In this document: in pieces, positions 1 through 64,000 of the stretch | Numbering within the stretch: position 1 is the stretch's first letter | Layout of the letters: each line of letters begins with the position of its first letter | Assembly: GCA_050247355.1 (NCBI GenBank) | Contig: JBFWUK010000010.1 | Span: 4,751-68,750 of the forward strand | DNA length: 64,000 nt | Reading direction: 5' to 3' | Source: Vicinamibacterales bacterium | GTDB taxonomy: Bacteria > Acidobacteriota > Vicinamibacteria > Vicinamibacterales > UBA2999 | Position numbers and translations under genes: made by a program | Notes under the pieces: generated by a model | The model's input: the letters and a program-made list of their open reading frames with translations, nothing else | Database searches by the model: none | Told to the model about the DNA's origin: nothing

Positions 1-921
1 CGTCATCTCGACGGCGGAACCGCACGTATGTGCTCCCATTGACGCGAATGGCAATCTCACCTCAGACGGGACGAAGACCTACGTCTGGAATGCACTGAAT
101 CAGCTCGTCGAGGTGAAGGCAGGATCAACAACCGTCGCCACGTTTGAGTACGACGGCGCCGGCAGGAGAACGGAGAAGGTCGCGGCCGGCCTGACGCATC
201 AATACATCTACGATGCGGAAGATGTCCTCGAAGAGCGGATCTCAGGAGCGTCGAGCGACACGATCCGGTACCACCACGGCGTTGGCATCGATGAGCCGTT
301 AGCGCGTAAGAACAGCAACGACGTCGTCACCTATTATCTCGCCGATCATCTGGGTAGCATCGTCCAAGAGACGAATGCGAGCGGCGCTGTGACTCTGCAA
401 CGCGAATACGACCCTGGGGTGCGCCCGTTCAAGGTGGTTCGACATCCGGCTACGCCTTCACCGGCCGCGATTGGGATGTTGAGATACAGCTGTACTACCA
501 TCGAGCCCGATACTATTCGGCAGAGCACGGTCGGTTTTTGTCGGACGATCCGTCAGGCCTTTCCGCTGGAATCAACCTCCTTGAGTACGTCGGCAATTCA
601 CCTGCGTCGAGAATCGATCCGTTTGGCCTGCAGTGGTTCCGGCCGCCTACTGAAAAATCCGTGTTTGGTCGGGACGGAACCTGGGTTGAGCCCGATGGTG
701 CAGGTCAGGTGATCGCCGATAACGTTCCGGCAATGCACACGACGTCAAAAATGCACGACGAACTTCTTACGGATGTAATGCCGATCTTGGTGAGGATCGG
801 AATTCCCTACAAGACAGCGGATCAAGATGATGAACTACCCCACAATGCCAGGGACATTCGTGCAGGCTGTGATCAAGGAAACGGAAAGGTCCGCGAAACA
901 GGTGATCACCCGAGTGCGTGA
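1..921 (+). pseudogene. RHS/YD-repeat toxin, 3' portion (5' end outside window), with an apparent 1-nt frameshift near 412-417
   Basis: Frame 2 is open from the window edge and reads YD-repeat text (DANGNLTSDGTKTYVWNALNQLVEV..., YIYDAEDVLEER, TYYLADHLGSIVQE, REYDP). The conserved RHS core end (YAFTGRDWDVEIQLYYHRARYYSAEHGRFLSDDPSGL...IDPFGLQ) is in frame 1. Adding one C to the run in gaCCCtgggg restores YDPWGAPVQGGSTSGYAFTG. Confidence 0.75.
631..921 (+). other. RHS C-terminal variable (toxin) domain, about 96 aa, no family recognised
   Basis: Follows the DPxGL core-end motif (IDPFGL, 613-630). Visibly lower GC than flanking DNA. No motif I can assign. Confidence 0.5.
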
Positions 922-951
922 CTGGCTAACACCTGATGGGAGGCAGACCTC

Positions 952-1452
952 GTGTCGCTGATTCATCGTCGTACGAAACGGGGTTTGGGTGAAGCGCGCC
1001 GGCGCGTCATCGCGGGACGAATGCTAGCCCTTGTCCTGTGCGGCGTCTGCTTCCAGGTCGGCTGCAGCGAAGAATACCGAGACGTGAGCAAGCAGAAGCC
1101 GTACGTCGACATGATCGGGCGAACATATCGAATCGCCGGCGACGTTGGAGCGTTTGGCATTTACGTCAGCGGTAGTGATAACGTTCCGACGTTTGTTGCG
1201 CTCTATCCTCAATCTGAGGCGCCTTCTGGACCCGAAGTGACGCTATCGCGTTCTGTCGAGCGCGGGCGGACCTTTCGAATCATGAGCGCCACTTTGTTCG
1301 ACACTCCAATCGACGACACACTCTTCTATACAGTGGAACTGGAGGGTGAGCCAATAGCTGCTGGTGTACCGGTTCACGTGCGACTTCGGCGCAACAACAG
1401 CATTCAAGACTCCGCGGAGCTCAACCCCCAATACTACGAGCGAGTCCATTGA
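952..1452 (+). CDS. Putative lipoprotein, candidate RHS immunity protein
   Basis: GTG start preceded by GGGAGG. The N-terminus (RRRVIAGRMLALVLCGVCFQVGC) looks like a lipoprotein signal with a lipobox-like VGC. Lies immediately downstream of the RHS toxin tail. Confidence 0.6.
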   Translation: MSLIHRRTKRGLGEARRRVIAGRMLALVLCGVCFQVGCSEEYRDVSKQKPYVDMIGRTYRIAGDVGAFGIYVSGSDNVPTFVALYPQSEAPSGPEVTLSRSVERGRTFRIMSATLFDTPIDDTLFYTVELEGEPIAAGVPVHVRLRRNNSIQDSAELNPQYYERVH

Positions 1453-1763
1453 GGCAGCGGCGCCGGTAGGGGGGCCGCGCCGCAAAGGCCGATGACGAAG
1501 ACGGGGACAACGCGCGTGCGCGCGGTTGTCCTCAGCCGTGGGGAGCGTCGAGGCCAGGACGATGCGCCGTTGTGCGCGCCGATCGCCGACCTTTGCGCGC
1601 GTGAACTGATGCCGCAGCAGCGCGATGCCTCGATCACGGTCGATCGAGCGGTGGCGTCGTGTGCCGCGCGTGCGGTGCGAGTGGTGGTGGCGCCAGTACC
1701 CGAGGGAGGGCGTGGATTCCCCATCATTGTGGACCAGCGCCGTGTTTGCTGGCGACGCGATCT

Positions 1764-1779
1764 GTGCTATAAGTAGCAC
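1764..1779. promoter_or_regulatory. Operator-like inverted repeat GTGCTA-N4-TAGCAC overlapping an extended -10 (TGcTATAAG, 1765-1773), 6 nt before the ATG
   Basis: Read directly. The -10 hexamer ends 6 nt upstream of the antitoxin ATG at 1780, which implies a leaderless or near-leaderless mRNA. Confidence 0.5.
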
Positions 1780-2055
1780 ATGGCGTCCATCGGTGTCCGA
1801 GAGCTCCGGCAACGGGCAAGCGAACTCCTGCGTCGCGTCGAACAGGGCGAAACCATCGAGGTCACGGATCGGGGCCGTCCAGTGGCGGTTCTTTCCCCGC
1901 CGCCGGAAGGCAGCCCGCTCGAGCGTTTACGCGCCCTGGGCGACGTCGACCCAGCGAAGGGGGATCTCGACGAACTGCCCGAACCGCTCGTCCTCGAAGC
2001 AGGAAGCCAACGACCGTCCGCAGTGCTCAGCCGTCTTCGCACGCACGAGCGCTGA
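1780..2055 (+). CDS. Type II antitoxin, Phd/YefM-like
   Basis: N-terminus IGVRELRQRASELLRRVEQGETIEVTDRGRPVAVLSP is typical of Phd/YefM antitoxins. A PIN toxin gene starts 4 nt downstream. Confidence 0.8.
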   Translation: MASIGVRELRQRASELLRRVEQGETIEVTDRGRPVAVLSPPPEGSPLERLRALGDVDPAKGDLDELPEPLVLEAGSQRPSAVLSRLRTHER

Positions 2056-2058
2056 GCC

Positions 2059-2448
2059 GTGGCGACGTACCTCGACTCGTCAGCCATTGTGAAACTCGCC
2101 GTCCGCGAGCCGGAGTCTCTCGCGCTGCGCCGCTATCTCCGGCGAAAGCCGGCGCTGGTGTCGAGCGCGCTCGCTCGCACAGAGGTGTTACGCGCGCTGC
2201 TGCCGTCTGGCGACGCGGCGGTGGCCCGAGGTCGCGCCGTGCTCCAGCGGATCGATCTGGTTCGCGTGAACGATCGCATTCTGAACGCCGCCGGCGTGTT
2301 GCACCCATCGGCGCTGCGCTCACTGGACGCCATTCACCTCGCCACGGCGCACGAACTTGGCGATGAACTGAGCGCCCTCGTCACCTACGACGACCGAATG
2401 GTCACGGCCGCGAAACAGCTCGGCTATAGGATCGTCCAGCCGCGCTGA
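2059..2448 (+). CDS. vapC: PIN-domain ribonuclease toxin (VapC-like)
   Basis: YLDSSAIVKL at the N-terminus, later LRSLDAIHLATA and TYDDRM, giving PIN acidic-residue spacing. Paired with the upstream antitoxin. Confidence 0.8.
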   Translation: MATYLDSSAIVKLAVREPESLALRRYLRRKPALVSSALARTEVLRALLPSGDAAVARGRAVLQRIDLVRVNDRILNAAGVLHPSALRSLDAIHLATAHELGDELSALVTYDDRMVTAAKQLGYRIVQPR

Positions 2449-2849
2449 TGCGTGCGATCATGCGGCTGGCTACGTGGTCGTCACCGATGAATCGGACCGG
2501 GAATGTCGGAGGGCCGTTGGTGTGAGTCAGGCCATTCAAGAGCAGCACGATGCCTCGAGCACGGTCGGTCGACCAAGCGGCGTCGTGTGCCGCCGACGAG
2601 GGCGATTGGGGATGACGGCAGGACCCGAATGGGGCGTGAGCGACCCCCTCCGTCGCCGCGGAGCGCGTCCCGGCGCGTGTGGGGAATCACTCACGCCCTG
2701 GTCCCGAGGTCGGTGAGAGCGCGCACGGCTGAGGCGGGCCGAATGGGGTTCGCCCCACGAGCGCCGCAAGGCGCGAGCCCCAGGAGGCGCGCCCGCGCCG
2801 AGCCCTACGACGGGCGAAGCCCGCGCCCATCCGGCACAAGTGGCATCTG

Positions 2850-2864
2850 ATAACGTGTTATGAT
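2850..2864. promoter_or_regulatory. Inverted repeat ATAAC-GT-GTTAT overlapping an extended -10 (TGtTATGAT, 2856-2864), 6 nt before the ATG
   Basis: Read directly. Same architecture as the promoter at 1764-1779, so a leaderless antitoxin mRNA is likely. Confidence 0.5.
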
Positions 2865-2870
2865 GACGGC

Positions 2871-3104
2871 ATGCGAACCATCGTGGACCTGCCGGCCGGA
2901 CAAGTGGACTCACTGGATGAGTGGTGCCGGCGCGAGGGCGTGTCCCGCGCCGAGGCCGTGCGTCGAGCGGTGGCCGATTACCTGCGAAAACACAACACGC
3001 GGGGCGGCGAAAAGGCGTTTGGCCTGTGGCGCGGCATTCCCGAAGGCGGTCTCGCCTATCAGGAACGCCTGCGGCGGGAATGGGACGGCCGGACCTCGGA
3101 ATAG
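2871..3104 (+). CDS. Ribbon-helix-helix (CopG/MetJ-type) antitoxin
   Basis: MRTIVDLPAGQVDSLDEWCRREGVSRAEAVRRAVADYL is a typical RHH fold signature. A PIN gene follows 2 nt later. Confidence 0.8.
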   Translation: MRTIVDLPAGQVDSLDEWCRREGVSRAEAVRRAVADYLRKHNTRGGEKAFGLWRGIPEGGLAYQERLRREWDGRTSE

Positions 3105-3106
3105 CC

Positions 3107-3466
3107 GTGAAAGCACTCTTCGACACCAATATCCTGATCGACTACCTGAAAGGCGTCGACGCCGCGCAAGCGGAGCTGGCCCGCTACCGCCAGCCGCTGA
3201 TCAGCATCGTCACCTGGATGGAAGTGCTGGCCGGCGTCCGCACCGAGGAAGAAGGTGACGTTGTCGAGATGTTCCTCCGCGACTTCCGCATCGTCGAGGT
3301 GACGCGGGGCATTGCCCGGGAGGCAACAGAGATCCGGCAAACCTCGCGCATCCGCTTGCCCGACGCCCTGATCTGGGCGTCGGCCCGGCACGAATCCGCC
3401 CTGCTAGTCACGCGCAACACGAAGGACTTTCCCAAGGACGAGCCGGGCATTCGCATTCCGTACTGA
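3107..3466 (+). CDS. vapC: PIN-domain toxin (VapC-like)
   Basis: GTG at 3107 gives VKALFDTNILIDYL..., later EATEIR, LPDALIWASA and TRNTKDF. The longer track ORF (2921..) overlaps the antitoxin and is not needed. Confidence 0.8.
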   Translation: MKALFDTNILIDYLKGVDAAQAELARYRQPLISIVTWMEVLAGVRTEEEGDVVEMFLRDFRIVEVTRGIAREATEIRQTSRIRLPDALIWASARHESALLVTRNTKDFPKDEPGIRIPY

Positions 3467-3480
3467 GCACGCCCTCCCAC

Positions 3481-3560
3481 GGCAATGTCCGGCTGAAGCC
3501 GGACGCCACATGGCGATGGTCCGGCTGAAGCCGGACGCCACATGGCAATGTCCCGGCGCA
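3481..3560 (+). repeat. REP-like hairpin element: two tandem direct copies plus a partial third (unit about 31-32 bp, core GTCCGGCTGAAGCCGGACGCCACATGG)
   Basis: Copies at about 3488-3514 and 3519-3546. Core hairpin is TCCGGCT-GA-AGCCGGA. The same element recurs at 13086-13147 and, inverted, at 56528-56634. Confidence 0.85.
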
Positions 3561-3573
3561 GTATCATCAGAGG

Positions 3574-3906
3574 GTGGCAGTTCCGAAGACGGCAGACGGC
3601 GTCGAAATCGAGTCGCGCGCCGACGAGAAGGTCGAGCACCCGCGGCTGTGGCGCGTCCTGCTTCACAACGACGACTTCACCACCCAGGAATTCGTGGTGT
3701 GGGTGCTCGAAACCGTCTTCAACATGCCGCCGGCCGAGGCCTACCGCGTGATGATGCACGTGCACCAGGCCGGCATCGGCGTGGCCGGCCTCTTCACCCG
3801 CGACGTTGCCGAGACCAAGGTCAAGGCCACCCAGACGCTGGCCGAGCAGCACGAGTTCCCGCTGCTGGTGACGCTTGAACCCGATCCCGAGGGAGCCCGC
3901 GCATGA
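3574..3906 (+). CDS. clpS: ATP-dependent Clp protease adaptor ClpS
   Basis: PRLWRVLLHNDDFTTQEFVVWVLETVFNM...AYRVMMHVHQAG matches the ClpS core. Its stop overlaps the clpA start (ATGA). Confidence 0.9.
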   Translation: MAVPKTADGVEIESRADEKVEHPRLWRVLLHNDDFTTQEFVVWVLETVFNMPPAEAYRVMMHVHQAGIGVAGLFTRDVAETKVKATQTLAEQHEFPLLVTLEPDPEGARA

Positions 3907-6200
3907 GCCGCACGCCCGTTCCGTTCGCGCCTGATACCCTCGAGAGCATTCGCCGCGCCTTCCGCGTCGCCTCCGAGCGGCGCCACGACCTGGTCAGCCT
4001 CGAGCACATGCTGCACGCGCTGGTCGAGGATCCGCAGGCGCGGACCATTCTCACCAACTGCCGCGTGGACCTGATCGCGCTGCGCAAGGATCTGGACGAA
4101 GTGCTCGATCGCGCGTTCACGCCCGTGCCCGGCCGCAAGGCGGTCAAGCCCGAGTCCACCCTCGGCTTCGACCGCGTGGTCGAACGCGCCGTGGTGCACG
4201 CGGCCTCGTCCAGCGCGCAACAGGTGGAGAGCGGCGCCCTGCTGGTGTTCCTGCTGCAGGAAGAAGACAGTCACGCGGCGTACTTCCTGCGCAAGCAGGG
4301 GGTGGATCGCCTCACGCTGCTGCGCGCCATCTCGCACGGCGGCGAGAAGGAAGGCACCGTCGCGCCGGATGGCGGCGAGGCCACCGTCAAGGATCCGCTC
4401 GAGATCTACGCCACCGATCTCGTGGCCAAGGCCGCGAAGGGCGGCATCGATCCGCTGATCGGCCGGCAGCTCGAACTCGATCGCATGATCCAGGTGCTGT
4501 GCCGCCGCCGCAAGAACAACCCCCTGCTGGTGGGCGAGCCCGGCGTTGGCAAAACGGCGCTGGCCGAAGGCCTGGCGCTGCGCATTCACCAGGACGATGT
4601 GCCAGAGCCGCTGAAAGGCGTGCGCGTGTTCGCGCTCGACATGGGCACGCTGGTAGCCGGCACCCGCTACCGCGGCGACTTCGAGGAACGCGTCAAGCAA
4701 GTGCTCGACGCGCTCGAGAAACAGAACCACGCCATTCTCTTCATCGACGAGATTCACACGATGGTTGGCGCCGGCTCGGCGTCGGGCGGGACGATGGACG
4801 CGGGGAACTTGTTGAAGCCGGCCCTGGCGTCAGGTGCGCTGCGATGCATTGGTTCGTCGACGTTCTCGGATGTGAAGCAGTCGTTCGACAAAGACCGCGC
4901 GCTGTCGCGCCGCTTCCAGAAGATCGAGGTGCTGGAGCCGTCGGAGGCCGAGACCATCGAAATTCTGAAGGGACTGAAGGACTCGTACGAGAAGCACCAC
5001 GGCGTGACCTACTCGGACGAAGCGATCGAGGCGGCCGTGTCGCTGTCGGTGCGTCACTTGAAGGACCTGCATCTTCCCGACAAGGCGATTGATGTGTTGG
5101 ACGAAACCGGCGCGTTGGTGAAGCTGAGGCCGGTCGACCCGCCTACGCTCGCCAGTGGGGCAGCGAGCTCCGGCGAGGCCTCGCCGAAGCAGCCTTCGGC
5201 TGCGAAGGCGGGGACCCGCGCGATCACCGTCGCCGACGTCGAGAAGATCGTCGCGAAGATGGCGCGCGTGCCGGTGCAGGCGGTGTCGAGCGACGACAAG
5301 GTGTCGCTCAAGAACCTCGAAAGCGAACTGCGCGCGGTGATCTTCGGGCAGGACGCGGCAATCGACGAGGTCGCCTCGGCCATCAAGCTGTCGCGCTCGG
5401 GGCTGCGGTCGGCCGACAAGCCGATGGGCAACTTCCTGTTCGCAGGACCCACCGGCGTCGGCAAAACCGAACTGGCCAAGCAGCTGGCGCGGGTGTTGAA
5501 GGTGGAGTTCCTGCGCTTCGACATGTCCGAGTACATGGAGAAGCACGCGGTGTCGCGCCTGATCGGCGCGCCGCCCGGCTACGTCGGCTACGAAGAGGGC
5601 GGGCTGCTGATCGACGCCATTCGCAAGGCGCCGCACGCAGTGCTGCTGCTCGACGAAATCGAGAAGGCGCATCCCGACCTGTTCGCCATCCTGCTGCAGG
5701 TGATGGATCACGCGACGCTGACCGACACGCACGGCCGGCATGCCGACTTCCGTCACGTCATCCTGATCATGACCACCAACGCCGGCGCGCGCGACCTGTC
5801 GGGCCGCCGCATGGGGTTCAAGGAAGCGGGCGAGGGCTCGAAGGCGACCGGCGTGCTCGAACGCGTGTTCGCGCCCGAGTTCCGCAACCGTCTCGACGCC
5901 ACGGTCCACTTTCAGCCGCTCGGCACGAAGCAGATCGAGCTGGTGGTCGACAAGCACATCGACGAGCTGCGCGCGCTGGTGGCGGGCCGCAAGATCACGA
6001 TCGAGCTCGAACCGGCCGCCCGCGCGTGGCTGGCCGAGAAGGGCTTCGACCGCGCGTTCGGCGCGCGGCCCATGGCCCGGCTGGTCGAGAAGTCAATCAA
6101 GAAGCCGCTGTCGGAACTGCTGTTGTTCGGCGACGTGAAAGACGGCGGCCGCATCATCGTCAGCGTGGAGGGCGATGCTCTGCAAGTGAAGCAGGCCTAG
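3903..6200 (+). CDS. clpA: ATP-dependent Clp protease ATP-binding subunit ClpA
   Basis: Two AAA+ modules (GEPGVGKTA and GPTGVGKTE Walker A motifs) with an N-terminal Clp_N-like repeat. 765 aa, adjacent to clpS. Confidence 0.95.
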
Positions 6201-6231
6201 CTCGGCAACTCAGACTCTCCAAAAAACGGGC

Positions 6232-6259
6232 TTGACGCTAGTCTGACAGCGTGTAAGAT
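6232..6259 (+). promoter_or_regulatory. Sigma70-type promoter candidate: TTGACG, 16-nt spacer, TAAGAT. The -10 ends 7 nt before the padR-like ATG.
   Basis: Read directly. The spacing implies a leaderless transcript for the gene at 6267. Confidence 0.45.
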
Positions 6260-6266
6260 ACGCGCC

Positions 6267-6578
6267 ATGACTGACCCCCGACTACCCTCGATGTCGCGGA
6301 CCGAGTCGCTCGTCATGGAGCTGCTCGGCCATCGCGAGCGCTACGGCCTCCAATTGGTAGACGCCGCCGCCGGCGCGCTCAAGCGTGGCTCCGTCTATGT
6401 GATCCTGGCCCGAATGGAAGAGAAGGGCTTCGTCGAATCGTGGCAGGAAGATCGCGCGGCCGGTGCCAGCGGCATGCCGCGGCGCCTGTATCGCGCCACG
6501 CCCTATGGCCTGAAGGTGCACCTGGCCTTCGCGACACTGCGCGAGGCGCTGGCCCTGAAGCCGGCGGAGGCGCAATGA
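6267..6578 (+). CDS. PadR-family transcriptional regulator
   Basis: ESLVMELLGHRERYGLQLVD...GSVYVILARMEEKGFVESW...RRLYRATPYG is a PadR winged-helix pattern. Confidence 0.8.
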   Translation: MTDPRLPSMSRTESLVMELLGHRERYGLQLVDAAAGALKRGSVYVILARMEEKGFVESWQEDRAAGASGMPRRLYRATPYGLKVHLAFATLREALALKPAEAQ

Positions 6579-6955
6579 GCTTCGAGTCGCGCGTCTTGGC
6601 TTTTGCCGAGCGGTTCCTCTCGGACCGCAGCGTGGAACTGATCGTGGCTCCCGCGCTTGCCGACCTGCAGTTCGATCGCGGTGCCGGTCCGCTCAGGCAA
6701 GCCGCGAACTACCTGGCGGTGGTTCGCGCCATTGGCGGCGGGTTGCGCGACGAGGCCGCGCGCGGCTCCGGCTTCTTCCTGGTCCTCACGTTGATGACCG
6801 CCGGCTACAACATCGTGCTGCTGACGCTGTTCGCCGACTTCATCTCGTTGTCATCCAACCTGTTGGGCGTGGCAGTGGGGCTGTTGCTGCTGTCCGTGTG
6901 TCCCGTGGCGGCCTGCTTCTGGCCTCAGCGGCGGCGCGTTCGATCCGCCGACTAA
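6575..6955 (+). CDS. Small membrane protein co-transcribed with the PadR gene
   Basis: ATG at 6575 overlaps the PadR stop (ATGA). The C-terminal half is hydrophobic (FFLVLTLMTAGYNIVLLTLFADFISL..., LGVAVGLLLLSVCPVAACFW). Confidence 0.6.
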   Translation: MSFESRVLAFAERFLSDRSVELIVAPALADLQFDRGAGPLRQAANYLAVVRAIGGGLRDEAARGSGFFLVLTLMTAGYNIVLLTLFADFISLSSNLLGVAVGLLLLSVCPVAACFWPQRRRVRSAD

Positions 6956-6963
6956 GGTTCGCC

Positions 6964-7740
6964 ATGCCCGACCTTCGCGCGGTTCGGCTGTCGAAGTATT
7001 TTTCAGGCGTGCGGGTCGTGAAAGACGCCGACTTCACGCTGCGTCCCGGCGAGATTGTCGGCTATCTCGGGCCGAACGGCTCGGGCAAGAGCACCACCGC
7101 GAAAATGCTGGCCGGCCTGCTCGAACCGTCGGCCGGGCACGTCGAGTACGACGGCCGCGACATTCGCGACGACGTGATCGCGTTCAGGCGGGTGTTGGGC
7201 TACATCCCCGAAGAGCCGTACCTGTATCCATTCCTGTCCGGCAGTGAATACCTGCAGCTGATCGGCCGCCTGCGCGAGATTCCCGACGCGCTGCTGACCA
7301 GGAAGATCGAAGGCTTCCTGGACCTGTTCGGCCTGCGCCCTGCGGCCGACCAGGCGATTTCCTCGTACTCGAAAGGGATGCGCCAGAAGATCGTCATCTC
7401 GGGCGCGCTGCTGCACGACCCCGCGGTGGTGCTGTTCGATGAACCCGAGACCGGCCTCGACGTGGCGACCACGCTGATGCTGCGCCACCTGGTGCGGCTG
7501 CTGGCCGCTCGCGGCAAGGCGATTCTCTACAGCTCGCACATCCTGGAAGTGGTCGAGCGGGTGTGCGACAAGGTGATCGTGCTCCACAAGGGTGAAGTGG
7601 TGGCCGACGATTCCATCGCCAACTTGCGGACGCTGCTGTCGCGGACGTCGCTCGAAGGCGTGTTCTCCGAACTGGTCATTCGGGAAGACCCCGAACGGCT
7701 GGCCAGCGACCTGGCCGAGTTGTCGGCGCTGGGAGCCTAG
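6964..7740 (+). CDS. ABC transporter ATP-binding protein (ABC-2 type)
   Basis: Walker A GPNGSGKST, signature YSKGMRQK, Walker B VVLFDEP. Confidence 0.9.
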   Translation: MPDLRAVRLSKYFSGVRVVKDADFTLRPGEIVGYLGPNGSGKSTTAKMLAGLLEPSAGHVEYDGRDIRDDVIAFRRVLGYIPEEPYLYPFLSGSEYLQLIGRLREIPDALLTRKIEGFLDLFGLRPAADQAISSYSKGMRQKIVISGALLHDPAVVLFDEPETGLDVATTLMLRHLVRLLAARGKAILYSSHILEVVERVCDKVIVLHKGEVVADDSIANLRTLLSRTSLEGVFSELVIREDPERLASDLAELSALGA

Positions 7741-9495
7741 GTGGACGCCGATCGCCGCCACACCCCGTACCGGCTGCTGACGCGGCACTTCCTGCGGCAG
7801 TTCCTCGAGAACGATCTGATCTCGCCGGAGGCCGACCGCACCCAACTGCTGGCCGTCGTCGGCGCCATGGTTTTGTGCCTGACCATGTTCATCAGCGTGT
7901 CGGTGTCGGCCAACTACGTGATGGTCATCCTGATGCCCGGACAACTGGCGGTGACGTCGCTCGACGACAAGTTCTTCTGCCTGTCGCTCGGCATGATCAC
8001 CACGGCGCTGCTGGCCGCCTCGCAGTGGGACAACCTGGCCATCGACCCGCGCGACGTGTCGATCCTGGAGCCGCTGCCGGTACGCGCCGGCACCATTCGG
8101 CGCGCGAAGTTGTCGGCGGTGGCGATCCTGGGAGCGACGGTCGCCGTTGGCGTCAGCGTGTTTCCGAGCGTCGTGTTCCCCTGGCTGCTGGTGTACAACC
8201 TCCGGCAACTCAGCCTGATCTCGTTGTTCGGGATCATGGCCACCCATGCCGTGGTGGCGGTGGCCGCGTCGGCGTTTGGCTACCTGGTGGTCATCGCGCT
8301 TCGCGAGGTGCTGGCCGCCACGCTCGGCCCGCGCTGGTTCACCCGCGTCTCGCCCTGGGTGCAGGGCGTGCTGATCGTCGTGCTCGGCAGCGCGCTGCTG
8401 TTGCTGCCGGCGGCGGCGAACCGGGTGGCCGAGCGAGGATTCCAGGGCTGGCGGGCCATGGCGCCGCCGACCTGGTTTCTCGGCGTGTACGAAGTCGCGG
8501 CCGGTCACCTGATGGCCGACTTGCCGCGCCGCGTGATGACGCCACGGCAGGCAGCCGGCGACCAGGTGGCGAGCGCGCTCTATCGCGAGCGGCGCGACCA
8601 GTTTCCGGCAATGGCCCGGCGGGCGCAGCTCGCGGTCGGGCTGACGCTCATGGTCGCCATCGTCGCGTACCTCTGGCAGGCACGGCGGCTGCCGGCGCTG
8701 GCGCCGGGGCCGCCGCCCTCGCGCCGCCGGCGCTGGCGGCTGGGTGGCTCGGTCGTCAGCGCGCTGCTGGCGCATCACCCGGCCATGCGTGCCGGCTTTG
8801 CCTTCACGCTGGCCGCCATGTGGCGCAGCAACACGCATCGGCTAACGCTGGCGTGTGCCGCCGCCGCCGGTTGCGCCATGGCCATCCTCTCGCTCTCCGG
8901 CGCGACGGTTGAAGCGGGCGCCGGCGCTTCGGCCCGGCTGCTGGCCATGCAGCCACTGCTCTTTGGCGCGTTGCTGGTCGGGTTTCGCCACGTGATTCGC
9001 GTGCCCGCCGAGTTGCGCGCCAACTGGGGCTTTCAACTGGCGTGGCGCGGCCGCGACCGGGCGTTCGTGACCGGCGCCAAGGGTGCCGCCCTCGTGGCGC
9101 TGGTGCTGCCCGCGCTTGCCGCACTGCTGCCGCTGTATGCATTCGTGCTTGGGCCACGGCAGGCATTCGTGCACGCGGGACTCGGCCTGGCCGGCGCCAT
9201 CGTGTTTCTCGAGGCGCTGCTGCTGCAGTACGACAAGGTGCCGTTCACCTGCACCTATGTCCCCAACGAGAACGCCAAGGCGCTGGTGCCCATCTACACC
9301 GTGGTGTTCTGCATGGCGGTGTCGGCCTTCGCTCGCATGCAGCACGAGGCGTTGCAGGGCGGCGTCGTCCGGGTGCTGATCACGCTGGCGGTGGTGTTCG
9401 GGGTGCTGCGGCTGATGTCGGCGACGCGGCCCCGGCTGCCGCTCGACTTCGACGAGGCGCCGGTCACCTTCCAGCGCCTCGGCCTGGGTCCCTGA
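7741..9495 (+). CDS. Large polytopic membrane protein, putative permease partner of the preceding ATPase
   Basis: GTG directly after the ATPase stop. 584 aa with many hydrophobic segments. No family motif recognised. Confidence 0.65.
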   Translation: MDADRRHTPYRLLTRHFLRQFLENDLISPEADRTQLLAVVGAMVLCLTMFISVSVSANYVMVILMPGQLAVTSLDDKFFCLSLGMITTALLAASQWDNLAIDPRDVSILEPLPVRAGTIRRAKLSAVAILGATVAVGVSVFPSVVFPWLLVYNLRQLSLISLFGIMATHAVVAVAASAFGYLVVIALREVLAATLGPRWFTRVSPWVQGVLIVVLGSALLLLPAAANRVAERGFQGWRAMAPPTWFLGVYEVAAGHLMADLPRRVMTPRQAAGDQVASALYRERRDQFPAMARRAQLAVGLTLMVAIVAYLWQARRLPALAPGPPPSRRRRWRLGGSVVSALLAHHPAMRAGFAFTLAAMWRSNTHRLTLACAAAAGCAMAILSLSGATVEAGAGASARLLAMQPLLFGALLVGFRHVIRVPAELRANWGFQLAWRGRDRAFVTGAKGAALVALVLPALAALLPLYAFVLGPRQAFVHAGLGLAGAIVFLEALLLQYDKVPFTCTYVPNENAKALVPIYTVVFCMAVSAFARMQHEALQGGVVRVLITLAVVFGVLRLMSATRPRLPLDFDEAPVTFQRLGLGP

Positions 9496-9531
9496 CCGTT
9501 GCCTGGTTTTGCACCGCGGTAAACTGGAGGC

Positions 9532-9735
9532 ATGGAAATCGCCCGAGAGCGCTTTCTCGACGACACCCGCACCTACCACCTGTCGATTGGCCTCCGCAGC
9601 CGCACGACCGCCGCTCACAGCCTGCTGACGTCGCTGACGGATGACGAACGGGCCCAGGTCAGCGCGGCCATCGTGCGAGCCCTCGATGAAGTGGAGCGGA
9701 TCGTCCGCCCGAACCTGTCAGACCCGCCCAGGTAG
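9532..9735 (+). CDS. Hypothetical small protein (67 aa)
   Basis: Non-repetitive, reasonably balanced composition in an otherwise unassigned gap. No motif and a poor SD spacing. Confidence 0.3.
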   Translation: MEIARERFLDDTRTYHLSIGLRSRTTAAHSLLTSLTDDERAQVSAAIVRALDEVERIVRPNLSDPPR

Positions 9736-9861
9736 CCGTCACGGCATCACGTTTCCGGTCATCTACTACCGCGCCTCGTTGTCGTGGTACATTCCCTGCG
9801 CGCTCCGCCTCCACTCGATCAGAACCCTGGCGAGCAACGGCGAGACGCACGGAGGATCTGG

Positions 9862-12800
9862 ATGTTCCGAAAGTCTTGTTTGCTTGTCTTGCTTGCCACC
9901 CTGATTGCGCCCGGCGGCGCGTCCCACCTTCGCGCTGAACAGGCTCCGGCCGGCGCGGCGGCGCGGGCAGCGGCCCCGGCCCCGGCCGCCGCGACAGCGG
10001 CGCCAGCTGATCCATTCGCAGGCTTGGTCTTCCGTAACATCGGCCCGGCCACCATGGGCGGCCGCGTCGATGACCTCGCCGTGCTCGAATCGAACCCCGC
10101 CGTCTTCTACGTCGGCACCGCCACCGGCGGCCTGTGGAAGACCGTGAACAACGGCACGACGTGGGACGTGCTGTTCGACGACCTGGACGACGCGGTGTCG
10201 ATTGGCGACATCGCCATCAACCCGAACGACGCCAACACCGTGTGGGTCGGCAGCGGCGAGAACAACAACCGGCAAAGCGGCTCGTGGGGCAACGGCGTCT
10301 ACAAGTCGACCGACGGCGGCCGCACGTGGAAGAACGTCGGCCTCCCCAACTCCCGGCACATCGCCCGCATCATCGTCGACCCGGTGGATCACGACGTGGT
10401 CTACGTCGCGGCCCTGGGCAGCTTGTGGGGCCCGGGCGGCGAGCGCGGCGTCTACAAGACCACCGACGGCGGCCTGACCTGGGCCCGCGTCCTCCACGTC
10501 GATGACGACACCGGCGCCACCGAGCTGGTGATGGATCCGTCGAACAACAAGGTAATCTACGCCGCGACCTACCAGCGGCGGCGCGCCACCTGGGGCTTCA
10601 ATGGCGGCGGCCCCGGCAGCGCCATGTGGAAGTCGAGCGACGCCGGCCGCACCTGGACCAAGCTGACGCAGGGCGTGCCGGCCGGCCACCTCGGCCGCAT
10701 CGGCATGGACGTCTACCGCTCCAACCCCAACATCCTCTACGCGCGGATCGAGCACGCCACCGAAAGCGGCACCTACCGATCCGACGACGCCGGACTGTCG
10801 TGGCGGAAGATGTCGAGCGTCAACCCGCGGCCGATGTATTTCAGCCAGGTGCGGATCGATCCCAACAACGATCTGCGCATTTACGTGCTCGGCGTGCAGA
10901 TTCACATCTCGGACGACGGCGGCAAGACGTTCATCCAGAATGGCACGCTGCACTCCGATCACCACGCCATGTGGATTAACCCGAAGAACTCGAACCACAT
11001 CATCGACGGCACCGACGGCGGCATCGGCATCAGCTGGGACAAGGGCGCGACGTGGGAGGCGGTCTACAACATGGACCTCGGGCAGTTCTACCACGTCACC
11101 TACGACATGGAGACGCCCTACAACGTGTGCGGCGGCCTGCAGGACAACTACACCTGGTGCGGCCCGACCGCGGTGCGCAGCCGCACCGGCATTGCCAATG
11201 ACCAGTGGTTTCAGATTCACGGCGGCGACGGCTTCGAGGCGCAGATCGATCCGACCAACCCGCGCATCATCTACGCCGAGTCGCAGGACGGCAACATCTC
11301 GCGCATCGATCGCGTCAGCAACGAGCGCAAGTCGATCCGGCCGCTGCCGGCCCGCGGCGAGGCGCCGCTGCGCTGGAACTGGAACACGCCAATCCTGATG
11401 TCGCCGCACGATCCGGCGACGATTTACGTCGGCGCCAACAAGGTCTTCAAGTCCACCGACCGCGGCCAGAGCTGGACCGCGATCAGCCCCGACCTGACCG
11501 AGGGCACCGATCGCGACGGCCTGTCGCTGATGGGCGTGACCGGCAAGGAAGTCACGATCGCGAGAAACGACGGCGTCGGCTCGTACGGCAACATCGTCCA
11601 GCTGGTCGAGTCGCCGAAGCAGGCGGGCGTGCTCTATGCCGGCACCGACGATGGCCAGGTGCACATGACCAAGGACGGCAAGACCTGGACCAACATCACC
11701 GGCAAGTTCCCGGGCGTGCCGAAGAACTCGTACGTGTCGCGGCTGACCGCCTCGGCCCACGAAGTGAACGTCGTCTATGCGACGTTCGACAACCACCGCG
11801 CCAACGACATGGGCACCTACGTCTACGCCAGCGTTGACGGCGGCAACAACTTCCGCTCGATCGGCGAGGGCATCTCCAAGGGCCATGCCGTGACCGCGAT
11901 GGCCGAGGACCCGAAGAACCCGAACGTGCTCTACACCGGCACCGAGTTCGGCATCTTCGTCAGCCCCGATCGCGGCGGCAAGTGGACGCGGATCAAGTCG
12001 AACCTGCCGACGGCGCCGATCCACGAGATCATCTTCCACCCGCGCGACAACGACATGATCGTCGCCACCCACGGCCGCAGCATCTGGATTCTGGACGACG
12101 CGACGCCGCTGCAGCAGTACGCGGACGCGACGAAGAGCGATGCGTTCCTGTTCGACATGCGCGGCGCCATGCAGTTCAACCCGGCCAACGATCGCGGCTT
12201 CGTCAGCGACAAGCCGTTCTTCGGCAAGAACCCGACCTACGGCGCGGCGATCAGCTACTACCTGTCGAAGCCGCAGACCAACGTCGCGCTGCGGATTCGC
12301 GACGCCGCCGGCACCCAGGTGCGCGAGATCACCGGCAACGACCTTCGCGACGCCCGCGCCGCCGGCATCAACCGGATCTACTGGGACCTGCGGCATCAGC
12401 CGCTGCCACCGCTGGCCGGCCAGCCGCAAGGCGGCGGTGGCGGCGGCTTCGGGGGTGGCGGCAACAACGGCCCCAACGTGATGCCCGGCGACTATCGCGT
12501 CACGCTGGTCGTTGACGGCAAGGACGTGGCCACCAAGACGGTGCGCGTGTCGGGCGACAAGGACATGCAGATGACCGACGCCGAACGCAAGACCTGGCAC
12601 GACACCGCGCTCGCCCTGCACGACCTGCAGCGGGTCGCCAACGCCGCCGCCGAGGCGGTGACCACGCTGGGCACGCAGGTGACCGCGGCCGAAGGCCTGG
12701 TGAAGACGGCGGCCAACGTGCCGGCGGCCGGCCAGAACGCGCTGGCCGACGTGAACACGAAGCTGGCTGACCTGCGCCGGCGCCTGGGCGTAGGCCAGGG

Positions 12801-13080
12801 CGGTCCTGGCGGCGGAGGCGGAGGCGGTGGCTTTGGCGGACAGCAGGCCAACGTGCGCGGCCAGCTCGGCCAGACGAAGGGGCAGATCATGAACTCGACG
12901 TCGATGCCGACGGCGCAGCAGATGCGCATTGCCGGCGAACTGCGCGAGGACATGGCCAAGCTGGTCAGTGACACCAACGACCTGATGGCGGCCGTCTCGG
13001 CGATGTACGATGCCCTCGGCGCGAGCGGGGCCAAGCCGGCGGTGTTGAAGCCGGTCGGGCCGCTGCCGGCCGCAAGGTAA
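9862..13080 (+). CDS. Secreted BNR/Asp-box repeat, Sortilin/VPS10-type beta-propeller protein
   Basis: GGAGGA-N6-ATG start. Signal peptide MFRKSCLLVLLATLIAPGGA. Repeated Asp-box-like motifs (SxDxGxTW: STDGGRTWK, TTDGGLTWA, SSDAGRTWT, SDDAGLSWR, SDDGGKTF, STDRGQSWT, TKDGKTWT, SPDRGGKWT). Gly-rich C-terminal linkers. Confidence 0.85.
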   Translation: MFRKSCLLVLLATLIAPGGASHLRAEQAPAGAAARAAAPAPAAATAAPADPFAGLVFRNIGPATMGGRVDDLAVLESNPAVFYVGTATGGLWKTVNNGTTWDVLFDDLDDAVSIGDIAINPNDANTVWVGSGENNNRQSGSWGNGVYKSTDGGRTWKNVGLPNSRHIARIIVDPVDHDVVYVAALGSLWGPGGERGVYKTTDGGLTWARVLHVDDDTGATELVMDPSNNKVIYAATYQRRRATWGFNGGGPGSAMWKSSDAGRTWTKLTQGVPAGHLGRIGMDVYRSNPNILYARIEHATESGTYRSDDAGLSWRKMSSVNPRPMYFSQVRIDPNNDLRIYVLGVQIHISDDGGKTFIQNGTLHSDHHAMWINPKNSNHIIDGTDGGIGISWDKGATWEAVYNMDLGQFYHVTYDMETPYNVCGGLQDNYTWCGPTAVRSRTGIANDQWFQIHGGDGFEAQIDPTNPRIIYAESQDGNISRIDRVSNERKSIRPLPARGEAPLRWNWNTPILMSPHDPATIYVGANKVFKSTDRGQSWTAISPDLTEGTDRDGLSLMGVTGKEVTIARNDGVGSYGNIVQLVESPKQAGVLYAGTDDGQVHMTKDGKTWTNITGKFPGVPKNSYVSRLTASAHEVNVVYATFDNHRANDMGTYVYASVDGGNNFRSIGEGISKGHAVTAMAEDPKNPNVLYTGTEFGIFVSPDRGGKWTRIKSNLPTAPIHEIIFHPRDNDMIVATHGRSIWILDDATPLQQYADATKSDAFLFDMRGAMQFNPANDRGFVSDKPFFGKNPTYGAAISYYLSKPQTNVALRIRDAAGTQVREITGNDLRDARAAGINRIYWDLRHQPLPPLAGQPQGGGGGGFGGGGNNGPNVMPGDYRVTLVVDGKDVATKTVRVSGDKDMQMTDAERKTWHDTALALHDLQRVANAAAEAVTTLGTQVTAAEGLVKTAANVPAAGQNALADVNTKLADLRRRLGVGQGGPGGGGGGGGFGGQQANVRGQLGQTKGQIMNSTSMPTAQQMRIAGELREDMAKLVSDTNDLMAAVSAMYDALGASGAKPAVLKPVGPLPAAR

Positions 13081-13085
13081 GACCG

Positions 13086-13147
13086 GGTCCGGCTGAAGCC
13101 GGACGCCACATGGGCAGTACGGATGTGGAGTCCGCTTCAGGCGGACC
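13086..13147. repeat. REP-like element: one consensus copy (13086-13113) plus an inverted diverged copy (13123-13147) forming a long imperfect palindrome
   Basis: GGTCCGGCTGAAGCCGGACGCCACATGG, an 11-nt gap, then ATGTGGAGTCCGCTTCAGGCGGACC. The diverged copy keeps its stem through paired G:C to C:G changes. Confidence 0.85.
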
Positions 13148-13164
13148 AACTTTGGAGGAATGAC

Positions 13165-13803
13165 ATGAAACGGATCGTCGTGTTGGGATTTGCACTGGCC
13201 TTGATGGCGCCGAGCGCGCCGGCGGTGACCGCGCAGGGCAACATGAGTTTCTTCATCACCAGCGTGGGCTCGGGCAAGGGCGCCGATCTCGGCGGCCTGG
13301 CCGGCGCCGATGCGCACTGCCAGGCGCTGGCGAAGGCGGCCGGCGCGGGCAATCGTGAGTGGCGCGCCTACCTGAGCGCGACCGCGGCCAATGGCCAGCC
13401 GGCGGTGAACGCGAAGGATCGCATTGGCACGGGCCCGTGGTTCAACGCCAAGGGCGTGCAGGTGGCGGCCAACGTCGCCGACCTGCACAGCGACAACAAC
13501 AAATTGTCGAAGGAGAACTCGCTCACCGAGAAGGGCGGGGTGGTCAATGGCCGCGGCGACAAGCCGAACCAGCACGACATCCTGACCGGCAGCAACCTGG
13601 ACGGCACCGTGTCGGGCGCGACCTGCAACAACTGGACGAGCTCGGCCGGTGACGGCAGCGCCACCGTCGGTCACCACGATCGCCAGGGCGGCGGCGCCAA
13701 CCCCACGTCGTGGCACTCGGCCCACCCGTCGAAGGGCTGCGGCCTCGACAACCTGCGCGCCACCGGCGGCGAGGCCTACTTCTACTGCTTCGCGGCCAAG
13801 TAG
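13165..13803 (+). CDS. Secreted Cys-containing conserved hypothetical protein (possibly lectin-like fold)
   Basis: GGAGGA-N6-ATG start. Signal peptide MKRIVVLGFALALMAPSAPAVTA. Conserved-looking blocks MSFFITS, GADAHCQALA, HDILTGS, CNNWTS, GHHDRQGGG and YFYCFA. Confidence 0.8.
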   Translation: MKRIVVLGFALALMAPSAPAVTAQGNMSFFITSVGSGKGADLGGLAGADAHCQALAKAAGAGNREWRAYLSATAANGQPAVNAKDRIGTGPWFNAKGVQVAANVADLHSDNNKLSKENSLTEKGGVVNGRGDKPNQHDILTGSNLDGTVSGATCNNWTSSAGDGSATVGHHDRQGGGANPTSWHSAHPSKGCGLDNLRATGGEAYFYCFAAK

Positions 13804-13816
13804 CCGGCACCGGGCA

Positions 13817-13844
13817 GGGGCGGGCGCTGGCGCCCGCCCCTTTT
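13817..13844 (+). terminator. Rho-independent terminator
   Basis: Perfect 10-bp stem GGGGCGGGCG, loop CTGG, CGCCCGCCCC, followed by TTTT. Lies 14 nt after the stop at 13803. Confidence 0.85.
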
Positions 13845-13868
13845 CGGCGCATACTTCCTCGCACTCAG

Positions 13869-16319
13869 GTGCCCACCGACCGACCCGTCCGTTCCCGCGT
13901 TCCCAAAGGCGCTGCCGCGATTGTCATCGTGGCGGTCCTGCTGATCGCCGGCATCTGGGCCTACACCATCGATCGCGGCCGCACCGAGCGGATCGAGGCG
14001 ACCACCGCCGAGTTCGACAAGAACGCCAACCTTGCCCTGGCCCTCGACGTCCACACCAATCGCCTGCTCAAGGGCCTCGACTACTTCCTGCTGCTGATCC
14101 AGGCGCAGCACCAGGGCGCCGGCGCGCGGGCGCCGATGCCCCTCGACCGGCTGGTCGGGCCGGCGTTCGCCGACACGTTATCGATCACCTTCATCGGCGT
14201 GACCAACGAGCACGGCGACGTGATCGAATCGCGGCAGACGTTTCAGCCGACCAACATTGCCGATCGCGATTTCTTCCGCCGCCAGCAGCGCGGCGAAGCG
14301 CCGGGCCTGCTGATCTCGGAGCCGGTGCTCGGCCGCATCAGCGGCCGGTGGGCGATCACTTTGACGCGGCGGATTGACAAGCCCGACGGCGCGTTCGGCG
14401 GCATCGTCGCGATCTCGATCGAGCCCCGTTACCTGACCGAGTTGTTCGAGGCCACCAGCCTGGGCTCGGCCGACGTGATCTCGCTGGTGCTCGAGAACGG
14501 CATCACCCTGGCCCGCCGGCGCGGGCCGGCGCTCGAGTTCGGCGAGGACATTTCGCGCTCGCAGCTGATTGCGGAGCACGGCCGCCGGCGGGAAGGCAGC
14601 TACACCGGCCCGGGCGGCGTCGACGGCCAGCGGCGGATGTTCAACTACCGGCGGATGCAGGACTACCCGGTGATCGTGACCATCGGCACGCTCGAAGCCG
14701 ACGTCATGGCGCCGGTGATTCGCCGGGCGCGGCGCAACGCGCTGACCGCCGCCCTGGCCACCCTGTTCATCGGCGTGGTCAGCGTCGCCGCGATTGTGAT
14801 GCTGGGCCGGGAGCAGGGCGCCAACGACCGCGTGCGCGAGCAGGCCTCGCTGCTCGACAAGGCCCAGGACGCCATCATCGTCACCGGCATGGACCGCCGG
14901 ATTAGCTACTGGAACAAGAGCGCCGAGCGCCTCTACGGCTGGACCGCCGCCGAAGCGACGGGACGGGTCGTCACCGAGTTGTTCTATACGGCCGGTGGCG
15001 CCGACGAGGCTAACGCGGCCTACGACAGCACGCTGCGCGACGGCGAGTGGACCGGCGAGCTGCGGCCGGCCGGCAAGGATGGGCGGGTGGTGATTGTCGA
15101 GAGCCGCTTCACCCTGGTCCGCGATCAACAGGGCCGTCCCGCGAGCGTGTTGTCGATCAACACCGATGTGTCCGAGCGCCGGCAACTGGAGCACCAGTTC
15201 TACCGGGCGCAGCGCATGGAGAGCATTGGCACGCTGGCCGGCGGCATTGCCCACGACCTGAACAACGTGCTGCAGCCGATCGTGATGGCGGTCGAGCTGC
15301 TCAAGGACCGTGTGACCGAGCCCAACGACCGCGAGGTGCTGGCCACCATCGGTGCCAGTGCCGCCCGCGGCGCCGAGATGGTGCGGCAAGTGCTGTCGTT
15401 CGCGCGCGGGCTCGAGGGACGGCGGGTCGAGATCGACCCCGCCGAGCTGGTGACCGAAGTGGCCCGCATCGCGCGCGACACGCTGCCGCGAACCGTCGAC
15501 ATCCGGACCGCGGTCGAGCCCGGCCTGCCGGTGGTCGTGGGCGACCCGACGCAGCTGCACCAGGTGCTGCTCAACCTGTGCGTCAACGCCCGCGACGCCA
15601 TGCCGGCCGGCGGCCAGTTGACGATCGCCGCCGGCGTCGCCTGGGTCGAAGGCCCGATCGGCCTCGAACTGCCGCCGGGACGCTACGTGAAGATCGAGGT
15701 ACGCGACACCGGTAGCGGCATCCCGGCGGCGATTGCCGACAAGATCTTCGATCCGTTCTTCACGACCAAGGAACCAGGCAAGGGCACCGGGCTGGGCCTG
15801 TCGACCTCGCTGACCATCGTGAAGAGTCACGGCGGCCAAATCCGGGCCGTCAGCGAACCCGGTCGCGGCGCCTGTTTCGACGTTTACCTGCCGGCCGGTG
15901 CCGGCGCCGGCAGCGGACCGCTGATTGGCGCGCCGGCGCTGCCGCACGACGGCCGCGGCCAGATCGTGCTGGTCGTCGATGACGAGGCGGCGATTCGCAC
16001 CATCGCGCAGCGCACGCTCGAGTCGGCCGGCTACCGCGTGCTGCTGGCGCGCGACGGCGCCGAGGCGGTCAGCACGTTCGGCGCCAATCACCGGACGATT
16101 GCCGCGGTGATGCTGGACATGACCATGCCGGTGATGGCCGGCGTGCCGGCCATCCACGCCATGGCGCGCATCGACCCAACCGTGCCGATCATCGCCGTCA
16201 GCGGCATCAGCGGCAACGAACAGCCGGCGCGCGAGGCGAGCGCGCAGGTCAAGCTGTTCCTGCCCAAGCCGTTCACGACCGACACGTTCCTCAAGGCACT
16301 GCAGCAAGTGCTCGAATAG
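13869..16319 (+). CDS. Hybrid sensor histidine kinase (periplasmic Cache-like, PAS, HisKA, HATPase_c, receiver)
   Basis: N-terminal TM segment [16 protein letters not shown]-box [10 protein letters not shown]-boxes DTGSGIP and GTGLGLS. C-terminal REC domain (VLVVDDE...MLDMTMP...KPF). Confidence 0.9.
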
Positions 16320-16402
16320 GCGCCTGTTAGATCGTCGTCCAACGCGCAATCGCTGGGACGGCCGGCCGCCCCGGCGGCGGCGCTTCTACTAGAATTCCGG
16401 TC

Positions 16403-17141
16403 ATGCGATACCTGTCCTTCGCGATCGTGTTCGCGTGCGCCCTGCCAGCCGCTGCGACGGCACAAGAGTGGACGCAGTGGCGCGGACCGGCGCGCGACGG
16501 CGCGCTGCCGGCGGCGGTGGTGCCGGCGGCCTGGCCGGCGTCGGCCGTGCGCACCTGGCAGGTCGATGTGGGCGAAGGCTACGCCTCGCCGGTGGTGGCG
16601 GGCGGCCGCGCCTTCATCCACAGCCGCCGCGATCCCAACGAGGTCGTGACCGCCATCGACCTGGCGACCGGCACGGTCGCCTGGCGGCAGACATATGCGG
16701 CCGCGTTCCAGAAGAACCAGTACGCCGTCGAAATGGCGAAGGGCCCCAATTCGACGCCGCTGGTGTTTGGCACGCGGCTGTACACGCCTGGCGTCACCGG
16801 TGTGCTCTCGGCCTGGAACGTGGCCGACGGCACGCTGGCGTGGCGCCAGGATTACTCGGCGTCGATCGACACCTCGAAGCTGTTCTGCGGCACGGCCATG
16901 TCGCCGATGATCGAAGGCGGCTCGCTGATCGTCCAGGTGGGCGGCGACGTGCACGGCGGCCGGGTGCTGGCGCTCGATCCGGAGCGACCGGCAACGGTGG
17001 GCCTGGACCGGCCCCGGCTACGCCTCGCCCCTGGCCGTGACCATTGCCGGCGTTCGTCGGTTGATCACGCTGACCAACGGCTCGATCATCGGCCTGCTGG
17101 TGCGCGAAGCGACGGGCGTCACCCGGCTGGCGTGGCAGTGA
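16403..17141 (+). pseudogene. PQQ-like beta-propeller repeat protein, frameshifted near 16981 and apparently C-terminally truncated
   Basis: Signal peptide, then WTQWRGPARDG and repeated propeller blades (AIDLATGTVAWRQ, AWNVADGTLAWRQ). After LALDP the family-like text continues in another frame (SDRQRWAWTGPGYASPLAVTIAGVRRLITLTNGSIIGL...AWQ stop at 17139-17141). The total of about 245 aa is short for this family. Confidence 0.55.
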
Positions 17142-18783
17142 CGACGGCCAGCGCCTGAATCGATCGCGGCTCGCCTGGCAGCGGCAGCGGTCCACGGTCT
17201 TCGAACGCGACGCCCGAGCCGGGCAGCAAATCGACGACGGAGCGCGAGACGTAGACGTCGTGGGTGGTCGCGGCCTCTGCCAGTTGGCGGCTGATGGCGC
17301 TGACCGGGCCGTCCATTGCCGCGACGTCGCACGCGCCAATGTGCACCCCGGCCCGGGCCGTCAATCGCGACTGGCGCGCGATGGCGGTGATTGACATGGC
17401 GCAGCGCACGGCGCGGCCCGGTCCTTCGAAGCCCGCGACCAGCCGGTCGTCGTCCTGGGCGCCGAGCCGGCCGCGGAAAAACGCCACCTCCCGCGCGAAT
17501 ACGCGCGCCAGCAACTCGCGATCGTCGCCGGTCGCCTCTGAGTGCAGCGTCAGCACCGAGCACAGAACAGTGGTCGCCTCGCTCCGCTCGCGGGCGGGCG
17601 CCAGGAACTGCTCGATCGCCTCGAGCAGCGTGTCCTGGTCGCCGACGAACGGCAGGTGATCGGGCCCCGGCAGTTCGACCAGCGTGGCACCCGGGATGCG
17701 GGCGGCCAGGTAGCGGCCTTCCTCGACCTTCAACAGTTGATCGCCGGTGCGGTGAATCACCAGCGTCGGCACGCGAATCGAGGGCAGCACCTCGCGCACG
17801 TCGATCTCGGCATTCATCCGCGTCAGCGCCACCGCCGCGCCGGGACTGGCGCCCATGCGCAGGTACGACGCCCACCAGTCGCGGAACGCCGGATCGGCGG
17901 CGAGCGACGGCGCCCGCTCCTCGATGCCGACCGGCCCGCCCCAGTCGTCGATGATGCGCTGGCAGAAGCGCGCGTGCTCGTCGCGGGTCGGCCCCCACGG
18001 GTAGTCGTGATCGCGCAGCCGCCGGGCGTAGCTGCCGATCATGATCAGCGCCTCGGTCTTTTCGGGATAGGTCGCCGCGAACAGGCTGCACAGCGGGCCG
18101 CCCTCCGACACGCCGAGCAGTACGGCGCGCTCGCTGCCCGCCGCGTCCATCACGGCGCGCACGTCATCCAGCCGCTCGTCGAGGCTCGGCAACAGGCTGA
18201 CCGGCACCGGGTCCGACAGGCCGGTGCCGCGCTTGTCGAACAGGATCAACCGCGCCCGCGTGGCCAGGCGGTTGAGGAAGCGCGCGAAATGCGGCTCGCT
18301 CCAGAACGACTCGAGATGCGAGACCCAGCCCATGACGAACACGATGTCGATCGGCCCATCGCCAACGACCTGGTAGGCGATGTTGACCGCGCCGCTGCGC
18401 GCGTATCGCACTCGCGGAGTGGTGCCGGCCTGCGCCGGTGGGTTCGCGACCGCCGTGACCGGGGCCATGAAGCGATAGCCGCGCCGATGCGCCGTCTCGA
18501 TGAACCGCGGTTCGCTGGAGTCGTCGCCCAGCGCCTTGCGCACCTCGCGGATGGTGCTCTTCAGCACCGCGTCGCCGACGAACACGCCGGGCCAGACGGC
18601 CGCCAGCAATTCCTGCTTCGACACCAGGCGCCCGGCCTGGCTGACCAGGCACTGCAGCAGCGCAAAGGCCTTGGGCGCCAGCGCGACCGGTTCGTCCTCA
18701 CGGTAGAGGTGGCCGCTGACGGGATCCAGGCGGAACTCGGCGAAGGTGACGACTTGGTCCTGGTTCATGGGCGGCTGAGCCAT
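17119..18783 (-). CDS. Multidomain regulator: OmpR/PhoB-type winged-helix DNA-binding domain, alpha/beta hydrolase, and a degenerate class III cyclase-homology domain
   Basis: N-terminus FRLDPVSGHLYREDEPVALAPKAFALLQCLV...IETAHRRGYRF (trans_reg_C). Middle has GVSEGG (GxSxG). C-terminus aligns by eye to CHD (AGFEGPGRAVRCA, RAGVHIG), but the FxDIxGST metal-binding motif is replaced by LCSVLTLHS. Confidence 0.8.
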   Translation of the reverse strand: MAQPPMNQDQVVTFAEFRLDPVSGHLYREDEPVALAPKAFALLQCLVSQAGRLVSKQELLAAVWPGVFVGDAVLKSTIREVRKALGDDSSEPRFIETAHRRGYRFMAPVTAVANPPAQAGTTPRVRYARSGAVNIAYQVVGDGPIDIVFVMGWVSHLESFWSEPHFARFLNRLATRARLILFDKRGTGLSDPVPVSLLPSLDERLDDVRAVMDAAGSERAVLLGVSEGGPLCSLFAATYPEKTEALIMIGSYARRLRDHDYPWGPTRDEHARFCQRIIDDWGGPVGIEERAPSLAADPAFRDWWASYLRMGASPGAAVALTRMNAEIDVREVLPSIRVPTLVIHRTGDQLLKVEEGRYLAARIPGATLVELPGPDHLPFVGDQDTLLEAIEQFLAPARERSEATTVLCSVLTLHSEATGDDRELLARVFAREVAFFRGRLGAQDDDRLVAGFEGPGRAVRCAMSITAIARQSRLTARAGVHIGACDVAAMDGPVSAISRQLAEAATTHDVYVSRSVVDLLPGSGVAFEDRGPLPLPGEPRSIQALAVVTATPAG

Positions 18784-18787
18784 GGAT

Positions 18788-18820
18788 CTTACCGAATCCT
18801 TACCAATCCCTCACCACCTG
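18788..18820. promoter_or_regulatory. Three direct repeats with 11-bp phasing (CTTACCGAATC / CTTACCAATCC / CTCACCACCTG)
   Basis: Read directly. Sits 5-37 nt upstream of the wHTH regulator start (18783, minus strand) and about 67-99 nt upstream of the divergent gene at 18887. Confidence 0.4.
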
Positions 18821-18886
18821 CGAACGACTTGCGCCGCGGCCCTTCCGTATAACCAATCAGTTCCCCTGTTTTCTGGAGATTGATAG

Positions 18887-20653
18887 ATGTCACGTTTCAT
18901 ATCGCGTTTGATGTTCCCCCTGGTCGTCGCGGCCGTGCTCGCCCCACCGGTGGTGGGCGAGGCGGCCCTTCGACTCCCTGAAGAACCTGACGCTCGCTCA
19001 GGGCAAGCCGCGCAGGCCAGTGCCCCGGCCGCCGGCCATAAGCACTATGACGACTCGAAGGCAGCCGAAGCGCCCGCGCCCGCGCCGGGCATGCCGCTTG
19101 CGCCGCGGTTGCAGAACCTGGGTGTGCACGTGTTCCCGACCAGCACCAAGGTGGCGCGCGCGCAGTTGTTCATGAACCAGGGCGTCAACCTGGCGTTCGG
19201 CTTCAATCACGCCGAGGCCAAGCGCTCGTTCGCCGAAGCGGCGCGTCTCGATCCGACGCTGGCCATGGCGTATTGGGGCCAGGCGCTGGTGATGGGCCCC
19301 AACATCAACGCGCCGATGGTGCCCGAGGCCGAGCCGGTCGCGTTCGACCTGGTGCAGAAGGCCGTGGCCCTGAAGGCCGGGGCGACGCCGCGCGAGCGCG
19401 CGTATATCGACGCGCTGGCCAGGCGCTACACCGGCAAGCCCGAGGATCGCGCCCAGGCCGACCGCGCCTATGCCGAGGCCATGCTGGCCGTCACCCGCGC
19501 CTTCTCGAACGACCTCGACGCGGGCGTGCTGTACGCGGAGGCGCTGATGGACCTGCGCCCCTGGAACTACTGGACGCGCGACGGCCAGCCGTACGCCGAG
19601 ACCGTGCAGGTGCAGGCCGCTCTCGACAAGGTGTTGCAAACCCACAAGAACCACCCGGGCGCGCTGCACCTGTGGATTCACCTGTGGGAGTCGACCGACA
19701 CGCCGGAACGTGCGGAGGCCGAGGCCGATCGGCTGCTGCCGCTGATGCCCGGTGCCGGCCACATGGTGCACATGGCCGCGCACATCTACCAGCGCGTTGG
19801 CCGCCACGCCGACGTGATCAGCTCGAATCTGCTGGCGGCGAAGGCCGACGAGGACTACATCGCGCAGTGCAACGCGCAGGGGCTCTATCCGCTCGGCTAC
19901 TACCCGCACAACCTCCACTTCATCTGGATGGGGGCGACGGCCAGCGGTCAGCGGCAACTGGCGCTCGATTCGGCGCGCAAGCTGGCCGCCGCGGTGCCAG
20001 ACGAGGCGCTGTCGGTCGTGCCGATCCTGCAGGGCTTTGTCGTGGTGCCCTACTGGGCGATGGTTCGCTTCAGTCAATGGGAGCAAATCCTGGCCGACCC
20101 CGGTCCGCGCCACGACAGCGCCTTCTCGCGCAGCGTGTGGAAGTACGCGCGGGCCATGGCGTTCGTCGCAACCGCCCGCCTGGGCGAGGCCGAGACCGAA
20201 CTGGCCGAGCTGAAAACCCTGGTGGCGGATCCGTCGATGAAGGGGCAGATCACCTTCTCGGCCAATAGCGGCTTCGCGGTCATGCGCATTGCCGTCGAGG
20301 TCGTGGCCGGCGAGATTGCCGCGAAGCGGCAGCAGTGGGACCAGGCGGTCCTGCACCTCGATCGCGCCGTCCGCTTCGAGGACGCGCTGGTCTACCAGGA
20401 ACCGCACGACTGGCACGCGCCCGCCCGGCAGAACCTCGCCGCGGTGTTGCTGGCGGCCGGACGCGCCGACGAAGCCGAGACCGTGTTGTGGGAAGACCTG
20501 AAGCGCAACCCCGAACACGGCTGGACGCTGCGGTTGCTCTCGCAGGCGCTGCGCGCCCAGGACAAGAAGGACGAGGCGGCCCTGGTCGATGCCCGGTTCC
20601 GTAAGTCGTGGAAGGGCGACGCCGCGCCGGCGACGTCGGCCCGGGAGCGCTAG
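18887..20653 (+). CDS. Secreted TPR-like/helical-repeat conserved hypothetical protein
   Basis: GGAG-N9-ATG start. Signal peptide MSRFISRLMFPLVVAAVLAPPVVGEA. 588 aa, helical-repeat-like composition. Confidence 0.75.
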   Translation: MSRFISRLMFPLVVAAVLAPPVVGEAALRLPEEPDARSGQAAQASAPAAGHKHYDDSKAAEAPAPAPGMPLAPRLQNLGVHVFPTSTKVARAQLFMNQGVNLAFGFNHAEAKRSFAEAARLDPTLAMAYWGQALVMGPNINAPMVPEAEPVAFDLVQKAVALKAGATPRERAYIDALARRYTGKPEDRAQADRAYAEAMLAVTRAFSNDLDAGVLYAEALMDLRPWNYWTRDGQPYAETVQVQAALDKVLQTHKNHPGALHLWIHLWESTDTPERAEAEADRLLPLMPGAGHMVHMAAHIYQRVGRHADVISSNLLAAKADEDYIAQCNAQGLYPLGYYPHNLHFIWMGATASGQRQLALDSARKLAAAVPDEALSVVPILQGFVVVPYWAMVRFSQWEQILADPGPRHDSAFSRSVWKYARAMAFVATARLGEAETELAELKTLVADPSMKGQITFSANSGFAVMRIAVEVVAGEIAAKRQQWDQAVLHLDRAVRFEDALVYQEPHDWHAPARQNLAAVLLAAGRADEAETVLWEDLKRNPEHGWTLRLLSQALRAQDKKDEAALVDARFRKSWKGDAAPATSARER

Positions 20654-21529
20654 GTGGTGACGTTCGCCACCAACCCGCTCGCCACGCCGACGCCGCACTT
20701 CGACGACGTGCGGCTGCCGAACGGCATTCGCTTGCACTTCGCGCAGCAGGGGCCCAGCACCGGGCCGGCGCTCCTGCTGCTGCACGGCTACACCGACTCG
20801 TGGTTCTCGTTCAGCCGCGTGCTGCCGCTGTTCCGTCCGGAACAGCGGGTCGTGGTACCCGACCTGCGCGGTCACGGCGACTCGAGCCGGCCCTCCTTCG
20901 CCAGGGCTACGGAGGGTGAACCTCCGGTCGCAGAACCGGGCACGGGCGATCCGGCGGCCGGCTACCGCGTGACCGATCTGGCCGAGGATGTGCTGCATTT
21001 GATGCAGGCGTTGCGCATTCCGAGCGCCGTGGTGCTGGGGCACTCGATGGGTTCGTTCGTCGCCCGGCGGGTGGCGGCGCTGGCCGAGGCGCGCGTGCCG
21101 AAGCTGATCCTGATGGGGGCCGGGCCGACCTTCGACACCCCGGTCGCGCGCGAGCTGAAGGTGGCGGTCGATGCGCTGACCGATCCGGTCGACGCGGAGT
21201 TCGTCCGCGAGTTCCAGGCCAGCACCGTCTTCCAGGACCTGCAGCCGGCCTTCATGGAAGCGGTGATTGCCAACAGCCGCCGCATGCCCGCGGCGGTCTG
21301 GCAGGCGCTGCTGAATGGCCAGATCGATGACGACCCGCCGGTTGGCCTGCAGTGCCGCACGCTGGTGCTGGGCGGGCGGCAGGACCGGATCTTCGCGCCG
21401 GCCGAGCAGAGCGTGCTGGCCAGGCAGTTCCCGCGCGGCGAACTGGAACTGGTGGACGGCGTTGGCCACGCGCTGCACTGGGAAAGCCCGGCCCGCTTCA
21501 TCAGCGCCCTGGCGCGGTTCGGCGTTTGA
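20654..21529 (+). CDS. Alpha/beta-fold hydrolase
   Basis: LLLLHGYTDS, nucleophile elbow GHSMGS, and a C-terminal GHALHWE histidine motif. GTG start directly after the upstream TAG. Confidence 0.85.
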   Translation: MVTFATNPLATPTPHFDDVRLPNGIRLHFAQQGPSTGPALLLLHGYTDSWFSFSRVLPLFRPEQRVVVPDLRGHGDSSRPSFARATEGEPPVAEPGTGDPAAGYRVTDLAEDVLHLMQALRIPSAVVLGHSMGSFVARRVAALAEARVPKLILMGAGPTFDTPVARELKVAVDALTDPVDAEFVREFQASTVFQDLQPAFMEAVIANSRRMPAAVWQALLNGQIDDDPPVGLQCRTLVLGGRQDRIFAPAEQSVLARQFPRGELELVDGVGHALHWESPARFISALARFGV

Positions 21530-21584
21530 CGTTCGGTCCCGAGGCTGCCTGCCCCGGTTGGAGATTGGGCATCCTTGTCGTCAA

Positions 21585-23138
21585 TCAGGGTCGCCGACGG
21601 TCGATCCCGAGCGCCCGAATCTTCGACGCGAGCGTCGTCGGTTTGATGCCGAGCAGGTCGGCCGCTCCATCTGGTCCGAAGATTCGACCATCGGCTCGTC
21701 GCAGCGCCTCCACGACGCTGTCGCGCTCGAGCTGCTTGATGGCCACCCTGGTCAGCAGCCGAGCCTCGCCGACCGGCTCGGTCCGCTCGACGTGCCGCTC
21801 TCCGGGAGCTTCCGGAAACTGCAGCGGCCCGCCCTGCCACAGGATGACCGCCCGCTCGACAAGATTCTGGAGCTCACGGATGTTCCCCGGCCATTCGTAT
21901 GCCGCCAGCCGCGCCAGCGTCGCCTGACTGACTTTGGGCAGCGGGCGGTTCAAGCGCCGCGCCGACTGACGGACGAAGTGGCGCACTAGCCCCGGCACGT
22001 CGGCGCGACGTTCGCGCAGCGGCGGGATATCGATGGGAAACACGCTCAGCCGGTAGTACAGATCCTGACGAAAACGGCCCTGGTGTACTTCGCGACGCAG
22101 GTCGCGATTGGTGGCGGCGACGATCCGGACGTCGACGCGCCGCGTCCGATGGTCGCCCACGCGCTCGAACTCCTGTTCCTGCAGCACCCGTAGAAGCTTG
22201 GCCTGCATGGCGAGCGGCACCTCGCCGATTTCGTCGAGCAACAGCGTGCCGCGGTCAGCCAGCTCGAACCGCCCCTGGCGGTCGGCGGCCGCGCCGGTGA
22301 AAGCGCCACGGACGTGGCCGAAGAACTCGCTTTCGAAGAGGCCGTCGGGCACCGCGCTGCAGTTCACCTTGATGAGCGGCCTGCTCGCCCGCGCGCTCCG
22401 GTCGTGAATCGCGCGCGCCACCAACTCTTTGCCGGTGCCGCTCTCGCCCGTGACGAGCACCGCCGCGTCGGTCGGCGCGACCAACTGCACCTGCTGCAGC
22501 ACTTTCTGCAGGCCGGGGCTCTCGCCGACGAAGTCGCCGATGCCGAGCGCTGAGGTGACCTCTTCGCGCAGGTACAGGTTGTCCTGCTCGAGCTGTGCGC
22601 CAAGCGCCTCGACCTGTTCGAAGGCCCGCGCGTTGGCGATGCTGACCGCGGCGTAGTCGGCAAAGATCCTGAGCCACCGGAAGGCCTCGTCATCGAGCAG
22701 GCCGCGATCGAAGAGTGCGAGGACGCCCAGCGTCTCGCCGCCATGGACGAGTGGCTGCGCCGCCATCGAGCGGATCGCTTCGCGGACGATCCACTCGTGA
22801 TCGGCAATCCACGATTCATCGTCCCGGATGCCCGCGAGGAGCAGGGGCTCGCCGGTCTCGGCCACGCGGCCAATCTTGCGTTCGCCGACGCGCATGAGAT
22901 GGAACGCGCCGTCGAGGCGGCCGTGATCGGCCGACGGATCCCGTGACACGCCGTTGCTCGAGACGAGGTGCAGCACGCCGCCGGCGTCTTCCCGATCGGG
23001 TGGGCCGCAGGCCTGGCAGCGCGCATACGGCTCACGAAGCCAGATTCTGACGAGTGCCGAGTTGGGACATGCGGCCAACCCAGTGGTAATCGCGCCGAGC
23101 ACGTTGGTGAGGCCCCGAGAGCGGGCCGTGTCCACCAT
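21585..23138 (-). CDS. Sigma54-dependent transcriptional activator (GAF, AAA+ and Fis-type HTH domains)
   Basis: GESGTGKE Walker A, GAFTGA loop (VRGAFTGAA), ESEFFGH, and C-terminal [22 protein letters not shown] prefer the ATG at 23138 over the TTG at 23201, but the start is uncertain. Confidence 0.9.
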
Positions 23139-23199
23139 GACGCCCGGCAACTGAAGTGTGTTCACCGCTCGAAGACTACGAAAAACGGCTAAGACTCGC

Positions 23200-23230
23200 A
23201 ACGAAAAATGATAGACGACGATATTTCGTT
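23200..23230. promoter_or_regulatory. Inverted repeat AACGAAA-N17-TTTCGTT in an AT-rich stretch (candidate activator binding site)
   Basis: Read directly. Lies in the divergent region between the sigma54 activator and the 23386 operon. Confidence 0.3.
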
Positions 23231-23300
23231 GTCAATCTCAGGCGCATCGTTTTTCAAGCAACATCAAACAAGACATCAACTTACGAGGCAACATCCGACC

Positions 23301-23316
23301 TGGCACGATCCGTGGA
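23301..23316 (+). promoter_or_regulatory. Candidate sigma54 (-24/-12) promoter: cTGGCACGatccGTGGA
   Basis: The -24 half, CTGGCACGA, matches YTGGCACGR. The -12 half is weak (GTGGA versus TTGCW). Lies about 70 nt upstream of the GTG at 23386, next to a divergent sigma54 activator gene. Confidence 0.35.
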
Positions 23317-23385
23317 TTCTGGATGTTCGCGCGATGAACCGCGCCGCGTCGTGCTCAGCCTCGTCATTCGTCGAAGGAGACCATT

Positions 23386-24189
23386 GTGACTCGTATTATC
23401 CGTTTGTCTGTCGCTACGTTGTTTGTCATCGCTGCCGGCCTGGCGGTGGCGCCCCTCGTCGTTGCCCAGCGTGCGGCGGCCACCGTGCCGCATTTCAGTG
23501 GCCCGCGCACCGACGCGCCGGTGCCGCGGCCCGGCATGACCCCTGTCAAGGGCCGCGTCGGTTTGCTCGTCACCGACCCGCAGAACGACTTCCTCAGCCC
23601 GAAGGGCGTCGCCTGGGGCGTTGTCGGCGAGAGCGTAAAGGAGAACGGCACCGTCGAAAACATCGAGCGGCTGCTCAAGGCCGCGAAGACCGCTGATGTG
23701 CCGGTGTTTGTGAGCCCGCACTACTACTTCGCGCACGACCATCGCTGGAAGTTCGCGGGCGCACTCGAGGTGCTGATGCACAACATCGGCATGTTCGACC
23801 GCGAGGGCGCGCTCACCCAGGAAGGGTTCGAGGGATCGGGCGCCGACTTCCTGGATCGTTACAAGCCGTACCTGAACGACGGCAAGACCGTCGTCTCCAG
23901 TCCCCACAAGGTGTTTGGTCCCGAGACCAACGATCTGGTGCTCCAGCTTCGAAAGGCCGGCATCAGTCAGGTCGTGCTGGCCGGCATGTCGGCCAATCTC
24001 TGCACCGAGTCGCACATGCGCGAGCTGCTCGAGCAGGGCTTCGAGGTCGTCGTCGTGACCGACGCGACGGCTGCGGCGAAGCTTCCGGGTTTCGACGGCT
24101 ACGAGGCCGCCTACGTCAACTTCCGGCTCATCGCCAGCGACATCTGGAACACGGCGAGTGCCGCCAAGGCTCTGGCGTCGCTCAAGTAG
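23386..24189 (+). CDS. Isochorismatase-family cysteine hydrolase with N-terminal signal sequence
   Basis: GGAG-N7-GTG start. LLVTDPQNDFL near the N-terminus of the domain and VVLAGMSANLCTES (catalytic Cys region). Signal-like RIIRLSVATLFVIAAGLAVAPLVVAQ. Confidence 0.85.
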   Translation: MTRIIRLSVATLFVIAAGLAVAPLVVAQRAAATVPHFSGPRTDAPVPRPGMTPVKGRVGLLVTDPQNDFLSPKGVAWGVVGESVKENGTVENIERLLKAAKTADVPVFVSPHYYFAHDHRWKFAGALEVLMHNIGMFDREGALTQEGFEGSGADFLDRYKPYLNDGKTVVSSPHKVFGPETNDLVLQLRKAGISQVVLAGMSANLCTESHMRELLEQGFEVVVVTDATAAAKLPGFDGYEAAYVNFRLIASDIWNTASAAKALASLK

Positions 24190-24219
24190 CACCGCCCTGT
24201 CAACGAGAGGACCGTGCCC

Positions 24220-24693
24220 ATGTCTTTGCCTATTCGTCCACTGGCCCCGCCGTTCACGGGTGATACCGCCGCGCAGAAGGTGCGGATGGCGGAGGACGGC
24301 TGGAACAGCCGCGATCCAGAGCGGGTGTCGCTGGCCTATACGCCGGACTCGATCTGGCGCAACCGGGCCGAGTTCCTTGCCGGCCGCCCTGCCATCGTCG
24401 CGTTTCTGCGGCGGAAGTGGGCGCGCGAACTGGACTACCGCCTGGTCAAGGAGCTGTGGGCGTTTGGCGCCGACCGGATCGCCGTCCGCTTCGCCTACGA
24501 GTGGCGTGACGACAGTGGGAACCGGTTCCGATCCTACGGCAACGAGAACTGGGAGTTTGACGCCGCCGGGCTGATGCGGCGTCGCCTGGCCAGCATCAAC
24601 GACCTGCCGATTCGCGAGGCCGAGCGGCTGTTCCGATGGCCCGCCGGCCCGCGGCCCGAGGGGCATCCCTCGCTCACGGATTTGGGTCTCTGA
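24220..24693 (+). CDS. DUF1348 / NTF2-like (SnoaL-type) family protein
   Basis: [36 protein letters not shown]...[25 protein letters not shown] matches my recollection of DUF1348. Confidence 0.75.
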
Positions 24694-24711
24694 ACAGCGG
24701 GAGGCATGCAC

Positions 24712-25485
24712 ATGACTGACGTATCACCCGCTCCATCTCGCGCGCTCATCGTCGGCGGCTCCAGCGGCATCGGCTTGGCCACGGCCCGGCGGCTGCGGCG
24801 CCGGGGCGTGACCACCGTCCTGGTCGGGCGGTCGCCCGACAAGCTGCTTGCGGCCGAGCGCGAGCTGGCCGATCCGGAGGGTGTCGAGACGATTCAAGCC
24901 GATCTCTACCATCCGGCGGATGTCGACCGCGTGGTCGCCGCCGCTGGCGATCGCGCGCGTCCCATCCGGTATCTCGTCAACGCCGCCGGCCGGTTCAAGC
25001 CAACCGGCTTCTTGGAGCACCAGACCGCCGACTACGACGCGTATCTCGACCTGAACCGGTCGCTCTTCTTCATCTCCCAGGCCGCCGCCCGCACGATGGC
25101 CGCCGCCGGCGGCGGCGCGATCGTGCACGTCGGATCCATGTGGGCCCGGCAGGCCGTCAGGCTCACGCCCTCGTCGGCGTACTCGATGGCCAAAGCCGGT
25201 CTGCATGCCCTGACGCAGCACATGGCGATGGAACTCGCCGAGCATCACATCCGGGTGAACGCCGTCTCGCCGGCGGTCGTGAAGACCCCCATCTACGAGA
25301 GCTTCATCGATCGCGCGGCGATCGATGACACGCTGGCCGGTTTCAACGCCTTCCATCCGATCGGCCGCATCGGTGCGCCCGATGACGTGGCGGCGGTGGT
25401 GGAGTTTCTCTTAAGCGACGGCGCCTCCTGGGTGACAGGCGCCGTGTGGGATGTCGACGGCGGCGTCATGGCCGGACGCAGCTGA
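24712..25485 (+). CDS. Short-chain dehydrogenase/reductase (SDR)
   Basis: GGSSGIG cofactor motif and catalytic YSMAK (YxxxK). GGGAGG lies 7 nt upstream of the ATG at 24712. Confidence 0.9.
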
Positions 25486-25560
25486 CCCGGGCGCGCCGCG
25501 ACGTCGCACGACTCAGTCCGTTGTCAGTCAACCTCAACGTGATTCCTTCAGGAGTATTGA

Positions 25561-25938
25561 ATGTCAAAGACCGCAATCGTTATCTATTCCGATCCGAAGT
25601 CCGGCAGTGAGGAAGCGCTCGGACGGCTGTTCAACGGCATGTTCGTGGCCTACGAACTGCTCGAGAAGAAGCAGGAAGTGGCGCTCATCTTCCAGGGCAC
25701 CGGCGTGCGTTGGGCCAGCGAGCTGGTGAAGCCCGAACATCCGGCGCACGCGCTCTACAACGCGGTCAAGGACTGCGTGGTCGGCGTGTGCGGTGGGTGC
25801 GCCGACGTGTTCGGGGCCACGCACGACGCCAAGGACGCCGGTGCGAACCTGATTCACGAGAAGGCGATTCCCGGCACCTCCGGAATCATCGATCTGTCCA
25901 AGTACCTGGACGCGGGCTACCGCGTCCTCAATTTCTAA
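25561..25938 (+). CDS. DsrE/DsrF-like family protein
   Basis: AGGAG SD. 125 aa with the typical small alpha/beta layout (AIVIYSDP..., ALIFQGTGV, CGGC). Confidence 0.55.
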   Translation: MSKTAIVIYSDPKSGSEEALGRLFNGMFVAYELLEKKQEVALIFQGTGVRWASELVKPEHPAHALYNAVKDCVVGVCGGCADVFGATHDAKDAGANLIHEKAIPGTSGIIDLSKYLDAGYRVLNF

Positions 25939-25960
25939 CCACTGGCAAGGCTGTCACGCG

Positions 25961-25992
25961 GCGGGGCCCATAGCGGCCCCGCCCATTCTTCT
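25961..25992 (+). terminator. Hairpin terminator candidate (GCGGGGCC, loop CATAGC, GGCCCCGC, then a T-rich tail)
   Basis: Read directly, 23 nt after the stop at 25938. The tail CCATTCTTCT is only partly U-rich. Confidence 0.45.
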
Positions 25993-26003
25993 GGAGGGTC
26001 GAC

Positions 26004-26894
26004 GTGGCCGAGATGTACCACCGAGGTGAGATTGCAGTCCAGGAGCTGGCTGGCGAGCGCAGTCAGGCGGTGCTCAATGGACGGGTGTTCTCCAGTGTCA
26101 TCCCCGCGCCTGCCCGACCTTTCGTGGCTCAACAGTCCTGCGTCGCCATCGGTTGGCGCGACCCGTCGGGCAATCCCTGGGCGTCGCTGGTGGTGGGCGA
26201 ACCCGGGTTTGCGTCGTGCGATCCAGACGGCACGGCGGTAACGGTGCGCACGACGAGCACGCTAATACCGCCTGGCTCGGTTCATGGCGATGTTCCGGCG
26301 ACGGGCGCGGTGGGCATGCTGGTCATCGACCTGGCCACGAGGCGTCGACTGCGCGTCAATGGGGTGATCGAGCGAGCGACGGCCAGCGAGCTGCATGTCG
26401 CGGTGGAGCAGGCCTTTCCGAATTGCCCCAAGTACATCCAGCGGCGCGAACGGGTCGATGCGGCCACACTCGCGTCGGCGACGACGATGGTTGGACTGGG
26501 CGCACCGGCTCAGCTGCAATCGTGGCTGACTCGGACCGATACGGCCTTCGTCGCGAGCGTTGGGCCGGACGGGAGGATCGACTGCTCGCACCGGGGCGGG
26601 CGACGCGGGTACATGCGATTGGACGGCGATGCCGTGGTCGTGCCTGACTACCCGGGGAACTCCATGTTCTGCAGCCTCGGGAACATGACGGTCGAACCGC
26701 GCGCGGGCTTGGTTCTCGTCGACTTCGAGACGCGACAGCAGCTGCACCTGAGCGGCGAGGTCAGCGTGGAAATCGCGAGCACCAGGCGCGCGTGGATCTT
26801 GAGGCCGCGCGCGTGGGTCCTCTCGCCATTGGCCGGAGCGACTCGCTGGCGGCTGGTCGATCAATCTCCGTTCAACCCGCCGATCGAGGCATGA
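26004..26894 (+). CDS. Pyridoxamine 5'-phosphate oxidase-family (FMN-binding split-barrel) protein
   Basis: YHRGEIAVQELAGER..., FPNCPKYIQRR and YPGNSMFCSLGN are blocks typical of this family. Confidence 0.75.
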   Translation: MAEMYHRGEIAVQELAGERSQAVLNGRVFSSVIPAPARPFVAQQSCVAIGWRDPSGNPWASLVVGEPGFASCDPDGTAVTVRTTSTLIPPGSVHGDVPATGAVGMLVIDLATRRRLRVNGVIERATASELHVAVEQAFPNCPKYIQRRERVDAATLASATTMVGLGAPAQLQSWLTRTDTAFVASVGPDGRIDCSHRGGRRGYMRLDGDAVVVPDYPGNSMFCSLGNMTVEPRAGLVLVDFETRQQLHLSGEVSVEIASTRRAWILRPRAWVLSPLAGATRWRLVDQSPFNPPIEA

Positions 26895-27838
26895 TGACCC
26901 TCTGCGTCACGGACATCCGCGACGAAGCGGAGCGGATCCGCACGTTCGAGTTGCGGGATCCGGGAGGCGCGGAACTGCCTCCCTTCGAAGCCGGCGCCCA
27001 TCTCGAGGTCGAGGTCAAGCTCCCGAACGGACAGGCCGCAACGAGGTCCTATTCCCTCTTCGGGGACCCGCGGGATCGGCGTCGCTACTGGATCGCCGTC
27101 CTCAAGGAACCCGGAGGCCAGGGCGGGTCGCGCTTCATGCACGATCGGCTCGAGCCGGGCTCGAGCCTCCGAGTGGCTCCGCCGGAGAACGGTTTCCCCT
27201 TGCTCGACGCCGACCACACCATCCTCGTCGCTGGAGGGATTGGCATCACGCCGCTCCTGAGCATGGTCCAGACGCTGGGGCACCACCAACGCAGCTACGA
27301 GTTGCACTACGCCGCGCGTACGCCGGCGCGAATGGCGTTCGGCGAGCGAATCGCGGCGCTTGCCGGCGAGAGGGCGCACTTCTATTTCACTCGTGTAGAA
27401 CCGCCCCAACGGGTCGACCTCGAGGCCCTTCTGGCCACACCGAGGCGGGGTGCGCAGGTTTACGTGTGTGGCCCGCAGGACCTGCTCCGCACCGTGACAT
27501 CCCTCGGCGAAAAGGCCGGTTGGCCAAGGGGCCAGATCCACTTCGAGAGCTTCGGCCCGGCGCGGCTGCCGGGCGACCGGGTCATCGAAGTCCGCCTCGA
27601 GCGCTCGGCCCTCACACTGCAGGTGGCTCCGGGCGAGACCATCCTCGACGCCATTCTCGACGCTGGCGTGTTGGCGCCCTACGAGTGCCGCCGCGGCCAG
27701 TGCGCGGCTTGCATGACGCGCGTCGTAGCCGGAGAACCCGACCACCGCGACGTCTGCCTCTCGCAGGAACTCCGGGAGGATTACCTGTGCCCGTGCGTCT
27801 CACGCGCCCATTCCACTCACCTCACCCTGGATCTGTGA
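26891..27838 (+). CDS. PDR/VanB-family oxidoreductase (FMN/FAD-NAD(P) reductase plus 2Fe-2S ferredoxin domain)
   Basis: ATGA overlap with the upstream gene. RSYSL flavin motif, GGIGITP, and a C-terminal CRRGQCAAC...C cluster motif. Confidence 0.9.
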   Translation: MMTLCVTDIRDEAERIRTFELRDPGGAELPPFEAGAHLEVEVKLPNGQAATRSYSLFGDPRDRRRYWIAVLKEPGGQGGSRFMHDRLEPGSSLRVAPPENGFPLLDADHTILVAGGIGITPLLSMVQTLGHHQRSYELHYAARTPARMAFGERIAALAGERAHFYFTRVEPPQRVDLEALLATPRRGAQVYVCGPQDLLRTVTSLGEKAGWPRGQIHFESFGPARLPGDRVIEVRLERSALTLQVAPGETILDAILDAGVLAPYECRRGQCAACMTRVVAGEPDHRDVCLSQELREDYLCPCVSRAHSTHLTLDL

Positions 27839-27853
27839 CGAAGAGTTTCCCGG

Positions 27854-28702
27854 TCATGCCCAGAGCCGGATGGCCGCCCCAATCACCATTCCGATCGCGC
27901 CGATCGTCAACGCCATCGCCGGAAGCCCTCGTTGGGAACGCGGCAAAAAGGCGAACAGGTCGGCGACCGTCATCATCATCGCCATCGGCGGCGCCACTTT
28001 CCAGGTGTCGAGACGAGCGCCGGCGCCGGCCGCGTCGAGCACGGGGCCGACGTGTCCCAGCATGCGCATGATCGTTTGGGGCGTCCGAGTCACGGCTTGG
28101 CGAGCGGGCGTGCGACCGGCCGTGACTGCGTGCAGCGCCTCACCAATGGCCTCGCTCTGGTTCGCCCACTGGGCGCGAAAGACGATGACGCCCGTGGGGT
28201 CGATCAAGTAGGCGCTATTTGGCCGCGCTCCGAGCCAGCGATGGAACGTCCCGTCGATGTCGTCGACCGCCACCTCGAAGGGCAGCTGGTGATGGGCCTT
28301 GAGATCAACGGCGTGGCGCAGTTTCTGCCCAAACGTCTTGGGCTGCCCGATAAGGCTTCCCGGGTGAGCTTCGCGTACCTGGATCATGACGAAGCGGACC
28401 TGGTCACCATACTGGGCGTGCAGGTTGCGGAGGCCATCGGCGCCGTCCTCGGTAACCGGGCAAGTCCGCGAGCCAAAGACGAGAAGCACCGGCTGTGCCC
28501 GCCTGGCCAGGTCGGCGCTGTTCAGAACCGTGCCATCCGTCGTGTGCAAGTCGAAAGGGCCGATCACGTCGCCGGGCCCGAGCTCGTCCGCGCGGATGTA
28601 CATGTCGTTCAGGATGTCGGCGATGCGCGGATGATCGAAGCGATAACTGTCGCCGCTCGCGCCAGCGGCAACGCTGGTGGTTCCAACCGTCGTGGTGTCC
28701 AT
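27854..28702 (-). CDS. Thioredoxin-fold protein, iodothyronine-deiodinase-like, with C-terminal membrane segment(s)
   Basis: VLLVFGSRTCPVT and VREAHPG align by eye with deiodinase FGSCTUPPF and EAHPSDGW. The C-terminus is hydrophobic (AMALTIGAIGMVIGAAIRLWA). Confidence 0.65.
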   Translation of the reverse strand: MDTTTVGTTSVAAGASGDSYRFDHPRIADILNDMYIRADELGPGDVIGPFDLHTTDGTVLNSADLARRAQPVLLVFGSRTCPVTEDGADGLRNLHAQYGDQVRFVMIQVREAHPGSLIGQPKTFGQKLRHAVDLKAHHQLPFEVAVDDIDGTFHRWLGARPNSAYLIDPTGVIVFRAQWANQSEAIGEALHAVTAGRTPARQAVTRTPQTIMRMLGHVGPVLDAAGAGARLDTWKVAPPMAMMMTVADLFAFLPRSQRGLPAMALTIGAIGMVIGAAIRLWA

Positions 28703-28721
28703 GAGTCGAGTCCTTCTGCCA

Positions 28722-28756
28722 GAAAACGAAGGGGCGGCCTACTCGTGCCGCCCCTT
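28722..28756 (-). terminator. Rho-independent terminator/attenuator between the tautomerase and thioredoxin-fold genes
   Basis: On the minus strand: AAGGGGCGGC, 8-nt loop, GCCGCCCCTT, then CGTTTTCT. Perfect 10-bp stem. Confidence 0.7.
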
Positions 28757-28762
28757 GCCAAG

Positions 28763-28990
28763 CTACTTCGTGACGGGCACCTGCGCGAGCGCACGCAGGT
28801 CGGCGTCGGTGACCGGGCTGCCGCCGACACCCCATGCGCCGGGCGGGACGTCCTCGATGGTCACCCAGGTGACCTGCCGCAGGCCTTCGCCTTCGACCGA
28901 CAGCACTGCGTCGGTGACCTTGCGGATCATTTCCTGTTTCTGCGCCAGCGTCAGGTAGTTCCCGATGCCCTTGATTTGCACGAGTGGCAT
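28763..28990 (-). CDS. 4-oxalocrotonate tautomerase-family protein
   Basis: 75 aa starting MPLVQIK (Pro-1 after Met removal), with family-typical length and pattern. The longer track ORF extension is discarded. Confidence 0.8.
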   Translation of the reverse strand: MPLVQIKGIGNYLTLAQKQEMIRKVTDAVLSVEGEGLRQVTWVTIEDVPPGAWGVGGSPVTDADLRALAQVPVTK

Positions 28991-29019
28991 TTGCGTATCT
29001 CCCTTGGTATTGGTTGAGG

Positions 29020-29571
29020 TCAGGCGGCCTTCGACCAGGCCGCCTTCGCGAAGGCGCGATCGAGCGGCGTGTCGGCGATGTGATTCGTGTAGTTGGACAG
29101 CGTCTTGACGCTGACCCCGAGGACGACTTCGAGGGCCTGCGCCTTGTCGTAGCCGGCGTTGGCGAACGCGGCCTTCTCTTCGTCGCTCGGCCACCCGCGT
29201 GACACCACGATGGCGGCGGTGAAGCGACGCAAGGCCTCGAGCCGCGGATTGTCGATCGGCTGCCCCGAGCGAATGGCCTGGACCACCGCCTCCGGCACCT
29301 GTTGCATGCCGGCGATCACGCTGTGCGCCGCCACGCAGTACTCGCAGCGATTCTCGTAGCTGGTGGTCAGCAGCACGATTTGCCGCTCCGTGGGGTTGAG
29401 GGAGGTCTCGTCGAAGAGGTCGACGATGGTTCGGTAGGCGCGCAGCAGGGCCGGCGCCTCGGCCATGACGCCCATCAGGTTGGGTACGAAGCCGTAGGAC
29501 TTGTTGACGCCGGCCAGGGTCTCGCGCGCGGCGGCCGGTGCGGTGTCGATCGTGTGCGGGGTGTAACTCAT
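29020..29571 (-). CDS. Carboxymuconolactone decarboxylase (AhpD-like) family protein
   Basis: Internal ATG (MSYTPHTIDT...). CMD motif ENRCEYCVAAH (CxxC-x2-H). Confidence 0.85.
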   Translation of the reverse strand: MSYTPHTIDTAPAAARETLAGVNKSYGFVPNLMGVMAEAPALLRAYRTIVDLFDETSLNPTERQIVLLTTSYENRCEYCVAAHSVIAGMQQVPEAVVQAIRSGQPIDNPRLEALRRFTAAIVVSRGWPSDEEKAAFANAGYDKAQALEVVLGVSVKTLSNYTNHIADTPLDRAFAKAAWSKAA

Positions 29572-29682
29572 GACGGTGCTCCTGTGAATGCAGTCGTGTG
29601 ACGGATGAATGTTCCCGATCAGGATCGGGTCTACAGGTGGGATTCCGCCGCGGGCCCGGCGGTTCAGTCGAATCGTCCGGTC

Positions 29683-29698
29683 TGTGAGCGCGCTCACT
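29683..29698. promoter_or_regulatory. CRP-type palindrome TGTGAgcgcgcTCACT
   Basis: The core GTGAGCGCGCTCAC is a perfect 14-nt palindrome. Lies in the divergent region between genes starting at 29571 (minus) and 29741 (plus). Confidence 0.55.
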
Positions 29699-29740
29699 TA
29701 CCGACCCCGGGCCATAGCCGACAATGACCATGCTGACACC

Positions 29741-30148
29741 ATGATGAGTAACGACACAGCTCGATCACTGAAGAGTACGGCCGTTGGCGCCTCGGCGATT
29801 GCTTTCGCGGTCGTCGGCGCGCTGCTGCTGTTTGCGCCCGATGAATTCAGCCGCGCCATCATCCCGAGTGCGGACGGCGGCCCGCTGATGCAGGTGCTCG
29901 GCGCGGCACTGCTCGGCTTTGCCAGCATGAACTGGCTGGCCCGCGGCGCGGCGCTCGGTGGAATTTACGGCCGCGTCGTGGTGGCCGCCAACCAGACCCA
30001 CTCCACGATCGGCGCCATCGTGCTGGTGAAGCACGGGCTCGCGGCTTCGGGCTCACCGGCGTTGTGGCTGGTGACCGGCTGCTACGTGCTCGCCGCCTCG
30101 CTGTTTCTGTACCTGTCCTTCTTCAACTCCGGCCTGCGCGAGCGCTAG
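29741..30148 (+). CDS. Hypothetical integral membrane protein
   Basis: 135 aa with four hydrophobic segments. No motif recognised. Confidence 0.6.
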   Translation: MMSNDTARSLKSTAVGASAIAFAVVGALLLFAPDEFSRAIIPSADGGPLMQVLGAALLGFASMNWLARGAALGGIYGRVVVAANQTHSTIGAIVLVKHGLAASGSPALWLVTGCYVLAASLFLYLSFFNSGLRER

Positions 30149-30166
30149 CGGCCACTTGCGGCCGGG

Positions 30167-31192
30167 TCACGCCCTGAAGTACCGGATCCGCGACGTCGGT
30201 ACCCGCAGGCACGCCGCCGCGGCTACCGCGGTGGCATTCGGCCTGTCATCGGCAGGCCCCGGCTGGCTGATCTCAATCGACTCCGCGGTTGGCAGCCGTG
30301 CGATGATCCTGAATCCGGTCCCCACGTCGACCACGCGCTCGATCATCACCGGCACGCTGGTGACGCCGGTGTCCGGCATCTCGCCCCATGGACCAAGCGT
30401 GGCGGCTGACGGATGAAACGCCATTAGCGTGGCAGTGGGGTCGGCCCCGGCTTCGGTCACCGCGGCCCGGGGGATGACTGCCCAGCCGAAGAATCGCGCC
30501 ACGCTCACCGTAGCCGGCTCGGTGTAGAACAATCGGGCGGGACCGGCCTGGGCGATTCGGCCGTCGAGGATGACGGCCACCTGGTCCGCCACCGCCACGG
30601 CCTCCTGCTGATCGTGGGTGATAAAGAGGGTGGTGACGCCCAGCCGCTGCTGCAGTCCGCGCAACAACGCCCGCATCTCGCCGCGCAGCTCCTCATCGAG
30701 CGCCGACAGCGGTTCGTCGAGGAGCAGGACCCGTGGTGCCAGGACGAGAGCCCGCGCCAGCGCCACGCGCTGTTCCTGGCCTCCGGACAGCGACGCCGGC
30801 TTGCGGTCGCCGAATCCCTCCAGTTGCACCAGCCGCAGCGCTTCGTCGGCCGCGGCGCGGCGCTGCGCACGGGCCACACCCCGCATCTGGAGTCCGAAGC
30901 CGACGTTGTCAGCTACCGACAGGTGCGGGAACAGTGACGGCTTCTGCATCACCACACCGATGCCGCGCCGTTCCGGCGCAACCCGGCTGACGCGTTCAGC
31001 ATCGAGCCACATCTCGCCAGAGACGATTGGCAGCAGTCCGGCAATCACGCTCAGTACGGTCGTCTTGCCGCAGCCCGACGGTCCGAGAAGCGCCGTCAAC
31101 GTTCCGGTGGTCAACTCCAGGTCCAGACCGTCCAGGACGCGCCGTGCCCCATAGCCGGCTGTCACCCGTTCCAGCCGGAGCGATGCGGTCAT
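30167..31192 (-). CDS. ABC transporter ATP-binding protein (importer type with C-terminal TOBE-like extension)
   Basis: Internal ATG at 31192 (MTASLRLERV). GPSGCGKTT, LSGGQEQRVALARAL and LLLDEPLSALD. The 731-aa track ORF is an artefactual 5' extension overlapping the binding-protein gene. Confidence 0.9.
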   Translation of the reverse strand: MTASLRLERVTAGYGARRVLDGLDLELTTGTLTALLGPSGCGKTTVLSVIAGLLPIVSGEMWLDAERVSRVAPERRGIGVVMQKPSLFPHLSVADNVGFGLQMRGVARAQRRAAADEALRLVQLEGFGDRKPASLSGGQEQRVALARALVLAPRVLLLDEPLSALDEELRGEMRALLRGLQQRLGVTTLFITHDQQEAVAVADQVAVILDGRIAQAGPARLFYTEPATVSVARFFGWAVIPRAAVTEAGADPTATLMAFHPSAATLGPWGEMPDTGVTSVPVMIERVVDVGTGFRIIARLPTAESIEISQPGPADDRPNATAVAAAACLRVPTSRIRYFRA

Positions 31193-32409
31193 GGCAGCAC
31201 GCTCCGTCGCCAATCCTGCTCGAAGCGGACCAGGTACTCGGCATCGCCTTCCGCAATGCGGTGGTTGGCGAGCCATTCGAGCGGCAACGTGGCCGGGTCC
31301 CGTAGCAGGGCGGCGACGCCGGCCTTGACGTCTGGCGGCAGGCCGTCCAGCCGCTGTGGGAACAGGCCGCCCAGCACCCGGCTGCGGGCCAGGGCGTGTT
31401 CCGGTGACATGAGGTAGTTGATGACCACCAGGGCGCCGGCGGGGTTGCTGGCATTGAACGGGATGGCGAGGAAGCTGTAGTTGAAGATCGTGCCCTCTTC
31501 CAGCCCCGCGGTCCGCGTCGACGAGGGGAACTCGCCGCGGGCAATCTTCTCCGCGGCAAAGGTCGGCCGGTAGTTCATCGAGAAGTCCACTTCGCCGTTG
31601 ACGAACAGCCGGTCGAGATCGGCCGGCGTCGCCGGATAGGTCTCGCCCTGTCGCCACAGGAACGGCTTGATCTCGCGCAGCCACGCCAGCGCGCGCGCCG
31701 ACGCCCGGGCATAGCGCTGTTCGTCGAAGCCCGCGACGAACGCCGCCGGCGGCTCGCCGCCGGCGTGATACAGCACATGCCGGATGAACGCCGAGCCGGT
31801 GAAGTCGGGGACCGCCGGATAGGTAAAGCGTCCGGGATGCATCTCGATCCATCGTCGTAAGGCCGCGAGCGTCGGCGGCGGCTCGCCGACCCTGGCCGGA
31901 TCGTAGGCGAACACGAACTGCGCCGACTCGACCGGCGCCTCGAACCCGTCGGTGGGCGTCCCGAAATCCTGCTGCCAGACCTGCGCGTCGAAGTGGACGA
32001 TGTTGGGCAGCGACCCGGCAAAGGGCCCCCACAGCAGGCCGCCTTGCTTCGCCGTGCGGAAGTTCTCGCCGTTGATCCAGACCATGTCGATGGCGCCGGC
32101 ACGGCCGCCAGCGGCGCGCTTCTCGTTGAGCAAACGGTTGATCGCGTCGCCGACGACGGTCAACGGCACGATGCGCAACTCGAGGTCGAATCGCTCGCGA
32201 AAGTGTTGCGTGACTTCGCCCTGGTAGAAGCGGTTGCGGGCATCTTCGCCGGCCCACATCGCGAACGAAACGGTCGTGCCGCGCGCCTGCTGCTCGATCT
32301 CCCCCCAGTCGCGGGCCAGCAAGTCGGCCGCGCGGGGTGGGCGCGGGCCGCCGCCGGTACAAGCAGCGACCGACAGACCGGCGATCAAGGTCGTCAGGTA
32401 CCGTCGCAT
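31189..32409 (-). CDS. ABC transporter substrate-binding lipoprotein (YnjB-like by recollection, unverified)
   Basis: Lipobox LSVAAC. 406 aa. Start and stop codons overlap those of the flanking transporter genes. Confidence 0.8.
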   Translation of the reverse strand: MRRYLTTLIAGLSVAACTGGGPRPPRAADLLARDWGEIEQQARGTTVSFAMWAGEDARNRFYQGEVTQHFRERFDLELRIVPLTVVGDAINRLLNEKRAAGGRAGAIDMVWINGENFRTAKQGGLLWGPFAGSLPNIVHFDAQVWQQDFGTPTDGFEAPVESAQFVFAYDPARVGEPPPTLAALRRWIEMHPGRFTYPAVPDFTGSAFIRHVLYHAGGEPPAAFVAGFDEQRYARASARALAWLREIKPFLWRQGETYPATPADLDRLFVNGEVDFSMNYRPTFAAEKIARGEFPSSTRTAGLEEGTIFNYSFLAIPFNASNPAGALVVINYLMSPEHALARSRVLGGLFPQRLDGLPPDVKAGVAALLRDPATLPLEWLANHRIAEGDAEYLVRFEQDWRRSVLP

Positions 32410-33197
32410 CAGAGCTCCTTCAAGTGGCGAGCCACGAGCGTGAATAACACCAGGGTGGGCGCGATCAACACGATTGCCATGGCCGCGCTGACCGCGTCAT
32501 CGCCGGCCCGTTGAAACGCGACCAACAGCAGCGGCATCGTGATGACGCGGCCGCCACCAATAATCAACGTGAGCAAGTACTGGCTCCACGAGACCAGGAA
32601 CGCGAACGTCGCCGCGACCAGGATCCCGGGGCGCATGACCGGCAGTGTGACCCTCGTCCACACCGCCCAGGGGGTTGCCCCCAGGGTCCTGGCCTGGTCC
32701 TCCAGGGTGCGGTCGAAGTTGACGAAGCTGCCCGTCAGCATCAGGGTCGCGTAGGGCACGGCGGGTATCAGGTGGACCAGCATGACCCCCACCATCGAGT
32801 CGGCGAGGCCGGCTTGCAGGAACACGGCATGGATCCCCATGGCTGCCGCCAGGGGCGGCGTCAGCACCGGCAGCAGCAGGGCGAACAGTACCAGCCGCTT
32901 GCCGCGAAATTCCTCGAAGGCGAGCACGCGCGCCGCCGGCCACGCCGTCGCCACCGCCACGATGGCCACCGCCGTGGCAATGCCCAGGCTGCGGCCGAGT
33001 GCGGCGCCGACGCCGGCACCCTCAGACACCAGGTAGTCCCAGCCGCGCCAGCTCCATTCCTCAGGCAGCAGTGCCGGCCAGTACCAGTTCCGACTCACGC
33101 TGGCAATTGCGAGCAGGGCGAGCGGGCCGATCGCGAGTGCTGCCACGCTGACCGGGACTACCAGGTCGGGCAGCCGTCGCTTGCGGATGGTGTCCAT
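32409..33197 (-). CDS. ABC transporter permease
   Basis: Internal ATG at 33197 (MDTIRKRRLP). Multi-TM with an EAA-like loop (LEDQARTLGATPWAVWTRVTLP). Confidence 0.85.
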   Translation of the reverse strand: MDTIRKRRLPDLVVPVSVAALAIGPLALLAIASVSRNWYWPALLPEEWSWRGWDYLVSEGAGVGAALGRSLGIATAVAIVAVATAWPAARVLAFEEFRGKRLVLFALLLPVLTPPLAAAMGIHAVFLQAGLADSMVGVMLVHLIPAVPYATLMLTGSFVNFDRTLEDQARTLGATPWAVWTRVTLPVMRPGILVAATFAFLVSWSQYLLTLIIGGGRVITMPLLLVAFQRAGDDAVSAAMAIVLIAPTLVLFTLVARHLKEL

Positions 33198-34090
33198 TAG
33201 AAGACCACGGGCCGGCCGCGCGTGTCGATCGCACGCGACAGCATCAGGTACGCCTGTACTACGATGGCCGCGAGGCCGGTCATGACCAGTGCCCAGGCAA
33301 TCGCGTCGGGCCGGTCGTTGAGGTCGACGCTCATGTAGCGCCGCTCGGCGACCACCGAGAGCATGGCGGGATAGGGCCGTCCCAGGAGAAACGGTGTCTC
33401 GAACGCCGCGAAGACGAACGCGAACACCATTACCGAGGCGCTGACCACACCGGGTGCCAGCATCGGCAGGGTGACGTGACGCAACCGCTGCCACGGCGAC
33501 GCGCCGAGGGTGGCCGCGACCCGGTCGTAGTGCGGCCCGAGACGCAGCAGCACCGCCGTGGCGACGATCGCGATGAAGGGAATCTCCTTGGCGGCGTACG
33601 CCAGGATGATGCCGACGCCGCAGCGGTCGTAGACCAGCACCGGGAAGTCGGCTGGCTCCGCAATCCACCCGGCGGCGGCCACGAGCCGCGCCAGCCACCC
33701 GCTCGGCGCAATCAACATGAGCATCGCAATCGCCATCGCCATGTGTGGCACCGCCAGTGGCACCTGCAGCAGCGCGTAAGCCAGACGGCGGCCGGCGGCC
33801 AGGCGTGACAGCATCAGCGCCGCGACCACGCCGACCGCCGCGGCAATCGTGGTGCTGGTGGTCGCGACCCACAAGCTGAGCGCCAACGAGGCCCAGAACT
33901 CTTGCTCGCCCGCCACCCCGAGATAGTAGCGGCCGGTAACGACGCCGGTGTCCGGCGTTGAGATGCTGTCGACGAATGCCGACGCCAGGCCGGTGCCGAA
34001 GAGGCCGACCACGATCATCAGCACTGGCGTGAGACGCAGCGTGTTGCGCACGGCGCGGGACGGTTGAGAAGCCGTCAGACGGTCGAACAT
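33197..34090 (-). CDS. ABC transporter permease
   Basis: Multi-TM with an EAA-like loop (YDRVAATLGASPWQRLRHVTLP). Start uncertain (ATG 34090 or GTG 34132). Confidence 0.85.
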   Translation of the reverse strand: MFDRLTASQPSRAVRNTLRLTPVLMIVVGLFGTGLASAFVDSISTPDTGVVTGRYYLGVAGEQEFWASLALSLWVATTSTTIAAAVGVVAALMLSRLAAGRRLAYALLQVPLAVPHMAMAIAMLMLIAPSGWLARLVAAAGWIAEPADFPVLVYDRCGVGIILAYAAKEIPFIAIVATAVLLRLGPHYDRVAATLGASPWQRLRHVTLPMLAPGVVSASVMVFAFVFAAFETPFLLGRPYPAMLSVVAERRYMSVDLNDRPDAIAWALVMTGLAAIVVQAYLMLSRAIDTRGRPVVF

Positions 34091-34152
34091 GTTGTCTTCA
34101 GTCCCCGGGCCCCAGTCATCGTTACGCCGCACCTTTGATAGACTCCCGCCGT

Positions 34153-34695
34153 ATGGCGCATATCCCTTACCGGTCCGACCATGAGATTCCCGCCGAAGAC
34201 CGCGTCAACGACACTGACAATATCCTGCGCATTCATGGCGTGCACAGCCGCGTGATGCGCCAGCACTTCGATCTCTATGTCGAGTTGATGCGGCGGCCGG
34301 GTCCGATGACCCGAATCCAGCGCGAGATGATGGCGACCGCCGTGTCGGCGGCCAACGGCTGTCACTATTGAACCCAGCACCACGGAGCGGGTCTCCGTCT
34401 GCTGCTCACACGCGACGGCGTCGCACCGCCGGCCCAGGACGAACTGCTCGAGGCGCTGGTGCACCACCCGGACGCCGCCGCCACCAACGCGCCCGACCGG
34501 GCAATGCTGGCTTACGCGATGAAGCTGACCCGGACACCGGCCGCGATGACCGGCGCCGACGTTGACATGCTCCGCGCGGCAGGCTTCGACGATCGGGCGA
34601 TTCACGACATCTGCACGATCGTGGCCTACTTCGCTTTTGTCAACCGGCTGGCGGACGGACTCGGCGTCGAACTGGAAGAGCGCTTCAACGCCTGA
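34153..34695 (+). CDS. AhpD/CMD-type 'peroxidase-related enzyme', candidate selenoprotein (TGA at 34369-34371 read as Sec)
   Basis: Track ORFs 34135..34371 and 34459..34695 are in the same frame, separated by a single TGA. Read-through gives SAANGCHY-U-TQHHGAG, where the family motif is CxYCxxxH. A SECIS-like hairpin lies downstream. Confidence 0.75.
34375..34404 (+). promoter_or_regulatory. SECIS-like recoding hairpin
   Basis: CAGCA-cc-ACGGAG [CGGGU] CUCCGU-c-UGCUG. The apical loop starts 16 nt after the UGA and has G at its second position. Confidence 0.6.
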
Positions 34696-34706
34696 CGCGC
34701 GGTTCG

Positions 34707-35729
34707 CTATCGCCGCACGATCTCCGTGGCGGGAAAGAACGACCGCCACGAGAACCAGTAAGAGACGAACGCCGGCGTGGCGGTCAGCCGCTGGCCCCTG
34801 AGGGGACCCGACACCGCAAGGCCGTCGTAGCCGTCCCAGTGCGATCCGGTGTCGCGGTCGCGCAGCATCGTCCGGTCGCGCTCGGTTCCCGCGGCTTCAA
34901 AGAGCCGGCCGCCGGTGGCGAACACCCTCGCGCCCGACCGATCGGGCGTCGCCACGATGATGAGACCGCCGGGCACGCCGGCAACCGGCAACACAGGATT
35001 GGTCGTCAGTGCCTCGAGGGCTACGGCGTACGGCCGGCCGTCGAGGCGAAAGCCCAGTACCCTGGCCTTGGCATCCAGGGCGCCGGCCGAGGTCGTGCGG
35101 CCGGTGACGCCGATGCCGCCCTTGGCGTGGTAGCCGTCGTAGCGGTCCCGCGTGCCGTCCATGCCGGCAGGGGTCTGCTTCGACAGCACGACGGTCGCCG
35201 GATGCAGGTTGCGCCACTGCTTCCAGGTCATCATGTCTGATGCCAGCATGGTCAGCACCTGTCCCTTGAGCGGACCGGCAATGGCGGCGCCGGTGGCCTG
35301 GGCCCACCACGAGTCGGTCTGGCGGTCGTACATCACGAGGTTGTCGCGCCAGAGCATGCCGGAGACGCCGAACGTGAGTTCGCGGCCGCCGACCGTGCGG
35401 GCATACACGATGCCCGTGTAGCAGAGCGGTCACCAGGTAACGGTGATCGACCTTCCGCCAATGCTGTCGTTGACGATCTCGTGCCCGTTGAGCAGCCAGG
35501 TCGGGTAGGCGCGGGCGACGCCGCCGATCGCAATGCCGATGACCGGCTCCTCGTCCTGCATGAACGTCGCCTGGCCGGCGGCCACGAAGATCGGCTTGTC
35601 AATCGCCGGGATCGCGTCTTTCGGCAGGCCGCGCACGACCGCGTCGCCGTCAATCGTGGCCTGCTCCGTCCACGACAATTGGGCCGAGATCGCGCCGGCA
35701 AACAACAACCACATCAACATCGTGCGCAT
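34707..35729 (-). CDS. DUF3179-family secreted protein, candidate selenoprotein (TGA at 35430-35432 read as Sec)
   Basis: Track ORFs 35430..35918 and 34707..35408 share a frame, with one TGA between them. Read-through gives ITVTW-U-PLCYTGIVYARTVGGRELTFGVSGMLWRDNLVMYDRQTDSWW, where the family has CPLC. Signal peptide MRTMLMWLLFAGAISA. Start is 35729 or 35741. Confidence 0.75.
35401..35422 (-). promoter_or_regulatory. SECIS-like recoding hairpin
   Basis: On the minus strand: GC-UACACG [GGCAU] CGUGUA-(U bulge)-GC. The loop starts 16 nt after the UGA and begins with GG. Confidence 0.6.
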
Positions 35730-35819
35730 TTGGAACCTCATCGGGCGGAGGGACGACGTCCCCCTAGTGGTGTCAGTATGGCCGTGCCGCCCGGCCGGGA
35801 ACCCGCAATTTCTGAATTG

Positions 35820-35835
35820 TGTGATCTGGAACACA
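35820..35835. promoter_or_regulatory. CRP-type palindrome TGTGAtctggaACACA
   Basis: 9/10 match to TGTGA-N6-TCACA. Lies in the divergent region between the DUF3179 gene (minus) and the TlpA-like gene (plus). Confidence 0.45.
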
Positions 35836-35905
35836 GCGCGCCACCGGCGGCTGGGCCACGATCGACCGGGAGCGGCTGACTTTGCCGCGTCTCGGGGGGA
35901 ATGGG

Positions 35906-36472
35906 ATGTCACACTCATCGATCGGTCGTTGGTCCGTTGCCGGACTGCTCACCGCCGGCATGGCGATCGCGCTTGGGACCGAGGCCGCCGGCCGGCAACC
36001 CCAAGCGAACCGCGGTGCCGCGTCCAGGAGCGGGCTGTTCACGGCCGCGCCAGAGCCGCTCCCGGCATTCACCGCCCGGACGCTCGACGACCGGACCCTG
36101 CGCTCCGCCGAGTGGCGCGGCAAGGTCACGATTGTGAACTTCTGGGCGACCTGGTGCGCTCCGTGCCGTGCGGAGATTCCCGACCTGATCAGGTTGCAGA
36201 CCAAGTATCGCGACCACCTGCGGATCATCGGCTTCTCGGCGGATGAGGGCGACCCGACACCGGTCAGGAATTTCATCGCGGCCATGAAGATGGATTTCCC
36301 GAATGTGAGGGTGACACCGCAACTCGACCGGTTGTTCGGTGGGGTGCACGCCCTGCCGATGACCCTGCTGGTCGATCGCGAGGGCAGGATTGTCAAGAAG
36401 CACATGGGGGCCATCGACGCGAGATCGGTGGAAGCCGAGGTGCGCGCGCTGGCGGGACTGCCGCCGGGGTGA
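35906..36472 (+). CDS. TlpA/ResA-family thiol-disulfide oxidoreductase
   Basis: VTIVNFWATWCAPCRAEIP with a thioredoxin fold and an N-terminal signal/anchor (WSVAGLLTAGMAIALG). Confidence 0.9.
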   Translation: MSHSSIGRWSVAGLLTAGMAIALGTEAAGRQPQANRGAASRSGLFTAAPEPLPAFTARTLDDRTLRSAEWRGKVTIVNFWATWCAPCRAEIPDLIRLQTKYRDHLRIIGFSADEGDPTPVRNFIAAMKMDFPNVRVTPQLDRLFGGVHALPMTLLVDREGRIVKKHMGAIDARSVEAEVRALAGLPPG

Positions 36473-36525
36473 GGGTGCGGGCCCATCATCGGCCGCCCCG
36501 GACTGATCACGGCGAGGGTCGCCGA

Positions 36526-36756
36526 CTACCGCCGCCAGTTACGAAAGCGCTCGAGCAGCTCGGGACTCACCGGCGGCGGCGCCGGTGAGTCGCCCAGCGC
36601 GCCTATCGAATCGATGGTGGACTTCATCTGCCGCACATAGGTCCGGCAATGCCGGCACATGCCCAGGTGCATGTGAAAGCGCAGACGCTGCATCATCGAC
36701 TGGCGGCCCTCGAGATAGTCGGTAACCAGCTCAGTCACTTCCTGGCATGTCAGCAT
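36526..36756 (-). CDS. zf-HC2 anti-sigma factor (76 aa, no TM segment)
   Basis: CQEVTELVTDYLEG...HMHLGMCRHCRTY is the H-x3-C-x2-C zinc motif. Overlaps the stop of the upstream ECF sigma gene. Confidence 0.85.
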   Translation of the reverse strand: MLTCQEVTELVTDYLEGRQSMMQRLRFHMHLGMCRHCRTYVRQMKSTIDSIGALGDSPAPPPVSPELLERFRNWRR

Positions 36757-37418
36757 GGTGAGCCCTTCAGCGCGTACTGTTCGAGTGCGGACCGGAGCCG
36801 CGACCGCCCCCGGTGCAACAGTACCCGCTGATTGGTCTCGGAGATCTCCAGGATATTACACACCTCGGCGGCGTCGAGTCCCTCTACGTCACGCAGTGTC
36901 ACCACCGCCCGCTGGTTCGGCGGCAAGGCGGCGAGGGTGGTTGCCACGACGGCCAGGGCTTCTCCGCGCAGGAACAACTTTTCGGGCGTGTCGCCGTCCC
37001 AGCCTGTCGGCGGCGACACCCACGCTCCACCGGCGGTGAACCGATCCGGATCGACCGCCGGTTCGTCAGGATCGGCCGACGACAGTTCCGAGAACGTCAC
37101 GGTCCGTTTCTCCCGAACCGCCCGGCTCTTCGCGCGGTTGGCCACGATGGCGAAGATCCAGCTCTTGAGCGCGGAGCGGCCCTGAAACGTCGGCAAGCCG
37201 TTCAGCACGGCCACCCACGTGTCCTGCACCACCTCCTCGGCCACCTCCCGATTCGCCACAAACACTTGCGCAAAGTGGATAAGGGGCGTGTGCAGACGTT
37301 CCACCAGCGCCGAGAAGGCGGCTTCGTCACCGGCTAGCAGCCGTCGAACGAGCGCCAGGTCGCCAGGTGAGGCGATGCCGCCGCCGGAAGCTGGGGACGT
37401 AAGAGCCATCAGCGGCAT
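36750..37418 (-). CDS. ECF-type RNA polymerase sigma factor
   Basis: Region 2 (FSALVERLHTPLIHFAQVFV...AEEVVQDTWV) and region 4 (LPPNQRAVVTLRDVEGLDAAEVCNILEISETNQRVLLHRGRSRLR). Confidence 0.9.
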   Translation of the reverse strand: MPLMALTSPASGGGIASPGDLALVRRLLAGDEAAFSALVERLHTPLIHFAQVFVANREVAEEVVQDTWVAVLNGLPTFQGRSALKSWIFAIVANRAKSRAVREKRTVTFSELSSADPDEPAVDPDRFTAGGAWVSPPTGWDGDTPEKLFLRGEALAVVATTLAALPPNQRAVVTLRDVEGLDAAEVCNILEISETNQRVLLHRGRSRLRSALEQYALKGSPC

Positions 37419-37443
37419 TTTCGGCGATTGAAGTGCAGGCGGC

Positions 37444-37459
37444 TGTGATGCCGGTCACA
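37444..37459. promoter_or_regulatory. CRP-type palindrome, perfect: gcTGTGAtgccggTCACAgc
   Basis: 10/10 match to TGTGA-N6-TCACA. Lies in the divergent region between the ECF sigma operon (minus) and the gene at 37531 (plus). Confidence 0.6.
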
Positions 37460-37530
37460 GCTTTGGCGAGCAGGCGGCAGACGGCCGCCTGATTCCGTAA
37501 CATCTCGCCGGGTCGCGGTGACAGAGGCCC

Positions 37531-38241
37531 ATGGTGCGAATCAGCATGACGATGGCGCGGTCTGCCGGTCGTGTTCTCATGGCCGCGCTGATCCTGGGGT
37601 GGGCCACCACCCTGGCGTCGGCGTCTCCACCTCAATCTCCCGGCGCACAGTTCGCGGCCCATCGAGATTCGCCGCCGCGCGGTGGCGCCGAAGCGTCCGA
37701 CGCTTCAACAGAGCCAGCCGAGTCCGCCGCCGGTTCCCCGGCCTCCGAGTGGATGCTCGGTGCCGGTCGGGCGGCGAGCGTCGAACTGTTTCACTCGCGC
37801 ACCGGCATCCGCTACGCGGTCCAGACCGTGTCGTGGGCGCGCGACCTGACGAGGGACCTTGGGCCGCGCTCGCTGCGGGGGCGGCTGGCCTGGACGATTG
37901 AGCTAATGCCGCTGTTGGTCCAGCTGGCGCCAAGCCGCGTCTACGCCATTGGCATTGCGCCCGTCGGCCTGCGCTGGAACCTGGTACCGCGGCGACACTG
38001 GTCGGCCTTCACGGAATTGTCCGGCGGCTTTCTCGGCAGTTCGGCACCCCTGCCCGACGGCCTGGCGCGATTCAACTTCACGGCTCATTGGGCAACCGGC
38101 GTCAGGGTGCCTGCCGGCGATGGGCAGGCGCTGGTCCTGGCCTATCGCCTTCAGCACATCTCGAACGGCAATCGCCTGCCCACGAACCCGGGTATCAACA
38201 GTCACGTCGTCTTTGCCGGCTGGTCAGTGGTCGACCGGTGA
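37531..38241 (+). CDS. Acyloxyacyl hydrolase (PagL-like lipid A deacylase family) outer-membrane protein
   Basis: Signal peptide, then a C-terminal YRLQHISNGN...NPGINSHVVFAGWS block characteristic of the family. Confidence 0.7.
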   Translation: MVRISMTMARSAGRVLMAALILGWATTLASASPPQSPGAQFAAHRDSPPRGGAEASDASTEPAESAAGSPASEWMLGAGRAASVELFHSRTGIRYAVQTVSWARDLTRDLGPRSLRGRLAWTIELMPLLVQLAPSRVYAIGIAPVGLRWNLVPRRHWSAFTELSGGFLGSSAPLPDGLARFNFTAHWATGVRVPAGDGQALVLAYRLQHISNGNRLPTNPGINSHVVFAGWSVVDR

Positions 38242-38269
38242 GACGAGGACCGCCCGCCGAATACGGTTG

Positions 38270-38953
38270 TTAGACCACCGCGCGCAGCCGAACGGGGTCT
38301 TTGATGCGGATGTTCTGCCGGCTGCTCTCGACCAGGCCTCGTTGTTTCAGGTCCTGCAAGACGATATTCACCGTCTCTCGAGCCAGGCCAACAAGGTTGC
38401 CGAGGTCGCCCTGGTTGAGGCGAATCGGAATCAAGATCCCGTCGTCGTCCTTGACTCCGTAGTCCGCGGCGAGGTCGAGCAGGGTGTTCGCGATGCGCGC
38501 GTGCGCGCTCTTGAACAGCAACTCCTCGACCCGGGTGCGGAGGCGGCGCAGGCGCATTCCCATCAACTTGGTAATCTGGTAACCGAGCGCGGGCGACTGC
38601 TGGATCATCTGCAGCAGCATGTCGCGATTGAGCGCGCAGAGGACGGTGTCTTCGACCACTTCGGCGACATGATCGCGCGGCGCCTCGTCGAGGATCGCCA
38701 GTTCGCCGAAGATGTCGCCCGGATAGAGCAGCGCCAGGATGGTGTCTTGTTCGGCGCCGCCGGTGGAGATCTTCACGACGCCGGTCTTGAGCAGGAAAAT
38801 CTGGTCGCTGGGGTCACCCGGCAGATAGATGCGCTGGCCGCGCTTCAACTCGAGCATCCGCGCCATCTTCTCGACCGCATGCTTCTGCCCGTCGGTCAGG
38901 GCATCCATCAATCGAAAACGCTGCAAGTACCAGAGTTTGGTGTGGGCGGCCAT
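38270..38953 (-). CDS. Crp/Fnr-family transcriptional regulator
   Basis: cNMP-binding-type barrel (GDIFGELAIL) and C-terminal HTH GDLGNLVGLARETVNIVLQDLKQRGLV, with a CRP-like R-E pair in the recognition helix. No N-terminal Cys cluster. Confidence 0.9.
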   Translation of the reverse strand: MAAHTKLWYLQRFRLMDALTDGQKHAVEKMARMLELKRGQRIYLPGDPSDQIFLLKTGVVKISTGGAEQDTILALLYPGDIFGELAILDEAPRDHVAEVVEDTVLCALNRDMLLQMIQQSPALGYQITKLMGMRLRRLRTRVEELLFKSAHARIANTLLDLAADYGVKDDDGILIPIRLNQGDLGNLVGLARETVNIVLQDLKQRGLVESSRQNIRIKDPVRLRAVV

Positions 38954-38971
38954 CGCCGACAGTATAGACGG

Positions 38972-39226
38972 CTACTCCGGCGGCCGGTCCAATCGGCCAG
39001 CAAGATCCGCCATGCGGGGAATGCCGTACAGCGCCGGACCGCCATCAATCACCACCGCCGGCGTGGCGATCAGGCCGTAGCGGTTGGCCTCGCCGAGATG
39101 GTGAGCGACGTCCAATTCGGTGACCGCGACGTCCGTCCTGTCCGCCGCCAGCTGCCTGACGACCTGCCGCGCTTCGGGACAGCCGACGCAGTGCTCGCTG
39201 TAGAAGAACTCCACCCGGTGAGTCAT
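38972..39226 (-). CDS. Small thioredoxin/glutaredoxin-like protein
   Basis: MTHRVEFFYSEHCVGCPEA (CxxC), then IATPAVVIDG. 84 aa. Lies immediately upstream of the crp-family gene on the same strand. Confidence 0.75.
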   Translation of the reverse strand: MTHRVEFFYSEHCVGCPEARQVVRQLAADRTDVAVTELDVAHHLGEANRYGLIATPAVVIDGGPALYGIPRMADLAGRLDRPPE

Positions 39227-39258
39227 TGCCTCACGATAGGCGCTCGCCGCGGCCATCG

Positions 39259-39274
39259 CTGTGACGCTCCTCAC
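39259..39274. promoter_or_regulatory. CRP-type palindrome gcTGTGAcgctccTCACTgt
   Basis: 9/10 match. Lies in the divergent region between the trx-like/crp operon (minus) and the oxidoreductase gene at 39338 (plus). Confidence 0.55.
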
Positions 39275-39337
39275 TGTTCGGGACGGTTGACCGCGCGCGC
39301 GGCGGAAGGCCGGTGCGGGCGCGGTTATGCTCGTGGC

Positions 39338-40864
39338 ATGCAGTCACTGTCTGCCATCGACCGCCTTGTCGAGCCGCTCGACGCAGCCAACCAGGCGCTG
39401 CTGCGGGCCGTTCATCCCCCTGAGTGGCAGAACCCCGAGCCGCATGATGTCTACGATCTGGTCGTGCTCGGAGGCGGGACCGCCGGCCTGGTCAGCGCGG
39501 TTGGTGCGGCCGGTCTTGGCGCGCGGGTGGCCCTGGTCGAGCGGGCCTTGCTCGGCGGCGACTGCCTCAACACTGGTTGTGTCCCGTCAAAGGCGCTGAT
39601 TCGCTCGGCCCGCGCCATCGCCGATGCGCGCCGCGCCGCCCGGCTTGGCGTCCGGGTCGGCTCGGTCGAGCCCGACTTCGCCGCGATCATGGGTCGAATG
39701 CGAGAGCGGCGCGCGTGTATCAGCGCTAACGACTCGGCCCAGCGGCTTCAGCGCGCGGGCGTGGATGTCTTCCTCGGCAGCGGAGCATTTACCAGCGGGC
39801 GCACGCTCGATGTCGCGGGCTTGACCCTGAAGTTCAACCGCGCCGTCATCGCCACCGGCGCCCGCCCGGTTGCCCCACCGGTGCCCGGCCTCGACGGCGT
39901 GCCGTTCCTCACGAACGAAACCGTGTTCGGGCTCACCGACCTGCCGCCGCGGCTGGCGGTGATTGGGGTGGGACCGATTGGCTGCGAGTTGGCGCAGGCG
40001 TTTGCACGATTCGGCAGCGAAGTCACGCTGCTCGGCCGGGAATTGCACGTGCTGCCAAACGAAGATGCTGACGCGGCCGCGATCGTGCAACGCCAACTCC
40101 TGGACGATGGCGTGCGGTTGGAATTGGGCGTTGAACTGATCGACGCCAGGCGCGACCAGGCCGGTGTGCGGATTCGCTACGAACGGCGCGGTATGACCGC
40201 GGCCGGAGAGGTGACGGCCGATCACGTGCTCCTGGCCGCGGGCCGGGCGCCGAATGTGGAAGGCCTCGGCCTGGATCAGGCCGGCGTCCGCGTCTCAGCG
40301 GCGGGCGTCGTCGTGAACGATCGCATGCAGACGTCTAGCCGGCGCATCTACGCCGCCGGGGACGTGTGTTCGAGGCACAAGTTTACCCACGCCGCCGACG
40401 CCCAGGCGCGCATCGTCATTCAGAACGCGCTGTTCTACGGGCGCAAGCGTGCCAGCCGGCTGGTCGTGCCGTGGTGTACCTACACTGATCCAGAGATCGC
40501 GCACGTCGGGATGTACGAGGCCGAGGCCCGCCAGCAAGGACTCGACGTCAAGACCATCACCATTCACCTGGCGGACGTGGATCGGGCGCTGCTGGACGAC
40601 GAGGCCGAGGGGTTCGTGCGTGTGCACCATGTGGCCGGCCGGCTGGTCGGTTGCACGATCGTCGCGGCGCATGCCGGCGAGTTGATCGGTGAGGCCACCT
40701 ACGTGGTCACGCACGGCGGCACGCTGGCCGACCTGGCGGCGACGATTCACCCCTACCCGACCCAGGCCGAGGCGCTCAAGAAAGCCGGCGACGCCTACCG
40801 CCGGGAATCGCTGACGCCGTCGGTGAAGCGATGGTTCGAACGCTATTTTCGCTGGACTCGCTAA
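39338..40864 (+). CDS. FAD-dependent pyridine nucleotide-disulfide oxidoreductase (mercuric reductase/dihydrolipoamide dehydrogenase-like)
   Basis: Internal ATG at 39338. VVLGGGTAGL, redox-active GGDCLNTGCVPSK, and a second dinucleotide fold IGVGPIGCE. The 971-aa track ORF is an artefactual extension. Confidence 0.9.
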   Translation: MQSLSAIDRLVEPLDAANQALLRAVHPPEWQNPEPHDVYDLVVLGGGTAGLVSAVGAAGLGARVALVERALLGGDCLNTGCVPSKALIRSARAIADARRAARLGVRVGSVEPDFAAIMGRMRERRACISANDSAQRLQRAGVDVFLGSGAFTSGRTLDVAGLTLKFNRAVIATGARPVAPPVPGLDGVPFLTNETVFGLTDLPPRLAVIGVGPIGCELAQAFARFGSEVTLLGRELHVLPNEDADAAAIVQRQLLDDGVRLELGVELIDARRDQAGVRIRYERRGMTAAGEVTADHVLLAAGRAPNVEGLGLDQAGVRVSAAGVVVNDRMQTSSRRIYAAGDVCSRHKFTHAADAQARIVIQNALFYGRKRASRLVVPWCTYTDPEIAHVGMYEAEARQQGLDVKTITIHLADVDRALLDDEAEGFVRVHHVAGRLVGCTIVAAHAGELIGEATYVVTHGGTLADLAATIHPYPTQAEALKKAGDAYRRESLTPSVKRWFERYFRWTR

Positions 40865-40868
40865 CGGC

Positions 40869-41573
40869 TCAGGCCGGCGGCGCGTTCAATTGTTCGTCCA
40901 GAGCCCGCTGGGCCGCGCGGGTTACCAGCACGACGACCAGCACGGTCGAGAGCAGGCCGACGCCGGTCAGGATCAACTTCTGTGGCGACTCGGCCTGGCC
41001 GGCCGCGGTCAGCTCGGCCGCGGTCGTGGCCAGCGAGCCGAGATAGACATACAGCCAGGTGCCCGGCAGCATGCCCACGAACGACGCCACGACGTAGCGG
41101 CCGACCTTGGCCTCCGTCAGGCCGAGGGCATAGTTCAGGACGTTGAACGGAATGACCGGCGACAGCCGGAGCAGGAGGATCAACTTGAAGCTGTTCCTGC
41201 CGATGGCGGTGTCGAGCGCCCGGGCCTTTGGGTAGCGATGCATTCTTGTCCGGATCCAGTCACGAAGCACCGTGCGTCCAAGCAGGAAGGCAACCGTCGC
41301 CGCCAGTACGCTCGCCGGCGAGGCCACGAGCAGCCCGCCAACCGGGCCGTAGGCGAAGCCCGCCGCCAGGGTGAACAGCGACCCCGGCAACAGGGCGACT
41401 TCGGCGACCACGTAGATGGCAATGAACAGGGCAATGCCGGCCCAGCCCATGCTGCGCAGGCGATCGGCGAGGGCGATGGTCCACTGCGCCACCGGCAGCT
41501 GCCACAGGAGGAAGGCCGCCACGGCCAACCCGCCAGCGATCGTCACGAACTTGAGCGGTCTACTCGTGTTCAC
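40869..41573 (-). CDS. TVP38/TMEM64 (DedA/SNARE-associated) family membrane protein
   Basis: 234 aa, multi-TM, with a LPGSLFTLAAGFAYG block typical of the family. Commonly partnered with the preceding oxidoreductase type. Confidence 0.75.
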   Translation of the reverse strand: MNTSRPLKFVTIAGGLAVAAFLLWQLPVAQWTIALADRLRSMGWAGIALFIAIYVVAEVALLPGSLFTLAAGFAYGPVGGLLVASPASVLAATVAFLLGRTVLRDWIRTRMHRYPKARALDTAIGRNSFKLILLLRLSPVIPFNVLNYALGLTEAKVGRYVVASFVGMLPGTWLYVYLGSLATTAAELTAAGQAESPQKLILTGVGLLSTVLVVVLVTRAAQRALDEQLNAPPA

Positions 41574-41651
41574 GTCGAACAGCTACTGTATCGACATCCT
41601 TCGGGTCGGCGGCGGCCAGATTGCCAACTTGGAGGAGTGAATGCCGCAACC

Positions 41652-41667
41652 AGTGAGCTGGCTCACA
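41652..41667. promoter_or_regulatory. CRP-type palindrome ccAGTGAgctggcTCACAgc
   Basis: 9/10 match. Lies in the divergent region between the TVP38 gene (minus) and the ytxJ-like gene (plus), about 80 nt from each start. Confidence 0.55.
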
Positions 41668-41744
41668 GCGGGCCCGGTCGCCAGGCGCCGGCGATGCGAT
41701 AACGTCAGATCCGCGGGCCTCACCGAAGGGCACCGCGGCTGACC

Positions 41745-42116
41745 ATGACTCTGCACCGTCTCACCGATCTCGACCAGCTTGATGCCGCCTTCGCACGTTC
41801 CGCGGCCGCGCCGGTCCTCATCTTCAAGCACAGCCCCACCTGCGGCATCAGCGCCCAGGCCCACGAGGAGGTCGCGAGCCTGGCGGCTGAAACCGGGCTG
41901 CGCGCCGAGGTCTGCCTGGTCATCGTCCAGGAGGATCGCCGGGTCTCGAACGAGATCGCCCGGCGCCTCAATCACCGCCATGCGTCGCCCCAGGTCCTGC
42001 TGGTGCAGGGCGGCGTCCTCCAGTGGCATGCCTCGCACTTTCGCGTAACCGGACAGGCCATCAGGGCCGCGCTCGGGCGCACGCAGCCGCCCCGACCAGA
42101 TCTTTTCCACCCGTGA
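41745..42116 (+). CDS. ytxJ: YtxJ-like monothiol thioredoxin-fold protein (DUF2847)
   Basis: PVLIFKHSPTCGISAQA with the single-Cys TCxIS motif, then SPQVLLVQGG. 123 aa. Confidence 0.75.
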   Translation: MTLHRLTDLDQLDAAFARSAAAPVLIFKHSPTCGISAQAHEEVASLAAETGLRAEVCLVIVQEDRRVSNEIARRLNHRHASPQVLLVQGGVLQWHASHFRVTGQAIRAALGRTQPPRPDLFHP

Positions 42117-43372
42117 CCGATCGCCGCACCGCGCATGTCAGCGCCGTGATGCTGCTGATGACGGCGGCCTTCATGCTCGCGCGTACCGGGCGCGATGCCT
42201 GGTATTTCCAGCAGGGCGGCATTCAGTCACTGCCGTTCGCGTATCTGGGCATGGCGCTGCTCGCACTGCCGATGGCGGCGTTGCTGCTGTCCATGGTGCG
42301 GGTCATGGGCATCCGCCGGACCCGCGTGGTCGCGGTCGCGGCGATGACGGCCGTGCTCGCCGCCGCGGGGCTGGCCGGCCGTCCGGGCGGCGGTCCGGCC
42401 ATGACGCTGTTCTTCGTGCTCGTGCCGGTGGTATTCGGCGGCCTGTTCTCGCTGTCGTGGCTGCTGGCCGGCGAGATCATCGGACGCGATTCGCCAGATC
42501 TGGTGCGGGCATTCAGCCGCACCGCCGCAGCTTCGATCCTGGGCGGACTGTTCGGCGCCGGCCTGGCCCGCGGCTTGGCCCCGTGGCTGGCGCCGCGCGG
42601 ACTGTTGCTGATCAGCGCCGCGACCCTGGCAGCAGCGCTGCTGGCCATCGCCCTGACCCACCGACGCTTTCCGCCGATTGAGGTGGCGGCGCCCACTGGC
42701 CCGATTGTCGCCCGGCCGGCCTTTGCCACGGCGCTCGCTGAGCCGTACGTCCGCTTGCTGCTGTCGATTGCCGCACTGGCCGCCTTCTCCGGTGTCTTGA
42801 TCGAGTTCCTGTTCTATCAGGCCGCGTCGTCGTGCCCGGGCGGTCCAGCCGAACGGATCGCGTTGTTCGCGAACTTCTATATCGGTCTCGGCGTGGCGGG
42901 GTTGGCTATCCAGTGGTTCGTCGCCGCCCGCCTGCAGGCCGCCATCGGCCTGGCCGGCTCACTCCTGATACTGCCAGGCGCCATCGTCGGGCTGATGCCG
43001 GCGGTCATCGGCTTCGCATCCGGGATCATGCCCGCGGTATTGCGGCTGACCGAGGGCGGGCTGAAGGCGTCGCTGCATCGTTCGAGCTGGGAGCAGACCT
43101 ATCTGGCCATTGGTCCCGGCTGCCGCACCGAGGCAAAGCTGCTGGTCGACGGCGTGGGCACCCGGCTGGCCGAGGGCCTTGGTGCCGCACTCCTCTTCGT
43201 GGGACCGGCGGCGGTTCGGGACGGATCTGGTTCAAGTGCCTTCATCCCGGCGTTGGTCGTGGCCGGCGTGGCGTGGCTGGTTCTGACACTGCGGGCGCGA
43301 CGCTACCTCGGGTCGGGCGAAGGCATGGTCACGGACCCGGCAGAGTGCTACGCACGCATGCCCGATTCCTGA
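42113..43372 (+). CDS. TLC/NTT-like (ATP:ADP antiporter family-like) MFS-type transporter, paralog 1
   Basis: GTGA overlap with ytxJ. Polytopic protein. The block TLFFVLVPVVFGGLFSLSWLLAGEIIGRDSPDLVRAFSRTAAASILGG parallels the TLC signature region seen in paralog 2. Confidence 0.5.
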   Translation: MTDRRTAHVSAVMLLMTAAFMLARTGRDAWYFQQGGIQSLPFAYLGMALLALPMAALLLSMVRVMGIRRTRVVAVAAMTAVLAAAGLAGRPGGGPAMTLFFVLVPVVFGGLFSLSWLLAGEIIGRDSPDLVRAFSRTAAASILGGLFGAGLARGLAPWLAPRGLLLISAATLAAALLAIALTHRRFPPIEVAAPTGPIVARPAFATALAEPYVRLLLSIAALAAFSGVLIEFLFYQAASSCPGGPAERIALFANFYIGLGVAGLAIQWFVAARLQAAIGLAGSLLILPGAIVGLMPAVIGFASGIMPAVLRLTEGGLKASLHRSSWEQTYLAIGPGCRTEAKLLVDGVGTRLAEGLGAALLFVGPAAVRDGSGSSAFIPALVVAGVAWLVLTLRARRYLGSGEGMVTDPAECYARMPDS

Positions 43373-43422
43373 CCGGTCGTGGCGACCCTCGGTACGAGGG
43401 TCTCGGAACGCTGAATGTCGGC

Positions 43423-43438
43423 TGTGACCCCGATCACA
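43423..43438. promoter_or_regulatory. CRP-type palindrome, perfect: gcTGTGAccccgaTCACAgc
   Basis: 10/10 match, with the same GC flanks as the 37444 site. Lies 85-100 nt upstream of the ATG at 43523. Confidence 0.6.
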
Positions 43439-43522
43439 GCTTGATGAATGAGCACCGCAAAGCGGCCGGTCATGAGTAATTAGTCGCGGCGTCCTGCATC
43501 CAAGTCGGGAGAAGGCATCACG

Positions 43523-44854
43523 ATGAACCCGACGATTTACCTATCCAAGTTGTTCAAGGCCTGCCTCGATTGCCGGACTGGTGAGCGGGTGTTCTCGGCC
43601 GCCATGTCGGTGTGCTTCTTCCTGGTGATTTCCACCTTCTGGATCTTGAAGCCGCTCAAGAAGACCGCGTTCATTGGCCAGTTCGACGAGGCGGGCGTCA
43701 ACCTGCTGTCGTGGCACCTCTCGGCGTCCGAGGCCGAGCTGGTCGCCAAGATTCTCAACATGGTGGTCGCGTTCGCCGCGGTCGTGGCGTTTACCTGGTT
43801 GGCGCGGCGCTTTCGACGCCAGCAGCTCGTCCACATCTTCTCGATTTTCTTCATTGCCGGTTTCATGGCCTACAGCCTCATTCTTGGCCGGCCGTCGGAC
43901 GCCACGGTGTGGAGCTTCTATCTGTTCGGCGATCTCTTCAGCACGCTCATGGTCGCGACGTTCTTCGCGTTTCTGAACGACAGTGTGTCGCCAGACCAGG
44001 CCAAGCGGCTGTACGGCATCGTCGGACTCGGCGGGGTCGTCGGTGGGGTCGCCGGCAGCACGTTTGTCGGTGTCTGGGTGGATGCCGTGACTCCGGCGGG
44101 CTGGCTCTGGGTTTGCGTCGGCGTGACGCTCGGCATCATGAGTGCGGCAGAGATCGCCGGCCGGTCGGCACCGCCCGCCATCGCCGTTGAACCGGTGACC
44201 ACCACGGCCCCGGAGCCGGGAGGGACAGCCTTCGCCGGCGCTCAGCTGGTCTTCCGGTCGAAGTATCTCCTGTCGATCGTGGCCATCGTCGGCTTGTATG
44301 AGGTGGCCTCGACCATCACCGATTTCATGTTCACGAGCACAGTCACTCATCACCTGAGCGGACCTGATATCGGCCGCCAGTTTTCGCGCGTCTTCGCGCT
44401 GACCAACTGGGTTTCGATGCTGGTTCAGTTCTTCCTGACGAGCCTGATCATGACTCGAGTGGGAATGGGGGCCGCCTTGATGGTGTTGCCGGCGGCCCTG
44501 GTGACCGGGTCGGCCGCGTTCCTGGTGCTGCCGATTCTGTGGACCGGGAGCCTGTTGAACACCGCCGACAACGGCTTCAGTTACTCCATCAATCAATCGG
44601 CCAAAGAGGCGCTGTACGTGCCGGTACCGCGTCACGAGAAATACCAGGCGAAGGCTTTCATCGACATCTTCGTGCAACGCGTGGCCAAGGCGCTGGCGGT
44701 GGTCGTCAGCCTGGTGGTGTCGTCGACGTTGACTGACTTCGACAGCGTTCGTTGGCTGGCGCTCGTCAACGTCGTGATCGTCGCGGCCTGGTTCGGTGCC
44801 GCTCGCTATGCCGGGCGGGCGTTTCAGCCCAAATGCGACGAGGCCGTCGCATGA
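43523..44854 (+). CDS. TLC/NTT-like (ATP:ADP antiporter family-like) MFS-type transporter, paralog 2
   Basis: SD GGGAGAAGG. FFLVISTFWILKPLKKTAF and VWSFYLFGDLFSTLMVATFFAFLNDSVSPDQAKRLYGIVGLGGVVGG resemble by eye the TLC blocks (iLRdlKDtL; WsfalFYvmaELWgsvvlsvLFWqfANeit..eAkRfYplfg). Visibly lower GC than its neighbours. Confidence 0.55.
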   Translation: MNPTIYLSKLFKACLDCRTGERVFSAAMSVCFFLVISTFWILKPLKKTAFIGQFDEAGVNLLSWHLSASEAELVAKILNMVVAFAAVVAFTWLARRFRRQQLVHIFSIFFIAGFMAYSLILGRPSDATVWSFYLFGDLFSTLMVATFFAFLNDSVSPDQAKRLYGIVGLGGVVGGVAGSTFVGVWVDAVTPAGWLWVCVGVTLGIMSAAEIAGRSAPPAIAVEPVTTTAPEPGGTAFAGAQLVFRSKYLLSIVAIVGLYEVASTITDFMFTSTVTHHLSGPDIGRQFSRVFALTNWVSMLVQFFLTSLIMTRVGMGAALMVLPAALVTGSAAFLVLPILWTGSLLNTADNGFSYSINQSAKEALYVPVPRHEKYQAKAFIDIFVQRVAKALAVVVSLVVSSTLTDFDSVRWLALVNVVIVAAWFGAARYAGRAFQPKCDEAVA

Positions 44855-46071
44855 GGCGCATCATGGTGGTGGTGGCGGTTTGGGCTGGTCTCGCGGCCGG
44901 GCTCGGCGCCCAGACTCCCGCCGAAGCCCCACTCCAGCCACCGGCAGACAGCCGCGCGGCGCTGAGCGACCAGGCGCGGTTAGCGAAGGCCGCCACCCTG
45001 ACGCCCGAGGTGTTATCCACCTGGGAGCGCCGCGTGCTTGCGCTCGAGGCGCGGAACTTCCCGCGCCATCTGTTTGTTGATGAGTACAACGGTGTGCGAA
45101 CGCTGATCGGCGGCATGCCATCGGGATCCGGTGTCGCCGCCGGCGTCGGCTACATGGCCGGAGCGACCGGCGAACGGCTTCGATTCAACGTCGGCGCGCG
45201 GTGGTCGATCGAGCACTACCGGCAGCTCGACGCCGAGGCGCTGCGGCCGAGCCGGAGCGGCCGCCCGTTTCAGGTCCGGATACACGGTCGCTACGCGGAC
45301 TACCGCGCGCTGGATCTGTTCGGACTGGGCCACCGTTCGTCGCCCGATGCGAAAGCCGCGTATCGCTTTGAAAGCCGCACCGCGTCGGTCAGCGTCTCGC
45401 GATGCGCCGGCCGGCGGATCGCCATCGGCGCCGAGAGTGGCGTGCTGAACGGGTCGGTGCGATCTTTCGACGGCGGCCGTGGCCGGTTGCCCGAGCTTCC
45501 CGGCGCGACCCTTCAGCCGACGTTCGTGTTCGGCGGCGGTCATGTGGCGCTGACGCTGAGAGATGGCGCGCTCAGGTTCGCCGGCGTGCGCCTGCGCCTC
45601 GACGCCACGCGATGGGTCGATGTCGACGGCGAGAACTTTGACTTCACACGCCTGGTTGGTGAACTGCAGACCCACCTGCCGCTCGGTGCCCGCAATCGGA
45701 TGCTGGCGCTTCGCCTGCGCACCTCTCACTCGATCGCCGACACCGGCGCGAGCGTGCCGTTCTATCTCATGGAGACACTGGGCGGGGCGACGAGCGTTCG
45801 AGGCTTCGATGAGCGTCGGTTCCGCGACACCCACAATGTGGTGGCCAACGCGGAGTATCGGTGGGAGGTCTGGAATTACGCCGACCTGGCGATCTTCGGC
45901 GATGTTGGCCGCGTCTTCTCGCGCGCCGATCGCTTTGCCTGGTCCGGATTTGCCGCCGGTTACGGCATCGGACTCCGATCGGTGCTGCCAGGAGGCGGCG
46001 GGTTCCGGATCGACGTGGCCCGCGGACGGGAAGGTTTCAGATTGCATATCGGCGGGGGGGCGGCGTTCTGA
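44851..46071 (+). CDS. Outer-membrane beta-barrel protein (bacterial surface antigen/Omp85-like C-terminal domain)
   Basis: ATGA overlap with the transporter gene. Signal peptide MRRIMVVVAVWAGLAAGLGA. The C-terminus has alternating beta-strand text ending in F (GFRLHIGGGAAF). Confidence 0.65.
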   Translation: MRRIMVVVAVWAGLAAGLGAQTPAEAPLQPPADSRAALSDQARLAKAATLTPEVLSTWERRVLALEARNFPRHLFVDEYNGVRTLIGGMPSGSGVAAGVGYMAGATGERLRFNVGARWSIEHYRQLDAEALRPSRSGRPFQVRIHGRYADYRALDLFGLGHRSSPDAKAAYRFESRTASVSVSRCAGRRIAIGAESGVLNGSVRSFDGGRGRLPELPGATLQPTFVFGGGHVALTLRDGALRFAGVRLRLDATRWVDVDGENFDFTRLVGELQTHLPLGARNRMLALRLRTSHSIADTGASVPFYLMETLGGATSVRGFDERRFRDTHNVVANAEYRWEVWNYADLAIFGDVGRVFSRADRFAWSGFAAGYGIGLRSVLPGGGGFRIDVARGREGFRLHIGGGAAF

Positions 46072-47714
46072 TGCGTCGACCATTCGCGGCGATCGTGTTC
46101 GTGGCACTGGCGGCCACCGTCGCCCTGGCGGGCCAGGGCCACCAGCGGCGCTTCTATCCGGACGACCCGCAGTGGGTCGACCGCGACACACACGACGTGC
46201 CGGCGACACCGGCGGCGATCGAGCTGAGCGACCTGTACGACCGCTTCCGCCACATCATCGCGCTGCCGGGCGCGAAGACACCGGGCGAGTCGCGCAACGT
46301 CAACACGCTGGGTGAGGTCCCTGACAGCTCGTGGTACCAGAACCGCCACGCCGCGCAGCGGATGTCGATCGCCGAACTCGTGAGGGGGCCCGACACGACC
46401 GGCGGGCCTGACCTGACCAGTCCGTGGCGGGTGGTCCGCGGCAAGACCCAGGGCTTGACCCCGGGCTTCGACATCCTTGACGGGCGTGGCCATCGCTACG
46501 TCATCAAGCTCGATCCGTTCGACCTGCCTGAGTTGAGTTCGTCGGCTGAGGTCATCAGCACCAAAATCTTCCATGCGCTCGGGTACTACACGCCGGAGAA
46601 CTACATCGTCCTCGTGGATCCCGCCAGGTTGATGATCGAACCAGGCACGCTCGTCGCCGACGAACTGGGTACGAAACGACCGCTGACGCCTGAACGGCTG
46701 GCCGGCCTTTTGCGCGACGCGCCTCGTCGAGCCGACGGACGGATCCGCGTGACCGCCAGCTTGTTCGTCAGCGGGAAGCCAATCGGCCCCTTCCGCTACT
46801 TCGGGACCAGGAGTGACGACCCCAACGACGTGATTCCCCATGAGGATCGGCGGGAGTTGAGAGGCTTGCGGGTGTTCTCGGCGTGGCTGAACCACGACGA
46901 TACGCGTGCCCAGAACACCCTGGATTCGTGGGTTCAGGTGGGCGATGCCCACTACGTCCGGCACCATTTGATCGACTTCGGTTCAACCCTGGGCAGCGGC
47001 AGCATTGAAGCGCAGCTGCCATGGCTGGGATTCGACTACTGGCTGGATCCCGGCCTGCTGAAGCGCAACGCCCTCGGCTTTGGCACCCATGTGCCTGCGT
47101 ATCACCGGGTGCGGTTCCCGTCGTATCCGTCCGTGGGCCGGTTCGAGGCCGAGGCTTACCAGCCCCACGCGTGGAAGAACGACTACCCGAACCCGGCGTT
47201 TGTCCGCATGACCGAACGCGACGCCTTCTGGGCGACCAAGACCCTGATGGCCTTCACGCGTGAAGAATTGGCGGCCATCGTCGCGACCGGGCAGTATACC
47301 GACGCGGCCGCCGAAGCTTACGTGCTGCGTACGCTGGTCAAGCGGCAGCAGAAGACCGGCGCCTACTATCTCGCCCGCTCGAACCCCCTCGACGAATTCA
47401 CGGTGGCTGGCGCCGAGTTCCGGTTCGTCAACCTGGCAGATAAGTACGGCCTGGCCGGCGCCGGAACCCAGTACCACGTGGAATGGTCGACCTACGACGA
47501 CGCGACCGGGGCCTCCGAGTTGCTGGCGGCCGGTGCCATCGTCGACCGTCCACGGTCACAGCTCCCGGAAGTCCCTCTGCCGGTCGGCGCGAGCCGATAC
47601 CTCAAGGTGGTCGTGCGCTCGCTTCACACCGACTTTCCGGCCTGGTCCGCACCAATCGCGGTGTTCCTGCGGACCGTCGGCAACGGCTACGAGGTCGTGG
47701 GCGTTGAGCGCTGA
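46071..47714 (+). CDS. Signal-peptide protein with protein-kinase-like / PI3-PI4-kinase-like catalytic motifs
   Basis: TGATG overlap with the OMP gene. Signal MRRPFAAIVFVALAATVALAG. Motifs in canonical order: RYVIK (K146, 46506-46508), SAEVISTKIF (helix-C-like Glu), WLNHDDTRAQN (HxDxxxxN, 46893-46916) and HHLIDFGSTLG (DFG, 46974-46982). Confidence 0.55.
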   Translation: MRRPFAAIVFVALAATVALAGQGHQRRFYPDDPQWVDRDTHDVPATPAAIELSDLYDRFRHIIALPGAKTPGESRNVNTLGEVPDSSWYQNRHAAQRMSIAELVRGPDTTGGPDLTSPWRVVRGKTQGLTPGFDILDGRGHRYVIKLDPFDLPELSSSAEVISTKIFHALGYYTPENYIVLVDPARLMIEPGTLVADELGTKRPLTPERLAGLLRDAPRRADGRIRVTASLFVSGKPIGPFRYFGTRSDDPNDVIPHEDRRELRGLRVFSAWLNHDDTRAQNTLDSWVQVGDAHYVRHHLIDFGSTLGSGSIEAQLPWLGFDYWLDPGLLKRNALGFGTHVPAYHRVRFPSYPSVGRFEAEAYQPHAWKNDYPNPAFVRMTERDAFWATKTLMAFTREELAAIVATGQYTDAAAEAYVLRTLVKRQQKTGAYYLARSNPLDEFTVAGAEFRFVNLADKYGLAGAGTQYHVEWSTYDDATGASELLAAGAIVDRPRSQLPEVPLPVGASRYLKVVVRSLHTDFPAWSAPIAVFLRTVGNGYEVVGVER

Positions 47715-48867
47715 CGTCGTCCTGCTCGGCATCGGTCACACCAACGCCCATGCGTTGCGGATGTGGCTGAACGCACCCTTGCCGGGCGCCCGACTGACGT
47801 GTGTGTCCAGCCACCAGATGTCTACCTACTCTGGCATGCTGCCGGGAGTGCTGGCCGGCCAATATTCCCGCGAGCACATGGAGATCGACCTGGAGGCGCT
47901 GTGCGCTGCCGCCGGCGCCCACTTGATCGTCGGCGAAGTCAGTGGCCTCGATCGGGCCGGCCGGGCGCTGCAGTTTGCCGACCGCGCGCCGTTGCCCTTC
48001 GACGTGCTGTCAATCGGCATCGGATCAGTTCCCTCGTTCGCGGATGCATCCGTCATCGACGACAGCCGGCTGGTGCCGGTGAAACCAATGCAGACTTTCC
48101 TGGACCGTTTCGACCAACGGCTTCAGCAGGCCGCTCAACGGCGCCGCGGCGCCCCGATCCGTATTTCGGTTGTCGGTGGCGGCGCAAGCGGCGCCGAACT
48201 GGCGCTGTGCCTGCCGCCGTACGTCCAAGCGCGGCTCGGCGACGGTCGAGCGCCCGAGCAGACCGTTGTCAGCAGCGACGACCGGCTGTTGCCGGGCAGC
48301 CTGCCAGGCACCGCGCGGCGGGTCGAGAAGGCGCTGAAACGGCGTGGCGTCAGATTGCTGCTCGGCCGGCGAGCCGCACAGGTGCACAGCGGTCACCTGG
48401 CCTTCGATGACGGGTCGATCATGGAGACGGATGTGATCGTGTGGCTGACGAATGCCACCGCTCCTCCGCTACTGGCCGCCCTCGGCCTGCCAACCGATTC
48501 GCATGGGTTCCTGTTGACGACCGACGCTCTGCAGACGACCGCCGGCGATCCAGTCTTTGCCGTGGGCGATAGCGGGACGATCGCCGGATCGCCGACGCCG
48601 AAGGCGGGCGTGTTCGCGGTCAGGCAGGGGCCGGTGCTTTGGGAGAACATCGGCCGGACGTTGGCCGCCGAACCTCTTCAGCGCTACACGCCGCAACCCG
48701 GGTTCCTGAAGCTCTTGAACACCGGTGACGGCCGCGCCATCGGTGAATGGCGCGGCCTGTCCTTCGAGGGCGCCTGGGCCTGGCGGCTGAAGAACGCCAT
48801 CGACCGTCGATTCGTGCGCCCCTTTCAGGGCTCCCCGGCGGTCGATGCCGGTGGCAGTGCGTCCTGA
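47704..48867 (+). CDS. FAD/NAD(P)-dependent oxidoreductase of the NADH-dehydrogenase-like type found fused to SelD in some bacteria
   Basis: VVLLGIGHTNAHALRMWLNAPLPGARLTCVSSHQMSTYSGMLPGVLAG...FDVLSIGIGS and a second fold VVGGGASGAE. Start uncertain (a TTG at 47704 overlaps the upstream stop). Confidence 0.65.
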   Translation: MSADVVLLGIGHTNAHALRMWLNAPLPGARLTCVSSHQMSTYSGMLPGVLAGQYSREHMEIDLEALCAAAGAHLIVGEVSGLDRAGRALQFADRAPLPFDVLSIGIGSVPSFADASVIDDSRLVPVKPMQTFLDRFDQRLQQAAQRRRGAPIRISVVGGGASGAELALCLPPYVQARLGDGRAPEQTVVSSDDRLLPGSLPGTARRVEKALKRRGVRLLLGRRAAQVHSGHLAFDDGSIMETDVIVWLTNATAPPLLAALGLPTDSHGFLLTTDALQTTAGDPVFAVGDSGTIAGSPTPKAGVFAVRQGPVLWENIGRTLAAEPLQRYTPQPGFLKLLNTGDGRAIGEWRGLSFEGAWAWRLKNAIDRRFVRPFQGSPAVDAGGSAS

Positions 48868-48913
48868 TCGACGACCCACGCGGGCCACGCCGTTCCCGGC
48901 CTGACGACACGCA

Positions 48914-49438
48914 CTAATTCGGCCTGCGGCAGCGTCCGCCGCCACGGCAACCGTAGACATAGCCGAGTACTCCGCCATACGAGAGGTGGGCGAGCAGACT
49001 GGCGCCCGCAGCGGCCAGGCCGAAGTCCGCCGACAGCAGCCCAGGGGCGGCAGCGGTCCCGCCCAGGGCCGCACCGACCGCGCCAAGAGCAGGAACCGCG
49101 ATGGCCTGCACGAAGAGCCACAGGCCGGCACCAAAGATCAGGCCGCTGGTGCCGGGGCCGAAGGTGAGCCGCGGCTCGACTTGCTCAACGTAGAGCCAGG
49201 CGAAAGCAAACCCCGCGATCAAGTGCACGCCGAGCCCGACTGCACCGACTTGAACGGGGTCGCTGACAAACAGGCGGGAAACCCAGATCGGCAGGTCCAC
49301 CTGTGGCAACCCCATCGCTGGCAGCAGGTACATCATCGTCGTGATGGCCAGCGTGGCCAGGAATCCACTCGACCAGGTCAAAGCCGCATCCGGCGACCAC
49401 GTTGCCGGTCGTGCCACGAAATAGTTGTGTGTGTTCAT
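48914..49438 (-). CDS. Hypothetical integral membrane protein
   Basis: Internal ATG at 49438 (MNTHNYFV). Four to five hydrophobic segments. No motif recognised. Confidence 0.55.
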   Translation of the reverse strand: MNTHNYFVARPATWSPDAALTWSSGFLATLAITTMMYLLPAMGLPQVDLPIWVSRLFVSDPVQVGAVGLGVHLIAGFAFAWLYVEQVEPRLTFGPGTSGLIFGAGLWLFVQAIAVPALGAVGAALGGTAAAPGLLSADFGLAAAGASLLAHLSYGGVLGYVYGCRGGGRCRRPN

Positions 49439-49685
49439 GAAGCGTCTCTCCCTGAATCTGGTCTGTTGAGCCGGCCAGTCGTTACAAGCCGTAGTCGCGG
49501 CCCTTGTCACCGTGCCGGTTCAGCTCCGTCATCCGCGGCTCTGGGCGTCACGAATGGTCACGGGCGGGCAGTTCCTGTAACAGACGACCGGCGCGTTGGA
49601 CTGATGCTCTGGCACAGGATGGTTGCCGACCTGGACGGGCGACGTCCGGCAACCTGACCGGCGACGCAGTTGACTGGGGGCACTC

Positions 49686-50621
49686 GTGAAAAGACTGATG
49701 GCGGCGGCGATCGTGGTGACGGCTACCACCGTAGCAACCTTGGCGCAGGCCGCGCCGATCGTGGCCGAGGTGCGGGCGGCCATCGCAAACAACGACTTCG
49801 CGCGCGGCGACACGGTGCTGGCGGCACACCGCAAGGCCCATGGCGTGACGCCCGAGATGCTGGAAGCGCTCTCGTGGATGGGGCGAGGCACGCTGGCCGC
49901 AAGACGGTTCGAACTGGCGGAGCGGTACGCCACCGAAACCTACCAACTGTCAGCGGAGCTGCTCAAGCGTCGCGAGCTCGATGACGAGCCCCGCCTGCCA
50001 ATCGCCATCGGCGCGGCGATCGAGGTGCTGGCCCAGGCCGAGGCCCAGCGTGGGGCCAGGACCGAGGCCGTGCTCTTTCTCGGCCGCGAGCTGGCCAATT
50101 TCAAGGGCACGTCGATCGAGAAGCGGATTCAAAAAAACATCAACTTGCTCAGCCTCGTCGGGACGCCGGCGCCGGCCATCGAGACCGCCGACCATCTCGG
50201 ACCGCCGCCGCCGGCCGTCGCCAGCCTGACAGGAAAGGTCGTGCTGCTGTTCTTCTGGGCGCACTGGTGTCCCGACTGCAAGGCGGAGGCGCCGATTCTG
50301 GCGCGCCTATCCGATACCTACGCCGCCAAAGGGCTAGTCATCCTCGCGCCGACGCAGCGCTTCGGCTATGTGGCGGGGGGCAAGCCGGCATCGCCGGACG
50401 AGGAAGTGCGCTACATCGACCAGGTGCGCCAGGCGTCCTATCCGGTGCTGGCGGGTCACGCGATTCCGTTGAGCACGACCAACCACATTCGCTACGGCGT
50501 CAGTACCACGCCGACCCTCGTCCTGGTCGATCGGACCGGCATCATCCGGCTGTATCGCCCCGGCGCCATGAGCCACGAGCAACTCGAGCCCCTCGTAAAG
50601 GCACTGCTCGATCCGTCCTGA
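49686..50621 (+). CDS. Secreted helical (TPR-like) domain plus TlpA-family thioredoxin domain protein
   Basis: Signal MKRLMAAAIVVTATTVATLAQA. C-terminal VVLLFFWAHWCPDCKAEAP and TTPTLVLVD. Confidence 0.85.
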   Translation: MKRLMAAAIVVTATTVATLAQAAPIVAEVRAAIANNDFARGDTVLAAHRKAHGVTPEMLEALSWMGRGTLAARRFELAERYATETYQLSAELLKRRELDDEPRLPIAIGAAIEVLAQAEAQRGARTEAVLFLGRELANFKGTSIEKRIQKNINLLSLVGTPAPAIETADHLGPPPPAVASLTGKVVLLFFWAHWCPDCKAEAPILARLSDTYAAKGLVILAPTQRFGYVAGGKPASPDEEVRYIDQVRQASYPVLAGHAIPLSTTNHIRYGVSTTPTLVLVDRTGIIRLYRPGAMSHEQLEPLVKALLDPS

Positions 50622-50645
50622 CACCAGCATCGAACGCAGGCGGCG

Positions 50646-51248
50646 TCAGCTCAGTGATTGCCATGCCAGGATGGATCGCTGGACCACCGCGGCGAACAGG
50701 ATGGCGCACCACGCCCAGGCAATCGGTTCGACCAGCGCCGGGAGGACGACCCACGCCACGTAAACCAATGTCGTTTCACCGCCCTCTGCCAGGCCGCGCG
50801 TGAACTGGAACGTCCGATTGGTTGAGCTGACGATGCGGCCGGCGCGGTCGGCGGCCGCGGCCAGCGCCAGCGTCGTGGTAATCGACAGCACGTAGCCGGT
50901 GATGATACACAGCCACACCAGCCGCGGTTGCGGGTGCAGGGTGGCAAATGCCACCACCATGGCGCTGTAGGCCGCCATGTCGAGCGTGATATCCAGGTAG
51001 CCGCCGAATGCGGTGACCCGGTTCGTGGCCCGCGCCAGGACCCCGTCGAGACCATCGCCGACCCGGCTGACCAGCCACAATGCCAGCCCCACTGCCGGAT
51101 GCCCACCAGCGATCGCCGCGGCCCCGCCGACGGCAATCGCAAACGTGCCGACGGTGATGGCCGTGGGCGTCAGGCCAAGCCGGCCGAGCCCCCGCGCCAA
51201 CGGCGACAACAGGGGCTTCGCGTGCGTTCTGACGAATTCATCGAACAT
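50646..51248 (-). CDS. CDP-alcohol phosphatidyltransferase-family protein
   Basis: Internal ATG at 51248. The motif DGLDGVLAR-x8-GGYLDITLD matches D-G-x2-A-R...G-x3-D-x3-D. Confidence 0.85.
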   Translation of the reverse strand: MFDEFVRTHAKPLLSPLARGLGRLGLTPTAITVGTFAIAVGGAAAIAGGHPAVGLALWLVSRVGDGLDGVLARATNRVTAFGGYLDITLDMAAYSAMVVAFATLHPQPRLVWLCIITGYVLSITTTLALAAAADRAGRIVSSTNRTFQFTRGLAEGGETTLVYVAWVVLPALVEPIAWAWCAILFAAVVQRSILAWQSLS

Positions 51249-51378
51249 CGGGTGGGCCTGTAACACTATCGCATCTACCGAGACCCAGACATGAACTGGC
51301 GCGCCGCCAGGTCGCGAAAGAAGATGCCGATGACTGTGGAACGAGCCTTGACTGACCGGCGGATGGGTGGACGCTGAC

Positions 51379-55557
<4,179 letters not shown>

Positions 55558-55558
<1 letters not shown>

Positions 55559-57378
55559 TGCTGAAGCTGTTCCGGTTGATCCGGCCGCTCCGCGCCATGG
55601 TGGCCGTGGTGATGGTGCTGTCGCTGGCCCAGTCGCTGGCCAACCTCTACCTGCCGCGCCTGATGGCCGACATCGTGGACTTCGGCATCGTGCCGGGTGA
55701 CACGCCGGCGATCCTCAGGATTGGCGGCCTGATGCTGCTGGTCGCCGTCGTCGGCACCATCTCGGCGGTCGCCGGCAGCTATGCCGCCGCCAGGGTGGCC
55801 ACCGGCTTCGGCCGTATCGTCCGCGGCCGCATTTTCGAGCGGGTCGCGCATTTCTCGCTGCACCAGTTCGACCAGTTCAGCACCGCGTCGTTGATCACGC
55901 GCACCACCAACGACACCACCCAGGTGCAGCAGGTGCTGCTGATGCTGCTGACCATGGCCATCTCGGCGCCGATGATGGCGATTGGCGGCGTCACGCTGTC
56001 GCTGTCGCAAGACGCGCGGCTGGCGACCGTGCTGATTGCCGTGATCCCGGTGCTGGCCGCCGTCTTCTTCGCCATCATGTGGAAGGCGGTGCCGTTGTTC
56101 CAGCAAATGCAGGCGAAGATCGACCGGCTGAACCTGGTGCTGGACGAAGGCCTGTCGGGGGTCCGCGTGATCCGCGCGTTCGACCGCGGCGCCGACCAGA
56201 GCCGGCGCTTCGACGCCGCCAACCACGACGTGACGGCCACCGCGATCCACGTCAACCGGCTGATGGCGCTGCTGATGCCGGCGATGTTCTTCATGATGAA
56301 CCTGACCAGCCTGCTGATTCTCTGGTTCGGCGCCGCGCGCATCGAGGCCGTCGAGATGCACGTGGGCGCGATGATGGCGTCGCTGCAGTACGCCATCCAG
56401 ATCCTGTTCGCGGTGTTCATGGTGACGGCGGTGGTGGTGATGCTGCCGCGGGCGGCGGCGTCGGCCGAGCGCATCAACGCCGTGCTCGACGTGATTCCCG
56501 ACGTCGTGGACCCGGCTCAGCCCACCGCTGTGGCGTCCGGCGACGATGTGGCGTCCGGCTTCAGCCGGACCCAAGGGGAGGTCGAAACCAATGTGGCGTC
56601 CAGCACCAATGTGGCGTCCGGCTTTGGCCGGACCAAAGGTCAGGTCGAATTCCAGGACGTGACCTTCCAGTATCCCGGCGCCGAGGAACCCGCGTTGTGC
56701 GAGGTGTCGTTCACGGCGCAGGCGGGGGAGATCACCGCCATCATCGGCGGCACGGGCTCGGGCAAGTCGACGCTGGCCGGGCTGATCCCACGCTTCTACG
56801 ACGTCAACCACGGCCGGGTGCTGGTGGACGGCGTCGATGTCCGTGACATGCCGCAAGCGGAACTGCGCGGCCGCATTGGCTACGTGCCGCAGAAGACCGT
56901 GCTGTTCTCGGGCACGGTGGCCAGCAACATTCGTTTTGGAGACGATGCGGCGAGCGACGGCGAGATGCGGCACGCCGCCGCCGTGGCGCAGGCGGCGGAA
57001 TTCATCGATCAGCTGCCGCAGGGCTACGACTCGCCGGTGTCGCAAGGCGGCACCAACCTGTCTGGCGGCCAGCGGCAGCGGCTGGCCATCGCGCGGGCTC
57101 TGGTGCGGCGAACCGAGATCTACGTGTTCGACGACAGCTTCTCGGCGCTCGACTTCGCCACCGACGCCCGGCTGCGGGCGGCGCTCAGGGCGGATCTGAG
57201 CGAGGCCACCGTCTTCATCGTGTCGCAGCGCATCGGCACGGTGATGGACGCCGATCGTATTGTCGTGCTCGACGATGGGCGGGTGGCGGGCATTGGCCGG
57301 CACGCGGAGCTGATGGCGAGCTGCGAGGTGTATCGCGAGATCGCCGAGTCGCAGGCGTCGGCCGAGGAGGTGGCATGA
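55558..57378 (+). CDS. ABC exporter, fused permease/ATPase half-transporter (first of a heterodimer pair)
   Basis: Six-TM domain, then GGTGSGKST, LSGGQRQRLAIARAL and YVFDDSFSALD. The TMD-NBD linker carries an extra segment derived from the REP-like repeat. Confidence 0.9.
56528..56634 (-). repeat. REP-like element copies (two full, two partial, inverted orientation) embedded in frame in the ABC exporter coding sequence
   Basis: ATGTGGCGTCCGGCTTCAGCCGGACC (56546-56571) is the exact reverse complement of the intergenic consensus. ATGTGGCGTCCGGCTTTGGCCGGACC lies at 56609-56634. Partial copies start at about 56528 and 56591. They encode VASG...VASGFSRTQG...VASS...VASGFGRTKG. Confidence 0.85.
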
Positions 57379-59300
57379 GCGCCGAGCGCACGGCCGCGCG
57401 GCCGCCGTCGGCGGCGGCCAACATGTTCGGTCGCGGCCCGATGGGCGCCCTCGGCATGCCGGCGCAGAAGGCGCGCGACTTCAAGGGCACCCTCCGCCGC
57501 CTGCTGGGCTATCTCGCGCCCCGTCGATCGGCGTTGATCGTGGTGCTGGCGGCCGGCGCCGTCTCGACGCTGTTCAGCGTGGTCGGTCCCAAGCTGATGG
57601 GCATGGTGACGACGAAGATCTTCGAGGGCTACCTGGGGCGGACGGCCGGCCAGCCGGGGGCCGGCATCGACTTCGCCTACGTCGCCACCATCCTGTGGAC
57701 GCTGCTGGCGCTGTTCGCGATCAGCGCGGCGTTCCAGTACCTGCAGCAATACCTGATGTCGAGCGTCGCGCAGCAGACCGTCTACGCGCTGCGCCGCGAC
57801 GTCGAGGCCAAGTTCAGCCGCATGCCGCTGCGGTTCTTCGACTCGAAGACCCACGGCGAGATCCTGAGCCGCGCCGTCAACGACCTCGACAACATCAGCA
57901 GCACGCTGCAGCAGAACCTGACGCAGCTCATCACCTCGCTGCTGACCGTGATCGGCATCGTCATCATGATGCTGACCATCAGCTGGGTGCTGACCATCGT
58001 GGTGGTGATGTCGCTGCCGCTGAGCATGACGATCGTGACGGCGATTGCCCGGCGGTCGCAGGCGTTTTTCGTGCGCCAGCAGAAGGCGCTGGGCGAGCTC
58101 AACGGCCACGTCGCCGAGATGTACGCGGGCCACGCCATCGTCACCGCCTATGGCCACGAGGCGCAGTCGGTGGCGAAGTTCAACGACCTGAACGAGAAGT
58201 ACTACGAGGGCGCCTGGCGCGCGCAGTTCGCCACCGGCGTCATGTTCCCGATCATCATGTTCGTCGGCAACCTGGGGTACGTCGCCGTTGCCGTGATTGG
58301 CGGCTACCTGGTCACGCGTGGGTCGATCGCGCTGGGCGACGTGCAGGCGTTCATCCAGTACAGCCGCAACTTCTCGATGCCGATCACCCAGTTGAGCAGC
58401 ATCGCCAGCACCGTCCAGTTGACGGTGGCCTCGGCCGAGCGGGTGTTCGAGCTGCTGGACGAAGACGAGGAGCCGGCCGAGGCGGCGGCGGCCGCGCCGG
58501 CCGACCCGCGCGGCGCGGTCGAGTTCGATCGCGTCTCGTTCAGCTACCGCCCCGGCGTGCCGCTGATCGAGGACATGACCTTGTCGGTCGCCCCTGGCCA
58601 GATGGTGGCCATCGTCGGGCCGACCGGAGCGGGCAAGACGACGGTAGTCAACCTGCTGATGCGGTTTTACGACGTCGATGCCGGCGCGATCCGGGTGGAC
58701 GGCGTGGACATTCGCGAGATGAGCCGTGGCGGCCTCCGCCGGATGTTCGGCATGGTGCTGCAGGACACCTGGCTGTTCTCGGGCACCATCCGCGACAACA
58801 TCGCCTATGGCCGCGACGGCGCCGGCGGCGCCGGCGGCGCCGAAGACGGCGCCGGGGACGACGCCGGAGACGACGCCGTGGTACGGGCGGCCAAGGCGGC
58901 CCAGGCCGATCACTTCATCCGCACGCTGCCCGACAACTACGGAACGCGGATCAACGAAGAGGCGTCGAACCTGTCGCAAGGGCAGAAGCAGCTGCTGACC
59001 ATTGCCCGGGCGTTCCTGGCCGACCCGGCCATCCTGATTCTGGACGAGGCCACCAGCAGCGTCGATACCCGCACCGAGGCCCTGATTCAGCAGGCGATGA
59101 GCCGGCTGATGCGCGGCCGCACCACGTTCGTGATTGCGCACCGCCTGTCGACCATCCGCGACGCCGACGTCATCCTGATGATGGAGCGCGGCCGCATTGT
59201 CGAAAAAGGCACGCACAAGGAATTGCTGGCGGCCGGCGGTCCATACGCCGCCCTTTATGAGAGTCAGTTCGCCGGCAGGATCGGGTCCGTAGGGGCGTGA
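57375..59300 (+). CDS. ABC exporter, fused permease/ATPase half-transporter (second of the pair)
   Basis: ATGA overlap with the first gene. GPTGAGKTT, LSQGQKQLLTIARAF and LILDEATSSVD. Gly/Ala/Asp-rich insertion at about 58810-58880. Confidence 0.9.
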   Translation: MSAERTAARPPSAAANMFGRGPMGALGMPAQKARDFKGTLRRLLGYLAPRRSALIVVLAAGAVSTLFSVVGPKLMGMVTTKIFEGYLGRTAGQPGAGIDFAYVATILWTLLALFAISAAFQYLQQYLMSSVAQQTVYALRRDVEAKFSRMPLRFFDSKTHGEILSRAVNDLDNISSTLQQNLTQLITSLLTVIGIVIMMLTISWVLTIVVVMSLPLSMTIVTAIARRSQAFFVRQQKALGELNGHVAEMYAGHAIVTAYGHEAQSVAKFNDLNEKYYEGAWRAQFATGVMFPIIMFVGNLGYVAVAVIGGYLVTRGSIALGDVQAFIQYSRNFSMPITQLSSIASTVQLTVASAERVFELLDEDEEPAEAAAAAPADPRGAVEFDRVSFSYRPGVPLIEDMTLSVAPGQMVAIVGPTGAGKTTVVNLLMRFYDVDAGAIRVDGVDIREMSRGGLRRMFGMVLQDTWLFSGTIRDNIAYGRDGAGGAGGAEDGAGDDAGDDAVVRAAKAAQADHFIRTLPDNYGTRINEEASNLSQGQKQLLTIARAFLADPAILILDEATSSVDTRTEALIQQAMSRLMRGRTTFVIAHRLSTIRDADVILMMERGRIVEKGTHKELLAAGGPYAALYESQFAGRIGSVGA

Positions 59301-59415
59301 GCCACCGGGTCCGGCAAACTGTTAAGTAACTGTAAATTCACCGGCGAGATTGATCTGATCTCGTGCCAGTCCCGGACGTGGTTGGTGCTACCATTCGCAG
59401 CGCGGAGGACAGTTC

Positions 59416-60570
59416 ATGGCACTTTCACGTCGGGAGTTTGTTCGAAGAATTGGCGCGGGTGGGGCGGCGGCCGCCTCGGCGGCGCACATCATTGGCTACG
59501 GCCGGGAAGAGTTGCTGGCGTTCGGCGGTGGGGTCCAGGCGCCCGCCATGCCCCCCGGCAGCATCCGTCTCAGCAGCAACGAGAACCTGCGCGGGCCCAG
59601 CCCCAAGGTGCTCGAGGCGTTGCGGAAGCACCCGTCGAAGGAACTGGGCCTCGGCTACCCGCCGCAGAACACCAGGGCGTTCGTCGAGACGATTGCCGCC
59701 ACCTACGGTGTTAAGCCGCAGAACGTCATTGTCTCCACCGGCTCGGGCGAGATTCTGACCGCGGCGGTCCGGGCGTACGCATCGTCCAACCGGCCGCTGG
59801 TGTCGGGTGACCCGTCGTACGGTTCCCCGGCGGCGACGGCGGAGCAGATCAAGGCCCCGGTCAAGTTGATCCCGGTCGACGCGCGCCTGCGCATCGACCT
59901 GGAGGGCATGATCCGTGGATCGCTGGGCGCCGGGCTCGTCTTCCTGTGCAACCCCAACAACCCGACGGCCACCGTTCATTCGGCGGCCGACGTCGAGCGC
60001 GCGGTGCGGACGATCAAGGAGCGGTCGCCCGAGACCGGCGTGTTGATCGACGAGGCCTATATCGAGTACGCCACCGCGCCGGGGACCGGCACCATGGTGA
60101 AGCTGGCGCTGGAACTGCCGGGCGTGTTCATCACGCGGACGTTCTCGAAGGCCCACGGCCTGGCGGGTATGCGCATTGGCTACGCCATTGGCCAGCCCGA
60201 GACGATGAACAAGGTCGGGCGGGCGTGGGGGCTGGGCAGCATCAGCGAACTGCAGGCGGTGGCCGGTATTGCTGCGCTGAAAGACACCGCGCACATGGAG
60301 TGGGAACGCCAGGAGAACAAGCGCGTCCGCGACTGGACGCAGGAGCAGTTCAAGGCGATGGGCTACGACTCGCCCGACTCGCAGACCAACTTCATCTTCG
60401 TCAACATCCGCCGGCCCGCGGTGGAATTCCGCGACGGCTGCCGCGCCCTGAACGTGGCGGTGGGCCGCGACTTCCCGCCGATGGAGAAGACCTACGCGCG
60501 CATCTCGCTCGGCACGATGGACGACATGCAGAAGGCGATGGTCGTCTTCAAGAAGGTGCTCGGCGCCTGA
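59416..60570 (+). CDS. Histidinol-phosphate/aromatic aminotransferase-family (class I/II PLP) enzyme with a twin-arginine signal
   Basis: GGAGGA SD. MALSRREFVRRIGAGGAAAASAAH (SRRxFxR Tat motif plus h-region). Then IRLSSNENLRGPSP and TRTFSKAHGLAGMRIGY (PLP Lys region). Confidence 0.85.
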   Translation: MALSRREFVRRIGAGGAAAASAAHIIGYGREELLAFGGGVQAPAMPPGSIRLSSNENLRGPSPKVLEALRKHPSKELGLGYPPQNTRAFVETIAATYGVKPQNVIVSTGSGEILTAAVRAYASSNRPLVSGDPSYGSPAATAEQIKAPVKLIPVDARLRIDLEGMIRGSLGAGLVFLCNPNNPTATVHSAADVERAVRTIKERSPETGVLIDEAYIEYATAPGTGTMVKLALELPGVFITRTFSKAHGLAGMRIGYAIGQPETMNKVGRAWGLGSISELQAVAGIAALKDTAHMEWERQENKRVRDWTQEQFKAMGYDSPDSQTNFIFVNIRRPAVEFRDGCRALNVAVGRDFPPMEKTYARISLGTMDDMQKAMVVFKKVLGA

Positions 60571-60582
60571 GACCGTAGCGTG

Positions 60583-60620
60583 CGGGCGCGTCGGGCTGCT
60601 ACCATGGGCCGACGCGCCCG
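60583..60620 (+). terminator. 12-bp-stem hairpin between the aminotransferase stop and the tRNA; its 3' arm overlaps the tRNA 5' acceptor strand
   Basis: CGGGCGCGTCGG, 14-nt loop, CCGACGCGCCCG. There is no U-tract. Function as a terminator or as a tRNA-leader structure is uncertain. Confidence 0.35.
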
Positions 60621-60690
60621 TAGCTCATCTGGATAGAGCACCGACCTTCTAAGTCGGGGGTAGCTGGTTCGAGTCCAGCCGGGCGCGCCA
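60614..60690 (+). tRNA. tRNA-Arg (anticodon TCT)
   Basis: Manual cloverleaf: acceptor GCGCCCG/CGGGCGC, D arm GCTC-ATCTGGATA-GAGC, anticodon arm CCGAC-CTTCTAA-GTCGG, variable loop GGGTA, T arm GCTGG-TTCGAGT-CCAGC, discriminator G, encoded CCA. 77 nt. Confidence 0.9.
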
Positions 60691-60822
60691 TTCCTCCCCC
60701 CAACTTGAAATCCCTGCCGGCAACATAGCGCCTCGCCGACCTGAGGCTTCAACTCCACTTCAGGACCGGACGCACGTAAGCACGAAGCCCACGGTGGGTT
60801 GCTTGCCCTGGCATGCCGTCAT

Positions 60823-60832
60823 CATATATATG
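60823..60832. promoter_or_regulatory. Perfect AT-rich palindrome CATATATATG in the padR-like promoter region (candidate operator), next to -10-like TGtTTATAA
   Basis: Read directly. Lies 13-22 nt upstream of the ATG at 60845, as a local AT-rich island in GC-rich DNA. Confidence 0.35.
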
Positions 60833-60844
60833 TTTATAACAGCT

Positions 60845-61189
60845 ATGGCTACGCCACCCCTCGATCGCGAGCTCAAGAAAGGCTCCGCGGAACTGATCAT
60901 CCTGTCGATCCTGGAGACGCGGCCGCGCCATGGCTATGAGATCTGCAAGTTGATCGAGCAGCGATCGAACGGAAGCATGCGGTTTCACGTCGCCTCGCTT
61001 TACCCCCTTCTGTACCGCCTCGAGGAGCGCGGATGGCTCCAGGGGAAGTGGGTTGAGAAGGCCGGTGAACGCCGGCGCCGGTTCTACTCCCTGACCGCGG
61101 CAGGCCGCCGGGTGCTGGCCAGCCAGCGCGACACCTGGAAGGCGTTCGTCCGGGCCATGGAGCTCATCACCGGAAAAGGCCATGCCTGA
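60845..61189 (+). CDS. PadR-family transcriptional regulator
   Basis: KKGSAELIILSILETRPRHGYEICKLIEQRS...SLYPLLYRLEERGWLQGKW...RRRFYSLTAAG. Confidence 0.9.
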   Translation: MATPPLDRELKKGSAELIILSILETRPRHGYEICKLIEQRSNGSMRFHVASLYPLLYRLEERGWLQGKWVEKAGERRRRFYSLTAAGRRVLASQRDTWKAFVRAMELITGKGHA

Positions 61190-63938
61190 CCCTTCGACGA
61201 GCTCAGGGTCAGCGCGAGCGGAGTCGAGGGTTGACTGGCGCCCGGAAATCGTGTCGCGACTGGGTGGCTTGCGTCTCGATCCGGCGCGAGCGGCCGAGAT
61301 CATCGACGAGCTCTCGCAGCATCTCGACCAGCGCTATGACGAACTCCTGTCCGACGGCGCGACCGCCGACGACTCCTACCGCACAGCGGTGAGCGAACTC
61401 CTCGACGCGCAGGCGCTGGCAACCGCCATGCGACCACTGCGACAGGCACGCGTGGCGCCGCGCCAACCTCGCGATCCGCGTCTCGCCCGCCTGGCGGCCG
61501 ACCTCCGCATCTCGATTCGCACCCTCTTCAGGCAGCGCGCCTTCACCATCGCTGTCGTCCTGACGTTCGCCATCGGCATCGGCGCGGCCAGTGCCATCGC
61601 CACGATCGTCGACTCCGTGCTACTGCGACCCTTGCCGTATCCCGATGCCGAGCGCATCGTTCAGGTCGTTCACTACCGCAAGGAGGGCGCCGTGACCAGG
61701 CGCGGGAAGAGCATGGCGCGGCCCTATCTTCTGGGACTCGACCAGCGAAGCCGCTCGTTCGCCGCGTTCGGCGTGTACGACTCGTTCTCCAACATTACCC
61801 GCCGGCGCCTGACGATGAACGTCACCGGCTCGTCCGGCACAGCCGCACTCCTCGGCACCCGTATGTCGCCGGTGCTGTTCGGAATGCTCGGAGCGACGCC
61901 GCAAGCGGGAAGGCTGTTGATCCCCGGTGACGACCTGCCGGAGCGGAACCGGGTCATCATCCTGAGCGACCGCAGCTGGCGGGCGCACTACGGCGGCGAT
62001 GCCGGAGTGATCGGAACGTCGCTGACGATTGACGGCAGGCCTTACACCCTGGTCGGCATCATGTCGCCCGGCTTCGCGTTTCCTGACGCGCAGACCGACT
62101 TCTGGATCCCCTATACCTCGGCTCCGGGGCTGGCGCCGTCGGAACCCCGCTCCGACACACCGAACAGCTATTACGCCGACGGCGTGTTCGCGCGGCTCCG
62201 GGACGACGTCACCATCGAGGCGGCGAGCGCAGAGACGGATGCATTGCTCCGCACGCTCTCGCTCGAGGACGCCGCTGCGACGGGCCGCAAGCCGGAAGAT
62301 ACCGGATTTCCTCCCAGTCTCGCGCGTCGCGGCGAAGTCGTGTCGATGAAGGATGAAATGACGGCGCCGGTTCGTCCAATGCTGCGCATGCTGGCGGCCG
62401 CGGGCGCGCTGCTGCTGCTCATTGCCTGCGCCAACCTGGTCACGCTGTTTCTCGAGCGCAGCGATTCTCGCCGCACCGAGCTGGAGGTCCGCAGGGCGCT
62501 TGGCGCCACGCGTGGGCAGATCCTGCGGCAGTTCGTGGTTGATGGTGTGGTGCTGTCAGCCGCGGGCGGCGCAGCGGGCGCCGCACTGGCCTACTGGATG
62601 GTTCAGCTCGCCGTGCTCGTCGTCCCCTCGGATGTGCCACGCGCGAGTGAGATCGCGGTCACGGCGCCGGTGCTGGCGTCCGCGATCGCCGCGGCGGTGG
62701 TCCTCGGGGTTCTGCTCTCTGTCGGCTCGGCCTGGCCCGAGTCGCGCCGAAGCGCACAGCGCGACGGTGGGCGCCCGCCCCGTCGCTCGCCCATATCAAT
62801 CGTCGTCGCGGAGGTCGCGCTCGCGGTCGTCCTGTGCGTTGGGGCCGGGCTGCTCGTGCGCAGCTTCATCGGCCTGGTGAACGTCAATCCTGGCTACGAC
62901 ACTCGCGACGTCACGACCTTTCAGCTCGTGCCGCCCTTCGGTCACACCTTTGATCCGACGCGCGTTTACGAGGAGGTCCTGTCCAGGCTGCGCGCCGATC
63001 CGGCCATCCAGGCGGTTGCCGCCACCGACATCCTGCCGGTCGCCGGCGCGAGCGCCTTTCATCTCAATCTCGGTGGCCTTCCGGTGGCGCCAGGCTCCGA
63101 CCCGATGACCCTGCGCATTGTCACGCGCCAGTATTTTCAAGCAATGGGGATGCGCCTCGTCGAAGGGCGGACGTTCGCCGAAGCAAGCGCGGTTCCGTTT
63201 CCCGAACTGGTGCTTAGCGAGGAGTTCGTGCGGCGCTACTTCCCCGGCAAGAGCCCACTCGGCCAGATCCTGGACGCCGGGCCGACGCGTTATCAGGTGG
63301 TGGGGGTCGTGAACGATGCGAGGCAGAGCGGACTCAATGCCAGGCTTCGAGCCGAGTACTATGTCGACCTGGCTCGTTTCGGGCTCACAGAAGCCACGCG
63401 CCCGCACTTCGTTGTGCGGAGCGGGGCGGACACATCGTTCCTTGGACCGTTGATTCGTTCGACCGTCAGAAACATCGATTCGCGTTTGGGCGTCGATCTC
63501 AATCAACAGACCATGGCCGAATTGACCTCCGCGTCGGTGGCCACACCACGCTTCAACACCTTCGTACTGAGCGCCTTCGCGGTGGTCGCGCTGGCGCTGG
63601 CGATCGTCGGCATCTACGGCATGCTCTCCCATGCGGTGACGCGGCGGACGCAGGAGATCGGCATCAGAATGGCGGTCGGAGCGGCGCCATCCCAGGTGCT
63701 TGCGATGATCCTGCGGCACAGCCTGATGGTGACCGGAACTGGCGCGGCGGTCGGACTGCTCATGGCGGCCGGAACGACCCGCTACCTGGAGAGCATGCTG
63801 TTCGAGCTGACGCCGCTCGATCCGTGGACATTTCTCGCCGTGGCCGCGATGGCGCTCGTCGTGGCGGTGCTGGCAGCCTATCCGCCGGCCGCGCGCGCCA
63901 GTCGGGTCGACCCACTCGTCGCTCTGCGGCACCACTAG
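61182..63938 (+). CDS. ADOP-family duplicated permease (MacB-like periplasmic domains plus two FtsX-type 4-TM modules)
   Basis: 918 aa. Overlaps the padR stop. The N-terminal cytoplasmic helical region (AEIIDELSQHLDQRYDELL) and two FtsX-like C-terminal blocks (the second ending PAARASRVDPLVALRHH) are typical of acidobacterial ADOP proteins. Confidence 0.85.
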   Translation: MPDPSTSSGSARAESRVDWRPEIVSRLGGLRLDPARAAEIIDELSQHLDQRYDELLSDGATADDSYRTAVSELLDAQALATAMRPLRQARVAPRQPRDPRLARLAADLRISIRTLFRQRAFTIAVVLTFAIGIGAASAIATIVDSVLLRPLPYPDAERIVQVVHYRKEGAVTRRGKSMARPYLLGLDQRSRSFAAFGVYDSFSNITRRRLTMNVTGSSGTAALLGTRMSPVLFGMLGATPQAGRLLIPGDDLPERNRVIILSDRSWRAHYGGDAGVIGTSLTIDGRPYTLVGIMSPGFAFPDAQTDFWIPYTSAPGLAPSEPRSDTPNSYYADGVFARLRDDVTIEAASAETDALLRTLSLEDAAATGRKPEDTGFPPSLARRGEVVSMKDEMTAPVRPMLRMLAAAGALLLLIACANLVTLFLERSDSRRTELEVRRALGATRGQILRQFVVDGVVLSAAGGAAGAALAYWMVQLAVLVVPSDVPRASEIAVTAPVLASAIAAAVVLGVLLSVGSAWPESRRSAQRDGGRPPRRSPISIVVAEVALAVVLCVGAGLLVRSFIGLVNVNPGYDTRDVTTFQLVPPFGHTFDPTRVYEEVLSRLRADPAIQAVAATDILPVAGASAFHLNLGGLPVAPGSDPMTLRIVTRQYFQAMGMRLVEGRTFAEASAVPFPELVLSEEFVRRYFPGKSPLGQILDAGPTRYQVVGVVNDARQSGLNARLRAEYYVDLARFGLTEATRPHFVVRSGADTSFLGPLIRSTVRNIDSRLGVDLNQQTMAELTSASVATPRFNTFVLSAFAVVALALAIVGIYGMLSHAVTRRTQEIGIRMAVGAAPSQVLAMILRHSLMVTGTGAAVGLLMAAGTTRYLESMLFELTPLDPWTFLAVAAMALVVAVLAAYPPAARASRVDPLVALRHH

Positions 63939-64000
63939 GACGTGGCGCCACTCTTATCCTTCGCGACTTCCCGTTCCGGCGGTGTCTGGTTCCCATGCTG

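Follow-up and report, generated by a model that had tools for sequence, protein, structure and literature searches.

A candidate AhpD-like selenoprotein gene split at an in-frame UGA in a Vicinamibacterales genome

Two open reading frames on the forward strand of a Vicinamibacterales contig, at 34135..34371 and 34459..34695 of the 64,000-nt stretch that we analysed (hereafter the window), share a common frame and have a single stop between them, the TGA at 34369-34371, which raises the question of whether this codon ends a short protein or is read as selenocysteine (Sec) within a longer one. The evidence makes it very probable that the two short frames are one AhpD-like gene and that UGA 34369-34371 encodes Sec, making it a genuine selenoprotein gene. 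Translation established that this TGA is the only stop between the frames, as a preliminary description of the locus had claimed, and that reading through it gives one continuous protein of about 180 aa in which SAANGCHY[TGA]TQHHGAGLR appears exactly as stated there. Read from the ATG at 34153, the complete AhpD-like (TIGR01926) coding sequence (34153..34695, + strand) comprises 180 codons including Sec73, is delimited by translation, HMMs and full-length homologue alignment, and runs as ...REMMATAVSAANGCHY[TGA]TQHHGAGLRLLL...FVNRLADGLGVELEERFNA before terminating at the stop TGA 34693-34695. Judged from sequence, ATG 34153 rather than TTG 34135 is most likely the true start, because homologues begin with MAF/MAY-I at this point and the 72-aa protein called by NCBI starts there as well.

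Public records break the gene at the TGA. GenBank carries the N-terminal 72 aa as the hypothetical protein AB7P34_03435 and loses the C-terminal 107 aa, and in GCA_050186845.1 the gene is called as two ORFs of 72 and 78 aa, which bears out the expectation that it would be mis-annotated as fragments. Database matches fell into three classes, namely full-length forms with Cys, full-length forms with 'W', and many proteins of ~103-110 aa that begin 1-2 residues past the Sec position. The DNA behind one 'W' protein has TGA at the Sec position, and the 'W' and short classes are therefore products of this one in-frame TGA, which gene callers have misinterpreted.

Membership of the AhpD-type, peroxidase-related family, as originally proposed, was established with profile searches. 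With U replaced by C, the read-through protein scored 119.2 bits against TIGR01926 (cutoff 81.8), residues 21-173 matching positions 29-174 of the 178-position profile, and Pfam CMD gave 40.2 bits against 23. The score for canonical AhpD (TIGR00777) stayed at 20.3 bits against a cutoff of 191.95, and that for NF041238, the AhpD_rel_CFYUT (seleno)protein, at 55.1 bits against a cutoff of 175; the latter is a different, longer family. Full-length PDB matches were headed by 3c1l (Mlr4105, E 9.7e-24) and included 2oyo, 2pfx, 6k40 and 2prr (range E 1e-23 to 2e-17), and these matches to solved structures predict an all-helical AhpD/CMD fold. On this sequence evidence, the gene product is in all likelihood a thiol oxidoreductase of the TIGR01926 / COG2128 branch of the CMD superfamily.

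The TGA lies within the redox motif of this family. The C-Y-Y-C or C-L-Y-C of the solved structures aligned with C70-H-Y-[TGA], and the comparison with Cys-containing homologues that the preliminary description had proposed placed the TGA opposite the second Cys of C-x-Y-C, encoded by TGC or TGT in those genes, with 3c1l and 2oyo in agreement. This alignment establishes the correspondence of the family Cys with the TGA, and the earlier assignment of the TGA to the second redox Cys of C-x-Y-C-x-x-x-H stands. The in-frame UGA at 34369..34371 (+), with Cys at the aligned position of Cys-form homologues and TGA in orthologues, is accordingly numbered as predicted Sec73 of C70-H-Y-U73. The active-site codons extend over 34324..34383 (+): the redox motif C70-H-Y-U73-T-Q-H-H77 includes C70 at 34360-34362, Y72 at 34366-34368, U73 at 34369-34371 and H77 at 34381-34383, and E58 at 34324-34326 precedes C70 by 12 residues. 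H77 was invariant, and E58 and C70 were present in every full-length homologue aligned. The spacing of E58/C70/Y72/U73/H77 equals that of the relay Glu36/Cys48/Tyr50/Cys51/His55 in PA0269 and also that of Glu118/Cys130/His132/Cys133/His137 in Mycobacterium tuberculosis AhpD, and by analogy E58, C70, Y72, U73 and H77 may act as proton-relay and redox residues.

Comparison with known relatives places the protein more exactly. The Cys-containing TIGR01926 proteins (3c1l, 2oyo, 2pfx, 2prr and 6k40) have the same C-x-Y-C-x-x-x-H helix but carry Cys in place of Sec, so that no SECIS is required in their genes. M. tuberculosis AhpD, the AhpC reductant (TIGR00777), shares the CMD fold family, the CxxC motif with its Glu/His proton relay and, by analogy, probably the thiol-disulfide exchange, which would here involve a selenenylsulfide. 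It differs in having the motif elsewhere in the chain, and no ahpC-ahpD operon is found at the window locus. Between the redox residues, the window protein has Tyr, as in PA0269, and not the His of M. tuberculosis AhpD.

A TGA in a Cys position could also mean a dead gene whose former Cys codon has suffered a nonsense mutation or been misread in sequencing, since the codon is one substitution away from TGC or TGT and the locus is treated as fragments in public annotation. Other genomes count against this. An identical 72-aa fragment followed by TGA occurs in three further independent assemblies (L090-L092). A scan with one genome per species returned 570 relatives, of which the best 80 were analysed, and in these 80 orthologues, from different species, the aligned codon was TGA in 80/80 and never TAA or TAG. 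Its context among the best 80 of 570 read C-[HRKLY]-Y-U-x-x-H-H-G-A-G-L-R. The metagenome-assembled genomes behind these 80 best relatives represent more than 10 named bacterial lineages, with labels including Gemmatimonadota, Acidobacteriota, Neomarinimicrobiota/Marinimicrobia, Calditrichota, Chloroflexota and Planctomycetota, as well as Synergistaceae, Lentisphaeria, Acidimicrobiia, Desulfosarcina, Eisenbacteria and the Olavius Delta-1 symbiont.

Both sides of the TGA have diverged as coding sequence. Against the best 80 of 570 relatives, mismatch frequencies at codon positions 1, 2 and 3 were 0.26, 0.20 and 0.54 upstream of the TGA and, with the SECIS codons excluded, 0.30, 0.27 and 0.59 downstream. 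This divergence biased to position 3 on both sides indicates that both halves are under protein-coding selection in the same frame, and the part downstream of the TGA retains invariant residues. Conservation of the TGA, together with a coding signal on its two sides, is thus established across these relatives. Coding-type substitutions and invariant residues in the downstream half, and the recurrence of the TGA in independent assemblies and in different species, leave a pseudogene or an error with next to no probability.

Translation might alternatively stop at the TGA and restart downstream, the resulting polypeptides of 72 aa and ~78-107 aa assembling into a split protein. Gene callers do find starts shortly past the TGA in some orthologues, yielding the ~103-110-aa proteins, and an ATG, GTG or TTG lies at most 2 codons from the TGA in 12/81 loci. 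In the other 69/81 loci, however, the first in-frame start is 6-62 codons downstream at a position that is not fixed. In the window it is 30 codons past the TGA (34459), and a restart there would delete the invariant HHGAGLR, including His77. The break would moreover cut through the active-site motif, with loss of the second redox residue, and among the best 80 of 570 relatives this stop is TGA without exception, with a SECIS-type hairpin behind it. A genuine two-gene arrangement in relatives, which the preliminary description had named as evidence against its own reading, was not seen among these 80, all of which carry both the TGA and the hairpin core. A split protein is very improbable on these grounds. 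The coding-like halves, the three further assemblies and the scarce restart codons together rule out that the locus is a pseudogene, that the TGA is an assembly error and that a two-gene arrangement is conserved.

Downstream of the UGA, the preliminary description had drawn a SECIS-like hairpin. The minimum free energy (MFE) fold reproduced that hairpin over its full extent (34375..34404, +) at -17.8 kcal/mol, with a lower stem of CAGCA (34375-34379) paired with UGCUG (34400-34404) and a 17-nt core at 34382..34398 (+), in which ACGGAG (34382-34387) pairs with CUCCGU (34393-34398) around the loop CGGGU (34388-34392). The core encodes part of H77-G-A-G-L-R82; it begins 10 nt past the UGA, and its loop begins 16 nt past the UGA. 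Stability by itself says little in this sequence of 67% GC (z = -0.82, with 43/200 shuffles folding equally well). Since the single-sequence fold is at chance level, we drew significance from comparison.

We counted nucleotides with the U of UGA as position 1; nt 14-19 (A C G G R G) then form pairs with nt 30-25, and the loop reads C G G G N. Across 81 ungapped sequences, including the best 80 of 570 relatives, the upper 6-bp stem was paired in 97.1% of cells, while the lower stem was paired in only 40.7% of cells in the comparison with the best 80 of 570 orthologues. The hairpin as drawn therefore folds as described, with a conserved upper stem and loop, but its lower stem (34375-34379/34400-34404) is window-specific and was rejected as a conserved feature. 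Other registers for a lower stem gave weak candidates only, such as pairs 12-33 and 11-35; some alternative enclosing pairs are possible in most orthologues.

Because the core overlaps the conserved HGAGLR, part of the hairpin conservation is driven by the protein, and because the stem sits within this conserved peptide, synonymous sites are a fair test of RNA-level constraint. We compared codon choice at the hairpin site with that for the same amino acid outside the site in these 81 genes. CGT was used for Arg in 86% of cases at the hairpin site and in 8% elsewhere, CTC for Leu in 90% versus 29%, GGA or GGG for Gly in 100% versus 43%, GCG for Ala in 95% versus 37%, and CAC for the second His in 100% versus 71%. 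Consistently, compensatory changes were present: G17->A, producing a Glu codon, was accompanied by C27->T in 4/4 loci, and one locus had C17/G27. These comparisons establish a constraint on the hairpin core at the RNA level, beyond what the protein requires, and mark the core as a SECIS-type candidate. In five Cys-form genes the hairpin was intact in one, kept 5/6 pairs in one and 4/6 pairs in three, and the G-A-G peptide was relaxed as well. Decay of both hairpin and peptide, in what is a small sample (n=5), fits loss of the RNA constraint after replacement of Sec by Cys.

The element also has the geometry of known bacterial SECIS elements. The published bSECIS model specifies a loop of 3-9 nt, an upper stem of 4-16 bp, a G within loop positions 1-2, a UGA-to-loop distance of 16-37 nt and an MFE <= -7.5 kcal/mol (PMC13188914). 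The 5-nt loop with G at position 2, the 6-bp stem, the 16-nt spacing and the MFE of -14.7 to -17.8 kcal/mol all lie within these limits, in keeping with the earlier remark that the loop begins 16 nt after the UGA and contains G residues, as in bacterial SECIS models. When we fetched and folded the Escherichia coli fdhF SECIS, which has been defined by experiment, it likewise showed a 17-nt apical stem-loop at 10-11 nt past the UGA with G at nt 22-23, the apical hairpin spanning nt 15-31 (loop 22-25) in fdhF versus nt 14-30 (loop 20-24) in the window. The two differ in sequence, the window element is without the bulged U and has a loop of 5 nt instead of 4 nt, and its binding by SelB is a prediction. 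A search of Rfam with 34300-34480 gave nothing at the gathering threshold, and at E<=10 it gave only the chance-level NiCo and Ref68 (E about 1). We know of no general bacterial SECIS model in Rfam, so this result says little.

Downstream hairpins can in general stimulate read-through, and a tRNA for Trp, Cys or Gly, acting as a near-cognate or a suppressor, could read the UGA while the hairpin serves as a generic stimulator. The Sec machinery itself was not seen in the window or in the loci examined, which counts on the side of such recoding. Using E. coli proteins as tblastn queries, we found no selA, selB or selD in the 64-kb window and 80 loci, the search returning two weak GTPase-domain matches (L040 and L049). 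ARAGORN found no tRNA-Sec (selC) in the 64-kb window or 82 loci, the window holding one tRNA (Arg), and no sel genes were present in ~1 kb of the 184,580-bp contig that adjoins the window on its left. At the level of lineages, Sec use has been reported for some Acidobacteria, and for the Olavius Delta-1 symbiont, the source of orthologue L060, five AhpD-like selenoproteins and SelD have been reported.

Against recoding by another tRNA, TGA is the ordinary stop of 27/45 window genes, which indicates that UGA is not globally reassigned and makes the codon the usual terminator of the other genes. The recoded position is that of a redox Cys, a site at which many families have Sec as a substitute (PMC1088965), the hairpin has SelB-type bSECIS features and fdhF geometry, and both the AhpD-like family and the neighbouring DUF3179 gene (see below) belong to catalogued selenoprotein families. 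We consider insertion of another amino acid very unlikely. A coding-potential scan of the 64 kb found three in-frame TGAs with a two-sided coding signal, in the AhpD-like gene, in the DUF3179 gene and at 62556-62558 (-), the last of which we judge to be an antisense artefact of a 918-aa gene on the + strand. An apparent same-frame ORF chain at 38273-39586 (-) likewise resolved into the separate genes Crp and thioredoxin_3, with CxxC intact.

Decoding of UGA 34369-34371 as Sec instead of termination would proceed as in other bacterial selenoprotein genes. With the ribosome at the UGA, a SelB·GTP·Sec-tRNA(Sec) complex would bind the apical loop and stem at 34382-34398 and insert Sec. The product would have the redox centre C70-H-Y-U73, in which Sec replaces the second Cys, supported by Y72, H77 and E58. 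From AhpD-family chemistry, we expect U73 and C70 to form a selenol/thiol pair that would be converted to a selenenylsulfide on reducing a peroxiredoxin-type partner or a small oxidant. SelB binding, Sec insertion, the redox chemistry and the partner are all inferred at this stage. The second Cys of M. tuberculosis AhpD (Cys133) is the attacking nucleophile, and if this also holds here, Sec would occupy the catalytic position. In the literature, we found no experimental Se incorporation for any AhpD-like CxxU family member.

A second candidate selenoprotein gene lies convergent to the AhpD-like gene. This DUF3179 gene (34707..35918, -) has an in-frame TGA at 35430-35432 (W-U-P-L-C) that divides its match to the Pfam DUF3179 profile, positions 1-64 matching the ORF 35433-35918 and positions 74-292 the ORF 34710-35408. 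In homologues, the CPLC/CPLT motif has its first Cys opposite this TGA; the closest relative (L001) has TGA there too, and a second assembly calls the gene through the TGA as a single gene of 403 aa. A hairpin CGGGCAU/CGUGU/AUGCCCG at 35398-35416 (7 bp, loop CGUGU) follows the UGA at 20 nt; its fold, judged by itself, is not significant against shuffles (z = -0.10). NCBIfam returned no family for the DUF3179 read-through, and translation may start at ATG 35741 (MRFQ..., signal-peptide-like). DUF3179 (PF11376) with UxxC/T is a catalogued selenoprotein family (PMC13188914, PMC9312934), which the neighbour gene resembles in having U-P-L-C at the CPLC site and a hairpin downstream. It is a separate gene from the AhpD-like one, on the opposite strand, its TGA about 1 kb from the first.

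The pairing recurs: among 81 loci, drawn from the best 80 of 570 relatives and the window, DUF3179 lies within 6 kb of the AhpD-like gene in 11/81. We found no report of this co-location in the literature on these selenoprotein families. Also within 6 kb, 10 of the 81 loci have a GrdB/PrdB-like gene, its ORF ending at the presumed Sec codon, 8 have MerA-like reductases and 7 have MerR regulators. The window itself has, in ~6 kb around the gene, a TlpA-like redoxin, an ECF sigma/anti-sigma pair, a small thioredoxin and a MerA-like pyridine-nucleotide disulfide reductase. The recurrent neighbours, ECF-sigma genes among them, suggest, without establishing, a functional module. As a speculation that we hold to be more likely wrong than right by a wide measure, the AhpD-like CxxU protein may belong to a recurrent selenoprotein redox module, a stress-induced Sec electron-transfer chain possibly engaged in metal/metalloid and peroxide detoxification, and the near-invariance of the SECIS would mean that gene and recoding signal have spread horizontally as a unit.

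The class to which the gene belongs is not new, as the preliminary description had recognized. AhpD-like (COG2128, CxxU) selenoproteins were described from Sargasso Sea data in 2005 with 27 sequences (PMC1088965), 'AhpD-like 1' was among the most abundant GOS selenoprotein families with 299 sequences (PMC2398784), and a 2026 review lists the 'AhpD-like protein, TIGR01926, CxxU' as a selenoprotein family (PMC13188914). The window gene resembles this known family in its HMM family, in Sec at the second Cys, in a SECIS directly downstream with G in the apical loop, and in its occurrence in marine and soil uncultured bacteria, as seen for the 80 loci. We see no essential difference, the window copy being one from a Vicinamibacterales (Acidobacteriota) metagenome-assembled genome that is un-annotated in GenBank. 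In the AhpD-like selenoprotein literature, we found no description of the near-invariant 17-nt SECIS across lineages or of its HGAGLR imprint.

Apparently, 34153-34695 is an un-annotated addition to the documented AhpD-like CxxU selenoproteins, and it leaves the picture of selenoprotein families unchanged. The practical yield is a correction of annotation, as many public entries of the family are stubs of the C-terminal part or show a spurious Trp in place of Sec. The element is also a clean example of dual coding, in which rare codons are held in place by the SECIS (CGT for Arg, 86% at the site versus 8% elsewhere), and because Cys forms relax the Gly-Ala-Gly-Leu-Arg peptide downstream of the active site, the SECIS probably helps to fix that peptide as well. 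For the organism, the locus points to a soil-type Vicinamibacterales lineage with at least two adjacent selenoprotein candidates.

The family to which the AhpD-like gene belongs appears in public protein collections mainly as C-terminal stubs of about 105 aa or as full-length proteins with Trp at the Sec position (homologous proteins P0001–P0006, P0008 and roughly 85 of the 120 best database matches). In P0001, the sole Trp case checked in DNA, the gene caller had rendered the TGA as Trp, and the stub and Trp entries are a systematic annotation artefact. Other residues also occupy this position. Two Cys-form homologues encode the residue by TGC, and their loci retain hairpins at the corresponding site, L086 (protein P0012) with all 6 of 6 pairs and the loop CGAAU, and L084 (P0007) with 5 of 6 pairs and the loop UCUGG; these hairpins are possibly 'fossil' SECIS elements left by recent Sec-to-Cys conversion. 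At the level of protein sequence, homologue P0014 carries Ser (CHYS) and homologue P0030 carries Arg (CFYR) where Sec or Cys is expected. A single substitution separates TGA from TCA, CGA or AGA.

Codon choice just 5' of the conserved stem is also skewed. Of the 81 genes comprising the window gene and its 80 best orthologues, 61 use CAT for the first His to follow Sec (nt 10–12, counted from the U of UGA), even though CAC accounts for 71% of their other His codons. The window itself has CAC here (34378–34380). U12 lies immediately 5' of the stem. No pairing partner or other cause was established for the CAT preference at nt 10–12 in these 81 genes.

Convergent to the AhpD-like gene, with the two stop codons 11 nt apart, lies a DUF3179 gene (34707–35918, minus strand) with an in-frame TGA at 35430–35432. 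Taking this TGA as U, U-P-L-C occupies the CPLC site of the DUF3179 family, and a hairpin of 7 bp with a 5-nt loop (35398–35416) follows 20 nt 3' of the UGA. The UxxC/T form of DUF3179 is a selenoprotein family on the published list, and one public assembly calls a single 403-aa DUF3179 gene across the TGA. The DUF3179 gene is a second candidate selenoprotein beside the AhpD-like gene. Another in-frame TGA on the minus strand (62556–62558) has coding-like composition on either side; it is antisense to a 918-aa plus-strand ORF (61182–63938) and is most likely a composition artefact.

Redox and stress genes are abundant around the AhpD-like gene in the window. On the minus strand are genes for an AhpC-TSA/deiodinase-like protein (27857–28702), a second CMD-family protein (29023–29571), a zf-HC2 anti-sigma factor with an ECF sigma factor (36526–37409), a Crp/Fnr regulator (38270–38953) and a small thioredoxin_3 protein (38972–39226), and on the plus strand those for a TlpA-like redoxin (WCAPC; 35960–36472) and a class-I pyridine-nucleotide disulfide oxidoreductase (39338–40864). 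Farther off, two plus-strand toxin–antitoxin pairs, PhdYeFM/PIN and RHH/PIN (about 1780–3466, from the gene calls of locus L093), lie directly upstream of clpS–clpA (3574–6200), and a phage-integrase fragment lies just outside the window's left end.

In loci of Gemmatimonadota and Acidobacteriota, MerR-family regulators recur no more than 6 kb from the AhpD-like gene (L001, L021, L023, L033, L038, L052 and L068), as do Pyr_redox_2 disulfide reductases that carry a MerA-like motif, GGTCVNVGCVPSK (L021, L023, L031, L035, L038, L056, L068 and the window). GRDB is the glycine/sarcosine/betaine reductase selenoprotein B. Over the same distance, ORFs at 10 loci (L011, L020, L021, L033, L035, L038, L042, L048, L052 and L063) match the C-terminal part of Pfam GRDB (profile positions 197–344 of 347) and terminate ...ALLVPV at a stop. 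This stop looks like a candidate further Sec codon, in which case AhpD-like genes would often lie near a putative GrdB/PrdB-like selenoprotein gene.

Follow-up and report, generated by a model that had tools for sequence, protein, structure and literature searches.

A DUF3179 gene on an acidobacterial contig encodes a predicted exported protein in which selenocysteine very probably replaces a conserved cysteine

The window, by which we mean the whole 64-kb stretch of DNA that was analyzed, carries on its minus strand a DUF3179 gene (34707..35741) that was delineated by translation and Pfam and encodes 344 residues plus a stop. The frame from 35741 to 34707 comprises 345 codons with one internal stop, a TGA at 35432..35430. 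A preliminary description of this DNA had drawn attention to two minus-strand ORFs split by a single in-frame TGA; the ORFs 35430..35918 and 34707..35408 indeed lie in a common frame, and the translation around the TGA, GGRSITVTW-TGA-PLCYTGIVYARTVGG, matches the one quoted there. With U read as C, the product matches PF11376 (E = 1.6e-81, 274.4 bits versus a cut-off of 27), and the match covers profile positions 1 to 292 of 292, running across the TGA. The DUF3179 block W-C-P-L-C followed by FGVSG...L.MYDR.T.S.W is present in the window protein, with the TGA at the first Cys. The predicted selenocysteine codon (35430..35432, minus strand) corresponds to residue 104, lines up with the Cys that never varies in the WCPLC of full-length homologues, and forms the first position of a U-P-L-C motif spanning 35432..35421. 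At the N terminus, a Sec-type signal peptide (MRFQMRTMLMWLLFAGAISA followed by Q; 35682..35741, minus strand) is predicted from the translation, inspection of which revealed no twin-arginine motif. Equivalent hydrophobic N termini are found in DUF3179 homologues, and the AlphaFold model of one of them, P0003, has a low-confidence N-terminal helix. An alternative, perhaps better, start is the ATG at 35729 on the same strand, which has GAGG 6 nt upstream.

A gap of 11 bp separates the DUF3179 gene from the end (34695) of a convergent plus-strand gene (34135..34695) encoding a putative AhpD/CMD-family "peroxidase-related" selenoprotein (TIGR01926, E = 1.6e-34). Its in-frame TGA at 34369-34371 (GCHY-TGA-T, giving C-H-Y-U) is followed by the hairpin ACGGAG[CGGGU]CUCCGU at 34382-34398, which shows compensatory changes in the related locus L072. 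This TGA is kept in loci L001–L003 and L072, and a Cys stands in its place in L018. The convergent pair of selenoprotein genes put forward in the preliminary description is sound with regard to the gap, the AhpD-like TGA, and the presence of a hairpin after that TGA, but the pairing is limited to the closest relatives. In 5 of 75 loci, DUF3179 has an AhpD-like gene no more than 4 kb away, and the two are adjacent tail to tail in L001–L003 only, so we rejected the pair as a family-wide module. Across the 64-kb window, only the TGA sites at 34369 (plus) and 35432 (minus) are flanked on either side by a coding signature. Two other sites were considered as further selenoprotein genes and rejected: the TGA at 24691 marks a normal junction between genes, and the TGA at 39344-39346 sits between separate genes.

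On the other side of the DUF3179 gene lies a divergently transcribed TlpA-family gene, as had been proposed. It encodes a TlpA-like thioredoxin-fold protein with a WCAPC motif (35906..36472, plus strand; Pfam AhpC-TSA, Redoxin, and Thioredoxin_8) and is a candidate periplasmic reductant. The divergent intergenic region of 164 bp contains a CRP/FNR-type palindrome, TGTGT-N6-TCACA (35820..35835, minus strand), as a candidate operator. In 10 of 75 loci, the DNA upstream of DUF3179 contains a palindrome match of at least 9 of 10 positions, versus 0.66 expected from shuffles, and an in-gene control gave 0 of 79. A Crp-family regulator gene is located at 38270-38953. In addition, an ECF sigma factor (36750-37418; Pfam Sigma70_r2/r4_2) and a zf-HC2 anti-sigma factor (36526-36756), both on the minus strand, are candidate regulators of an envelope-stress cluster. 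Farther along are a MerA-like pyridine-nucleotide-disulfide oxidoreductase (39338..40864, plus strand; Pfam Pyr_redox_2 and Pyr_redox_dim) and a VTT/DedA membrane protein (40869-41579, minus strand; Pfam VTT_dom).

Comparison with homologues bears directly on the nature of the TGA. At the TGA column, all 63 full-length close homologues carry the Cys of W-C-P-L-C, in keeping with the earlier assignment of the TGA to the first Cys of the CPLC motif, and an alignment of 54 sequences shows no variation at C104, P105, L106, and C107. A tabulation of Cys versus TGA at this column had been recommended in the preliminary description. Among 80 loci from species-representative genomes, it gave TGA at 60 sites and TGC or TGT at 19. 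These loci cover at least eight phyla, and their taxa include Vicinamibacterales, Terriglobia, Dehalococcoidia, Anaerolineae, Planctomycetota, Desulfuromonadales, Methylomirabilota, and Binatia. UPLS, UPLA, and UPLT variants keep the first motif position alone, a pattern that is as expected for a putative attacking nucleophile at that position; the DUF3179 sequences also include UxxS, UxxA, and UHLC forms.

The closest relatives of the window gene, L001 and L002, are 85–87% identical to it. Relative to L001, the 95 codons upstream of the TGA show 32 synonymous and 13 non-synonymous changes, and the 100 codons downstream show 31 and 9, respectively. Purifying selection acts on both sides of the TGA. 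This is difficult to reconcile with a true stop, whether in a pseudogene, through a sequencing or assembly error, or between two separate pieces (an N-terminal one of ~103 aa and one of 233 aa starting from GTG 35408). GTG 35408 could serve as a start codon, and automatic gene callers do give such 230-aa proteins in many assemblies. However, the 233-aa piece would have neither the signal peptide nor the sole invariant Cys motif, the Pfam domain is uninterrupted across the TGA, selection upstream equals that downstream, and the 60 sites with the same TGA come from independent assemblies. A true stop at this position is thus extremely improbable. Of the 120 closest database clusters, 57 are calls of ~230 aa that start just past the TGA, and none carries U. 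Such calls are the signature of selenoproteins that have gone unrecognized, so the Sec forms of DUF3179 are systematically misannotated in public MAG data.

Because TGA is the commonest ordinary stop among the predicted genes of the window, read-through at 35432..35430 needs a special signal. A bacterial SECIS hairpin is predicted at 35398..35416 on the minus strand by minimum free energy folding and covariation, with the 5' arm CGGGCAU at 35416..35410, the apical loop CGUGU at 35409..35405, and the 3' arm AUGCCCG at 35404..35398. It begins 13 nt past the UGA, and its loop begins 21 nt past it. All seven pairs can form in 41 of 57 distinct Sec-form sequences versus 1 of 19 Cys forms (Fisher p = 2.5e-7), and the CGUGU loop is present in 48 of 57 Sec forms versus 3 of 19 Cys forms (p = 1.1e-7). 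The covariation check in orthologues that the preliminary description had called for came out in favor of this hairpin, which overlaps the one originally drawn. In the 57 Sec forms, 91.7% of cells are paired, with 38 double-change cells, and the covariation score was reached by none of 500 shuffles; when the partners are slid, 16–50% of cells are paired. Four of the seven pairs are found with both partners altered from the commonest pair, such as G-C replaced by U-A in 16 sequences and A-U by G-C in 13.

The evidence for this predicted hairpin is comparative: folded alone, the window sequence is no better than shuffled sequence (z = -1.26), and a search of Rfam gave no family match. The conserved peptide T-G-I-V-Y-A-R partly constrains the sequence of the arms, and one Cys form, L010, retains 7/7 pairs. 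The hairpin is maintained by synonymous codon choice in the TGA forms only, which further argues against a true stop. As for the SECIS-like hairpin of the preliminary description, UACACG[GGCAU]CGUGUA, it can be drawn, yet 75% of its cells are paired in the 57 Sec forms, which is not above shuffles. A covarying hairpin does follow the TGA, but the original register was wrong (the loop is CGUGU at 21 nt, not GGCAU at 16 nt), and homologues have no conserved bulged U of the kind that had been described as SECIS-like. The bSECISearch consensus calls for a G among the first two loop nucleotides and a distance of 16–37 nt between the UGA and the loop, and the DUF3179 hairpin complies with both.

To look for the decoding machinery, we searched the window for selA, selB, selD, and tRNA-Sec and found none within its 64 kb. 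ARAGORN and Rfam detected a tRNA-Arg alone, and Pfam scans of 30 predicted window genes yielded no SelA, SelB, or SelD domains, with a few ORFs lacking any Pfam match and some short stretches lying outside the scan. There was likewise no tRNA-Sec in the 80 related loci. Acidobacteria nevertheless include Sec-decoding species. The lack of visible Sec machinery within the window leaves room for an opal-suppressor tRNA that recodes UGA as Cys or Ser. Both candidate kinds have been described (PMC5389517): allo-tRNAs from Acidobacteria, and SelC*-type tRNA-Cys, which comes from anaerobes belonging to other phyla. However, no suppressor tRNA was found in the window, the TGA and the hairpin are kept in at least eight phyla, not all of which carry such tRNAs, and the form and position of the hairpin are those of a SelB-binding SECIS. 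Moreover, DUF3179 is already classed as a selenoprotein family. We therefore consider recoding by a suppressor tRNA very unlikely and infer from these comparisons that the window UGA would be decoded as selenocysteine.

The decoding steps can be drawn from the standard bacterial pathway. With the ribosome at the UGA, the 7-bp hairpin with its CGUGU loop, lying in the Y-T-G-I-V-Y-A-R coding sequence, would be presented to SelB·GTP·Sec-tRNA(Sec), and SelB would deliver Sec in place of termination. The product would then be exported to the periplasm by its Sec-type signal peptide. Overall, the DUF3179 gene encodes a predicted exported protein that very probably uses selenocysteine for the conserved Cys, and this explanation, a single gene with a secreted DUF3179 product and a UGA at 35432..35430 that is decoded as selenocysteine, appears very likely.

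The preliminary description had left it open whether Sec-containing DUF3179 proteins are formally described. The family (PF11376) has in fact been catalogued in reviews of 2022 and 2026, with a UxxC/T motif and one Sec (PMC9312934, PMC13188914), and these reviews credit it to Zhang & Gladyshev 2007 (PMC1976440). The novelty of our assignment is accordingly low; it is a correct call of a known selenoprotein family and nothing new in kind. The searchable literature contains no experimental demonstration of selenium in any DUF3179 protein, and our literature search found no functional study of DUF3179 or PF11376. In soil Acidobacteriota, Chloroflexota, Planctomycetota, and Desulfobacterota, DUF3179 appears to be a comparatively widespread selenoprotein.

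For the fold, we used the AlphaFold model of P0003, a Cys homologue 60% identical to the window protein. The model reveals an internal tandem duplication of two homologous, almost all-beta domains, the first of which corresponds to the domain with U-P-L-C in the window protein. It does not have a thioredoxin fold, and there were no thioredoxin-family Pfam matches. Sequence searches against solved structures gave a best E value of 0.38, and Foldseek against the PDB returned no match at E of 0.001 or below. Its only matches were local ones, in which 90–120 residues resembled Rieske ferredoxins or the small subunit NirD (probability 0.92–0.99, E 0.05–0.5). Membership of the Rieske family was nonetheless rejected: DUF3179 lacks the CxH/CxxH ligands and a Tat signal, no Rieske Pfam match was found even at E of 10 or below, and hhalign against BphF-type Rieske ferredoxins gave a probability of 4.8%. 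Equating H87...C104-x-x-C107 with Rieske boxes I and II was likewise unsupported; hhalign instead aligned the box I region, weakly, with D-x-E-T-G-S-x-W. No solved structure or characterized homologue backing a redox function was found for DUF3179.

Leads to function come instead from the signal peptide, the duplication, and the recurrent neighbors, and these can be tested. The MerA-like family, found at a distance of up to 4 kb in 19 of 75 loci, is the most frequent neighbor of DUF3179. TlpA-like genes are within the same distance in 12 of 75, ECF sigma genes stand beside DUF3179 in 12 and anti-sigma genes in 7, and DsbD and peroxiredoxin-like genes are neighbors in 7 loci each. With each partner family found in only 10–25% of loci, the neighborhood signal is weak. 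Together with the candidate Crp-type regulation and the bufferin-type genes at seven loci described below, these features suggest a periplasmic redox or copper-stress role. We infer a catalytic redox role for the CPLC motif. In the function that we propose, the selenolate would be the nucleophile of a periplasmic selenol/thiol oxidoreductase, reduced by the TlpA-like thioredoxin, which DsbD/CcdA-type transporters would feed, in an ECF-sigma/Crp-controlled response to envelope stress, probably copper or oxidative. We hold this function to be a real possibility, at a little under even chances.

The same selenoprotein could instead use its U-x-x-C as a soft-metal site, for Cu(I) or for Hg/Au, and act in the periplasm to chaperone or sequester metal, as part of a copper-stress regulon, rather than as an oxidoreductase. 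Several catalogued UxxC selenoproteins are metal transport or binding proteins, and the leading place of the MerA-like flavoprotein among the neighbors would suit such a site. DoxX and DUF2063 genes, which mark bufferin-type clusters, lie within 4 kb of DUF3179 in seven loci. One of these settings, L012, is a complete same-strand operon of a DUF2282 precursor, MNIO enzyme, DUF2063, DoxX, ECF sigma, and anti-sigma, followed by DUF3179. Bufferins, which neighbor DUF3179 in some loci, are copper-chelating peptides (PMC11626156, PMC12452194), and in L041 the TlpA-like neighbor is fused to a CusF copper-binding domain. However, the UPLS, UPLA, and UPLT variants of the Sec forms and a CPLT variant of the Cys forms lack the second thiol that a bidentate site needs, Pfam found no metal-binding domain in DUF3179, and the window has no bufferin operon beside its DUF3179 gene. 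Copper stress also demands periplasmic disulfide repair, so the genomic context fits both functions. A metal site in place of an oxidoreductase is conceivable but rather unlikely in our estimation.

A broader proposal spans both activities, and we offer it as a speculation that is unlikely as it stands. DUF3179 might be a periplasmic selenoprotein of copper or soft-metal stress, accessory to bufferin-type (MNIO RiPP) and ECF-sigma regulons, in which a tandem, cluster-less Rieske-like beta domain presents a Sec/Cys-x-x-Cys that binds Cu(I) or repairs copper-damaged thiols with electrons from TlpA/DsbD. If true, a widespread domain of unknown function would gain a role, and the dominance of Sec forms in soil Acidobacteriota and Chloroflexota would be accounted for.

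Compared with known systems, the window protein, as a putative selenoprotein, most closely resembles the catalogued DUF3179 selenoproteins, with which it shares the Pfam family, the single Sec position, and the UxxC motif class; those, too, were found as a TGA aligned with the Cys of homologues plus a downstream stem-loop. It differs in that the window copy comes from a Vicinamibacterales-like acidobacterium, and the present set additionally contains UxxS, UxxA, and UHLC forms. AhpD-like/CMD-family proteins with CxxU have likewise been catalogued as selenoproteins, with Sec standing for a Cys of the redox motif. They share with DUF3179 a SECIS-like hairpin at similar spacing, whereas the AhpD-like protein has an unrelated fold, is probably cytoplasmic, and carries Sec at the second motif position. 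Like the E. coli fdhF-type SECIS, the predicted DUF3179 hairpin lies within the coding region just 3' of the UGA and has a small loop with G-U. However, its loop is CGUGU and not GGUC, although GGUCU is found in a few homologues, and it has no conserved bulged U. The DsbD/CcdA to TlpA/DsbC-type pathway offers a parallel in that a signal-peptide-bearing CxxC-type protein is encoded beside TlpA-like and DsbD genes in an envelope-stress setting, but the DUF3179 fold is not that of thioredoxin, and the association holds in a minority of loci. Finally, the likeness to Rieske and NirD-type beta domains is a local resemblance of fold only.

The DUF3179 gene occupies 35741..34707 on the minus strand as one 345-codon frame interrupted only by a TGA at 35432..35430 (minus) in the context ...IGGRSITVTW-TGA-PLCYTGIVYARTVGG..., and the ORFs 35430..35918 and 34707..35408 represent the two halves of this frame. 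Translation confirmed the frame, the TGA and its context as they had been given in the preliminary description. As a start, the ATG at 35729, preceded at 6 nt by a GAGG, is as likely as 35741 or likelier. When the TGA was read as Cys, the product matched Pfam DUF3179 (PF11376) over model positions 1–292 of 292 (274 bits, E = 1.6e-81). Both strands were scanned for TGA codons flanked on each side by 70 stop-free codons of coding-type base composition; the candidate sites in the window are 34369(+) and 35432(−), whereas a third, 24691, is an ordinary gene junction. TGA is otherwise the commonest stop codon among the predicted genes of the window; the genetic code is therefore the standard one, and a TGA inside a gene requires a special signal.

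A search of a 5.8-billion-protein collection returned 2099 relatives, of which the best 120 clusters (P0001–P0120) were inspected. All 63 full-length clusters carry W-C-P-L-C at the TGA column, bearing out the proposal that the TGA replaces the first Cys of the CPLC motif. The other 57 (90%-identity clusters) are ~230-residue proteins starting with (M/V)YAR..., a few residues past the motif, which is the pattern expected of gene callers halting at an unrecognized selenocysteine (Sec, U) codon. Because these 57 of the 120 closest clusters start after the Sec codon and none of the 120 has an annotated U, the public annotation of DUF3179 Sec forms is systematically wrong; the family is not represented among the NCBIfam models.

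Cys and TGA were then tabulated at this column, as the preliminary description had suggested, from DNA read at 80 DUF3179 loci in species-representative genomes, revealing TGA at 60 sites and TGC or TGT at 19. The TGA (Sec) forms display the motifs UPLC, UHLC, UPLS, UPLA, and UPLT and occur in Vicinamibacterales and other Acidobacteriota, Terriglobia, Bryobacterales, Dehalococcoidia, Anaerolineae, Planctomycetota, Desulfuromonadales and other Desulfobacterota, Methylomirabilota, Binatia, and others. Compared with its closest relative (locus L001, 87% identity), the window gene has 32 synonymous and 13 non-synonymous differences in the 95 codons before the TGA and 31 and 9, respectively, in the 100 codons after it. 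The synonymous excess on both sides therefore indicates that both halves are translated in this frame. Together with the conserved TGA, it effectively rules out that the locus is a pseudogene, the product of a sequencing error, or a pair of separate genes.

The minimum-energy fold downstream of the UGA is the hairpin CGGGCAU[CGUGU]AUGCCCG, a predicted SECIS with arms at 35416..35410 and 35404..35398 and a loop at 35409..35405 (minus). It overlaps the hairpin GC-UACACG[GGCAU]CGUGUA-U-GC that had been proposed previously. Covariation in both registers was assessed on 57 distinct Sec-form sequences aligned without gaps. For the CGUGU-loop helix, 91.7% of cells are paired and 38 cells are changed on both sides, including 16 sequences with U-A in place of G-C and 13 with G-C in place of A-U. 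In all 500 shuffles, the paired fraction, the number of double changes, and the covariation score stayed below the observed values. When the helix partners were slid by 1–3 columns, pairing fell to 16–50%. Many of the compensatory changes leave the residue unaltered, as when Thr ACG becomes ACU opposite a change of Arg CGC to AGA. The register with the GGCAU loop showed 75% pairing, and none of its measures exceeded the shuffles. Thus, the earlier claim of a hairpin 3′ of the UGA stands, but covariation supports the CGUGU-loop helix in place of the proposed register.

The helix also distinguishes Sec from Cys forms. All seven pairs are present in 41 of 57 Sec forms but in only 1 of 19 Cys forms (p = 2.5e-7), and the CGUGU loop is found in 48 of 57 and 3 of 19, respectively (p = 1.1e-7); at the Val codon in the loop, Cys forms favor GUC over GUG. 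The folding energy of the window sequence alone is unremarkable (z = −1.26), and the support for the predicted hairpin is comparative, not thermodynamic. The helix begins 13 nt and the G-U-containing loop 21 nt past the UGA, a geometry that presumably fits the bacterial SECIS model (E. coli fdhF element, bSECISearch consensus). No Rfam family covers this hairpin. On one complete Terriglobia chromosome (OZ253536.1), a Cys form (L010) and a Sec form (L015) are paralogues; L010 retains a hairpin with 7/7 pairs, including G-U pairs, which may reflect a recent Sec-to-Cys switch.

No tRNA-Sec was found within the 64-kb window, and no SelA, SelB, or SelD among 30 of its predicted genes scanned with Pfam. 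Sec decoding is known in some Acidobacteria (PMC1794560). A minor alternative is that the UGA is decoded as something other than Sec, given the opal-suppressing allo-tRNAs described from Acidobacteria and the SelC* tRNA-Cys of anaerobes belonging to other phyla (PMC5389517). Overall, the reading of the DUF3179 gene as a selenoprotein gene is supported, with its hairpin corrected.

The postulated tail-to-tail pair of TGA-containing genes was likewise recovered. A convergent AhpD/CMD-family 'peroxidase-related' gene (34135–34695, plus; TIGR01926, E = 1.6e-34) is separated by 11 bp from the stop codon of DUF3179 and has an in-frame TGA at 34369–34371 (plus) in the motif G-C-H-Y-TGA-T-Q-H-H, followed by its own hairpin, ACGGAG[CGGGU]CUCCGU (34382–34398, plus), with compensatory changes in locus L072. 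This TGA is kept in L001–L003 and L072 and is Cys in L018. The divergent TlpA-family gene is also present as described, encoding a thioredoxin-fold protein with WCAPC (35906–36472, plus). Beyond it lie an ECF sigma/anti-sigma pair (36526–37418), a Crp-family regulator (38270–38953), a small ORF that by eye resembles thioredoxin/glutaredoxin and has a CVGC motif (38972–39274, minus), and a MerA-like/VTT pair (39338–41579) composed of a flavoprotein disulfide reductase that lacks the C-terminal Cys pair (39338–40864, plus) and an adjoining VTT/DedA membrane protein (40869–41579, minus). The window also encodes a second CMD-family protein (29020–29694, minus) and a second Redoxin/TlpA-like protein (49674–50618, plus); neither of these genes nor the small thioredoxin-like ORF contains an in-frame TGA. 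Four long plus-strand ORFs (7741–9492, 18887–20650, 41891–43369, and 45813–47711) have a good coding signature and no Pfam match at E ≤ 1e-5.

At 75 loci, the ORFs lying up to 4 kb from DUF3179 were clustered and representatives annotated. The commonest neighbor is a MerA-like pyridine-nucleotide-disulfide oxidoreductase (19/75), followed by TlpA-like thioredoxins and ECF sigma factors (12 each), Crp-family regulators (9), VTT/DedA-DUF547 membrane proteins (8), zf-HC2 anti-sigma factors, peroxiredoxin-like proteins, DsbD, and bufferin-type genes (DoxX, DUF2063; 7 each), and AhpD-like proteins (5); every association involves a minority of the loci. At L012 (6293–12177), a Sec-form DUF3179 gene directly follows, in the same orientation, a complete bufferin-type operon ordered DUF2282 precursor, MbnB/TglH-type MNIO enzyme, DUF2063, DoxX, ECF sigma, and zf-HC2 anti-sigma; a distant CTLC paralogue lies 3′ of the DUF3179 gene. 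At six further loci (L003, L005, L011, L021, L024, and L028), DoxX and DUF2063 genes are found no more than 4 kb from DUF3179. Bufferins are copper-chelating peptides (PMC11626156, PMC12452194), and no mention of their association with DUF3179 was found in the literature. In a Terriglobia genome, one Sec form has a TlpA-like neighbor (L041:6877–7680) in which a CusF copper-binding domain (E = 2.3e-13) is fused to a Redoxin domain. A CRP/FNR-type palindrome, TGTGT-N6-TCACA, lies between the DUF3179 and TlpA-like genes of the window (35835..35820) as a candidate operator; such sites (≥9/10 match) occur upstream of DUF3179 at 10 of 75 loci, where shuffles predict 0.66, and the coding control has none.

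The N terminus of the translation (MRFQMRTMLMWLLFAGAISA/Q) reads as a typical signal peptide of the Sec type and lacks a twin-arginine motif. A high-confidence AlphaFold model (pLDDT 92, pTM 0.90) of a Cys homologue (P0003, 60% identical) is almost all beta. Profile comparison of the N- and C-terminal halves revealed that a beta domain of ~130 residues is duplicated in tandem within the protein (hhalign probability 99.8%, E = 2e-28), with residues ~55–190 of the window protein corresponding to ~205–344 (family alignment A4). Both copies share the motif D-x-x-T-x-S-x-W-x4-G-x-A-x-x-G-x-L-x-G, whereas (U/C)PLC is present in the first only. No solved structure related by sequence was found, and Foldseek gave no global match to the model; recurrent local matches were to Rieske ferredoxins and NirD (probability 0.92–0.99, E = 0.05–0.5). 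Rieske homology is unsupported by Pfam and profile–profile tests and the ligand residues are absent; we treat this predicted likeness as a fold resemblance only.

Motif variants that keep only the first position (UxxS/A/T and CxxT) suggest that the Sec or Cys may act as an attacking nucleophile rather than as half of an obligatory metal-binding pair, which also argues against the main functional alternative, a soft-metal-binding protein. Because of these variants and the neighboring genes, our best guess from context is that DUF3179 would act in the periplasm as a selenol/thiol oxidoreductase, belong to a regulon for envelope stress caused by copper or oxidants, and be reduced via TlpA/DsbD. 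No study of DUF3179 function was found in the literature searched.

Several side observations may be new: the domain duplication, the extent and mis-annotation of the Sec forms, the exact form of the conserved SECIS, and the association with bufferin, ECF, and Crp regulons. The novelty of the family itself is low, as the Sec form of DUF3179 is already known. Two recent reviews of prokaryotic selenoproteins list DUF3179 (PF11376, UxxC/T, one Sec) with example accessions, credit the family to Zhang & Gladyshev 2007, and likewise catalogue the CMD/AhpD-like CxxU family (PMC9312934, PMC13188914). The DUF3179 gene of the window is therefore a correctly identified member of a known selenoprotein family.

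Follow-up and report, generated by a model that had tools for sequence, protein, structure and literature searches.

The locus comes from a soil bacterium and lies in a window of 64,000 nucleotides, which is the whole stretch of DNA analysed, and carries, on the forward strand, genes for a bacilliredoxin-like protein, two TLC/NTT-like carriers, an outer-membrane barrel, a 547-aa exported protein and an FAD oxidoreductase (Table 1). The first-pass annotation had described four overlapping gene junctions, and all were found: ytxJ and transporter 1 share GTGA (42113-42116), transporter 2 and the Omp85 gene share ATGA (44851-44854), the Omp85 gene and the 547-aa gene share TGATG (46069-46073), and the TTG start of the oxidoreductase gene (47704) overlaps the TGA of the 547-aa gene (47712-47714). 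Transporters 1 and 2 are separated by 150 bp (43373-43522), and the perfect CRP-type site reported for this gap was recovered there by pattern search.

Table 1. Coordinates of genes, predicted sites and protein motifs in and near the operon.
Position	Strand	Feature	Basis or remark
38270..38953	-	Crp/Fnr-family regulator (cNMP-binding domain and HTH)	Pfam cNMP_binding 1.4e-19, HTH_Crp_2 5.6e-18, Crp 2.9e-7
41652..41667	+	CRP-like site, one mismatch, AGTGAGCTGGCTCACA	Pattern search; about 80 bp upstream of ytxJ
41745..42116	+	ytxJ/BrxC monothiol bacilliredoxin-like gene	PF11009 2e-27; TIGR04019 101 bits, above its cut-off
42113..43372	+	Transporter 1, divergent TLC/NTT-like polytopic carrier	Own-profile matches, BLASTP
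43423..43438	+	CRP/FNR-type palindrome, perfect, TGTGACCCCGATCACA	Pattern search; 85 bp upstream of transporter 2, inside the 150-bp gap
43523..44854	+	Transporter 2, TLC/NTT-family carrier, short clade (about 440 aa)	PF03219
44851..46071	+	POTRA-less ("noNterm") Omp85-family 16-stranded outer-membrane barrel	PF01103, AlphaFold, Foldseek
46071..47714	+	547-aa exported protein, kinase-like domain and C-terminal beta-sandwich	AlphaFold, Foldseek
46071..46130	+	Sec-type signal peptide, MRRPFAAIVFVALAATVALA followed by GQ	One N-terminal hydrophobic segment
46494..46508	+	RYVIK, beta-3 strand, predicted ATP-anchoring Lys146	Translation, alignment, model
46809..46865	+	Family-specific invariant motif RSDDPNDVIPHEDRRELRG	Just before the helix leading into the catalytic loop
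46890..46916	+	Catalytic-loop-like NHDDTRAQN (HxDxxxxN; D277, N282)	Residues 274-282
46974..46982	+	DFG motif (D302)	Residues 302-304
47704..48867	+	Pyridine nucleotide-disulfide oxidoreductase, TIGR03169 family (FAD oxidoreductase)	TIGR03169 2.4e-107, 359 bits

Six CRP-type sites with at most one mismatch occur in the window, against 0.95 expected, and none of 100 shuffles gave as many. A perfect site was also present in the orthologous locus of a close relative (L001), where transporter 2 has an orthologue and the site precedes it by about 100 bp; it is the only other perfect CRP-type site in 1.36 Mb of loci. The Crp/Fnr-family regulator encoded nearby is a candidate regulator of the region's TGTGA-N6-TCACA sites, and the barrel/kinase-like module, which in this genome is linked to the two TLC/NTT-type inner-membrane carriers, appears to sit under a predicted CRP/FNR-type operator. 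Proteins or fusions with a cNMP-binding domain recur in related clusters. The window's operator lies in a redox-gene context, with no recognisable phosphate-starvation context.

The outer genes of the operon are lineage-specific passengers outside the conserved system. Although ytxJ is translationally coupled to transporter 1 in this genome, none of 80 related loci carries one, and among the 80 loci compared the FAD oxidoreductase gene follows the kinase-like gene only in the close relatives L001 and L017; therefore neither belongs to the conserved unit.

The exported kinase-like protein

Direct translation of the 547-aa gene gave the kinase motifs that had been noticed in it, RYVIK ending in K146, NHDDTRAQN and DFG, behind the Sec-type signal peptide also claimed for it. 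A crude hydropathy scan detected one N-terminal hydrophobic segment each in this protein and in the Omp85 barrel. The homologues of the 547-aa protein have SPase-I-type signals or lipoboxes (e.g. FSGC|S and IVSC|S), and a Sec or lipoprotein signal was present in every family member examined.

The AlphaFold model (pLDDT 85.6, pTM 0.87) divides the protein into a kinase-like domain, at approximately residues 110-435, and a C-terminal beta-sandwich (residues 440-547). The predicted topology of the former is kinase-like: strands 1-3, helix C, helix E, catalytic loop, hairpin, DFG and a disordered loop. K146 ends a predicted strand (142-147) that is followed by a helix (155-170) with E160; NHDDTRAQN comes after a predicted helix (266-273), a kinase-like placement; and the segment after DFG, with pLDDT below 50 at residues 311-325, resembles an activation loop. 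When the model was compared with the PDB by Foldseek, all matches at E <= 0.001 were to Fam20 kinases (Fam20C and relatives; probability 0.97-1.0), except one that aligned to the C-terminal beta-sandwich. CtkA, PI4KIIα, Rio2 and PINK1 were among the weaker matches. The matches are modest, with E about 1e-4 and low TM-scores of 0.3-0.5.

Nine residues, K146, E154, H275, D276, D277, N282, D302, F303 and G304, were invariant in 66 homologues of 53-81% identity. Conservation was also scored after clustering at 50% identity, in 150 cluster representatives: K146 was kept in 88%, D277 in 87%, N282 in 91%, D302 in 96%, F303 in 86% and G304 in 77%, and position 160 was acidic in 88%. The protein is thus predicted to have a bilobal protein-kinase-like (PKL) fold and, as judged from alignment and model, to carry a complete protein-kinase-like catalytic core, with Lys, helix-C Glu, HxDxxxxN and DFG in canonical order. 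The kinase fold proposed in the first-pass annotation therefore withstood comparison by AlphaFold and Foldseek: the motif residues are conserved family-wide and no non-kinase fold was assigned.

Conservation was higher still in a motif that is not a canonical kinase element, RxDDPNDxIPHxxRRE. Within RSDDPNDVIPHEDRRELRG, residues D250, D253, H257 and R261 were 100% conserved in the 150 representatives and R247 and R260 were 97% conserved, more than the canonical catalytic residues. Since this motif is non-canonical yet the most invariant, the chemistry may differ from simple phosphotransfer.

The family is large (more than 4000 representatives) and unnamed, the kinase-like protein and the barrel being encoded by hundreds of other species, and no Pfam kinase model reached threshold on it. 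The PI3/PI4-kinase likeness pointed out earlier stood as regards the HxDxxxxN/DFG arrangement and the presence of PI4KIIα among the Foldseek matches, but not as family membership, which was rejected because PF00454 matched neither the 547-aa protein nor any of the 66 homologues, even at E <= 10. The nearest sequence signal of the family was a weak, N-lobe-only match to PF20613 (HipA_2) in 33 of the 66 members (best E 4.8e-4); the three whose scores were inspected reached 12.6-16.1 bits, the cut-off being 27, and the window's 547-aa protein itself gave no HipA_2 match. Membership among the HipA-like kinases (PF20613 HipA_2 or PF07804 HipA_C) was rejected, all scores being below the gathering threshold. 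Fam20C and CtkA are the nearest structures; PF06702 (Fam20) had no match in the 547-aa protein or the 66 homologues, and membership in the Fam20 secretory kinases was rejected, the likeness being structural only.

The barrel, the carriers and their genomic association

The barrel scored 59 bits against PF01103 (Omp85; cut-off 24, 6.8e-16), and Pfam assigned it to Omp85 and ShlB only, with no other domain family. Its AlphaFold model (pLDDT 86.9) consists of a signal peptide, three short helices (residues 35-75) and 16 strands; no POTRA domain is seen in this model, where the stretch from the signal peptide to strand 1 comprises only some 60 residues in short helices. The best Foldseek matches were the barrels of TamA and BamA (TM 0.77 to 8us4, the TamA barrel), and the loop-6 motif (V/I)RG(F/Y) is present as VRGF. 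Profile, strand number and loop-6 motif together identify the protein as a member of the Omp85 superfamily; assignment to the BamA, TamA or TpsB subfamily was rejected for lack of the periplasmic POTRA domain. All 83 barrel homologues found are 280-518 aa long, most of them about 400-450 aa.

In 73 of 74 loci the barrel gene lay directly upstream of the kinase-like gene on the same strand, with a median gap of 18 bp, and the pairwise identities of the two co-vary (r = 0.86). The conserved core is a two-gene envelope module, a POTRA-less Omp85 gene and a kinase-like gene that is translationally coupled to it in the window, with which TLC carriers are frequently but not obligatorily associated. 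Of the operon linkage proposed before, the barrel-kinase pair proved near-universal and the transporters recur across phyla, but ytxJ and the oxidoreductase gene are not conserved.

Both transporters have ten or more hydrophobic segments in the hydropathy scan, and both had been likened to the TLC family. For transporter 2 this was borne out by PF03219 (TLC; 50.6 bits, cut-off 21; MFS_1 also matches) and by matches in the PDB to plastid (chloroplast) NTT1 (9j3j, 6.6e-11) and to 9j3n (8e-7), which place it by sequence in the TLC/NTT family as a homologue of solved ATP/ADP carriers. The canonical full-length ATP:ADP antiporter family was rejected for it, the score against TIGR00769, about 54 bits, being far under the cut-off of 387; it belongs to a distant short clade whose members are 57-62% identical across phyla. 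Its homologues are named "NTP/NDP exchange transporter" or "Npt1/Npt2 family" in the sources. For transporter 1 the likeness was found with our own profiles but not with Pfam: no Pfam or NCBIfam model matched, but a profile of TLC-HEAT transporter domains did so over the full length (E 1.9e-39), the transporter-2 family profile matched at E 1.2e-9, and BLASTP aligned it to transporter 2 with 22% identity (2e-8). A homologue 34% identical to transporter 1 lies directly upstream of the Omp85 gene in another locus (L047).

Of 80 loci, 32 had a TLC-like gene no more than 8 kb from the kinase-like gene, and each of the four orientation classes was represented. No TLC gene lay within this distance in about 60% of the loci, and therefore any dependence would be in trans or facultative. 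The association was also tested in reverse, starting from 11 independently chosen orthologues of transporter 2 in other lineages. Six of them lay in Omp85 and kinase-like clusters, the contents of which were PAP2, Omp85, kinase-like gene, metallophosphoesterase, TLC, TLC-HEAT, cNMP-binding protein and response regulator. Another three lay immediately beside a gene for a kinase-like lipoprotein of a second family, which is distinct from the first and has no barrel. In metagenomes, 58 loci of this second family had 300 bp or more of sequence downstream; in 25 of them the same TLC clade followed directly, mostly after a gap of 25-41 bp.

A possible role in the envelope and its alternatives

A kinase-fold enzyme that adjoins its own barrel and, often, ATP/ADP-carrier-like transporters suggests an undescribed system for ATP-dependent chemistry outside the cytoplasm. 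No published description of such a system was found in the literature, in agreement with the earlier remark that none of this composition was known. We tentatively read the whole as an extracytoplasmic phosphotransfer module supplied with nucleotide by the TLC carriers. The kinase-like enzyme would have its site of action in the periplasm or on the outer membrane, and its dedicated barrel would serve to deliver, anchor or display it. Its substrate would be a component of the envelope, which would receive phosphate or a nucleotide-derived group from a nucleotide. This donor would come through the carriers, which would let ATP out of the cytoplasm in exchange for ADP or AMP from the periplasm. 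In other phyla, exported phosphoesterases (PAP2, lipoprotein metallophosphoesterase) could undo the modification or recycle the nucleotide, and the TLC-HEAT carrier, cNMP-binding protein and response regulator could gate a costly nucleotide export; in the window, cyclic nucleotides would act on transcription instead, by way of the Crp-family regulator encoded nearby and its boxes.

The closest analogy is with the eukaryotic secretory pathway, whose luminal kinases of the Fam20 type rely on a carrier that brings ATP across the organelle membrane. It is possible, if doubtful, that free-living diderms likewise export ATP or another nucleotide through a dedicated TLC/NTT clade to fuel two exported kinase-fold families, one working with a POTRA-less Omp85 barrel and the other consisting of stand-alone lipoproteins. 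If so, this would be a bacterial counterpart of the Golgi luminal kinases and their ATP carrier, and would provide a first function for the NTT-like proteins of free-living bacteria and for a noNterm Omp85 subgroup. Two considerations count against nucleotide export: to our knowledge it has never been demonstrated for the TLC/NTT family, and periplasmic ATP is expected to leak through porins.

The direction of transport could also be reversed, as the characterised NTTs all import their substrate (PMC5381601). The carriers would then take up external nucleotides, the barrel and the kinase-fold protein would capture or process extracellular nucleotides or polyphosphate at the surface, and exported phosphoesterases would complete a locus for phosphorus or nucleotide acquisition. 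Several neighbours fit such scavenging: a lipoprotein metallophosphoesterase and PAP2, PhoX and a tyrosine-phosphatase-family protein flanking the second kinase-like family, a 5'-nucleotidase fragment in one locus (L086) and PPK2 directly downstream in four. We nevertheless consider it unlikely: it offers no obvious role for the conserved kinase catalytic core, does not explain why two exported kinase-like families attract one carrier clade, and finds no phosphate-starvation signature in the window's operator; nor do we know of Omp85 barrels acting as solute channels.

It is rather improbable that the barrel moves the kinase-like protein to the surface or into the medium as an effector acting on other cells or host material with their ATP, the transporter adjacency reflecting something else. 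An Omp85-superfamily barrel gene beside the gene of a Sec-dependent cargo is the type Vb layout, and the structural neighbour CtkA, deposited as "Helicobacter pylori proinflammatory kinase", is secreted. In Leptospira, noNterm Omp85 genes are followed by lipoprotein genes whose products are proposed to be surface-exposed (PMC11358297). The barrel, however, has no POTRA and the cargo no TPS domain or beta-helix, the co-varying pair behaves as a vertically inherited housekeeping module, and the loci compared show neither signs of polymorphism nor a small neighbour gene that recurs and could confer immunity. Such an effector would also fail to explain why TLC, cNMP-binding and response-regulator genes recur nearby, and why there is a second family without a barrel. 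Very unlikely, in our view, is a role without catalysis, as a periplasmic subunit that stands in for the missing POTRA and aids the barrel in outer-membrane biogenesis or lipid homeostasis, with carrier neighbours that are regulatory or coincidental. It would suit a barrel that has no periplasmic domain of its own, the location of the most invariant residues outside the canonical kinase motifs, and the absence of K146, D277 or N282 from roughly 10% of representatives; but the Lys, Glu, HxDxxxxN and DFG persist in about 87-96% of members despite their great diversity, a sign of selection for catalysis, and a scaffold would hardly account for the repeated link to nucleotide carriers and phosphoesterases.

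Comparison with known systems

As in the TLC/NTT family and its fusions, the related loci carry NTT-HEAT and NTT-HEAT-cNBD architectures, which in free-living bacteria have been reported as uncharacterised (Major et al. 2017, PMC5381601); an association of NTT-like genes with exported kinase-like proteins and an Omp85 barrel is not reported there. The window's carriers differ in being short (about 420-440 aa), far below the TIGR00769 cut-off and from free-living bacteria. The HxDxxxxN/DFG arrangement, and the weak HipA_2 signal in half of the members, are shared with the atypical kinases of the HipA/CtkA and PI3/PI4 types, from which the 547-aa protein is set apart by its signal peptide, long conserved N-terminal extension, RxDDPNDxIPHxxRRE motif and C-terminal beta-sandwich. 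Fam20C and the secretory-pathway kinases give the best structural matches and follow the logic proposed here, in which a kinase works where ATP is scarce and a nucleotide carrier sits in the membrane. On the other hand, PF06702 does not match, the TM-scores of the structural matches are low, the carriers are of an unrelated family and the compartment would be a bacterial periplasm rather than the Golgi/ER.

Two-partner secretion (type Vb, TpsB/TpsA, e.g. FhaC/FHA) resembles the module in placing the gene of an Omp85-superfamily 16-stranded barrel beside, and co-transcribed with, that of a Sec-exported partner. Here the barrel lacks POTRA and the partner is a globular kinase-fold enzyme, a lipoprotein in some phyla; Pfam found no TPS or haemagglutinin domain in the 547-aa protein, the model of which is a globular alpha/beta kinase fold with a beta-sandwich. 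Membership in two-partner secretion was rejected on the cargo, which has neither TPS domain nor beta-helix. The noNterm Omp85 proteins (Heinz & Lithgow 2014, PMC4104836; Leptospira LIC12252/12254/12258, PMC11358297) share the order of a POTRA-less barrel followed by the gene for an exported protein or lipoprotein; unlike their adhesin-like lipoprotein, the partner here is a kinase-like enzyme, and the neighbourhood includes nucleotide carriers.

Kinase-like fold, motifs and export of the 547-aa protein

The kinase motifs which the first-pass annotation had recognized in the 547-aa protein were confirmed by translation: RYVIK with K146, NHDDTRAQN at residues 274-282 and DFG at residues 302-304. 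Pfam and NCBIfam searches with this protein returned nothing, and searches of PDB-chain sequences, performed with the protein alone or with a 66-sequence profile, yielded no kinase, only chance matches with E > 0.1.

An AlphaFold model based on 66 homologues was confident (pLDDT 85.6, pTM 0.87) and its elements follow the order of a protein kinase: an N-lobe of three strands with K146 at the end of the third; a long helix on which E160 lies; a stretch of helix at 266-273 that runs into NHDDTRAQN; a beta-hairpin and then DFG; a low-confidence stretch (311-325) at the place expected for the activation loop; and a helical C-lobe followed by a separate beta-sandwich (440-547). Structure searches agreed with a kinase-like fold: all PDB matches with E <= 0.001 were Fam20 kinases, except one that covers the beta-sandwich. 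For the Golgi casein kinase Fam20C and related kinases the E values were 2e-4 to 8e-4 (probability 0.97-1.0); weaker matches were Fam20A, H. pylori CtkA (TM 0.47-0.50 on the target), PI4KIIα, Rio2 and PINK1. Since these scores are modest, the predicted kinase-like structure of the 547-aa protein is an assignment of fold and not of family. Sequence support independent of the structure came from Pfam HipA_2, matched weakly on the N-lobe by 33 of the 66 members (best E 4.8e-4). The resemblance to PI3/PI4-kinases noted earlier did not extend to the family profile: PI3_PI4_kinase was matched by none of the 66 members, and neither were the Fam20C and Pkinase Pfam models.

A collection of 5.8 billion proteins contained at least 4430 homologues, all unnamed or "hypothetical"; counted as clusters at 50% identity there were 4077 representatives, 1270 of them with E <= 1e-30. 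Relatives are also encoded by at least 561 stretches of GTDB contigs sampled at one genome per species. No residue of the catalytic set varies among the 66 homologues; among 150 diverse representatives the set is retained at K146 in 88%, as an acidic residue at position 160 in 88%, at D277 in 87%, N282 in 91%, H298 in 97% and D302 in 96%. A family-specific motif just upstream of the helix that runs into the catalytic loop, R247-x-DDPND-x-IPH-x-x-RRE (RSDDPNDVIPHEDRRELRG), is 97-100% invariant in the same representatives. Because it exceeds the canonical kinase residues in invariance, this motif may provide extra substrate or metal ligands, or a binding site.

Signal sequences indicate that the family is extracytoplasmic throughout. 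Vicinamibacterales members carry SPase-I signals ending a few residues before an invariant FYPDDP, and members from other lineages with extended clusters (e.g. L081 and L089) carry lipoboxes such as FSGC|S and IVSC|S. The reading of the Vicinamibacterales sequences as lipoproteins by a lipobox regular expression was discarded as an over-call, the cysteines being located in the hydrophobic core of the SPase-I signal.

Four members of 848-1158 aa (P0347, P0401, P0456 and P0384) share a conserved C-terminal extension of 300-600 aa (for example ...QFRMYVTLKPD...DVDYRSS...NGHLTAANSDVRAG...), which has no counterpart in Pfam and does not resemble the barrel or the other genes of the operon. Two further proteins, P0478 (1021 aa, MDP7338075.1) and P0482 (995 aa), are annotated as single BamA/TamA-family proteins. 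In both, the barrel is read through a linker into the kinase-like gene, whose signal peptide is retained internally; a genuine Omp85-kinase fusion was rejected on this ground, and the two are probably a stop-codon or gene-calling artefact.

The barrel partner and gene layout in the window

Of 80 genome loci compared, 74 have room for a gene upstream of the kinase-like gene, and in 73 of these an Omp85 gene directly precedes it in the same orientation, at an estimated median gap of 18 bp. Measured against the window copies, the two proteins rise and fall together in identity (r = 0.86), and no other conserved position was found around the pair in the 80 loci. According to record titles, these loci come from Vicinamibacterales, other Acidobacteriota, Terriglobia, Eiseniibacteriota, Krumholzibacteriia, Gemmatimonadota and Calditrichaceae. 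The conserved core is thus the barrel and the kinase-like gene, the barrel being an obligate partner. The gene linkage proposed from the window alone stood for this pair and, in 32 of the 80 loci, for a TLC-like (ATP/ADP-carrier-like) gene within 8 kb, but not for the two outer genes: ytxJ (BrxC/YtxJ by Pfam and NCBIfam), found at 0 of 80 related loci, and the last gene (TIGR03169 oxidoreductase by the same databases), present only in two close relatives, were ruled out as parts of a conserved system.

The barrel was identified as Omp85 by Pfam. In its model (pLDDT 86.9) the signal peptide is followed by short helices over about 60 residues and then by 16 strands, and a POTRA domain is absent; the nearest structures are the barrels of TamA and BamA (TM 0.77 to 8us4). 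The 83 barrel homologues found are 280-518 aa long, most of them about 400-450 aa. The POTRA-less model and the short homologues therefore place it with the "noNterm" Omp85 proteins, a class of unknown function (PMC4104836; PMC11358297).

The module of barrel and kinase-like gene is common in Acidobacteriota and occurs also in genomes labelled Zixibacteria, Gemmatimonadota, Calditrichaceae, Eiseniibacteriota and Krumholzibacteriia. Two MAG contigs labelled Acidimicrobiia (L057 and L058) carry the module with its Omp85 barrel; since Acidimicrobiia are usually considered single-membraned, this suggests mis-binning or mislabelling.

Direct re-examination of the window bore out all sequence-level statements of the first-pass annotation. 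GTGA is common to ytxJ and transporter 1, ATGA to transporter 2 and the barrel, and TGATG to the barrel and the kinase-like gene; the TTG start of the last gene overlaps the TGA at 47712-47714; and a perfect CRP-type site, TGTGACCCCGATCACA, lies inside the 150-bp gap 3' of transporter 1.

Positions of the genes, motif and candidate operator sites in the window
Feature	Position	Strand	Remark
Crp/Fnr-family regulator	38270-38953	-	
ytxJ	41745-42116	+	
Transporter 1	42113-43372	+	
Transporter 2	43523-44854	+	
Omp85 barrel	44851-46071	+	
Kinase-like gene	46071-47714	+	547 aa
Family-specific motif	46809-46865		residues 247-265
FAD oxidoreductase (last gene)	47704-48867	+	TTG start
CRP/FNR-type boxes	29683, 35820, 37444, 39260, 41652, 43423		<=1 mismatch
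Perfect CRP-type site	43423-43438		
PagL-like lipid A deacylase	37531-38241		3' of a box
Thiol/redox genes	38972-40864, 41745-42116, 47704-48867, 49686-50621		around the module

Six TGTGA-N6-TCACA sites with at most one mismatch, two of them perfect, were found in the window against 0.95 expected. One box lies upstream of ytxJ (41652) and the perfect box at 43423 upstream of transporter 2; genes 3' of the boxes include the PagL-like deacylase and a thioredoxin-like gene or pyridine-nucleotide oxidoreductase. With a Crp-family regulator close by, the boxes resemble a local regulon in which envelope and redox genes are combined. At L001, a locus about 80% identical, the orthologue of transporter 2 is likewise preceded, at about 100 bp, by a perfect site with a different spacer; across 1.36 Mb of loci no further perfect site was present. 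In other lineages cNMP-binding proteins or fusions are encoded within the cluster, a place that a cNMP-type transcription factor seems to take in this genome. A sigma-70 promoter scan returned 0 promoters and a terminator scan was at chance level, both being uninformative. The density of thiol/redox genes around the module is unusual: a thioredoxin-like protein, a Pyr_redox_2/dimerisation oxidoreductase, YtxJ, the TIGR03169 oxidoreductase and a redoxin/AhpC-like protein.

ATP/ADP-carrier homologues beside exported kinase-like proteins

Both transporters had been taken as TLC-like. For transporter 2 this was supported by a Pfam TLC match of 50.6 bits (cut-off 21), alongside a match to MFS_1, whereas transporter 1 had no Pfam or NCBIfam match. 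Among solved structures, transporter 2 matched 9j3j, the chloroplast NTT1 (6.6e-11), and 9j3n, another ADP,ATP carrier; it belongs to a clade of short proteins with 57-62% identity across phyla, whose members bear the source names "NTP/NDP exchange transporter" and "Npt1/Npt2 family". Transporter 1 matched a profile of TLC-HEAT transporter domains (1.9e-39) and appears to be a divergent paralogue.

The TLC-like genes near the kinase-like gene were found upstream on the same strand (3 loci), upstream divergent (10), downstream on the same strand (7) or downstream convergent (12). TLC-HEAT or TLC-HEAT-cNMP-binding fusions were present at 25 kinase-like loci; these architectures have been described as widespread and uncharacterised (Major et al. 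2017; PMC5381601).

The reverse test used 11 transporter-2 orthologues chosen only for long contigs. In 6 of the 11 (L081, L087-L091) an Omp85 gene and a kinase-like homologue of 556-573 aa lie on the same strand within 9 kb; the homologues at L088, L090 and L091 matched the family profile with 1e-121 to 1e-146 (hmmsearch), and that at L081 showed 41% identity (BLASTP). Three orthologues (L082, L092, L093) lie directly beside a different kinase-like lipoprotein of 337-367 aa, and two (L084/L085, L086) beside neither family. In the fullest cluster (L089, L090) the gene order is PAP2, Omp85, the kinase-like gene, a lipoprotein metallophosphoesterase, TLC, TLC-HEAT, a cNMP-binding protein and a response regulator. 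The carrier link is conserved beyond the lineage of the window; chance adjacency would be about 1% per locus for a family with few copies per genome, by our own estimate and not from measured copy numbers.

The second family consists of unnamed lipoproteins (L082:9344-10444, L092:7882-8985, L093:7966-8979; L094-L173) with the motifs KWK, NxxPRKExAAYxxQKLFLxPEDYVVP, HxDxxxxNFL and (I/V)DNG; its catalytic region gave weak Pfam matches to PI3_PI4_kinase (1.8e-4) and Fam20C (0.016). A profile-profile comparison with the first family was not significant (probability 0.4%), aligning only the catalytic loop to DFG, and the two were therefore treated as separate. Of 80 loci returned by a metagenome scan for the second family, the same TLC clade is represented in 36, mostly at 64-81% identity, and in 33 of these its gene lies downstream on the same strand, usually after a gap of 25-41 bp; the carrier is directly downstream in 25 of 58 loci with >= 300 bp of downstream sequence. 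Where the carrier is missing, in one subclade, the flanking genes encode PhoX and a Y_phosphatase3 protein. Judged from the reverse test and these metagenome loci, a single clade of carriers is repeatedly associated with two separate families of exported kinase-like proteins.

Other genes recur near the module or the carriers: in 4 loci (L004:9674-11209 and three others) the kinase-like gene is immediately followed by one for a two-domain PPK2, and PEP carboxykinase occurs in 7 (L026:6003-7607 and six others), a His_Phos_1 phosphatase in 7 and enolase in 3. Carrier orthologues have PPDK-like proteins, pyruvate kinase and acetate kinase nearby. The loci with these ATP- or PEP-linked enzymes include L007:5241-6554, L086, L088 and L093. 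Such recurrence could stem from synteny that was inherited, or from a connection with the supply of nucleotide. In 7 Vicinamibacterales loci (L005:14922-16724, minus strand, and six others) the 8 kb around the module also encode a histidine kinase (PAS, HisKA, HATPase_c) whose N-terminal domain has a PI3/4-kinase-like DRHxxN...IDF motif (DTDRHGANVLY...FMIDFTRAF).

Possible mechanism and comparison with known systems

A protein of kinase-like fold that is exported, keeps its catalytic set and has an obligate POTRA-less barrel partner occurs recurrently beside TLC-type carriers, phosphoesterases and cNMP or two-component signalling genes. These components could form one pathway, a reading we put forward tentatively, at somewhat below an even chance. 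The kinase-like enzyme would catalyse nucleotide-dependent transfer onto an envelope substrate, the carriers would move ATP out and ADP or AMP in, the barrel would anchor, display or translocate the enzyme, and the phosphoesterases would undo the modification or recycle the nucleotide.

Several points weaken this reading: a carrier is missing from the vicinity of about 60% of the kinase-like loci, the fold is assigned at modest scores, ATP in the periplasm is expected to leak through porins, and all characterised NTTs are importers (PMC5381601). Carriers working in that importing direction would instead serve the scavenging of nucleotides or phosphate, which we consider unlikely given the exported kinase core that recurs with them. 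Export of an effector kinase through the barrel, in a manner resembling two-partner secretion, would account for the obligate pairing and leave the carriers aside; it is quite improbable. Slightly less probable still is that the 547-aa protein is a non-catalytic accessory subunit of the barrel, which would fit the same pairing but not the retention of the catalytic residues.

The first-pass statement that no such system had been described agrees with our full-text literature searches, which returned no account of an Omp85 and kinase-like system or of a kinase fed with ATP in the periplasm; nor did they describe the family, its pairing with the barrel or the association of carriers with exported kinase-like proteins. 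The folds are known ones; the novelty would lie at the level of the system, with a putative function. Several module-bearing lineages are abundant in soil and sediment, which gives the module ecological relevance. It bears on the role of NTT-like carriers and NTT-HEAT-cNBD fusions in free-living bacteria, left open by Major et al. 2017 (PMC5381601). It bears equally on the role of POTRA-less Omp85 barrels and of an unnamed family with >4000 sequence clusters. The known envelope modifications draw on lipid-linked or other non-nucleotide donors, and the periplasm is commonly regarded as a compartment free of ATP. This view is called into question by an exported enzyme that is conserved, has an apparently intact kinase core and is found repeatedly beside ATP/ADP-carrier homologues.

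Follow-up and report, generated by a model that had tools for sequence, protein, structure and literature searches.

Translated intragenic repeats are already known, both as intragenic REPs and as the palindromic elements of Rickettsia. For palindromic repeats tagged by GTAG/CGTC, which reach their highest numbers in O. terrae and R. conorii, Di Nocera, De Gregorio & Rocco (2013; PMC3733652) described a minority that lie wholly inside ORFs, where they add about 9-30 residues and are argued, in the parts of that article drawn on here, to occupy flexible linkers or loops. The same parts cite the Rickettsia palindromic elements (RPEs; Ogata et al. 2000), which are in-frame repeats in genes. REP/REPIN-RAYT systems, represented by the E. 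coli REP/BIME with RayT and by the Pseudomonas REPINs, have been described as extragenic (PMC3333891, PMC8049555).

Here we analysed a 64-kb stretch of DNA (64,000 nucleotides, hereafter the window) from Vicinamibacterales, an order of soil Acidobacteria, in which a short hairpin repeat is present both between genes and in frame inside the gene of a subunit of a drug-pump-type ABC exporter. The consensus unit, (A/G)ATGTGG(C/T)GTCCGGCTT(C/T)AGCCGGACC, is 27 nt long, corresponding to nine codons (N/D-VASGFSRT), and in both settings it forms a hairpin with a stem of 7 bp and a loop of 4 nt, with DNA folding energies between -8.1 and -10 kcal/mol and z scores of -2.9 to -4.05 against shuffles. When the 83 copies with full flanks were compared, conservation was confined to a block of 27 nt, (A/G)ATGTGG(C/T)GTCCGGCTT(C/T)AGCCGGAC-C, and the flanks were unconserved; tandem arrays were frequent among these copies. 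A search of the window found ATGTGGCGTCCGGCTTCAGCCGGACC exactly at 56546-56571 (+), inside the exporter gene, and at 3518-3543 (-) and 13086-13111 (-), with one mismatch at 3486-3511 (-) and with two at 56609-56634 (+), the latter both in the loop (TTCA to TTTG) with the stem intact; 100 dinucleotide-preserving shuffles gave no match. The first-pass annotation had claimed that the copy at 56546-56571 and the intergenic ones are exact reverse complements, and this is confirmed. The intergenic copies of the REP inside the window number three, arranged as a tandem pair at 3486-3543 (-), made of 3486-3511 and 3518-3543 at a spacing of 32 nt, and as an inverted pair at 13086-13147, in which the copy at 13086-13111 (-) faces a diverged sister copy at 13123-13147 (+) with the stem GTCCGC/GCGGAC.

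To see how far the family extends we scanned one genome per GTDB species with the pattern GTCCGGCTRAAGCCGGACRCCACAT, which returned at least 80 loci, almost all from Acidobacteriota/Vicinamibacterales MAGs, with several genomes each supplying many loci. Going by the names of its homologues, the organism of the window belongs to this order as well. Among the exact copies in the retrieved loci, 66 of 86 lay outside long GC3-rich ORFs, and both tandem arrays (L032, L070) and inverted pairs (L059, L042, L082) were found. The short stable stem-loop, the near-identical copies dispersed mainly between genes and the tandem and inverted doublets are those of a REP, and the element is a REP-type repeat, mostly intergenic and widespread in Vicinamibacterales and other Acidobacteriota. 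It shares with the GTAG/CGTC REPs, as presented in the parts of the 2013 article used here, a GC-rich stem-loop of 20-40 bp, a conserved head, a mostly intergenic location, pairs or arrays and a minority of translated copies, and differs from that superfamily in its head, ATGTGG (GTGG), and in its host phylum, the Acidobacteriota. Strictly it falls outside the GTAG superfamily, with the head ATGTGG(C/T)G and the tag GTGG; since it often faces a sister family, GTCCGCCTGAAGGCGGAC-GCTACA, that is present in the same genomes and does have the classical GTAG, we treat it as a one-base variant relative rather than as a strict member.

Like REP/REPIN elements, the repeat has a hairpin and a conserved head, forms tandem and inverted doublets and exists as a within-genome population of near-identical copies, and unlike the extragenic REPINs it also has copies that are translated inside genes. 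Such systems have a cognate RAYT gene, encoding an HUH Y1 transposase, that typically has the repeats on its flanks. A tblastn search for RAYT with E. coli RayT as query yielded no hit below E = 0.17 in about 0.98 Mb of acidobacterial loci plus the window, a small sample searched with a distant query. RPEs are about 100-150 bp long and AT-rich, belong to an obligate intracellular alphaproteobacterium and are largely fixed between species. The repeat resembles them in being a selfish palindrome that lies in frame in a still functional host gene, with the insert on protein surfaces or in linkers, and is set apart from that description by its 27 nt, its GC-rich composition and its turnover at population level.

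The gene that hosts the repeats in the window (55558-57378, +) encodes a TM287-like half-transporter of 606 aa, subunit 1 of an ABC exporter, and its stop overlaps the start of its paralogous heterodimer partner, subunit 2 (57375-59300, +; 641 aa), the linker of which has no REP. Subunit 1 matches the Pfam families ABC_membrane (residues 16-285) and ABC_tran (382-528), and its best PDB matches are 8wcw_A (E = 8e-157) and TM287, 3qf4_A (E = 3e-128). With both domains present, an adjacent paired gene and one degenerate ATP site, the pair is a Type IV (B-family) heterodimeric ABC exporter. The Walker B motif, as read from the sequence, is VFDDS in subunit 1 and the canonical LDEAT in subunit 2, so that the repeat is carried by the half-transporter that supplies the degenerate ATP site. 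The gene order OYE reductase, ABC1, ABC2, aminotransferase was kept at all the orthologue loci retrieved.

In fold, domain order and the possession of a degenerate-ATP-site subunit the protein is like the TM287/288 exporters (3qf4; closest solved structure 8wcw), and it differs from 3qf4 and 8wcw in having 34 residues of its own between helix 6 and NBD strand 1. These residues, 327-360, were left unmatched in both 8wcw_A and 3qf4_A when HMMER split the alignment, and they coincide exactly with the repeat-derived stretch. The gap is flanked by the end of TMH6 (...ASAERINAVLDV) and by the start of NBD strand 1 (G-x-VEF-x-x-V-x-F-x-Y). An AlphaFold2 model for which 33 sequences were aligned was of low quality (mean pLDDT 46.6, pTM 0.31), and the coil at 310-362 is the sole point that we take from it.

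All four pieces of the repeat that had been reported inside the gene, two full copies and two 5' partial ones, were located. Partial head 1 (56529-56541, +; TGTGGCGTCCGGC) consists of the head and the left arm without the right arm, and it precedes full copy 1 (56545-56571, +; GATGTGGCGTCCGGCTTCAGCCGGACC), nine codons encoding DVASGFSRT that match the intergenic copies exactly and form a stem of 7 bp and a loop of 4 nt (-10 kcal/mol, z -4.05). Partial head 2 (56590-56604, +; AATGTGGCGTCCAGC), again head and left arm, precedes full copy 2 (56608-56634, +; AATGTGGCGTCCGGCTTTGGCCGGACC), which encodes NVASGFGRT, has the loop TTTG and two mismatches and folds at -8.7 kcal/mol (z -2.9); its loop is one step from the common loop variant TTTA. 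Together these pieces make up a codon-aligned 63-nt tandem duplication that the first-pass annotation had missed. The ORF stays open through the block, as had been stated, and reads TAVASGDDVASGFSRTQGEVE / TNVASSTNVASGFGRTKGQVE, the first from unit 1 (56524-56586, +) and the second from unit 2 (56587-56649, +), the final codons of which merge into the conserved VEF at the start of the NBD. The two units are 83% identical, and 9 of their 11 differences alter the amino acid. Compared with the REP-free orthologues of 575 aa, the insert between the TMH6 end and NBD strand 1 amounts to 31 aa; the earlier estimate, made from the paralogue, was 25-30 aa. The head-plus-full layout, mostly with an 18-nt period, recurs in orthologues and other genes. 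In two landfill-metagenome runs, Logan contigs spanning 56200-56686 and 56250-56686 were identical to the window and free of gaps, and since these contigs, made by a different assembler though possibly from the same sample as the window assembly, match exactly across the block, we dismissed an assembly artefact.

Among the best 120 orthologues (77-92% identity) this linker was the only length-variable region. The commonest allele is 575 aa long, reads ...DPAQPR(T/G)AG(A/P)xRGxVEF without a REP and is present in all deep branches, and because distant orthologues (about 72% identity) likewise keep the 575-aa length, the REP-free linker is taken as ancestral. The repeat is the donor and the gene the recipient, and the earlier view, that the linker between TMD and NBD tolerates a REP-like intergenic hairpin in frame, is supported. 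Other alleles have one, two or three (N/D)V(A/V)SGFSRT units, additional 18-nt head repeats (NVASGV-NVASGV-DVASGFSRT), remnants (VASGTKG, VASRTKG) or a compound in which a second palindrome is nested in the REP loop (VASGF-LTAEASAKVV-SRT), and in L003 and P0009 in-frame deletions of 9 nt have taken out one hairpin arm. In-frame variants of the head/full architecture were carried by eleven independently assembled orthologue loci. A second palindrome family, TTCGCCAAGGCTACGGAGGGCAAGCC (SFAKATEGKP), which is also found elsewhere in the collected loci and within the window, occupies the same linker site in deeper lineages in both orientations; it is therefore certain that at least two families, in two orientations, colonised the linker independently. 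Mapped on a linker-masked tree of the 120 orthologues, the REP label required 13 changes, of which well-supported branches force at least 10. From these alleles we read the linker as a hot spot for repeat gain and turnover, and a single codon-scale site recolonised by at least two families, with zero, one or two copies in near-identical genes, is not described in the parts of PMC3733652 used here.

The turnover is most evident in four alleles from genes that are 98.4-99.4% identical in DNA (L089, L090, L008 and L091) and that hold 0, 1 or 2 copies. L089 is the empty allele (GGCGCC GCCCGG GGCCTG), and L090 has one unit, with 6 nt replaced by 30 nt (net +24) and both flanks otherwise as in L089; this is the cleanest filled/empty pair, still not a clean insertion, and if any of the alleles is a new insertion, L090 is the strongest candidate. 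L008 has two units with DTPDL between them, and L091 reads AQPTD-VASGFSRT-MGK, with a separate junction. MITEs are elements of 70-300 bp with terminal inverted repeats and a target-site duplication. The label MITE-like, also proposed in the first-pass annotation, was dropped, the unit here being a single hairpin of only 27 nt and a target duplication being absent from the empty-versus-filled pair (6 nt to 30 nt).

Some of the changes on the tree need not be new insertions. The AT-rich ATGGGAAAA lies 3' of the REP in L007, L008 and L091 although these lineages are about 18% diverged in DNA, and the DTPDL spacer is common to P0021 and P0033; since junction flanks are in this way shared by diverged lineages, part of the changes on the tree probably represents exchange of cassettes. 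L091 has a cluster of private SNPs immediately upstream of the linker. No long imported tract links L091 or L008 to L007, the sequences differing at 17-22 positions per 100 nt to either side of the linker, and exchange, if it occurred, was of a short patch of about 50-80 nt. We infer from the sequences that short-patch exchange of cassettes, anchored on the conserved DNA flanking the linker, may have operated alongside new insertions. Of the 8 third codon positions of the REP, 7-8 are the same between lineages whose background identity at third positions is 63-77%, as would be expected if the copies had arrived recently or been converted from a conserved genomic pool, although selection acting on the sequence itself could be the cause as well.

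As for the window allele, L005 (93% aa identity to the window) has one head-plus-full unit and 585 aa, and L004, the closest relative (94% nt identity), has 579 aa and a single decayed copy, CATGCGGCGTCCGGCACCACCCGGACC, which folds no more stably than shuffled sequence (z -0.3). The two window units differ by 17.5%, and at third positions the window diverges by 14% from L004 and by 23% from L005, so the duplication would be about as old as those splits if the linker drifts neutrally. In that case L004 would have lost a unit; alternatively, the two units of the window derive from two alleles. A single ancient insertion followed by simple inheritance was rejected, as it is contradicted by the conserved empty alleles in all deep branches and also leaves the 0-, 1- and 2-copy alleles in genes about 99% identical unexplained.

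We consider it likely that a selfish Vicinamibacterales REP lies in frame in the unstructured TMH6-NBD connector, the only part of the subunit that tolerates changes in length, and is carried there as a tolerated, neutral or nearly neutral passenger, the neutrality being suggested by the turnover of the alleles. A function for the hairpins or for the extra peptide, through ribosome pausing, RNase protection or an effect of linker length on TMD-NBD coupling, seems very unlikely to us, even though both full copies have intact 7-bp stems, the third codon positions of the REP are conserved above background and some linker repeat is retained in many lineages. Genes about 99% identical differ in having no, one or two copies, 9 of the 11 differences between the units alter the amino acid, and copy number, spacer peptides and repeat family all vary freely. 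The fold, moreover, is lost in the nearest relative, and one arm is deleted in frame in others; given the decayed copy of L004 and the arm-deleted L003 and P0009, the hairpin appears dispensable. The first-pass annotation had pointed to preservation of the hairpin, and the stem is indeed kept in the second copy; since relatives exist without the hairpin and the stems are just unchanged, we rejected this conservation as evidence of function. With such remnants and copy numbers in close relatives, nothing supports the exaptation, or the mRNA structure acting on translation, that it had also allowed for. The 156-nt mRNA segment does count in favour of a function, but its advantage over shuffled sequence is slight (z -2.1; 7 of 200 as good). 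No Rfam family matched in 56300-56900. That the intergenic repeats instead derive from the native linker of the gene, or that the block is an assembly error, we regard as extremely improbable: nothing speaks for it except that it is logically possible and that metagenome assemblies can collapse or chimerise repeats, but the repeat occurs in at least 80 loci from many genomes in unrelated contexts, the deepest orthologues are missing it, the contigs of two runs reproduce the window exactly, which also removes the error at this locus that had been named as a concern, and the independently assembled loci carry the architecture in frame.

More plausible than either of these, and still unlikely in our judgement, is site-specific targeting, in which the mobilising enzyme would recognise a sequence or hairpin in the linker DNA and aim repeats at this codon position. 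The junctions are where this idea draws its appeal: the right one, SRT-x-G-x-VEF, is nearly constant across most REP alleles, and the left junction of the second family, DP|SFAKA..., is common to lineages 72-78% identical to the window protein. The left junctions of the first family nevertheless vary (AQPRTAGA|N, AQPT|D, DPL|N, AEGVK|V), and exchange of alleles can account for those that are shared. The GC-rich empty site does contain the palindrome GCCCGGGC and CGCCCGG, resembling the REP left arm CGTCCGG, but the flanks of the dispersed copies show no conserved target and the site is used by two unrelated families, one of them in both orientations. Because conservation elsewhere in the protein is high (mean column identity 82%), a filter acting on the survivors is sufficient to produce the hot spot.

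For the passenger reading preferred here, the original copy would have reached the linker by insertion or by short-patch recombination, with a RAYT-type HUH transposase, assumed by analogy only, as the putative mobilising enzyme. That the window allele was expanded locally is shown by the block itself: head and left arm were first duplicated over 18 nt, and the whole unit was then duplicated in tandem over 63 nt, which gave the 31 extra residues. Several properties would make the insert tolerable, namely the lack of a stop codon in this orientation and frame, third positions that are 100% G/C, as in the native codons of a genome of 67% GC, and an encoded peptide, N/D-VASGFSRT, that is small, flexible and polar. 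In the orthologue family, repeats in the linker are gained, multiplied, exchanged, degraded and lost fast, the sole constraint being to stay in frame, and the repeated use of the site may come from its being the one permissive spot of the gene, with conserved flanks that anchor recombination between alleles. One gene family displays the empty site, the single copy, the head and tandem duplications, the nested insertion, the decay and the arm deletion, which makes it a clean natural example of selfish hairpin repeats lengthening proteins; the added value lies in this complete allelic series and in the multi-family hot spot at one linker, and a new mechanism is not revealed. In practical terms, the TM6-NBD connector of this exporter family tolerates insertions of at least 30 residues and would be useful for tagging.

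Translated copies are also present in other genes. Of the 86 exact copies, 20 are situated well within long ORFs whose GC3 is of the coding type, and at least 11 (13%) are securely translated, giving a range in the sample of about 13-23% inside real genes. The hosts confirmed by Pfam are an MFS transporter, in its central loop (L015, L071), MeaB (L052, L079), a beta-lactamase-NamZ protein, in its interdomain linker (L042, L059), PurL (L044), PriA (L082), the MacB periplasmic domain (L046) and Ser/Thr kinases (L073, L075). The 20 coding copies are read as VASGFSRT in 13 cases, VRLKPDAT in 4, MW(R/C)PASAG in 2 and GPAEAGHH in 1. Five of the six frames of the REP are open and the sixth holds a TGA; G/C third positions number 8 of 8 in the VASGFSRT frame, 7 of 8 in the VRLKPDAT frame and 4 of 8 in the other two open frames, so that the frame surviving most often, VASGFSRT, is the one most like native codon usage, a bias for which selection acting on the sequence of the DNA or RNA could be another cause. 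A broader reading, which we put forward only tentatively and think rather doubtful, is that the REP family is adapted to survival inside genes, coding DNA being a niche and not the site of occasional accidents; permissive linkers with ultra-conserved flanks may then be shared landing pads for cassettes of several families, and, if true, populations would be polymorphic in protein length through cassettes that are inserted, amplified and exchanged. A sizeable minority of Vicinamibacterales REPs is in any case translated, which is relevant to gene calling, and where odd VASGFSRT, VRLKPDAT or SFAKATEGKP peptides appear in metagenomic proteins, translation of a repeat should be considered.

Apart from the ABC exporter, we found the REP (the 27-nt hairpin repeat) in MeaB GTPase orthologues from two genomes (collected loci L052, 3671-4717, and L079, 5360-6349), where its position is identical, the number of head repeats differs, and the peptides read ENVASGSSSNAASGSLPNVASRSSPN-VASGFSRT versus EN-VASGFSRT in the L052/L079 pair. 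This site looks like a second hot spot of the linker type. At a further locus (L085, 5574-7571, minus strand), the ATG of the REP head (ATGTGGCGTCCGGC...) may be the start codon of an amidohydrolase; if it is used, MWRPASAGL would be directly followed by the signal-peptide-like LLSVALACSAPQ.

A second palindrome was also found nested in the REP loop, forming a compound REP with the layout CCGGCTTC-TTGACCGCCGAAGCCTCGGCGAAGGTGGT-TAGCCGG (L007, 1132-1160; L100, 2598-2629; L055, 1392-1420). Since L055 is an unrelated locus with the identical compound form, either the compound REP is mobile as one unit or REP loops are a target of the second element. In the window, a copy of the second dispersed palindrome family, the one that occupies the ABC linker site in deeper lineages, TTCGCCAGGGCTACGGAGGGTGAACC (20891-20922), is read in frame as PSFARATEGEP within an alpha/beta-hydrolase ORF (20654-21529, plus strand), with the GHGDS motif immediately preceding the copy; the Abhydrolase_1 match in this ORF covers 111 profile positions with 127 residues.

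The partner ABC gene (57375-59300, plus strand) has gained 14 residues (AGGAGGAEDGAGDD) in its NBD from an in-frame, GC-rich tandem-repeat expansion of 42 nt (58821-58862), with repeat periods of 9 nt and 12 nt. This expansion is private to the window, being missing in all five aligned orthologues, the closest relative included. As for subunit 1, the 580-aa orthologue P0117, one allele within a clade of near-identical REP-free genes, has the linker AQPRIDRWHGRLAARSL, a 5-residue insertion at the same linker as the REPs.

Finally, opposite the consensus REP copy at 13086-13111 lies a diverged sister copy, ATGTGGAGTCCGCTTCAGGCGGACC (13123-13147), whose stem is altered in both arms (GTCCGC/GCGGAC versus GTCCGGC/GCCGGAC).
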